30,969 bases of DNA, taken from NCBI GenBank assembly GCA_965205505.1, contig CBDBHB010000003.1, forward strand, positions 1 to 30,969, given 5' to 3'. This DNA comes from Acidobacteriota bacterium (GTDB lineage: Bacteria; Acidobacteriota; UBA890; WLXD01). A program made the translations under genes and the position numbers. The notes below the pieces were generated by a model, which was not told the origin of the DNA, ran no database searches, and worked only from the letters and a program-made list of their open reading frames with translations. Positions 1 through 30,969 of this stretch are shown piece by piece (position 1 is the first letter of the stretch; the number at the start of each line of letters is the position of its first letter).

Positions 1-141
1 GTTGAGCCGACCGAACTCGGCGTCTGAGAGGTTGATGTTCTGCGCGAGCACCGCCCGCGTCGCAACCAACGCCGCTTCGTCGCAGGGGGTGTAGTGGTAG
101 AGGGTGTTGTCGAGGTCGAAGAGCAGTGCGCGGCTCGTCAA
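1..141 (-). CDS. HAD-superfamily hydrolase, N-terminal part (runs off the window)
   Basis: Not in the ORF track. Manual translation from TTG at 141 gives MTSRALLFDLDNTLYHYTPCDEAAL, with HAD motif I (FDLDNTL). The start overlaps the aldolase TGA. Confidence 0.85.
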   Translation of the reverse strand, partial: MTSRALLFDLDNTLYHYTPCDEAALVATRAVLAQNINLSDAEFGRLN

Positions 142-845
142 TTCAGGTCGCTTCGTCGGCTCATGATGCGTTCGAGGCGGTCGACTTCATCTCCGCGAGC
201 AGCCCGTCTCCGGTACTCCTCACTCCCGAGGGCGTCGAGCTTCGCGCAATCCTCTTCTGTCAGATAGGTGGGATCGCCGACCTGCAGTGCGTGCCACTGG
301 ATGAACGCCTGCTCCTCCATCGCATACGTGCGGAAGGCAGCCTCCTTGACCGACGCCCCGACCGTGATCGTGCCGTGGTTACGGAGCCACCATGCCCTGG
401 CAATCGGAAGCCTTGAACTGGCGCTCGACGAGGCGCGCCAACTCTGGCGTGGTGACCGTGACGTAGGGCACATGCGGGACATTAGCCCCCAGGTAGACAT
501 AGTAATCAGCGAACATGGGGCGTAGGTCGTGGCCTGCCGAACACAGCGCGATGGTCATCTTCGGATGAGCGTGGAAGACAGCGTTCACGTCGGGGCGCGC
601 GCGATAGACGTAGAGGTGCATCAGGACTTCTGAAGAGGGCCGGAAATCGCCCGAGACGATGTTCCCTGATGCAACCGAGATGCATGGGTAGTGCTCTTGC
701 CGCGCGTCTTCGAGCGAGAATCCGCTCGGAGAGATCCACATGTGGTCAGCCTCGCGAGCGCTGACGTTACCACCTGCTCCCGTCACGAGGCCGGAGCTCA
801 CCAGCTGGCGGGCCGATCAATCATCTCTGTGACGATCTGGGTCAT
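138..845 (-). CDS. Class II aldolase/adducin family protein (FucA/AraD-like), two apparent frameshifts
   Basis: Motifs GGNVSAR, RPSSE..MH, VFHAHP lie in ORF 379-801 and LRNHG in ORF 138-500. The N-terminus MTQIVTEMID starts at ATG 845. Single-base indels near 815 and 390 join the pieces. Confidence 0.85.
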
Positions 846-850
846 GGAAG

Positions 851-2345
851 CTACCTGGTCAGGAAGCCGCGCTGCTCGAGAAGCCGCAGGAATCGCTGGT
901 AGAGCTCTTCGTACATTTCATGGCGGGCCCGATCCGGGCGAAACGTCCTGGCGATCTTTACCATAGCCTGGCTCGCATCCCGCAGGTTCCCGTGAACCGT
1001 GCCCGCCGCAGCCAGGATGGCGCTTCCGAACGCCGATTCGTGACAGCCCGGTCGATGATAGGCACGACCGCATACGTCCGCTCGAAGCTGCATCCAGACA
1101 TCGCTTCGGCTGCCACCGCCCGTGGCATAGACTGCCCCAGCGGTGCCCTGATCACCGGCAGCTGTGGCGCGATCCAGCACTTCGTAGCCCAGCCGCTCCA
1201 CAAACGCTGTGCCCTGGAGGTTGGCCGCATAGCGCACCGTCGACTCGGTGGCGTCCGGCTCGCAGAAGCCCACCGCATCGGCGGACTTGAAGGGGAAGCG
1301 ATCGCCCTGCATGCGGAGCGGGTAGGCAAGCTGCTGCGTCGGCAGCAGCTCACTTGCTGCGCCGTCGAGTTGCCGGAGGTCGGCGCCGGCGAAGTCCTTT
1401 TGAATCCAGTCTCCTCCAACGTTGCTGGCGGCGCCCGGAAGCCAGCATCCGCCGGGCAACTTGTGGCAGTACAGCAGACCATCCGGATCCTGCACGCAAC
1501 GGTCGGCCACGCGCTTGAACACCAGTGTTGTTCCCAGGGTGGTGTTGTTCTCTCCGACGCGACGCGCCCCGGACGCCAGGAAGGCGGCCGTGCCATCGGT
1601 GGCCCCGGCAATTACGGCGAGGCTGCGAGGCAGGCCGAGCTCATCGGCGACGGCGTCAGATACGTTGCCAAGCGCCCTCACCCGGCGCGACGACGCGGGG
1701 CAACCTGGAGCGCAGGTCGGGGTGCTCGTCGATCCAGCCGGCCCACGACCCAGCGGTGAGATCGAAGCCCGACTTCATCGCGTTGCTGTAGTCGGTCGTG
1801 CCCACCCGACCGGTAAGCCGGCCAGTAATGAAGTCGGCCTGGTGCGCGAACATGTGTGTCGCAGCGAACGCTTCCGGCAGGTGCCGTTGGATCCACAGCA
1901 TCTTGGCGATGCCGAAGGACGCGCTGATGCGCGGACCGGTCGTTTCACCATGCTCATGAGCCAGCGCGTCGAGTTGGTGGGCTTCCACCTCGGCGCGCGC
2001 ATCGTTGTACATCAGTGCAGGCGTCGTGGCTCTGCCATCGCGGCTTGTGCCGACGACCGTTCCCGACGTGCCATCGACGCAGATGGCTTGCAGCATGTCC
2101 ACGACACTCGGGGATCCACCGACCTGCCGCACGGCGTCGCGGATCGCCCATCTGGCAGCTTTCCACCAGGTTTCGGGATTCTGCTCGTGCCAGCCCGGCT
2201 GCTCGGGGCCCGGTACTTTTCCACCAGCCTCGAGGTCAGCGTGAACCGTCGCTCGGATAGCGCCGGCGGCGTTGACGATCACCACCCGCGCCCCACCGGT
2301 GCCGACGTCCAGCCCGATCACCAACGCCTCGCGAGGCTCCCGCAT
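851..2345 (-). CDS. FGGY-family carbohydrate kinase (resembles the SePSK/AtXK1 D-ribulokinase-like group), one apparent frameshift
   Basis: IGLDVGTGG, DGTSGT and YNDAR are in ORF 1656-2345. GATDG, TLGTTLV, PGAASN and GGGS are in ORF 851-1681. Removing one G near 1677 gives VVAPGEALGNV. Confidence 0.9.
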
Positions 2346-2405
2346 CAGGGTGATGCTCTAGCAGGCCGTGGTGGAAGTGTGGCGCCACACTTCCAGCACG
2401 GCCTG

Positions 2406-3946
2406 CTAACCGGAACCGAACTCAACCGGTCGATAGCCACCCCTCGACTTGAACCAGAACAGCAGTGCCAGGTATGCCAGCAGCATGATGAGGGGTAGGA
2501 CCACGACCTTGCGCAACGCCGCCATCTTGCCCTCATTGGTGGCTGTGGTGAGCGCTTCGGCGTCTGGCACTACGTTGGCTACCCTCACCTCGACGGCCTC
2601 CTCAGTAAGGGCACGATACTCGGCCGAAGATGCTCGGAGGCCTTTCCTCGACGTAGCGCGCCACCAGCTCCGGACTCCGCTCCTCGAGAGCGCTGACGAC
2701 GGACTTGTCTTGCAAATTGCCCAGCCAGACGTTGCCGAGGACGCCGACGCCGAGCATGCCCACGCCGGCGATGACGTTGAGGGTCATGGCGCCGCCCCGG
2801 GGAAACTGCTCGGAGACGAAGCCCAGCGTGGTCGGCCAAAAGAACGTCTGCCCGACGCCATAAACCGTAGCGGCAATGATGATCACCATGGCCGTGGTGC
2901 TCGGGTCACCTCCGAGCGCCGACAGCCAATAGATGCCCGCCGCCACCAGCGCGGCGCTGACCGCGAGAACTCCCAGCGGCTGTAGGCGTTTCACCAGCGG
3001 GCCACACGTGGAAGCGAAGGACCATCATGATCAGCGCCGTGTAGACGAGGACCCAGCCTGAATCGATGCCGAGCGTCGTGCCAATCGCCGGCCCGAGCAA
3101 ATCCTTGACCCAGCTGTCGGTTCCGAGCTCGGTGGTGGCGAGGAACAACATCAGCACCAGCATGAAGACGAACAGGGGCCGGCCGAACGACCGGGCGTAG
3201 AAGCCATACACTGCGGCCAGCGCAGCGGCGATCACCACCTGAACCCAGATGTTCATCAGGGCTTCGATGCCGAGAACGTTGGTGGTCAACTCCATCACGA
3301 TGAGGAGAAACGCGACGAATGCGCCTCCCCAGCCAACCTCGGCGAGCATGGCGCGATACGAGACGCCCGCGGCCACCCGTTCGCTCACCGGAAACTCCAT
3401 TCGCAGCATCATTGCGCCATAGATGAAGGTAGGAATGAGGATCATCGCGATCTGGTACTGCCAGGGCACCGCGTCGCCCACGCTGAGGACGAGAACGCCC
3501 GTGATGACGAGCCCTCCCGGCCAGCCGGCGTGGAGGATGTTGAGCCACTTGGTCTTGTCCTTCGCGTACACGGTGGTGATCAGCGGGTTGATCACCGCCT
3601 CGACCGCGCCGTTGCCGAGCGCACCGATGACGCTCGCCCAATAGAGCATGCGGTAACCGGTGGCGGTTATCGTCAGCACTGCGAAGAGCACGTGGCAGAC
3701 GAACGCGAACGCCATCGCCTTGCCGTATCCCACCCTGTCGATGATCAGACTGAAGAGGATGATGCTGGCACCGAAAGGCCAGAATCCAGCGCCGAAGATC
3801 GTGCCAACCTGAGTCTTGTCCAGGGAGTAGGCGCTCTCCCACACTCCCATCAGATTGATGCGCAGCATGAAGGCGAAGGCGGTCGTAACCAGGGCGACAA
3901 AGGATGCAGTGAACAGCATCCGGTTCGACGAAATGCTTGCGCTCAT
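2406..3946 (-). CDS. MFS transporter, probably a sugar permease, two apparent frameshifts
   Basis: Multi-TM protein with MFS motif A (IIDRVGYGK) and LHAGWPGGLV. ORFs 2906-3946, 2602-2994 and 2406-2588 join after removing single extra bases near 3010 and 2622. Confidence 0.85.
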
Positions 3947-4038
3947 GGATCCTCCCCGCCGATGCGCGGCGCGTCGGCCCTGGACGATAGCATGCCTTCA
4001 ATTCCCGATAATTGGCGCCCCGATATAGAGTCAACAGC

Positions 4039-5016
4039 ATGGATACGAGGAAGTCGATCGCCCTCGCAGCAGCCGTGTGGATTCCGCTCCTTGGCGGCTG
4101 CGCCTCGATGGCCGATCGCTCTGCTGTCGGTGCATCGCCGGCGCTCGAGGATACGCACCCGGGAGCAGAGCAACCGAGCTCGCCCATGACATGGTCGGAA
4201 GTTCAGGCGCTGCCCGCGCCGGCGCCCGGTGCCCGGATCGCCTACGGCTCCCTGCCCGACCAGTTTGGCGAGCTGCGCCTGCCGCCGGGCTCCGGACCGC
4301 ACCCGGTCGTGGTGTTGATCCACGGTGGCTGCTGGTTGCAAGAGTTCGACAATGTGTATTTCCGCCACCTGGCAGCAGCGGTGACCGAGCTGGGTATCGC
4401 CACGTGGACAATCGAGTATCGTCGCGTTGCCGGAGCCGGCGGTTGGCCGATGACCTTCCTCGACGTCGCCGACGCCATCGACCATCTGCGCGAGCTCCGT
4501 AGCACTCATCCACTCGACCTACAAAGGGTCGTCGTTGCGGGTCACTCTGCCGGTGGACACCTCGCGTTGTGGAGCGCAACCCGCGACCGTCTGGCCCCTG
4601 GCAGCGATCTCTATCGCCCGTCTCCACTGCCGATCCGCGGCGTGATCGGGCTAGCGCCGATCGCTGACCTTTCCGCCTACCGCGTGGGTCCAACCCAGAG
4701 CTGTCATGGAGCCGTCGATCCGTTGATGGGCGGCCCTCCGGAGGCGCACCCTGATCGATACGCCGACGCCTCGCCAAGCGCGCGGCTACCTATCGGAGTG
4801 CCGATTGTGTTGGTAAGCGGCGCACAGGACACTATCGTCACCACGAGCGGCGTACGCGCGTTCGTCGACGACGCGATCGCGGCTGGCGATGATGCGCGAC
4901 TCGAGAAAATCGATGCCGCTGGCCACTTCGAGCCATCGGTACCCTTCTCCGCGGCGTGGGTGGCAGTACGAGATGCGCTGCGTCGGCTCATCGGCCCCGT
5001 CCCGGTACCGTCCTAG
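4039..5016 (+). CDS. Lipoprotein alpha/beta hydrolase (HSL/BD-FAE-like esterase)
   Basis: Lipobox LLGGC, oxyanion motif IHGGCW, nucleophile GHSAGG, and the D...GH catalytic residues. Confidence 0.9.
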   Translation: MDTRKSIALAAAVWIPLLGGCASMADRSAVGASPALEDTHPGAEQPSSPMTWSEVQALPAPAPGARIAYGSLPDQFGELRLPPGSGPHPVVVLIHGGCWLQEFDNVYFRHLAAAVTELGIATWTIEYRRVAGAGGWPMTFLDVADAIDHLRELRSTHPLDLQRVVVAGHSAGGHLALWSATRDRLAPGSDLYRPSPLPIRGVIGLAPIADLSAYRVGPTQSCHGAVDPLMGGPPEAHPDRYADASPSARLPIGVPIVLVSGAQDTIVTTSGVRAFVDDAIAAGDDARLEKIDAAGHFEPSVPFSAAWVAVRDALRRLIGPVPVPS

Positions 5017-5290
5017 TGGCCTGTAACAGATGATCGTTGCATATCGCAGATGGGATTTGCGGGTGAGATCAAGGCGCGGCGAGGAAGGCGATGCAGTGGG
5101 CATCGTCGACGAGGCGCAACGCCGATATCGCCCGCAACTGCCCATCTGTCCGCAGGATGGCGGCGAAATCGGCCCGTCTGCGGCGTTGCTCCTCCTCCAA
5201 GATGCGCAAACATCGTCTCGTCGTCGCGCCTGGCATCCGGACCCATTTCGCCACCACGATATGCAACGATCATCTCTTACAGGTCACTAG
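5013..5290. mobile_element. MITE, 278 bp, with 34-bp terminal inverted repeats and CTAG ends
   Basis: 5013-5046 (ctagtggcctgtaacagatgatcgttgcatatcg) matches the reverse complement of 5257-5290 at 32/34. There is no credible ORF inside, and a partial copy occurs at 18678. Confidence 0.85.
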
Positions 5291-6636
5291 TGTCCTGTAA
5301 CAACACGTAGCGACTCGTCCAGCGCCGCGACGAAGGCGTCGATCTCGTCGGTGCCCATCGGCGTCGACAGGCATCCGATCACCCCGCGTTGCCCCAGCAG
5401 GATGCCGTGGCTCAGCATCTCCACCACCACTTTCGCCTGCCGCGGCTCGACGGCAGTGGCCGCGACGAAGCCACGAAAATCGCGAATCGGAGCCTCGCTG
5501 AACAGCAGCCCGAACAGCGACCCGCGCCCGGTGACCTGGTGTGCGATTCCGCGCCGACCGACTGTCTCGGCAACCGCCGCTCGAAGTCGATCCCCGAGAG
5601 ACTCCAGCCGCTCGTAGGCCTCGCGCGTCATCTGCCGCATGGTCTCGTAGCCCGCCACCATGGTGACCGGGTTGCCGTTGTAGGTACCGCCGTGATGGAC
5701 CTTCTCACCCGAGCGGTGATCGAACACGTCCATCACCGACTTCTTTCCCATGATGGCACCGACTGGGAAGCCGCCGCCGATGATCTTGCCGAGGGAGACG
5801 AGGTCGGGCTCGATGCCGTGGGCGACGCAGGCGCCCTGGTAGCTAACCCGGAACGACAGCACCTCGTCGCAGATCAGCAGGATGCCGTGCTTCTCGGTGA
5901 TCTCACGGAGAAACTCGACGAAACTCTGGTCCGGCGCGACGAATCCGAGTGCCGCCGGAAGCGGATCGAAAACGACCGCCGCCAGGTTGTCGGCGTTGTC
6001 GCCGATGAGCGCCCGACACACCTCGATATCATTCCATGGGAGCGTGACGACCTCGTCGAGCAGGCTGCGCGCCATGCTCGGCTCCAGCGTCGTGCTGGGA
6101 CGCTGCGGATCGCCCCAGTTGTGCGGTCGCGAGCTATCGCTTGCCTGAGCATAGTCGTAGACGCCGTGATAACAGCCCTCGAACTTGGCGACCTTGGAAC
6201 GCCCGGTGGCCGCCCGCGCAGCGCGGATCGTCAACAGCACACCTTCGCTGCCCGAGTTCGCGAAGCGAATCTGCTCCATGCCCGGTACGCGTTCGACGAG
6301 CAGCTCGGCCAGTCGAATGTCGGCCTCCGTAGGCATCGAGAACGCCGTCCCCCGACCGACCACCTGGCGCACTGCTTCGGTGACGACCGGGTCGGCGTGG
6401 CCCCGAATCAACGCCGTGTAGTTGTTGATGAAGTCGATGCGCTCGTCGCCCTCCACGTCGGTCACGCGGCAGCCCTGGCCGCTGGCCGCGTACGCCGGAT
6501 ACGGATCCATCACCAGCGTGTGGCGGCTGTTGCCACCGGGCATGACGTGTAGGGCGCGCTCGTAGAGCTCCTTGGAGCGCGACGTGTCTTCAAGGTAGCG
6601 GGCCGTTGACCGTGACTGCTTTTCAGTAGTCGCCAT
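5287..6636 (-). CDS. Class III PLP aminotransferase, glutamate-1-semialdehyde aminomutase-like (HemL paralogue)
   Basis: MPGGNSR, RFANSGSE, KFEGCYHG, LICDEV, LGKIIGGGFPVG (PLP Lys) and HGGTYNGNP. ATG 6636 follows a GGAG RBS. Confidence 0.9.
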   Translation of the reverse strand: MATTEKQSRSTARYLEDTSRSKELYERALHVMPGGNSRHTLVMDPYPAYAASGQGCRVTDVEGDERIDFINNYTALIRGHADPVVTEAVRQVVGRGTAFSMPTEADIRLAELLVERVPGMEQIRFANSGSEGVLLTIRAARAATGRSKVAKFEGCYHGVYDYAQASDSSRPHNWGDPQRPSTTLEPSMARSLLDEVVTLPWNDIEVCRALIGDNADNLAAVVFDPLPAALGFVAPDQSFVEFLREITEKHGILLICDEVLSFRVSYQGACVAHGIEPDLVSLGKIIGGGFPVGAIMGKKSVMDVFDHRSGEKVHHGGTYNGNPVTMVAGYETMRQMTREAYERLESLGDRLRAAVAETVGRRGIAHQVTGRGSLFGLLFSEAPIRDFRGFVAATAVEPRQAKVVVEMLSHGILLGQRGVIGCLSTPMGTDEIDAFVAALDESLRVVTGH

Positions 6637-6904
6637 CGTTTCTCCGGCCCCGGACTCTGAGCGCAGCCGCGATTTGGTGGACAATAGGCTCACAGTGCTC
6701 GATCGGCGACCGTCAGCTTACCGCGATCACGACCCGCGGCTGGGCTTGATCGCCACCGGTTGGTTCGGCAGCTAAAAAACATCGTGGTAGCCGAGTGGCT
6801 ACCTTGCACATGATCCGAGGCCGCCCGACCGCAAAAGTCAACCGAAGATCCGTTCGAGTGGTATGAGAGTCCGCAAAGTCAGGAACGTCGCAGCGTGAGG
6901 GACC

Positions 6905-7420
6905 ATGGTCGAGATCCGCCTCGAACGAGAGAACGACATCTTCGCGATTCAGACTGTCAACCGACTCGCCTTCGGCCAGACCGCCGAGGCAGACATCGTC
7001 GAAGCGCTTCGCGATGGGGCGCCAAACGTGCTTTCGTTCGTGGCACTCACCGCCGGAGAAGTGGTCGGGCATGTCCTGTTCTCTCCGGTGTCGATCCAAC
7101 ACCGGCGCGGGGCTACTGAGGGCCTCGGCCTCGGTCCCATGTCCGTTCTGCCGGCCCATCAGAATCGAGGGATCGGGGCTCAGCTTGTTGAGCACGCGCT
7201 TGCGGAAGTGCGGGCCGCAGGCTGGCCTTATGTCGTCGTGTTGGGTCACCCGCGTTACTATCCGCGCTTCGGATTCGTTCGCGCGTCCGAGTACGGGGTG
7301 CGCAGTCAATGGGAGGGTATCCCTGACGACGTCTTCATGATCCTGCCCCTGGACGCTGGCCGCATCAAGCAACTTCGAGGAGTGGCCCGCTACCGCCCCG
7401 AGTTCGGAGATCACCTGTGA
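6905..7420 (+). CDS. GNAT N-acetyltransferase (YhbS-like)
   Basis: VVGHVLFS, LGPMSVLPAHQNRGIG (acetyl-CoA motif A) and VLGHPRYYPRFGF. GAGG RBS. Confidence 0.92.
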   Translation: MVEIRLERENDIFAIQTVNRLAFGQTAEADIVEALRDGAPNVLSFVALTAGEVVGHVLFSPVSIQHRRGATEGLGLGPMSVLPAHQNRGIGAQLVEHALAEVRAAGWPYVVVLGHPRYYPRFGFVRASEYGVRSQWEGIPDDVFMILPLDAGRIKQLRGVARYRPEFGDHL

Positions 7421-8655
7421 GCAACATGCCGCTATCCCGCCGCCGCTTCTTGCAGACCGCCGGGGCAGCAGGCGTATGGGTTCCAACGTCAGTGAAGGGG
7501 CGTAGTTCAGCCGAGATGCGCTCGATGGCCTCAGAGGGTGCGATACAAGCCGACGTATCCAAATGGGAGCTCGATACGCCGGCACTATGCGTCGATCTCG
7601 ATGCGCTCGAAGCCAACCTGGCCACGTGTCAGCAGACGGTCTCGCGCAACGGTATCGCCAGCCGTCCTCATGCCAAGACGCACAAGTGCCCGGCGATCGC
7701 CCGGCTGCAGCTGGAGGGCGGGTCGGTTGGCATCTGCACCGCCAAGGTGAGTGAGGCCGAGGTCATGTTCGAGCACGGGATCGAGCAGATCTTGATGACG
7801 ACGACCAATGTAACGCCGTTCAAGATCGCCCGGGCGATGAGCCTGAGGAAGCTGTGCTCGGAGTTCGTCCAGGCCACGGACACGCCCGAGAATGCCCGCG
7901 ACCTTTCGGAGGCAGCGCGGGCGGCCAGCATCACCGCCGATGTGGTGGTCGACGTTGACCCGAGTACGCATCGCACAGGTATTAGCGCAGGGCAGCCCGC
8001 TCTCGAGCTGGCGCAGCTGGTCGATACCCTGCCCGGGCTCCGGCTGCGCGGCATGCTGTGCTATGACGGCGGCTCACAACACAAGGTTGGCTTCGAGGTG
8101 CGCCGGGAGCAGACCCTCGAGCGTCTCGCGGCGGCCGCCGATACATTCATGATGTTGCAGCGCTCCGGTTTGAGCACCGAGATCTTCAGCGGTGGCGGCA
8201 CCGGTACCTACAACATCGACCACGAGACCTCCGGCCTGACCGACGTGCAGGTGGGCAGCTACATCTTCATGGACGCGCAGTACCTGGCGATCGGCGGGGC
8301 TCATGACCCACACGTGTACTCAGACTTCCAGCCCTCGCTGACCATTCTCGCGACGGTGCTCAACGACCAGTACGAAGGCCAGGTCACCACCGACGCGGGG
8401 GCCAAGGCGTGCACCATCAATCAGCCATGGCCCATCGTGAAGGGCGAGTCCGGAATGGAGTATCGTTCCGGATCCGACGAGTTCGGCGTGCTCCGCTACG
8501 ACGACCCCTCACGTACCTACAGCGTCGGCGACAAGCTGGAGCTGATCGTGTCGCACTGTGACCCGGTGGTGAATCTCTACGATCAGATGTACGCCATTCG
8601 TGGCGATCGCGTCGACGCCATCTGGCGCGTCGCGGCACGAGGAATGTCAACGTAG
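7417..8655 (+). CDS. Tat-exported DSD1/D-threonine aldolase-family PLP enzyme (alanine racemase fold)
   Basis: Tat motif SRRRFL. DTPAL, RPHAKTHKC (PLP Lys), SGGGTGT, QVGSYIFMD and HCDPVVNLYD. GTGA overlap with the GNAT stop. Confidence 0.9.
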   Translation: MSNMPLSRRRFLQTAGAAGVWVPTSVKGRSSAEMRSMASEGAIQADVSKWELDTPALCVDLDALEANLATCQQTVSRNGIASRPHAKTHKCPAIARLQLEGGSVGICTAKVSEAEVMFEHGIEQILMTTTNVTPFKIARAMSLRKLCSEFVQATDTPENARDLSEAARAASITADVVVDVDPSTHRTGISAGQPALELAQLVDTLPGLRLRGMLCYDGGSQHKVGFEVRREQTLERLAAAADTFMMLQRSGLSTEIFSGGGTGTYNIDHETSGLTDVQVGSYIFMDAQYLAIGGAHDPHVYSDFQPSLTILATVLNDQYEGQVTTDAGAKACTINQPWPIVKGESGMEYRSGSDEFGVLRYDDPSRTYSVGDKLELIVSHCDPVVNLYDQMYAIRGDRVDAIWRVAARGMST

Positions 8656-8686
8656 CAAAGCCTGGACCGCCAGCGGGAGTCGTCGA

Positions 8687-9199
8687 ATGGCACTCAAATA
8701 CGAAGTCGGCCAGAGGTTCCCCGACCTCAGCCTCACGGATGACCGCGGCAACGTGATGTCGATCGCCGAGGTCGCTGAGCGTCGGCCGCTGTTTCTCGCC
8801 TTCTACCGTGGCCCTTGGTGACCGAAGTGCCAGCGTCAGCTGTCGGAGCTGGTCCAGTTCCAAAGCGCCGCCGCAGTAGCTTATTGCCGGTTGGCAGTCG
8901 TCTCGGTCGACCCCCCCGAGGTGCAAGCCGCCCTCAAAGCTGAGCTCGGAGCACACTTCCCGTTCCTGAGCGACGCGGAACGGCGGCTTACCGACGAGCT
9001 CGGCATCCGCGAGACAACCGATTCCCGACACGGTCCACTACCGGTCCCCTTCACCTTCGCACTGCTCCCAGACCTGACCATCCACCGGTTGTTCAACGGC
9101 TGGTACTTCGTCGGGCGACCGACTCCTGAGGAGCTGCGCCTCACGGCGCGCGAGATGATCGGCAGAATCGTGCCGGACGCTGACTTCGCGGGAGAGTAG
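8687..9199 (+). CDS. AhpC/TSA redoxin-like selenoprotein, 170 aa, Sec45 in a U-P-K-C motif
   Basis: ORFs 8600-8821 and 8891-9199 share a frame. Reading through TGA 8819-8821 gives FYRGPW-U-PKCQRQLSEL...VVSVD...FPFLSD. GGGAG RBS before ATG 8687, and a hairpin follows the TGA. Confidence 0.88.
8836..8852 (+). promoter_or_regulatory. Candidate bacterial SECIS hairpin for the redoxin UGA
   Basis: (t)cagct-gtcgg-agctg(g). The loop starts with G, 21 nt after the UGA. Confidence 0.6.
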
Positions 9200-9262
9200 G
9201 GCGGACCGTGGGCTCAGGCAGCGTGACCCATGCGGGTCTATCGTTGGCCGGTGAACAAAACT

Positions 9263-9305
9263 ACTACGACTGTAGTTGACTAATTACTATGCTCGTAGTA
9301 TATAT
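9263..9305 (+). promoter_or_regulatory. AT-rich promoter with two ACTAY-N4-GTAGT palindromes (BlaI/MecI/CopY-like operator)
   Basis: actac-gact-gtagt at 9263-9276 and actat-gctc-gtagt at 9286-9299 bracket a TTGACT -35-like hexamer at 9276-9281. Confidence 0.6.
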
Positions 9306-9345
9306 ACCTTGAATCATTCCCATCTCCCTGAGGAAGGCTGCCTGC

Positions 9346-9894
9346 GTGAGCGAATCCAAGCTCGACACCCAATTCCAAAGCCAGGGAAGCCTGGTGCCTC
9401 CTGGCCCAGTCGGCCGGCTGGTTCGACTCGGTTGGGGAGTGGTCTGCGCGTACGGCGTGTGGTCGATTGCGACGACGACGCAGTACCACACGGGCTACCA
9501 GATACCGTCGGCATGGACCTGGTGGGCCACTACAGTGCTGTTGCTCGTCGTCACACCCTACGTGGTGAATATCGGCCTGGGTGTGAGCTGGCGCGCCTGG
9601 CCACGCTATGCCGTCGGCCTGTGGATCGCCGCCGGCGTGGCCGTGAGCTGGGCCCTGACCGGAGCGTTCTGGTCGCCCGCGCTCGGCTGGTCGGTAGCCG
9701 GATGGCAACTGCTGACACTGGGATGGCTAGGCTTTTCATTCCTTCTGTCTACCGTGATCGGCACCCCTGGATGCGAGATGCGGGCGATTTCCCATCTTTG
9801 GTCGCTGATCACCGGTCGTGCCCGGCGCGAGCACTATTGCCCCGGTCATCTAGATAACGTGGACCGCTGGGAAGCCCGGGGAGGATCGTCATGA
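9346..9894 (+). CDS. Membrane protein with a G-x-P-G-C-E motif (DUF6410-like, from memory)
   Basis: About four TM segments, GTPGCEMRAI and a C-terminal EHYCPG. AGGAAGG RBS. ATGA coupling to the next gene. Confidence 0.75.
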   Translation: MSESKLDTQFQSQGSLVPPGPVGRLVRLGWGVVCAYGVWSIATTTQYHTGYQIPSAWTWWATTVLLLVVTPYVVNIGLGVSWRAWPRYAVGLWIAAGVAVSWALTGAFWSPALGWSVAGWQLLTLGWLGFSFLLSTVIGTPGCEMRAISHLWSLITGRARREHYCPGHLDNVDRWEARGGSS

Positions 9895-10379
9895 GCACGC
9901 TGGAGTCACAGAGGATCTCCACCCTGCCCCACGCCACGCCGATCAGTCGCCTGCTCCGCGCCGCACTCGGTTTGGGCATGGTCGGCATGGTGGCGCCGGC
10001 GTTGCAAGAAGCATCTTGGCAATCGCGGCTGGAAGTGTTGGGGGGGGGGGTCGTTGTCGGCCTGATGGCCCTCTACACCGTGGTGCACCTGGTGGTCAGC
10101 CGCTACTTCGGGTGGCTCCACCCTTGGATTGGGGCCGCCATCGCCGTCACCCCGGCGTTCCTGGTGTTCCTGAGTGGCGGCGTCTTCGCTGCCGGCGCGG
10201 TCGTATTCATCGGCGCTTCCTTGCTGCTGATCGCCGCGCTCGGACATCCGGGCTGCGAGGTTCTGGCGTTTCCGGCGCTCGTGCTTGGCCGGCGCACCCA
10301 CCTCGCCTGCATCCTCTTGTCGCCGATCGATTGGGTCGAGGGCAAGGTCATGGCTTTGGTGCGCGGTACCCGGTCCTGA
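9891..10379 (+). CDS. Second membrane protein with a G-x-P-G-C-E motif (paralogue of 9346-9894)
   Basis: About four TM segments, GHPGCEVLAFP and THLACILLSPIDWVE. GGAGG RBS. Confidence 0.78.
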   Translation: MSTLESQRISTLPHATPISRLLRAALGLGMVGMVAPALQEASWQSRLEVLGGGVVVGLMALYTVVHLVVSRYFGWLHPWIGAAIAVTPAFLVFLSGGVFAAGAVVFIGASLLLIAALGHPGCEVLAFPALVLGRRTHLACILLSPIDWVEGKVMALVRGTRS

Positions 10380-10522
10380 GGACGAGCACCCGATCCTGGA
10401 GCATCGAGAACCGACGAATAGACGCACGTCGCGCCACTCTGGAGGCGTTGAGCCCGTCGTAGCTTCTCGGTAGCCTGATCGTGCTCCGACAACCCCACTC
10501 CGCAATCAAACGAGGCCAGACA

Positions 10523-11672
10523 GTGCGTCGACGGATCGGCGGCACGGCGACCCTGGTGGTCGGCATCGCCGTGTTGGCAACCCCGAGCTGCACATTCGCG
10601 CCACAAGAAGGGGCTGCGGCGGCCTCGTATCCGAGCAGCGGCTCATCTTCATCCCCCGTTGCGTCGATCGCGGACAGGGTGCTCGCCGCTGCCGTGGAGG
10701 CAAGCAGGAATGCCGTCGGACACCAAGAGGTCGACCTCGGCGGCGGTCATCGCTTCGTTCTGGTGCCCGCCGGGCCCTTTCCCATGGGGTCTGACGAGGG
10801 GCTCGAGGGCGAGCGACCGGTGCCCACGGTCGAGCTCGACGACTACTGGATCGCCAAGTTCCCGGTGACCGTGGGGCAGTTTCGCGCCTTCGTCGAGGCC
10901 ACCGACTACGTCACCGACGCCGAACGGGGCCAAGGCTCGTGGCAATGGACGGGCGAGATTCCGGGGGACGGCGAACGTGGTGATCCCTGGGAGCCGCGGC
11001 TGGACGGCGGCTGGAACAACATCTACTTCGAGCAAGCCAACGACCACGCGGTTGGCAGCGTCAGCTGGAACGACGCGCAAGTATTCTGCGCCTGGCTGTC
11101 GGACCAACTCGGCCTCCCTGTCGTCTTGCCGACCGAGGCTCAATGGGAGAAGGCGGCGCGCGGCACCGAAGGCCTGCGCTTCCCCTGGGGAAACGAGGCT
11201 CCTGATGGGCGCCGGGCCAACTACGCCGACGTCAACTTCATCGGCAAGTACGGGCCGCACACCCGGCGCCCAGACGCCAAGGTCGACGACGGCTATGTGG
11301 AGACCTCGCCGGTCGACGCCTACGACCCAGGCCAATCGCCATACGGTATTTACGACATGGCCGGCAACCTGGGCGAGTGAGTCTACGACATCTACGACAG
11401 GGCGTACTACGCAAACTCCCCGGACCGAAACCCGAGCGGGCCAGAGCGGCCGCCCGCAGTCCCCGACGAGCGCATCGACCGCGTCAACCGCGGCGGCTCT
11501 TGGGTCGATTGGGCAGGCGTCGACGCCGACGGACGCGTTGCCGCGCAGGGAGGGCACAGCATCCGTGCCGCGGCGCGCACCGGCGACGAGCAGAATTCGA
11601 GCGACGACCATATGGGTTTCCGCATCGCGATCGATGGTCTACGCACCGCCGCTGCCCCGGCGGTCGCAGAAA
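10523..11672 (+). CDS. FGE-sulfatase (SUMF1/EgtB/PvdO-like) domain, probable lipoprotein, interrupted by TGA 11378-11380. Probably the N-terminal half of a fusion with the following MBL domain.
   Basis: FPMGS, FPVTVGQF, VSWNDA, LPTEAQWEKAARG and YDMAGNLGE. The frame continues past the TGA as VYDIYD...RVNRGGSW...MGFRIA. Confidence 0.8.
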
Positions 11673-12485
11673 CCGGATCTCACTGGCGTGGAGATCGTCA
11701 CCCACCCGGTTTCCGGCAACATCTACATGCTCGAGGCCAGCGGCGAAGTCGCCGGCAACATCGCCGTCTCGGCTGGGCCCGACGGCATCCTCATCGTCGA
11801 CGATCAGTGGGCCGAGCTGACCGGAGCCATCACCGACGCGCTGAGCGCAATCGACGGCGGCGCGTTGCGTTTCATCATCAACACCCACCATCACGACGAT
11901 CACAGCGATGGCAACGCCAACCTGGTGCGCGGCAGCGACGCGTTGGTGGTCGCCCACGAGCGTACTCGCGAGCGTCTGCTGGCCAAGGACAGCGCCCACT
12001 GGCCGACGATCACCTTCAACGAGACGCTCTCGGTGCATTTCAACGGCGAGGAGGTGCGCGCCTTGGCGATCCCCGGCGGCCACACCGACAACGACGTCGT
12101 CGTGTTCTTCACCGAATCGAACGTCGTGCACATGGGAGATCTGTTCAACTCCGGTACATCGAGCTTCCCGACCGCCGATCTCCGGTCGGGCGGCAACGCG
12201 CTGGCGATGCTGACCAACCTCGACGCCCTGCTGCCGATGATTCCCGACGGCGCCGCGGTCATCCCCGGGCACGGGCCACTATCCGACAAGTCGGAGCTGC
12301 ACCGCGTGCGCAAGATGCTCGACGACACGATTACCTTGGTGCGAACCGGGAAGGCGGCGGGCCGCAGCCTCGACGAGATCGTTGCGGCCGGACTCGGTCG
12401 CGAGTACGAGAGCTGGGGCTATGGCTATATGTCCGCGGACGGCTGGATCGAGATGATCTACCGCAGTCTCGACGGCGAACCGTAG
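11673..12485 (+). CDS. Metallo-beta-lactamase-fold (cyclase-like) domain, probable C-terminal half of the fusion
   Basis: GNIAVSAGPDGILIVD, INTHHHDDHSDGN, GHTDND, HMGDLF and IPGHG. It lacks its own RBS/start before the domain boundary and joins the FGE frame after removing one A near 11670. Confidence 0.85.
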   Translation, partial: PDLTGVEIVTHPVSGNIYMLEASGEVAGNIAVSAGPDGILIVDDQWAELTGAITDALSAIDGGALRFIINTHHHDDHSDGNANLVRGSDALVVAHERTRERLLAKDSAHWPTITFNETLSVHFNGEEVRALAIPGGHTDNDVVVFFTESNVVHMGDLFNSGTSSFPTADLRSGGNALAMLTNLDALLPMIPDGAAVIPGHGPLSDKSELHRVRKMLDDTITLVRTGKAAGRSLDEIVAAGLGREYESWGYGYMSADGWIEMIYRSLDGEP

Positions 12486-12578
12486 CGTGGCTTGGACTGG
12501 CGCTCCCGGTTCCCAACCGAGCCTCGAACGGTTGACTTGGGCGGAGGGACGGCGCACTTGATTCGGAGACATTGGAGA

Positions 12579-13202
12579 ATGCGAGATTCCGGCCAGCTGC
12601 TCTTGATCGCGTTGTTGGGGCTCATGATTGCGAGCCCGGCCTTGGCCGACGACGAAGCCGGCAATGTTCCCCATGTCGCCGCTGGGCCCTATGGCCGTTG
12701 TTACGCCAAGTCTGTTCCTCGGCATATCCGCGATCCTGAGGACCAACCGAGACAGCAAGGGGTGACCAAGGTCTACCGGGTCGGAGATGCCGAGGACGTT
12801 CTGGTTAACGTCTACGACTGGTTCAGCCAACGACTGTTTGTCAGGTGCAGCCCGACAGACGACATCGTCGTGGTCCGCGCCGGGCCATGGCAACGCGGCC
12901 ACGACCCGCAGGAAGATCACCTCGCCATTGCCTTCTATCGGGGCGGCAAGCTGATCAAGAGCTACTCGACCCTGGACATCGCCGGAGGCGAGGAAGCGAA
13001 CGACGGCGGGCTTTCCAAGTACAGGAATGTCTCCGCCTCCGTGTCGCACTACACCGTGTTCGCGTCGGGGCCGGAAAGCATCAAGACAACAACGGCGGAC
13101 GGGCCGGTGTTCACCGAGAGTTGGGAAATCGTAGCGACCACCATCGACGGGCGCTCGCTGACCTTCGGCTTGGAACCCGGAGAGGTTCGACAGGGGCAGT
13201 AA
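12579..13202 (+). CDS. Secreted hypothetical protein
   Basis: GGAG RBS, signal peptide LLLIALLGLMIASPALA/DDE, and a globular-looking mature region. Confidence 0.75.
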   Translation: MRDSGQLLLIALLGLMIASPALADDEAGNVPHVAAGPYGRCYAKSVPRHIRDPEDQPRQQGVTKVYRVGDAEDVLVNVYDWFSQRLFVRCSPTDDIVVVRAGPWQRGHDPQEDHLAIAFYRGGKLIKSYSTLDIAGGEEANDGGLSKYRNVSASVSHYTVFASGPESIKTTTADGPVFTESWEIVATTIDGRSLTFGLEPGEVRQGQ

Positions 13203-13435
13203 CGGCTTTGACGGCAAATCCGTCCACCGACCGAAGCCATTCCCACCGCCCAGCCGGTCAGATCTTGGGCGACCCGGTCGAGCAGCAGCGGCCACCGTGG
13301 AATGAAGGGAGCGAACGGTGAACACTGAACACTACTGACACCGAACGATCTCGGAATTCGGCGACAGCGTCCTTTTCTTACTTAGCAGGGTGTTCCCTGC
13401 TAGAAGGAGCACCACATCCGATCTGGAGTTCAGGC

Positions 13436-16078
13436 ATGAGCGACGACGCGACGCGTTCGGGTAGCGCGAAGGGTGGCTACACGGGAAGCTTCGAAAAGGT
13501 GCAAGCAGCGGAGCTCGAGTACCTGAAAAGGTGCCGCGCCGCGAACAAGCTGCCCGAACCTAAGCCCGATCGCTCCGACCTGGATGGAATTTGCCTATCG
13601 GGAGGCGGCATCCGCTCTGCGACTTTCTGTCTCGGGGTGATGCAACGACTGATCGGTGAGAACAAGTTCAAGCAACTCGACTACTTGAGCACGGTCTCCG
13701 GCGGCGGCTACATCGGCTCTTGCCTGAGCTCACTGCTCACCGGCGATCGCAGGCGCGACGGTAGGGCTCCAGACAGCCCGGTAGATAATCCCGAAGACCC
13801 ACTGCCCGGCGTGGAGCCGGACAACTCGCCGTTCGTGAGGCTCAACCGCGACGATGAAGACGATCTCGAGCCGCGGCTTGGGGTGCGGCAGCAGATCCAT
13901 CATCTGCGCACTCACAGCGAGTACCTGGCACCTCGCCACAAGCTGCTGAGCTTCGACGTCCAGCGTGCGATCGGCGCCTTTATTCTGGGCATGATCCATA
14001 ATTTTCTGCTCATCGGCGCTGCGTTCGTAGCGCTTGTAGCGACGACGCACCTCGTGCTCAGCATTGCCGACCCCGGGCTGAGTGCGCTCGGCTCACTCGA
14101 AAAAGTGGAGGTGCCGCCGCTGCCGGACGACTGCTGCCGGTCCGCGCTGACGACCCGAGCCGCCACCGTCATGCAGCATGTGGCCGCATGGTGGGCACAG
14201 CGGCTGTTGCCGTTGCTCGAGGCGGCCTATGGCGACTTCTTCGAGCACGGCCACACCCGATACTACGCGTTTATCGGCGCAGTCTGGGTGTTCGTTTGGA
14301 GAGTTCGCGGTGCGTCGATTCTCAGGAAATTAAGGAAGGAAGAGGCGCCGAACTTCGGCCAGCTGTCGGGCTGGACGTACGAGGAACAACTGACGTCGCG
14401 CTTCCTGACCGCGTTCAACGTTCTGTCGGTGGCCGCGCCGCTGGCTCTCGTCGTCTGGGCCTGCTGGCGGAGCTCGCACGAGGACGGTTCGCTCTACACA
14501 CTGCTGATCCCCGCTGCCTTCTCGCTCGGCGGCGGCGGCGTAGCCTATGCGCTCAACTGGTGGGAGTCGATGCGCGAGCGCCAGATCGCCAGTGGCGATC
14601 GCAGCTCGGCGCAGCAGGGAGCGGCGCGACGCTCCATCGTGCATGCCATCCAGGGAGCGTCGGTCTACGGCCTGGTTTCGGCCTTCGTGATCCCGGCGGC
14701 GATCATCGTCCTGATGGCGCTCAAGAACCTCACTTTCGAGTTCTTCGGCTCGCTCGTCGTGCTCGCCGTTCTGTACCGCTTTGCCGCACGACAAGCCGAC
14801 ACTACCAACGAAGGCGGATGGCTAGGCAGGATGGCCGGCCGAATGGTCAAGCCGCTGACCAACGCCGGGGTGATCGTAGCGCTTGTGCTGACGTTTGCCG
14901 TCGTATCGCGACAGCTCATCGAGAGAATCCCCGACGACAGCTTCTACCTTGGCCACGCGCTGGCCTTCCTCGTGGCGGTTGCCGTGCTCTTCGTTCTCGG
15001 AACCTCCATCGACTCGAACCGCGTCTCGCTGCACACCTTCTACCGTGATCGCCTCTCGGAGGCCTACTTGACGACGACGGCGCGCCGCAAGCGCAAGGAG
15101 CGCTGCGCCGGCCAAGGGCGGCCGCTCAATGTGATCCGCGACGACGACGAGCTGTTGCTCGAGGACCTCGGCAAGGACAACGGGCGCGGTCCGTACCACC
15201 TCATCGTGGCAGCGCTCAATCTGAGCGGTTCGCGCGAGCTCACGCGGCGCAACTTCCTGTCGGATCACTTCATCTTCTCGCGCGACTACATCGGCTCCGA
15301 TGTCACCGGCTACGTCAAGACCTCGATCTACCGCGAGCGCGGCGTGCTCGGCGTGAAGTTGGCCCGCGCAATGACGATCTCGGCCGCAGCGGCCGGGTCG
15401 GCAGTCGGGTATCACACGTTCTGGGGACAGGCGTTTCTTGCGACCCTCTTCAACCTACGGCTCGGGCACTGGATGGAGAACCCGTGGAGTTACTGCGCGA
15501 CCGACAAGCCCGCCCGGGGCCGATTCCGATTCTGGCCCTGGTGGCTGGGAATCGAGCTGCTGGCCCTGACCACGGCAAGGCGCCGAATGGTGAACCTCTC
15601 GGACGGTGGCCACACGGGCGACAACCTCGGGTTGATGCCGCTGCTACGCAGGCGTTGCAGGCGCATCGTTGTCTGCGATGGCGAGGCCGACGGTGGCTTC
15701 AGCTTCCCGTCGTTCAACAACGCAATCCGTATGGCGTGGATCGAGCGCAACATTCGTATCGAGATCGACCTCGCCGACGTGCAAGAGGCTCACGACACGC
15801 GCTACGGGCACAAGGCCAGCAAGGCGAGCGTGGTGCAGGGAGTGATCCATTACCCGGCCGACTCTAACGGTGCTACCCCACCGGCGGGCACGCTGATCTA
15901 TGTCAAGGCGTCGATCCCCGACGCGAGCGAAGTGCCGGCGCACGTGCACAACTACGCGAAGGAGAACGCCGACTTCCCGCACCAGACGACGATCGACCAG
16001 TTCTTCGACGACGCGCAATTCGAGGCCTACCGCGCCTTGGGACACCATGTAGCGGGAGAGGCTGCAAGCCTCCTGTGA
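13436..16078 (+). CDS. Patatin/cPLA2-like phospholipase with a large multi-TM insertion
   Basis: GICLSGGGIRSA oxyanion loop, DYLSTVSGG nucleophile and LSDGGH catalytic Asp. Many hydrophobic helices lie between the Ser and Asp halves. Confidence 0.88.
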   Translation: MSDDATRSGSAKGGYTGSFEKVQAAELEYLKRCRAANKLPEPKPDRSDLDGICLSGGGIRSATFCLGVMQRLIGENKFKQLDYLSTVSGGGYIGSCLSSLLTGDRRRDGRAPDSPVDNPEDPLPGVEPDNSPFVRLNRDDEDDLEPRLGVRQQIHHLRTHSEYLAPRHKLLSFDVQRAIGAFILGMIHNFLLIGAAFVALVATTHLVLSIADPGLSALGSLEKVEVPPLPDDCCRSALTTRAATVMQHVAAWWAQRLLPLLEAAYGDFFEHGHTRYYAFIGAVWVFVWRVRGASILRKLRKEEAPNFGQLSGWTYEEQLTSRFLTAFNVLSVAAPLALVVWACWRSSHEDGSLYTLLIPAAFSLGGGGVAYALNWWESMRERQIASGDRSSAQQGAARRSIVHAIQGASVYGLVSAFVIPAAIIVLMALKNLTFEFFGSLVVLAVLYRFAARQADTTNEGGWLGRMAGRMVKPLTNAGVIVALVLTFAVVSRQLIERIPDDSFYLGHALAFLVAVAVLFVLGTSIDSNRVSLHTFYRDRLSEAYLTTTARRKRKERCAGQGRPLNVIRDDDELLLEDLGKDNGRGPYHLIVAALNLSGSRELTRRNFLSDHFIFSRDYIGSDVTGYVKTSIYRERGVLGVKLARAMTISAAAAGSAVGYHTFWGQAFLATLFNLRLGHWMENPWSYCATDKPARGRFRFWPWWLGIELLALTTARRRMVNLSDGGHTGDNLGLMPLLRRRCRRIVVCDGEADGGFSFPSFNNAIRMAWIERNIRIEIDLADVQEAHDTRYGHKASKASVVQGVIHYPADSNGATPPAGTLIYVKASIPDASEVPAHVHNYAKENADFPHQTTIDQFFDDAQFEAYRALGHHVAGEAASLL

Positions 16079-16356
16079 TCAGGTGAGAGCGCGTCGAACA
16101 CCTCGTGGCGGATGGTGCAGAAGGACCATTCGGGTCTTTCAAGGGCTGCGCCGAGCGGAACAAACCTCGGTGCTCCTCTGGTCCGCATTGCCCTCAGCTC
16201 CTATAGTCATTGTCGATCTTCTTCTCGAGGGTCTGGCGCCAGATTCGAGGTGAACCGCGAGCCGAAGCGCGGCTGTCCTCCGGCATAGCGGCTCCGACTG
16301 GCGACCTCGTCATGGATAACCAGCGCGACTCTGCTGCTCTGACCTAGGAGGATTCG

Positions 16357-17637
16357 ATGGGCCGCTCATCCGTAAGCCGCCGTGAGTTCGCTCGCCTCTT
16401 TGCCGTCGGCGGGTCGGCCGCGATGCTCGGGCACCCGAGCCTCGAGGGCTTTCAGCCCGCGGCGCTCTCGCCTCGCTCCCTGCGCGCGGGAGCGGTCAAC
16501 TGGGACGCCGTTCGGTCGCAGTTTCTGATGCCGCCCGACGTATCTGTTTTGAACGCCGCGAACCTCTGCCCTTCCCCTGCGAAGGTCTTGGAGACGGTCG
16601 TCGAGTACACCGAACGGCTGGATCGCGAGCCGTTCCCGAGCTACCGGAGCGAGATCGTCGGCGCCAAGGAACGGACGCGCCAGCTGCTGGCCGGATTCCT
16701 ACGCGTGACACCCGAAGAGATCCTCATCACGAGAAACACGAGCGAAGCGAACAACTGGGTGTCGAACGGGCTCGACCTCGGGCCGGGCGACGAGGTCCTT
16801 ATCTTCTCGGACAACCATCCCAGCAACAACCAGGCATGGAAGGCCAAGGCGGAGCGGTTCGGCTACACGGTACGGGAAGTCGAGCAGATCAATCCGCACC
16901 CCGGATTCGAGTACTACCTCGAGGCGTTCGAGCGTGCCATCACCGCGAACACGCGCGTGATGACCTTCATGCACCAGAGCAACACAGCCGGAGACCTCTT
17001 CCCCGCCAAGGAGCTCTGCGCGCTGGCCCGGGAACGGGGGGTCATCTCATTGATTGATGGGGCGCAATCGTTCGGCCTGCTGGACGTGGACCTGTCCGAC
17101 ATCCAGCCGGACTTCTACTCGGGCAGCGCGCACAAATGGCCGTGCGGCCCGAAGGAGACCGGGGTGCTGTACGTAAACGCCCGTGTTCAGGACCGGTTTT
17201 GGCCCTCGAGCTACAGCGCCTACTCGGGACAGTCGGGCATCTCGCGCACCCATGAAGGGATGGGTCAGCGCGACACGCCGGCCCTGCACACCTTCGGCAC
17301 GCAGATCGAGTTCCTCCAGGCGATCGGTCAGAGCCAGATCGAGGCCCGGAGCCGAGACCTGGCCAGCCAGCTCATCGAAGGCCTGAACCGGATCGAAGGC
17401 GTGCACATGTGGACGCCGGCTGAGCCCGCGCTACGCGCGGCGGTGGTCACGTTCCGGCCGGGGGAGCTCGATGCCCGTCGGGTTCTCGGAGCACTCGAAG
17501 AGGACGGCATCGTGGCCGCGTCCCGCGGTGGGTCGGACCGTGGTGGAATCCGTTTCTCGCCGCACTTCTACAACATGGAAGTAGACATCGAGCGCGCAAT
17601 CGACGCGATCGGTCGCTACATGCGGAAGGGGCTGTAG
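16357..17637 (+). CDS. Tat-exported class V PLP aminotransferase (CefD/cysteine desulfurase-like fold)
   Basis: SRREF Tat motif, TRNTSEA, DHPSN-like DNHPSN, IDGAQ, SAHKW (PLP Lys) and IRFSPHFYN. AGGAGG RBS. Confidence 0.9.
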   Translation: MGRSSVSRREFARLFAVGGSAAMLGHPSLEGFQPAALSPRSLRAGAVNWDAVRSQFLMPPDVSVLNAANLCPSPAKVLETVVEYTERLDREPFPSYRSEIVGAKERTRQLLAGFLRVTPEEILITRNTSEANNWVSNGLDLGPGDEVLIFSDNHPSNNQAWKAKAERFGYTVREVEQINPHPGFEYYLEAFERAITANTRVMTFMHQSNTAGDLFPAKELCALARERGVISLIDGAQSFGLLDVDLSDIQPDFYSGSAHKWPCGPKETGVLYVNARVQDRFWPSSYSAYSGQSGISRTHEGMGQRDTPALHTFGTQIEFLQAIGQSQIEARSRDLASQLIEGLNRIEGVHMWTPAEPALRAAVVTFRPGELDARRVLGALEEDGIVAASRGGSDRGGIRFSPHFYNMEVDIERAIDAIGRYMRKGL

Positions 17638-17741
17638 CGCCCCGGCCTCGCCCATGTAGCATCGACCTCGGCAGACGCCACTTCCTCGCGTTCGGTCAGC
17701 CCCTCGATGAAGACGATCATCGGTCGTTGGTCAGTGATTCC

Positions 17742-18665
17742 TCAGCGCGCACGTGGAAAGACGATGAAATCGTCGTGCCTTTCGAGCCTCGGTTCGTTCC
17801 CCATCGCCGCTAGGGCGTTGACGAGCTCGACAAGTTGGCTGAGCTGCAGCTCGAGGCCATGCTCGCTTGGATGCTCCGTCGATTGCTGGGGGAAATCCAC
17901 CCCCGATTGCGAGCTCATCTCGATGTGCGTACCCAGAACATGGCGGACTTCCCTGTCCTCCGCGAAGGCCACCAATCGCTGGATACTTGCCCTGTACGCG
18001 GGCAGCTCCGATGTTGAAAAGTACAGTCGCCCCGGGTAGAAGGAATCACCTGTGAAGAGCAGCCCGGCGCGCCGATCATACAGCGCGATGTGGGCGTCCT
18101 GATGACCAGGAAGCGGGATGACGTCGACGACACGCCCGCCTCCGAGATCGAATTCGACAATTTGCGTCGGCCAGGTCTCGATTCCGAAGAAGGATTGCAC
18201 GGCTGACCGCGTCCGCCCGACGACCTTGGTGTTCGGCCGTGTGGAAAACTGACTGTCGCCGGCGAAGTGATCTCCGTGCGAGTGGGAATGACTTACGATC
18301 AGTTCGATGGTGGTTCGGTCGTGCGTGTCGAGCCATCGGGAAATGATGTCGTCGACAATTGCCCTGATTGGAATGCTTCCGGCACCAGTATCCTGCATCA
18401 GCACTCGGTCTTCTCCGAAGATGAGATAGATGAAAGGTGCCTCGAAATCTGTGCACAGCGACTGCCGTAGGATGAACAGATCATCGTTGTAGGCGTGGAT
18501 CTGCACAGGTCGTTCGGCGTCACAGTCGGTCCCATCTATCCAGTGTTCCGGGAAAGAGCCGTCCTCCAAGGTGCCACCCACTGCACGCGTGTCCCCGCCA
18601 ACATGCGCCGCCAGCAACATGGCAGGGATTATTGCCACGAGGCTTCTCAACCCAACGATGTTCAC
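17742..18665 (-). CDS. Secreted MBL-fold metallo-hydrolase
   Basis: Signal peptide, DTGAG, SHSHSHGDH, LPGHQ, FTGDSFYPG and LGTH. Confidence 0.88.
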   Translation of the reverse strand: MNIVGLRSLVAIIPAMLLAAHVGGDTRAVGGTLEDGSFPEHWIDGTDCDAERPVQIHAYNDDLFILRQSLCTDFEAPFIYLIFGEDRVLMQDTGAGSIPIRAIVDDIISRWLDTHDRTTIELIVSHSHSHGDHFAGDSQFSTRPNTKVVGRTRSAVQSFFGIETWPTQIVEFDLGGGRVVDVIPLPGHQDAHIALYDRRAGLLFTGDSFYPGRLYFSTSELPAYRASIQRLVAFAEDREVRHVLGTHIEMSSQSGVDFPQQSTEHPSEHGLELQLSQLVELVNALAAMGNEPRLERHDDFIVFPRAR

Positions 18666-18677
18666 CGCTTCACCCCT

Positions 18678-18773
18678 CTAGTGGCCTGTAACAGATGATC
18701 GTTGCATTTCGCCGCCATCCTTTGAACAGTTGGGCAGTTGTGGGCGATATCGGCGTTGCGCCTCGTTGACGAT
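18678..18773. mobile_element. Internally deleted, truncated second copy of the MITE
   Basis: 18678-18707 is identical to the first 30 nt of the 5013 TIR. 18706-18773 closely matches the reverse complement of 5102-5169. Confidence 0.85.
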
Positions 18774-18868
18774 TTCGACACCATGCAGCGATTCTATGAG
18801 GAGGTCGTCGGCTTAGAGATACTGCGACGGTTTCTCGCGGCGGTGTTCTTCCGCATCGCCGAAGCCGG
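18768..18868 (+). pseudogene. Remnant of a VOC/glyoxalase gene
   Basis: DDFDTMQRFYEEVVGLEILRRF..AVFFRIAE resembles the first VOC helix/strand motif (D....FY..VLGL). It has no proper start or C-terminus. Confidence 0.6.
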
Positions 18869-19158
18869 CGCCGTGGGCCTCCTCGAGTACCGGCGGGTCG
18901 AGCCCAGGAACCTCCAGGAGTCTCAACGCGGCTTCGATCACCGCCAGCTGCCGCTCCGGGGAATCAGGCGCATCGAGCGGGTAGCCGTGGGGAAACGGAA
19001 CCAATAGCGCTCGGGGTAGCCTGACGGCCTCGACCACGCGACGCAACAGCTGAATCGCAACGGTACAGATACCGCGGCGCTCCAGCTCTGCCGCGACCAG
19101 GCACACGGCCTGGTTGCACATCGGTCACACCGGAACCAGCAGCGCGACATCGACTCGT
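18813..19158 (-). pseudogene. GrdB/PrdB (reductase selenoprotein B)-like gene, 5'-truncated, Sec at TGA 19127-19125
   Basis: In-frame extension of ORF 18813-19121 reads VDVALLVPV-U-PMCNQAVCLVAAELERRGICTV...PRALLVPFPHGYPL, followed by a SECIS-like hairpin. The N-terminal domain is absent. Confidence 0.8.
19096..19114 (-). promoter_or_regulatory. Candidate SECIS hairpin for the GrdB-like UGA
   Basis: accaggc-cgtgt-gcctggt, a perfect 7-bp stem with its loop 18 nt after the UGA. Confidence 0.7.
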
Positions 19159-19215
19159 CTAGGGTGTCGTCGACGCCGAGCTGGTATCTTGACGGATCCT
19201 GAACCGGAGGAACCC

Positions 19216-19659
19216 ATGAACAGGACTAAGTCGTGCACAGCGTTCATGCTGTCGCTCGGGCTTGTCGGCATCGCTTGCCAGGGTCAGTCGGCCCCGCCGG
19301 CCGAGGAAACGCCGATGAACGAGCCCGCCGTCAACACCCCTGCGGAAGCTCAACAGCTCACTGGCGAGGCGCTCGCCAGTGCGCTCCACAACGCCGACGT
19401 CTTCTTGCTCGACGTCCGCGAGCCCGACGAGCTCGAAGAGCTGGGCACGGTGGAGGGCTATACCAACATACCGATCGGTGAACTGGACGGCCGCCTCGAC
19501 GAGCTACCGAGGGATCGTCCGATCCTCACCGCTTGAAACGGCGGTGGTCGAGCCGCGCGTGCCGCGGCTTTGTTGGCAGAGAACGGTTTCGAGGTGTACG
19601 GCTTCTGCGGATTGAGAGACTACGAGGGCGACAAGATCTTTCCTGAGGCGAGTTCCTGA
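19216..19659 (+). CDS. Lipoprotein rhodanese-like selenoprotein, 147 aa, Sec107
   Basis: GGAGG RBS, lipobox VGIAC, LLDVREPDE and NIPIGEL. Readthrough gives PILTA-U-NGGGRAARAAALLAENGF, matching the rhodanese active loop C-x-x-G-x-R. The stop at 19659 lies 6 nt before the next ATG. Confidence 0.88.
19551..19569 (+). promoter_or_regulatory. Candidate SECIS hairpin for the rhodanese UGA
   Basis: agccgcg-cgtgc-cgcggct, a perfect 7-bp stem with its loop 22 nt after the UGA. Confidence 0.7.
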
Positions 19660-19665
19660 CGAGCT

Positions 19666-20355
19666 ATGCCCCGTCTGCTCCTGGCGATTCTCCTGGCTGT
19701 GGTGGCGGCGCCCGCGCCCGGCCAGAGGGTCGTACCCGTTCACGAGGAGCCGCGTCACCATCTTGTCCGCGATGGAGACGACTTCCGCGTTCTCGATATT
19801 CGAGTCGCGTCGGGCGACACGACGCTCTTCCACACGCACGATGCACCGATCGCCTATGTAGCCATCGATGCCTCCGCAGTAAACACACAGCCACTCGACG
19901 GCGAGTGGGGAGATACCGACGCTTCTGCTGACCCTGCCTGGAGGCCGGGACAGGTCACCTGGAACCTGAGCTACGCCACCGAGCCGTTGACTCACCGCGT
20001 CACCACAGTGGGCCCGAGCCTTTTCCGTTTGATGGGAATCATCAACTACGGGCCGGGCGCAGCCGATGGCTCCTTGTCGGCCCCGGCGATGATCGGGAGT
20101 ATCGAAGCAGAGAGCCGCTGGTTCCGCGTTTCTCGATTGACGCTGGAACCCGGTCAACGCGTTCTGTGGGACCGTTCCGCTCGCCCAGTGGTTGCTGTAG
20201 TGGTCACCGAAGGACTCGTGGTGGCGTCGCAGCGCGGCCGTACGGCCGAAGCGGCAGTGCGCGGTGGGTTCTTCGTCCAGGACACAGAAGCGCAATACGA
20301 GCTTCGCAACCCAGGCCCCGCTCCCGTGAGCTTGGCGTTCGTGGAAGTACGGTGA
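19666..20355 (+). CDS. Secreted cupin-like hypothetical protein
   Basis: Signal peptide, then VPVHEEPRHHLV...GDTTLFHTHD and two beta-barrel-like halves ending in LRNPG..PVSLAFVEV. Confidence 0.72.
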   Translation: MPRLLLAILLAVVAAPAPGQRVVPVHEEPRHHLVRDGDDFRVLDIRVASGDTTLFHTHDAPIAYVAIDASAVNTQPLDGEWGDTDASADPAWRPGQVTWNLSYATEPLTHRVTTVGPSLFRLMGIINYGPGAADGSLSAPAMIGSIEAESRWFRVSRLTLEPGQRVLWDRSARPVVAVVVTEGLVVASQRGRTAEAAVRGGFFVQDTEAQYELRNPGPAPVSLAFVEVR

Positions 20356-20377
20356 CCGCGGAGACCAGGAGAGTCCG

Positions 20378-20890
20378 ATGAGTCTCGATCTCGATCAGTT
20401 GCTCAACCGTTACGAAAACGGCCACATCTCGCGCCGTGAACTACTGGGCACGCTCACCGCATTCGTCGGCGCGCCACGCACCGTGCAGGGGCAACCGGAG
20501 ATCGGTGCGGCCAAGCAACTGAACCACGTGACGATCTTCGCTCAGAGCGTCTCCCGGTCCACGGAGTTCTACCAGGATCTGTTCGGCATGCCGGTGCTGA
20601 CCCGTCAGGATCCGGGTATCAACCTCGATACCGAATCGGGCTTTCTCGGCATCTATCCGGCCCCGACAGACTCCGCCGGGTCAATCCACCACTTCTGCCT
20701 CGGCCTGGAGAGCTTCAATGCCGAGGCGGTTCACCAGGCGCTCATCGACCGCGGGGTGGACGCCAACGTCCGCCTTCGAGGTGAAACCAAAGAGCTGTAC
20801 TTCACGGATCCCGACGGCATCCGCGTGGAGCTGCAGGACGTCAGGTACAGGGGCGGCGTTGGGCCGTTGGGTGATCGCGATCCGAATTAG
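20378..20890 (+). CDS. VOC/glyoxalase-family protein with a twin-arginine-like leader
   Basis: ISRRELL, LNHVTI, STEFYQDLFG, IHHFCL and YFTDPDGIRVEL. AGGAG RBS. Confidence 0.88.
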   Translation: MSLDLDQLLNRYENGHISRRELLGTLTAFVGAPRTVQGQPEIGAAKQLNHVTIFAQSVSRSTEFYQDLFGMPVLTRQDPGINLDTESGFLGIYPAPTDSAGSIHHFCLGLESFNAEAVHQALIDRGVDANVRLRGETKELYFTDPDGIRVELQDVRYRGGVGPLGDRDPN

Positions 20891-20908
20891 CCTCCAGGGG
20901 TTCGAACG

Positions 20909-21347
20909 CTCGCGCACGTGTTCGCGTCCTGCGACGCGACGCTGGCCAAGGCGCCGTTCGCCGTCGATCTCGCCTCTGAGTGGGTCAACAGGAAGGACGC
21001 CGCACGTCGCCGTTGCGGTTACTCGTTGCTGTACGAGGCCTCCAAGGATCAAGAGGAAGAGCGCCCCGGACAACGCCTTCTTTCTCGCCCACATCGATGG
21101 CATCCAGGAATCGATCCACGGCGAGGAAAACTGGGTGAAGGACTCCATGCTCGCGGCGCTCATGGGGATCGGCAAGCGCAGCCGCAAACTGAACAAAGCC
21201 GCCATCAAGGCAGTCAAGGCGATCGGTCCGGTGCACGTCGACTCCGGCAATACCAGCTGCGAACCCACCGACGTGCTCAAGCACCTGACGAGCGATTACC
21301 TCAAGAAGCGACTATCGCCCGTCACCGAAGCCTCTGTCGGAAGCTGA
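20909..21347 (+). pseudogene. DNA alkylation repair (AlkD-like HEAT-repeat) protein, 5'-truncated and frameshifted
   Basis: AHVFASCDATLAK...RRRCGYSLLYE (frame of ORF 20918) shifts near 21050 into IHGEENWVKDSMLAALMGIGKR...AIGPV.VD.G.TSC (frame of ORF 20718). There is no room for an N-terminus after the VOC stop. Confidence 0.7.
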
Positions 21348-21416
21348 CACCGATTCCAGCCAGTCGCCTGTGCAGTCGCGCAAGAGACTCGGCCAACGGA
21401 ACGAGGACGACCGAAA

Positions 21417-21490
21417 ATGATCAACGGCGCATACACGATCGTCGCGACGGCGAGATCGGTGTGTGCCATCCACGCCACGCTCGGCCATAG
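21417..21490 (+). pseudogene. Internally deleted VOC-family gene, only the termini left
   Basis: GAGGA RBS and MINGAYTIV abut GEIGVCHPRHARP* in another frame. These resemble the two ends of the MINGAH...IGVYQPRHARP VOC family (from memory). Confidence 0.55.
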
Positions 21491-21493
21491 CCG

Positions 21494-22075
21494 GTGAGCG
21501 ACAAACACCAAACCTCTGGCGCCGGCGACCGGGCTATACCCGACAGCGGCTTTCGCGTTCTGCTGGGCCTATCAGCGGCACTCGTGCTGGTCATGTTGGT
21601 AAGCCGCTGGCTACCTGCCGCAATGCAGCCGACGGCTCGGCTCCACCCCGATGCGATCTCCGTGTTGCAAAGCACCGGCGGTCTCGCCGAGCGGCCGGAG
21701 GCGATCTGGCTCGGCTATGGCATGGGCCTGTTGATACTCGCGTTGATGGCCACGTGCGTGTGGATCGGCCTTCGCAAACAAGACGCTGGCACGCCGCTGA
21801 GCCGTTTGATAATGATCGGCTTCGTCGCATACGCGCTCGTGTTCACGGCTATGACGATCACCTACGCCGCGTATACAAGGAGCCCCTCGGAAGCAGCCTT
21901 CTTCGGCGGATTTCCTCCGCCGACGGCCTGGATGCTCTACGGGATGTGGCACTTCCCGCTCCTCCTCGTCGTCCTCTACATGGTCAGGTTTGACCGCTGG
22001 GTCCTCACCGAGCAAGGCTTGCAGCGGTTCCGGAAGCTTGTCGAAGAGAACCGGCGGCAAGGTGGGACCACCTGA
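21494..22075 (+). CDS. Membrane protein coupled to the symporter
   Basis: About four TM segments and FFGGFPPPTAWMLYG. TGATG overlap with the symporter start. Confidence 0.75.
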   Translation: MSDKHQTSGAGDRAIPDSGFRVLLGLSAALVLVMLVSRWLPAAMQPTARLHPDAISVLQSTGGLAERPEAIWLGYGMGLLILALMATCVWIGLRKQDAGTPLSRLIMIGFVAYALVFTAMTITYAAYTRSPSEAAFFGGFPPPTAWMLYGMWHFPLLLVVLYMVRFDRWVLTEQGLQRFRKLVEENRRQGGTT

Positions 22076-23558
22076 TGGAAGCAGCTCGCGACGCAATCAT
22101 CCTGGTGTCGGTGGGCGGCTACATGTTGATCTGCGTAGCAGTGGGCGTGTGGGCGCTGCGCAGAACTCGTTCCACACACGATTTCTTCATGGCCGGGCGC
22201 GACCTCGGGGTAATGCTGACTGCCTTCGCAGTCTTCTCCAGCACCATGAGCGGCTTCGGGTTCGTCGGCGGGCCGGGGCTCGTCTATCGCATGGGCATGA
22301 GCTCGGTCTGGATGGTCGTGTGCAGCACGGTCGGCTACCTGATCTCCTTTTCGCTGCTCGCCAAGCGCATCCGACTTTTCGCCGAGCTTCGGGGCTGCAT
22401 GTCGCTGCCGGATGTGGTGGCGGCGCGCTACCGGAGCGAATCGGTACGCGCCTGGGTTTCGGTGGCGATCTTGCTGGGAGTGATGGGCTACCTGGCCACA
22501 CAGATGCTGGCGATGGCGTCGTCTTGCAGGACATCCTGCGCGAATCGGCCGCGCTACCGGCCGTCAGCCTGGAGATGTGCGTGCTCATCTCCTGCGCGGT
22601 ACTGGTGTTCTACTCGGTCGCTGGAGGCATCGTCGCCTCGGTCTACACCGACCTGATCCAGGGTGCGGTGATGGTAGTTGCGGCCACGCTCGTATTCCTG
22701 ACGGTTGCCTTCACGTTCGATGGCGGGATCACCGAGATGAACCAGGTCATCCTGGCCGACGATCCCGAAGCCATCAGTCCGTGGGGGACGTTGGGGATGA
22801 TCGGGTGCTTGTCTTGGTTCTTCGTCTTCGGCCTCGGCGGAGCAGGACAACCTCATGTGATCACCAAGATGATGATGAACAAACGCATCCGCGACGCGCG
22901 CTACATCTTGCCGGTGGCGTCGGTGGGGTTCCTGGTTTCGGGATTATTGTGGATCAGCATCGGCCTGGTGATGCGAGCGCTGGTGGTAAGCGGCGCCCAT
23001 CCCGTCCTCGCCACTCCGGACGCCGCCGCACCTCAGTTCCTCCAGCAGTACGCCCATCCCCTGCTCGCCGGGGTGGTCTTCGCCGGACTATTCGCCGCCA
23101 TCATGTCGACCGCCGACGGTTTTCTGAACATCGGCACCGCCGCCGTAGTACACGACCTCCCGAAGGCCCTGAAGGGAGTCGACCTGAAGCACGAGTTGCT
23201 GTGGGCACGCGTGACAACCGTGATGATCGCCCTGGCGGCGGCCGTGTTCGCGCTCTACACCGGAGACCTGGTGGCCCTGCTCGGAGCCTTCGGCTGGGGT
23301 ACTTTCGCCGCCGCGCTGGTTCCGGTGGTGGCGATAGGGCTGAACTGGAAACGTGCCACCCCGCTGGCAGCCAACGTCGCCGTGATCACCAGCCTGGTGA
23401 TCAACTTCGGGGTAAAGGTGGCGGGCATGGCGATGCCGTTCAACATCGACGTCGGGGCTTTCTCGCTGGCGGTCTCGCTGACCCTCTTCCTGGGGATCTC
23501 GAGCCTCAGCAAGCCGCCGCCGCTCGATCCAGACATCGAGGCGGTAATGGACCTGTAG
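22075..23558 (+). CDS. Sodium:solute symporter (PutP/PanF-like), one apparent frameshift
   Basis: DFFMAGR, MSGFGFVGGPG, GG..ASVYTDLIQG, GQPHV and FAAIMSTAD. One missing G near 22516 joins ORFs 22075-22656 and 21990-23558. Confidence 0.9.
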
Positions 23559-23575
23559 CCTTCCTCTCGGCGTTC

Positions 23576-25465
23576 TTATTGCACGTAGCCAAGGGCGCGC
23601 AGCGCCCTGATATCGTCCTCGGGGATCTCCACACCTTCAGCGGCGAAGTCGCTCAGCGCCTCGACCTCGCGGAGATGACCATTCAGAAGTGACGCGAGCC
23701 CATGGTGTATGAGAAGGCTATCCTCAACGACGTTCTCGAGCTCTCTCGGGTCGTTGGCCAGGTCGAAGAGCATCGCGGTATCGTTACGAAGACCGAAAAC
23801 CGCATTCCATTTCTGCGTACGAGCAGACAACAGCCGCTCTCCTCCCAGCCGGTGGAAGATGACCCGCGATGTGGCCTGGTCGCCTTCGAGTAGAAGGTCG
23901 ACTCCACCGACTTCGCCGCGAGGCTCCAACCCGAGCTGGCCCAGGATCGTCGGGACGACGTCAGACAGGATCACCAGACGGCCTGTGTCCACGTAGCTGG
24001 CAACACGCCCTTCCAGGAGCCGTAGGACGAAGGGGATGTGGAGCATTTCGTCGTACAGCGTGGAGTTATGGCCCTGCACGCCATGCTCGAAGAACGCCTC
24101 GCCGTGATCGGCCGTTACGAGAATGATCGAGTTGTCCCATCGCCCTTCCGCCCGCAATGCGTCGAAGACCTCGCCCACCGCATCATCCGCCATCCGCAGG
24201 TTCCCGTCGTAGAGAGCGATCATCTCTCCGACATCGGCAGGATTCAGTGTTTGTCCCGGTCGCGTGTACACCTTACGTATCAGTAGGCCTGGACGCACCG
24301 GACCCATGTAGGCGGGATCGCCAAAAACATCGAACTCGGGACGCGGCTCGTACGGTTCGTGCGGCGGAACATAGTGAAGCAGCATGAAGACCGGTTGCGT
24401 TGGCTCGACCCCGCGCATCACCTCGATGGCCCGTCTCGACAGACGATGGGGATCCCTGCGTTCGGGGTGCCCCCCAAGCCCTTCCCAGGCCCACATCTCG
24501 ACAAACTCGTCGAAGCCCTGGCTAGTATTCCGCGGAATCGAGTTGTTCGGATTGGCTGACAAAGCGATCGTCCGATACCCGTGACCCCCTAAGTACTCAG
24601 CCAAGGTCACGATCCGATCGCTGACGCGATTCCGATCCTCGGGTCGACCCAAGTCCACGAACGGGATTCCGGAGATCAGGTTAGGAATCGAACATGATGT
24701 GTTCGGGCACTCGGAAAACGCATTGCGGAACACCAGCCCTTCAGCCGCGAACCCGTCGATGGTTGGCGTCGTGTCTCGCTCATACCCGTAGATTCCGAGG
24801 TTAGACGCACGAGCGGCGTCCAAGACTACGATGACGACGTTCGGCAGGGCCCCCGCTGACCAGGTGGTGGCTTCCGGATCGGTGCTCGCCTTGGGCCCCC
24901 GCGCCCCCTTCAGCCGCAACTGAGGGCGGCGAAATCTGAGGCTGTGTGACGCATCGTCGAGCACGGCCTCGAGCAAGACAAACTGGTAATCATCTGATCC
25001 CACCCCAAGGTTGAGATCAGCAGTGGTCCAGTTCTCGGTCGGGTCGGCCAGCGCCGCAAGCTCCCTCCGCTGCCCGTGCGCATCAATCAGCGATGCGGTG
25101 AGCGACCCCGCGCCTGACGTCCCTGATCGGTTGAGACGAAAATCGAACCTGAGGTCGGCGTCCCCGGTATACGGATCAACAGGGACGATCAAGCTGCCCG
25201 AGGAAGAGAGTGCGAACACCCGGCCCGCTGCTGTGACTTCGAGCGCCACCCGACCCCGACCATAGCGACCGGGCCGACCGCGCGCGGCCGACCCAGGTGG
25301 AAGAAGGCTTGCGTCCTGAAACCGCCTCCCCAGGTCGATCACCCGCTCGGCCACCTCCCCCCGCGTATCCCGACATCCCGGTGAGACGAGCAGGATCAGA
25401 ACGCCGAGGCACCGGCCGACGATGCCAACACGACATCTGTTTCCCGCCAGTCCTCGGTTCGCCAT
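23576..25465 (-). CDS. Sulfatase-like (alkaline phosphatase superfamily) protein, probable lipoprotein
   Basis: PNVVIVVLDA, TTPTID, HYVPPHEPY, YDGNL, TADHGE, LHIPF, LFDLANDPRE and LRALGY. Probable start ATG 25465 with LLVSPGC. Confidence 0.85.
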   Translation of the reverse strand: MANRGLAGNRCRVGIVGRCLGVLILLVSPGCRDTRGEVAERVIDLGRRFQDASLLPPGSAARGRPGRYGRGRVALEVTAAGRVFALSSSGSLIVPVDPYTGDADLRFDFRLNRSGTSGAGSLTASLIDAHGQRRELAALADPTENWTTADLNLGVGSDDYQFVLLEAVLDDASHSLRFRRPQLRLKGARGPKASTDPEATTWSAGALPNVVIVVLDAARASNLGIYGYERDTTPTIDGFAAEGLVFRNAFSECPNTSCSIPNLISGIPFVDLGRPEDRNRVSDRIVTLAEYLGGHGYRTIALSANPNNSIPRNTSQGFDEFVEMWAWEGLGGHPERRDPHRLSRRAIEVMRGVEPTQPVFMLLHYVPPHEPYEPRPEFDVFGDPAYMGPVRPGLLIRKVYTRPGQTLNPADVGEMIALYDGNLRMADDAVGEVFDALRAEGRWDNSIILVTADHGEAFFEHGVQGHNSTLYDEMLHIPFVLRLLEGRVASYVDTGRLVILSDVVPTILGQLGLEPRGEVGGVDLLLEGDQATSRVIFHRLGGERLLSARTQKWNAVFGLRNDTAMLFDLANDPRELENVVEDSLLIHHGLASLLNGHLREVEALSDFAAEGVEIPEDDIRALRALGYVQ

Positions 25466-25648
25466 GACGCGTCCTTGAAGGCAACAGGAAGCAGAACAGC
25501 TTTCGCTGATATTCTCCGGTTCGCCCAGGCCGGGCACAAGGTTAACGCAACCGTCGCCTTCGCCGATCACCTCTGTAGCCAACCCGATGCTGGGCGATAC
25601 GCCACTGCCACGCTCATTGACCGCCGCAAGGCCCCGACAGGAAACGCG

Positions 25649-25707
25649 GACTTAGTAGTCGTTTGACTAATAGTCGAGTGACTTATATAGTCATTCGACG
25701 AATAGAC
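25649..25707 (+). promoter_or_regulatory. Sigma70 promoter TTGACT-N17-TATAGT overlapped by four GACT..AGTC-type palindromes (probable PadR operator)
   Basis: -35 at 25663-25668 and -10 at 25686-25691. Palindromic units start at 25649, 25665, 25680 and 25697. Confidence 0.75.
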
Positions 25708-25736
25708 GACTTCTACGAATCCCCCGGAGCGCCCTG

Positions 25737-26072
25737 ATGACTGCCACTGCAACCGCCGAGCCCGTCGCGCCCCGTGACTTTCTGATTCTCATGGCACTCG
25801 CCGACGGCCGCAGCCACGGATACGCCATCTTGCAGAGCATCGCCGAGGAGACCGAGGGCGCGGTGCGCATGGATCCGGCCAACCTGTATCGGTCGCTACG
25901 CCGCCTGTCGCGCGACGGGCTGGTCCACGAGCACGATCCGGACGCGCAACGGCGGCGGCACTACGAGCTGACCGATGTGGGGCGCTCGGCGCTCACCGCC
26001 GAGGCAACTCGACTGGAGCGGCTGGTCGATTCGGCGCGCAGCAAGCGCCTACTCCCGGCGCCAAGGCGATAA
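25737..26072 (+). CDS. PadR-family transcriptional regulator
   Basis: ILMALADGRSHGYAI, NLYRSLRRL..DGLV and RRRHYELTDVGR. Confidence 0.93.
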   Translation: MTATATAEPVAPRDFLILMALADGRSHGYAILQSIAEETEGAVRMDPANLYRSLRRLSRDGLVHEHDPDAQRRRHYELTDVGRSALTAEATRLERLVDSARSKRLLPAPRR

Positions 26073-26075
26073 CCG

Positions 26076-28781
26076 ATGAATCGTCCCGCGGTGGCCTACC
26101 GCGTGCTGTTGAGCGCCTACCCGCGATCGTTTCGGCGTCGCTACGGCCATATGGCGATCGCCGACTTCGGCTGCCTGCACCGCGACACGTTGAGGCGAGA
26201 CGGTCGCTGGGCGGCGTTCCTGCTGTGGCTGCGCACTATTCCCGGAGTGCTGCGCGACGGGCTTCGTGAGCGGACTGCCAGGCTCCGCCACGGGCCTCCG
26301 CATCGGGACCTCTTTGGTGGTGGCCCTGCGAATCGCGGTCCGAGCTGGGCCTCGTGGCTGGCCCAGCTGCTGCAGGATGTCCGCTACGGTGCTCGGGGGC
26401 TGTTGCGCGCTCCCGGCTTTACCGCCGTCGCCGTGTTTACCCTGGCTCTCGGCATGGCCGCCAACGCCACGATCTTCGGCATGGTCTACGCGCTGATGTT
26501 CGCCGAGCTGCCGTATGGCAACTACCACCGACTAGCGGTCATCTGGACGACGTATCCCGAGAGCGACAGGGCCTTCAACGCCAGCTCGATCCCCGACTGG
26601 GTCGACTGGCGTGCCCGCAGCGAGACCTTTGAAGACATCGCCTTCCACAACATCTGGGAGGCAAACCTCACCGACGGCGACCAGCCCGTCGGACTGCGCG
26701 GCTACTGGACCACGCCCAATGTGTTCGACGTACTGAAGGTCGAGCCGCTGATGGGGCGCGGCTTCGTCGAGGCGGACGGGGTGCCGGGGGCCGACCTCGT
26801 CGTAGTGCTGAACTGGCGCCTCTGGCAGCGGCTGGGTGGCGCTCCCGAGCTGCTCGGCGACACGCTGATCATCGACGATCTGGAACACACCGTGGTCGGC
26901 ATCATGCCCGAGAGATTCGACTATCCGGTGCTTCAGCTGCGAGGCGATCTCTGGAAGCCAACTCAGCTCACCACCGAGCAGCTGACCGAAGCGCGACGCC
27001 ACCGGCACGTCATCCCGATCGGGCGCCTGGCGGAGGGCGCCACCGCGCAGGATGCAACAACGGAGCTCGTCGCCATCATGGCGCAGCTCGCTGAAGAGCA
27101 CGCCGCGAGTAACGACGGTACCAGCGCTCGCGCCGTGCAGCTGCACGCGCAGATATCCGAGCCGATGCGACCGGCCCTCGCGGTGCTGGTGGTGACGACG
27201 GCGTTCGTGTTGCTGATCTGCTGCGTCAACGTCGCCAACCTGTTGCTCGCAAAGGCTTCGTCTCGACGCGCCGAGATCGCCATCCGCATGTCGCTGGGCG
27301 CCTCTCGAGCACGCCTGGTGAAGCAGCTGTTGACCGAGTCGGTTCTGGTTGCGCTTGCCGGCGGCGCGGTGGGAATCCTCGCGTCCCATATCGCCGGCGC
27401 CCGTCTGATGGCGAGCCTTCCGGCGTTCATGGCGGAGACCCTTCCCAGCGCAATGTCAGCAGGAGGCTTTGATCTGCAGGTTCTGGCGTTCACCTTCGCG
27501 GTAGCGGCGCTGACGAGCCTGGTGTTCGGCCTCGCCCCGGCCCTTCGCGCCTCGCGCCCCGACCTGGAGGGAGCCCTTCGCGCCGGCGCAGGAGCGGCGG
27601 GGGGCGGCGCCCGGCGCAGCCGGCTGCGCAGCTTGCTGGTGGTCGGCGAGGTGGCGTTGTCGGTGGTGCTGGTAGCTGGTGCGGGGCTCATGGTCAAGGG
27701 GTTCGCCGGGCTGCTTCAGACGGATCCAGGCTTTGAGCCCGCCGACGTATTGACGGTGGAGCTATCGCTCAGCGGACCACGCTACGACGACGTGGATGCG
27801 CGGCGAGCTTTCTATGCCGAGGCCGTAGAAGCGATCCGTTCCATTCCGGGCGTGGTGAACGCCGGCGCCAGCTTGATTCTGCCGCTCACATTCAGCAACA
27901 ACCGCACCGCCTTTGTAGCCGATGGAATCCCCGACAGCTACATCACCGCGGGCTATCGTCAGGCCACCCCGGGCTACCTGGAGACGATGCGCGCCGGGCT
28001 CGTCGCCGGGCGGCTGATCGAGGCAACCGACGACGCTTCGGCGCCGCGAGTCATCGTCGTCAACGAGGCCCTGGTGCCGTTTCTCCCGGAGGGCAATCCG
28101 ATCGGTACGCGGATCCACCACGTCGGATCCGAGGAGTGGTTGACGATCGTCGGGGTGGTCAAGTCGTTTCGGCACAGTTCCCTGCTGCAGCCGCCGGAGG
28201 CGTCGTTCTTCGGTCCCTATCAGCAGTCCGAGTCCTGGCGACGCATGTACGTGGCCATCCGCGGCGCTGGGCCGGATCCCGCCACGATGACGTCGAGCGT
28301 TCGGCAAGCGGTGTGGAGCGTCGACCCGACGATCCCGGTTGATGACGTGCGCACGCTCCAGGAGATCGTCGATACGTCGCTGTTCGTGGTGCTCCTTCCG
28401 ACGCGGCTGATGGGAGTATTCGGCGCTGTCGCCTTGCTGCTGTCGGCGGTGGGCCTCTATGGCCTGATGGCCTATCTGGTGGCGCAGCGGTCTCGCGAGG
28501 TCGGGATTCGTGTCGCCCTCGGCGCCCGGCGCAGCGATGTGCTGCGGCTCGTCATGGGCCGCGGGCTGCGGCTGGCGTCGGTCGGCATCGTCGTCGGCGT
28601 CGCCCTGGCATTTCCGATGGGTCGCGTGCTGGCGTCGGTGCTCGAGGGCGTCAACGCCAACGAGCCGCTGATCTACCTTGGCGTCCCGGCCGTGCTGCTC
28701 GTGGTGACGCTGCTTGCCAGCTTCGTGCCTGCTCGCCGCGCCCTGGCCGTCGATCCGGTGGTCAGCCTGCGCTCCGACTAG
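26076..28781 (+). CDS. ADOP-type duplicated MacB/FtsX-like ABC permease
   Basis: N-terminal prefix YP.SFRRRYG, then QDVRYGARGLLRAPGF, LICCVNVANLLLA, EIAIRMSLGA, GLYGLMAY.V.QR.REVGIRVALGA and PARRA..VDPV. Confidence 0.93.
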   Translation: MNRPAVAYRVLLSAYPRSFRRRYGHMAIADFGCLHRDTLRRDGRWAAFLLWLRTIPGVLRDGLRERTARLRHGPPHRDLFGGGPANRGPSWASWLAQLLQDVRYGARGLLRAPGFTAVAVFTLALGMAANATIFGMVYALMFAELPYGNYHRLAVIWTTYPESDRAFNASSIPDWVDWRARSETFEDIAFHNIWEANLTDGDQPVGLRGYWTTPNVFDVLKVEPLMGRGFVEADGVPGADLVVVLNWRLWQRLGGAPELLGDTLIIDDLEHTVVGIMPERFDYPVLQLRGDLWKPTQLTTEQLTEARRHRHVIPIGRLAEGATAQDATTELVAIMAQLAEEHAASNDGTSARAVQLHAQISEPMRPALAVLVVTTAFVLLICCVNVANLLLAKASSRRAEIAIRMSLGASRARLVKQLLTESVLVALAGGAVGILASHIAGARLMASLPAFMAETLPSAMSAGGFDLQVLAFTFAVAALTSLVFGLAPALRASRPDLEGALRAGAGAAGGGARRSRLRSLLVVGEVALSVVLVAGAGLMVKGFAGLLQTDPGFEPADVLTVELSLSGPRYDDVDARRAFYAEAVEAIRSIPGVVNAGASLILPLTFSNNRTAFVADGIPDSYITAGYRQATPGYLETMRAGLVAGRLIEATDDASAPRVIVVNEALVPFLPEGNPIGTRIHHVGSEEWLTIVGVVKSFRHSSLLQPPEASFFGPYQQSESWRRMYVAIRGAGPDPATMTSSVRQAVWSVDPTIPVDDVRTLQEIVDTSLFVVLLPTRLMGVFGAVALLLSAVGLYGLMAYLVAQRSREVGIRVALGARRSDVLRLVMGRGLRLASVGIVVGVALAFPMGRVLASVLEGVNANEPLIYLGVPAVLLVVTLLASFVPARRALAVDPVVSLRSD

Positions 28782-29043
28782 CAGGGCGAGCCTGTCGCGG
28801 CAGCGTGGCTCGGCCGCTCAGCTGTCCTCGCCTGGCTGCCGCGGCTGATTCACAGCCACGGCACGCGCCGAGCCGGAGTCGTGGTAGTCCTCGGAGGTGA
28901 AGTCGTAGCCGGCCTGCTTGCCAACGTCGACGAGCGTGTCCAGGCGCTCTCCCCTCCACCTGGAGAAGACCCGGGATCCGTGGTTGCATACCGCTCAGCC
29001 AACATCCTCGCCCGGAGGGGCCAGCACGCAGGAGCAAGTGCAC

Positions 29044-30969
29044 GTGTTCGACGGTTCCCGACGTCTCTTCTTGGGCCGGGCAGGACTCTTCGCCGGCGGC
29101 AGCCTGATCTCTCGCGAGCTCGGCGCCTGGCAGGCCGGCGCATGGCGCCCGGTCGCGCAGGGGGCGCTGCGGGCCGTCGATGCCGGAAACGTCCGCGTGT
29201 CGCGCGGCCCCTGGACCACTCTGCCGGAGATGATGCCGGGTGTGAACCTCGAGAGCCTGCGGCTGCGGATGCCCGACGGGGTACGCCTGCACGCCTTCCT
29301 CTACCTCCCCGCGTCGCTGTCCGGTGGCCAGAAGGTACCGGGCCTACTGGGCGTCAGACCGTATCGGGCCGCTCCGAACGCCGACAACTACCTGGCGCAC
29401 CACGACTACGCGTCGCTCTTCGTCGACGTCAGGGGCACCGGCAGCTCCGAGGGCACCCCGCTCGACGAGTACTCCGCTCAGGAGCACGAGGACACCGCGC
29501 ACATCATCGACTGGCTGTCTAAGCAGCCCTGGTGCAACGGCAACATCGGCATGTACGGCGGCTCCTACTCGGCGATCAATACCGTGTGGGTCGCGGCGGC
29601 GATCCAGCCCCCCGCTCTCAAGGCCATCTTCGTGCTCAACGGCAACGACACCCGCTACACGGACGACATCCACTTTCCGGGCGGCGCGATGTTGATGGTC
29701 GACAACTCCTGGGCCATCGGCATGGTGGCCTCGAATTCCATGCCCGGAGCGCCCGACTACCTGCTGTACAGTCAGGCCTCGATGGACCGCTGGGACACCC
29801 CCCCATGGCTGCAGGGCTTCCTGCATCACCAGCGGTACGGACCGTACTGGGAGCACGGCTCCCTGGCGCCGGACTACGAGCGGCTGACAACGCCGACGTT
29901 CCTTGGTGGCGGCTACCTCGACATTTACCAGAACTTCGTGCCGCGCATCATGAGGAACTCCCCCGCCGTCACCCGAGGCGTGTTGGGGCCCTGGCACCAT
30001 AACGGCGGCCCCGGCCCACTGATGGACTGGGACGCCATGCGCCTCAAGTGGTTCGACCGCTGGCTCAAGGGAATCGACAACGGCATCGACCGCGAGCCCC
30101 GGGCGTCGTTCTACATGCCGCGCTGGCAGCCTCAGAGCTTCCGATACACGGGCATCGTGCCGGGTGAGTGGCGGCATCTGGACGACTGGCCCGACACGGC
30201 GTTCGATCCTGGCGAGCGCTTCTATCTGCGGCCCGAGCCGGAGTTGCCGGTGGCCGAGGCGCTGACTGCTGACACGGCTCCCGGCCAAGGCGGACAGCTG
30301 GCACCGATGTCCGGGCAGGACTCGGCCTTGTCGCTGCGGTATCACCCGGCAACCGGGGGATGGGGACAGTCATTCGGTCCGACGCGTGGCGAGGGTTATT
30401 ACGGGCTCGACCATCGCGGTGAGGACACCTACGGGCTGGCATTCGACACCGAGCCACTGCGCCAGCCGCTGGAAATTCTGGGGTTCACAAAGGCTCGCCT
30501 GTTCGTGTCGTCCACGGCCCCTGTTGCCACCTGGATCGTCAGGCTCAACGACGTCGCCGCCGACGGCACCTCGTACCTGGTGTCGCGCGGCTATCTCAAC
30601 GGGACCCACCGAAGCTCGCACAGCAATCCCACGCCCCTCGCCCCGGGCGAGGTCTACGAGATCGAGGTCGAGCTCTGGTGCGTCGGTTACGCTTTCGAGC
30701 CCGGCCATCGCATTCGCCTGGTGGTGACGAACGCCGACTTCCCGGTGATCTGGCCCTCGCCGCATCTGATGACGACGACGCTCTACACCGGCGGCGATCG
30801 TCCGTCGCATGTCGACCTGCCGGTTCTTCAACAGCAACCATACGGGGCGGCGGAGCTACACCTCCTGCCGGAGGACGATCCCAGATCGGCAGCGGCGGAG
30901 AGGGACAACGTGCAGGTCTACCAGCGAATTCAGGACGTCGCTACCGGTGACCACACGGCCTACTTCGAG
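29044..30969 (+). CDS. Tat-exported CocE/NonD-family serine hydrolase (3' end beyond the window)
   Basis: Not in the ORF track because there is no stop in the window. The frame reads SRRLFL, MPDGVRL, PYR, VDVRGTGSSEG, WLSKQPWCNGNIGMYGGSY, GPWHH and PGHRIRL. AGGAG RBS at 29030. Confidence 0.88.
   Translation, partial: MFDGSRRLFLGRAGLFAGGSLISRELGAWQAGAWRPVAQGALRAVDAGNVRVSRGPWTTLPEMMPGVNLESLRLRMPDGVRLHAFLYLPASLSGGQKVPGLLGVRPYRAAPNADNYLAHHDYASLFVDVRGTGSSEGTPLDEYSAQEHEDTAHIIDWLSKQPWCNGNIGMYGGSYSAINTVWVAAAIQPPALKAIFVLNGNDTRYTDDIHFPGGAMLMVDNSWAIGMVASNSMPGAPDYLLYSQASMDRWDTPPWLQGFLHHQRYGPYWEHGSLAPDYERLTTPTFLGGGYLDIYQNFVPRIMRNSPAVTRGVLGPWHHNGGPGPLMDWDAMRLKWFDRWLKGIDNGIDREPRASFYMPRWQPQSFRYTGIVPGEWRHLDDWPDTAFDPGERFYLRPEPELPVAEALTADTAPGQGGQLAPMSGQDSALSLRYHPATGGWGQSFGPTRGEGYYGLDHRGEDTYGLAFDTEPLRQPLEILGFTKARLFVSSTAPVATWIVRLNDVAADGTSYLVSRGYLNGTHRSSHSNPTPLAPGEVYEIEVELWCVGYAFEPGHRIRLVVTNADFPVIWPSPHLMTTTLYTGGDRPSHVDLPVLQQQPYGAAELHLLPEDDPRSAAAERDNVQVYQRIQDVATGDHTAYFE

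Follow-up and report, generated by a model that had tools for sequence, protein, structure and literature searches.

The selenoprotein families closest to the genes considered here have been described. Prx-like thiol:disulfide oxidoreductases (PF00578) and SelL combine an AhpC/TSA fold with a selenocysteine (Sec, U) as the first residue of a UxxC or UxxU motif and with a SECIS hairpin inside the open reading frame (ORF); for the Prx-like family one or two Sec residues are given in its entry in the 2026 review PMC13188914, and UxxU forms are among those reported from GOS data in PMC2398784. Rhodanese-like selenoproteins (UxxG; PF00581) comprise a single rhodanese domain in which the catalytic-loop Sec is followed by xxG, and several "forms" of rhodanese-related sulfurtransferase selenoproteins are mentioned in PMC13188914. 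Selenoprotein B of glycine or D-proline reductase (GrdB/PrdB; PF07355, TIGR04483) carries a UxxC motif. In the general bSECIS model, as set out in PMC13188914, the loop measures 3-9 nt and the stem 4-16 bp, the distance from the UGA is 16-37 nt, the minimum free energy (MFE) is -7.5 kcal/mol or lower, and a G stands within the first two nucleotides of the loop, usually with a G or U after it.

The window, a stretch of 30,969 nt from an Acidobacteriota metagenome-assembled genome (MAG) that is 96% complete, was analysed for three in-frame TGA codons which an earlier note had placed on the Cys/Sec position of an AhpC/TSA-like, a rhodanese and a GrdB/PrdB-like fold. These positions were confirmed. 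Reading the ORFs across the codons at 8819 (+), 19534 (+) and 19127 (-) gives PWUPKC, TAUNGGGR and VPVUPMC, respectively, and each U aligns with Cys or Sec of homologues. Loss of homology downstream of the TGA, named in the earlier note as one outcome that would speak against recoding, was not seen, the alignments being conserved after U in all three cases. Our preferred reading, to which we assign a probability of roughly 85%, is that two of the three selenoprotein genes in the window are working and the third is dead, and that UGA is decoded by the ordinary bacterial route. It is built on the codons, their homology, the machinery genes, hairpin covariation, the truncation of the third gene and population variants, from which Sec insertion at the UGAs and the enzymatic roles of the products are predicted.

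The search for selA, selB, selC and selD that had been proposed returned the complete set. In a profile search of the genome selA scored 516.6 bits, selB 354.6 and selD 322.8, each above its cut-off, and the tRNA-Sec gene scored 68.2 bits and was called SeC with anticodon tca by ARAGORN. In a sample of the phylum, 51 of 61 genomes had selB above its cut-off. At least 19 selenoprotein genes are predicted in the genome, compared with a literature threshold of six for selenoprotein-rich organisms, in line with the earlier expectation of a selenoprotein-rich organism; the families of all of them are already covered in PMC13188914. In the route envisaged, SelD would make selenophosphate, SelA would convert Ser-tRNA(Sec), and SelB, on binding a hairpin located within the coding sequence 10-25 nt past the UGA and exposing G-U in its apical loop, would bring the tRNA to the ribosome. 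Contigs from four runs belonging to four studies had zero differences at any of the three TGAs; the runs listed for this stretch included none of RNA. Additionally, an in-frame TGA without Sec-like character was observed at 11378 of the contig from which the window is taken, at a Trp position that reads TGG in the C4 allele, and the C3 and C4 copies in the assembly differ by single-base indels.

Gene 1 (8687..9199, + strand) is preceded by a Shine-Dalgarno-like GGGAG motif 8 nt before the ATG and encodes a 170-aa protein of the AhpC/TSA type (Prx-like, SelL-related), predicted to be a thiol:disulfide oxidoreductase with U45 in the UxxC redox motif of PWUPKC. The Sec codon (TGA, 8819..8821, +) is aligned with the conserved Cys of WCPKE/D or with U in relatives. 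The product belongs to Pfam AhpC-TSA (PF00578; 67.5 bits, cut-off 26, 1.3e-18), also matches Pfam Redoxin (2.3e-14), and falls below the cut-off of NCBIfam SelL_rel_redox (NF040769; 38.7 bits, cut-off 120). It is full length relative to its orthologues, and the TGA is kept in those of G004, G003 and G002 (94, 75 and 73% identity). Among 80 metagenome relatives the U position is Cys in 74 (CPKE in 70, CPKD in 4), with UPKU in five and UPKC in one, and UxxU is found in seven of ten orthologues, a count that includes the window, whose own motif is UxxC. Logan contigs spanning the gene (X2 record 9, X5 record 17 and X8 record 25) showed zero differences. As judged from these comparisons, gene 1 is an intact selenoprotein gene of an already known family, with the fold, the leading U and the internal SECIS of the Prx-like and SelL proteins. 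It differs from them in that its relatives with Cys have a single one (WCPKE/D) and in that its conserved hairpin lies farther than usual from the first UGA.

Gene 2 (19216..19659, + strand) has a GGAGG motif 5 nt before its ATG and encodes a small, single-domain rhodanese-like protein of 147 aa, predicted to act as a sulfurtransferase in which Sec would replace the catalytic Cys. The TGA (19534..19536, +) specifies U107 in the active-site loop TAUNGGGR, where Cys homologues have the catalytic residue of their C-x-x-G-x-R loop, in the form C-x-[SG]-G-x-R. The protein is a member of Pfam Rhodanese (PF00581; 43.3 bits, cut-off 22.2, 5.4e-11; loop UNGGGR) and does not reach the cut-off of NCBIfam NF041203 for rhodanese-related (seleno)proteins, the one model dedicated to them (24.1 bits, cut-off 115). 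All 19 rhodanese matches among relatives at E <= 2e-19 contain one TGA, and their alignment shows no variation to either side of U. The gene is full length relative to its orthologues, and its variants in other samples are synonymous only (19482, 19593). As far as its sequence can tell, gene 2 is likewise an intact selenoprotein gene of an already known family; it shares the single domain and the Sec-xxG arrangement (UNGG) with the rhodanese-like selenoproteins and differs from them in its signal- or lipoprotein-like N-terminal segment (LVGIAC), the product probably being exported. The SECIS hairpin of gene 2 (19550..19570, +; GAGCCGCG-[CGUGC]-CGCGGCUU) has its loop after 21 nt and an energy of -12.8 kcal/mol. 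Across 18 distinct orthologues 95.8% of the alignment cells are paired, three pairs are changed on both sides, the loop is invariant and none of 500 shuffles scores as high; because much of this signal comes from one clade, the independent covariation events are few.

Gene 3 was the part of the earlier proposal of three genes that did not hold, as the GrdB/PrdB-like ORF (18813..19155, - strand) is a 5'-truncated relic that retains ~113 C-terminal residues out of ~250. The former Sec codon (TGA, 19127..19125, -) lies in VPVUPxC, common to the relic and 11 homologues, and the SECIS hairpin (19096..19114, -; ACCAGGC-[CGUGU]-GCCUGGU) is kept, with the loop after 17 nt and -11.0 kcal/mol. Relative to G001, a 522-nt deletion with its junction at 19155/19157 has removed the start and the first ~150 codons, and the window copy lacks the conserved N-terminal domain that takes up ~150-165 aa before U at all 11 homologous loci. 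The deletion would also have taken the promoter, and the remainder, in which the UGA and the SECIS persist, is decaying. The junction is bridged without gaps by contigs of three other runs. The relic thus has neither the start nor the full domain architecture of an intact gene.

The family to which the relic belonged is recognisable in its full-length members. Both the ~250-aa relatives and the full GrdB-like copy present in the genome itself at C8:733153 (39.3 bits against PF07355, cut-off 22) match PF07355 or PrdB models and share UxxC in the same local context, whereas the window copy is the C-terminal third only. No Pfam GRDB match was found in the relic ORF and its NCBIfam scores are weak (PrdB 26 bits, cut-off 300; TIGR01918 12.8 bits, cut-off 65.45), so that neither by score nor by full-length architecture does it qualify for the GrdB/PrdB family (PF07355, TIGR04483, TIGR01918). 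Among the matches listed, 27 of 28 GrdB-like sequences contain the TGA, and in a 12-sequence alignment of the family SECIS 95.2% of cells are paired, three pairs are changed on both sides and 0 of 500 shuffles reach the score. No grdA, prdA or other reductase partners were found near the relic. Gene 3 is a broken, decaying leftover and not a gene.

Hairpins with 5-nt loops follow all three TGAs as the earlier note had described, with near-identical loops in gene 2 (CGUGC) and gene 3 (CGUGU). They go beyond what chance would give: a specification drawn from that description (5-nt loop starting after 17-22 nt, G in loop positions 1-2, stem of at least 5 bp) fits 1.58% of 33,246 TGAs that lie out of frame within coding regions of the genome and 1.32% of 1,284 true TGA stops, and 0.22% when the stem is required to be at least 7 bp. 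Stems of 6 bp or more with a GU-containing loop that starts at 15-25 nt were found at 14 of 19 predicted Sec sites (12 of 16 on dropping three sites drawn from a hairpin-filtered list), compared with 1.46% of the 33,246 control TGAs. In-frame TGAs off Cys positions, in an FGE-like gene and a malate synthase gene, have no hairpin of more than 4 bp. RNAfold z-scores over 62-nt regions at the three sites (-0.82, +0.76 and -1.03) were not significant, and nothing was found in an Rfam search; the hairpin signal is local and not one of overall stability.

Three functional hidden selenoprotein genes with a SECIS architecture peculiar to the lineage, as originally suggested, are improbable. The similar 5-nt loops after all three TGAs speak for such an architecture, and CGUGU and CGUGC recur in the genome, at the DUF3179a and DUF3179c sites (CGUGU) and at the AhpC b site (CGUGC). 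However, the rhodanese hairpin with its CGUGC loop is identical in Acidimicrobiia (Actinomycetota) MAGs and is also present in Terriglobia and Vicinamibacterales MAGs, the hairpin picked for gene 1 is not conserved, and gene 3 is without its start and N-terminal ~150 residues. Moreover, the general bSECIS model covers the N-G-U loop pattern, the distance and the stem length, and the window hairpins show no difference in kind from it; those of genes 2 and 3 and the conserved one of gene 1 agree with it in every respect. The loops CGUGC, CGUGU and GUC resemble each other because SelB recognises such loops in all bacteria. The window hairpins are of the ordinary bacterial kind, inherited and travelling with each gene family, and the idea of a lineage-specific SECIS was abandoned. 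A still smaller chance is given to expression of the truncated GrdB-like ORF from ATG 19217 as a 134-aa selenoprotein. The frame from 19217 to 18813 is open but for the TGA, running across sequence antisense to the region upstream of the rhodanese gene, and the SECIS is intact; since the window's own copy has no internal stop after the TGA, a short product from this ATG is conceivable. Against it, inspection of the sequence found no Shine-Dalgarno motif before ATG 19217, codons 1-20 run antisense to the leader of the rhodanese gene, the 30 codons ahead of the TGA have a coding score of -14.7 where the coding median is +12.8, and the conserved N-terminal domain is missing. In four of four other runs 19013 G>A turns CGA, the codon of the conserved Arg R69, into a TGA nonsense codon, one other sample carries C51Y, and in G004, the closest relative, nothing of the piece is left. 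A reading with no recoding at all, in which the TGAs would be ordinary stops, errors of sequencing or lesions of pseudogenes, is hardly credible: the TGA at the Trp position 11378 and the indels between the C3 and C4 copies point that way, but the three TGAs are kept in other genera, orders and phyla, the protein being strongly conserved beyond them, the hairpins covary, the genome has the Sec machinery and the letters are identical in four independent studies.

Within the preferred reading of two working genes, two overlapping hairpins compete for the role of SECIS in gene 1. The one picked earlier, H1 (8835..8853, +; (GU)CAGCU-[GUCGG]-AGCUG(GU), loop after 20 nt), exists as described but is not conserved, its central C-G pair being formed in one of nine distinct orthologue sequences, that of the window alone; at -7.1 kcal/mol it fails the bSECIS energy limit by 0.4 kcal/mol. 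H2 (8845..8861, +; GGAGCUG-[GUC]-CAGUUCC) forms the tip of the MFE structure given by RNAfold and is 100% paired in nine of nine distinct orthologues. Its support is mostly invariance, with one compensatory GC-to-AU change, and 59 of 500 shuffles score as well. Its energy of -7.6 kcal/mol is barely within the limit, and its loop begins 30 nt after the UGA, compared with 16-24 nt at 18 other predicted sites. H2 is the conserved candidate for the hairpin that SelB would use. It is unlikely, but deserves consideration, that H1 is the SECIS used by gene 1 here, a new element that a synonymous GAA-to-GAG change completed 13-15 nt, the usual distance, from the sole remaining UGA, and that H2 is an ancestral element of the UxxU form. 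Full H1 pairing occurs in the window only, where the same change weakens H2 (A-U to G.U); H1 begins 13-15 nt past the first UGA and H2 14 nt past the second codon position, the one that is UGA in seven of ten orthologues, and AhpC-like paralogues have a strong hairpin at the H1 position. On the other hand, H1 lies below the model threshold and the argument has its basis in one substitution in one genome. G004 and L181 are also UxxC, yet have H1 broken and H2 intact, so that H2 on its own can serve the first UGA.

Genes 1 and 2 are further members of known families. Somewhat more speculative than the use of H1 itself is the suggestion that gene 1 captures a SECIS in the act of moving, from H2 serving two UGAs to H1 serving one. 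In most orthologues (UxxU) a single H2 would serve two UGAs 9 nt apart; the second Sec may then have become Cys in the lineage of the window, and the later single synonymous GAA-to-GAG change would have completed the overlapping H1 at canonical distance while weakening H2. If this were true, with SelB now acting on H1 or with the two mutually exclusive hairpins alternating, gene 1 would be a natural example of the repositioning of a Sec signal as the number of Sec codons changes.

The three in-frame TGA codons claimed in the earlier note were found at exactly the positions given there, and each was confirmed in frame: at 8819-8821 (+) in an open reading frame from 8687 to 9199 (...FYRGPWUPKCQ..., with U for selenocysteine (Sec) encoded by the TGA; gene 1), at 19534-19536 (+) in a frame from 19216 to 19659 (...PILTAUNGGGRAAR...; gene 2) and at 19127-19125 (-) in a frame reading ...VDVALLVPVUPMCNQ... 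(gene 3). Gene 1 was assigned to AhpC-TSA/Redoxin and gene 2 to Rhodanese by Pfam; for gene 3 only weak PrdB/GrdB matches around the U were obtained with NCBIfam. With a probability of about 0.85, the window (contig C3 in full, 30,969 nt, G+C content about 64%) carries two unannotated, ordinary selenoprotein genes of known families together with a decaying fragment of a third. The earlier note, which had proposed three selenoprotein genes with a lineage-specific SECIS (the hairpin 3′ of the UGA) in a selenoprotein-rich organism, was thus right in its observation and half right in its interpretation: the richness was borne out, the third gene and the special SECIS were not.

The genome (5.98 Mb in 9 contigs, 96% complete) was searched for selA, selB, selC and selD as the earlier note had proposed, and all four were found, so that the objection of a missing Sec machinery falls away. 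The matches to selA (516.6 bits), selB (354.6 bits) and selD (322.8 bits) lay above the curated cut-offs, and the tRNA-Sec (68.2 bits) was called as SeC with anticodon tca by ARAGORN; since all four components are present, Sec decoding is possible in this organism. Of the 61 genomes sampled from the phylum, 51 had a selB match above cut-off, as did 10/10 from the same family; these tallies take in one genome flagged as unpublished (G047), on which no conclusion depends. The stretch was present in runs of about ten studies, none of the 24 runs listed being an RNA run, and Logan contigs from four runs of four studies (X1, X2, X5 and X8) were compared over 8600-19800. Gene 1 was covered by X2 record 9, X5 record 17 and X8 record 25, and the region 18.7-19.8 kb by X1 record 5, X2 record 14 and X5 record 24, with X8 record 32 covering it from 19182. 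None of the three TGAs differed in the four runs among the differences listed, these data being contigs rather than raw reads, from which rare variants would escape.

For the rhodanese gene, exactly one TGA was present in 19/19 matches with E <= 2e-19 from genus, family, order and phylum, the motif PRDRPILTA-U-NGGGRAARAAALL was invariant throughout ten aligned orthologues, and distant homologues carry Cys in the C-x-x-G-x-R loop at the place of U. A hairpin with an invariant CGUGC loop was common to 18 distinct Sec-type rhodanese sequences, which include metagenome-assembled genomes labelled Acidimicrobiia, Terriglobia, Luteitalea and Vicinamibacterales. In this alignment 95.8% of cells were paired and three pairs were changed on both sides, no shuffle out of 500 scored equally well, and slid controls reached 36-63% pairing. 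One group of sequences replaces GCCGCG/CGCGGC by GCUGCC/GGCAGC through synonymous changes of Ala codons; the double-sided changes probably represent few events. Eight loci from the rhodanese search of genome contigs (L071-L078) had no match to the active-site pattern. The hydrophobic N-terminus of gene 2 (19216-19290, ...LGLVGIACQ..., kept as LVGVACQ in orthologues) resembles, as judged from sequence, a signal or lipoprotein peptide, which suggests a lipoprotein or exported enzyme similar to periplasmic rhodaneses.

In gene 1 the first TGA was kept in the orthologues of three congeners (94, 75 and 73% identity). Among 80 metagenome relatives, the motif aligned with U45 was CPKE in 70, CPKD in 4, UPKU in 5 and UPKC in 1, which places U45 at the conserved redox Cys of the family. 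Ten close orthologues, the window counted, comprised seven UxxU and three UxxC forms, the latter being those of the window, the congener G004 and locus L181; in the PWUPKU forms (L025 in G003, L026 in G002, L177-L180 and L182) two TGAs stand 9 nt apart with a single conserved hairpin 3′ of both. Two overlapping hairpins can be drawn in the window. The one chosen in the earlier note, at 8835-8853 (H1; CAGCU-[GUCGG]-AGCUG, -7.1 kcal/mol), has a central pair that forms in 1/9 distinct orthologue sequences, namely the window alone. The other, at 8845-8861 (H2; GGAGCUG-[GUC]-CAGUUCC, -7.6 kcal/mol), is the apex of the minimum free energy fold and was paired in 9/9 distinct sequences, with one compensatory GC-to-AU change and with G.U in the window where the others have A-U; it starts 23 nt past the first UGA and 14 nt past the second codon position. 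As many as 59/500 shuffles scored equally well, a weakness due to the small variation among orthologues, and despite it H2 is the conserved element of gene 1. SelL reportedly has one SECIS for two Sec residues (Shchedrina et al., 2007). The switching between UxxU and UxxC inside one orthologue group with a single conserved hairpin may be of interest to specialists. Prx-like oxidoreductases with UxxC or UxxU are already known according to a 2026 review (PMC13188914), and UxxU forms are described in the GOS paper (PMC2398784).

Gene 3 (18813-19155, -) is a relic. Its homologues at 11/11 loci are proteins of about 250 aa with a conserved N-terminal part of 150-165 aa (MGxxxEFS...YRWRRIDPVPW...) ahead of VPVUPxC; the window copy begins at VDVALLVPVU and the N-terminal part is absent. 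Window positions 18879-19155 align to 1525-1801 of the congener sequence G001 and positions 19157-19659 to 2324-2827; the window therefore lacks 522 nt that G001 has. The stretch of open frame 5′ of the homology is antisense to the rhodanese leader; the 30 codons upstream gave a coding score of -14.7 vs a coding median of +12.8, and no Shine-Dalgarno motif was found in the sequence before the ATG at 19217. The deletion junction was crossed gap-free by contigs of three other studies. In all four runs, moreover, an A at 19013 turns a conserved Arg codon (CGA; R69 of the RPPRAL motif) into TGA, and one run carried C51Y, the adjoining rhodanese gene showing two synonymous variants only among the differences listed. 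G004, the closest relative at 96% nucleotide identity, shows no homology left of 19170, where a multi-copy repeat of about 280 nt stands instead. Two of the three proposed genes are intact and the third has lost its N-terminal part. The SECIS of the relic is intact, its family hairpin (12 sequences) being 95.2% paired with three doubly changed pairs and 0/500 equal shuffles, and a full-length paralogue lies at C8:733153. A dead selenoprotein gene that retains its UGA and an intact SECIS may also interest specialists.

Whether the hairpins could be due to chance was judged from control TGAs. The hairpin rule of the earlier note was matched by 1.58, 0.52 and 0.22% of 33,246 out-of-frame coding TGAs at stems of at least 5, 6 and 7 bp, respectively, and by 1.32, 0.39 and 0.16% of 1,284 true TGA stops; the stems of genes 2 and 3 measure 8 and 7 bp, and the hairpins it described are real. 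A hairpin starting 15-25 nt downstream, with GU in its loop and at least 6 bp in its stem, was present at 14/19 predicted Sec sites (16 genome-wide and 3 in the window) vs 1.46% of controls, or at 12/16 without the three genome-wide sites that came from a hairpin-filtered list. RNAfold of the 62 nt after each TGA gave no significant difference from shuffles, and the local-hairpin base-rate test was used in its place. Rfam returned, for the whole window at E <= 10, two chance-level matches and no SECIS or other relevant family. The earlier note's lineage-specific SECIS gives way to the general bacterial model, which, as set out in the review (PMC13188914), has a loop of 3-9 nt, a stem of 4-16 bp, a minimum free energy of at most -7.5 kcal/mol, a G at loop position 1 or 2, with G or U as the usual next base, and a distance of 16-37 nt from the UGA. 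This model covers the hairpins of genes 1-3, although H1 at -7.1 kcal/mol falls short of the energy limit. The loops at predicted Sec sites of the genome (GUC, GGUCU, CGUGU, CGUGC, GGUCG, AGUUC, CGGGU, GGU and GUU) are all variants of an exposed G-U, and the predicted SECIS elements are canonical.

For the genome-wide selenoproteome, a codon log-odds model trained on 1,671 long ORFs served to scan every in-frame TGA flanked on each side by coding signal, and 45 candidates were passed to Pfam. The domain spanned the TGA in 15/45: five AhpC/TSA, three DUF3179, two Molybdopterin (FdhA-type) and two CMD/AhpD-like genes, and one each of HMA with UxxU, ArsM-like methyltransferase and a deiodinase-like redoxin scoring under the Pfam cut-off. 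A two-domain rhodanese (YUGGGAR) and a GrdB-like paralogue, whose Pfam match stops 3 residues before U, were accepted on motif or homology. Together with genes 1 and 2, at least 19 selenoprotein genes are predicted, a lower bound because the scan was lossy and a local filter at one stage dropped even the rhodanese gene. The claim of a selenoprotein-rich organism is upheld by this count against the threshold of 6 given in PMC5029168; the families of all 19 genes are in the table of known prokaryotic selenoproteins in PMC13188914. The remaining 28/45 were rejected or left open. Same-frame neighbouring genes accounted for TGAs with recA upstream and at HigB/HigA, sigma/anti-sigma, AcnX, PEP hydrolase/UPF0261 and transposase loci, and the TGA 5′ of Ndh-SelD terminates a distinct flavin reductase gene in the same frame. 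Sec is possible where the domain stops short of the TGA (NHL-repeat at C9:1675087, MBL-rhodanese at C9:223983, alpha/beta hydrolase at C9:1022616 and others), and some of the 45 matched no Pfam family.

Several further features were observed. The HMA protein L150 (C9:1783158-1784387) has two TGAs in its metal-binding CxxC motif (GMTUGLU); a UxxU 'metal-binding protein' family, NF041115, is listed in the review (PMC13188914). L155 (C1:10593-13370) encodes a fusion in which a Pyr_redox_2 (NADH-dehydrogenase-like) domain precedes SelD (AIRS domains); the SelD part carries Cys instead of Sec in ...MRCAGCGSK.... Another in-frame TGA of the window, at 11378-11380 (+) in an FGE-sulfatase-like gene (10481 to about 11700; ...GNLGE[TGA]VYD..., inside the domain at residues 92-383), has no hairpin over 4 bp 3′ of it, reads TGG (Trp) in the C4 copy (99.67% identical) and is present without differences in X5 record 18 and X8 record 27 from two other studies; a nonsense polymorphism or a leaky UGA seems a better reading here than Sec. 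A TGA at residue 509 of malate synthase G (L174, C9:1159131, +), within the TIM-barrel domain (360-594), lies at a position that would normally be Trp; neither a Cys context nor a hairpin accompanies it.

Window positions 1-11667 recur reverse-complemented at C4:11657-1 (99.67% identity; 26 positions substituted and 12 gapped, among the gaps six single-base indels and one of 6 nt), gene 1 being identical in both copies; since other samples contain mixtures of the C3 and C4 versions, the copies appear to be alleles of a single locus that was assembled in duplicate. Copy numbers call for caution, as parts of the genome assembly seem to be duplicated or folded back: two selA matches of equal score face opposite ways on one contig (C6:10376-11734, + and 191379-192737, -), and several other TGA contexts recur as identical pairs (e.g. 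C6:7970 with C6:195134 and C7:421736 with C9:268508). More than 50 near-identical copies of a repeat of about 280 nt (window 5013-5296) are spread over the genome. A 100-nt piece just downstream of the gene 3 relic (18674-18773) matches C9:1521818; there the short-read contigs of all four runs are interrupted, with an approximately tenfold rise in depth. In G004 a multi-copy repeat of about 280 nt lies directly upstream of the rhodanese gene. The repeat is probably MITE-like and connected with the rearrangements at this locus.

The genes separating the three loci are unrelated in function (alanine-racemase-N/D-Ser dehydratase-like, FGE-sulfatase-like, patatin-like, class-V aminotransferase and MBL-fold proteins), so the cluster within 11 kb reflects proximity, not an operon. 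The word 'Acidobacter' is absent from the main text of two selenoproteome surveys (PMC13188914, PMC5029168), and the one cultured Acidobacteriota genome listed by deep-Sep has three selenoproteins (PMC12013277). The selenoproteome of this lineage is invisible in ordinary annotation because gene callers cut genes at TGA. With families that are all known and a canonical decoding signal, what is gained concerns annotation and selenium ecology rather than mechanism, and the results point to a selenoprotein-rich clade beyond the phyla usually named.
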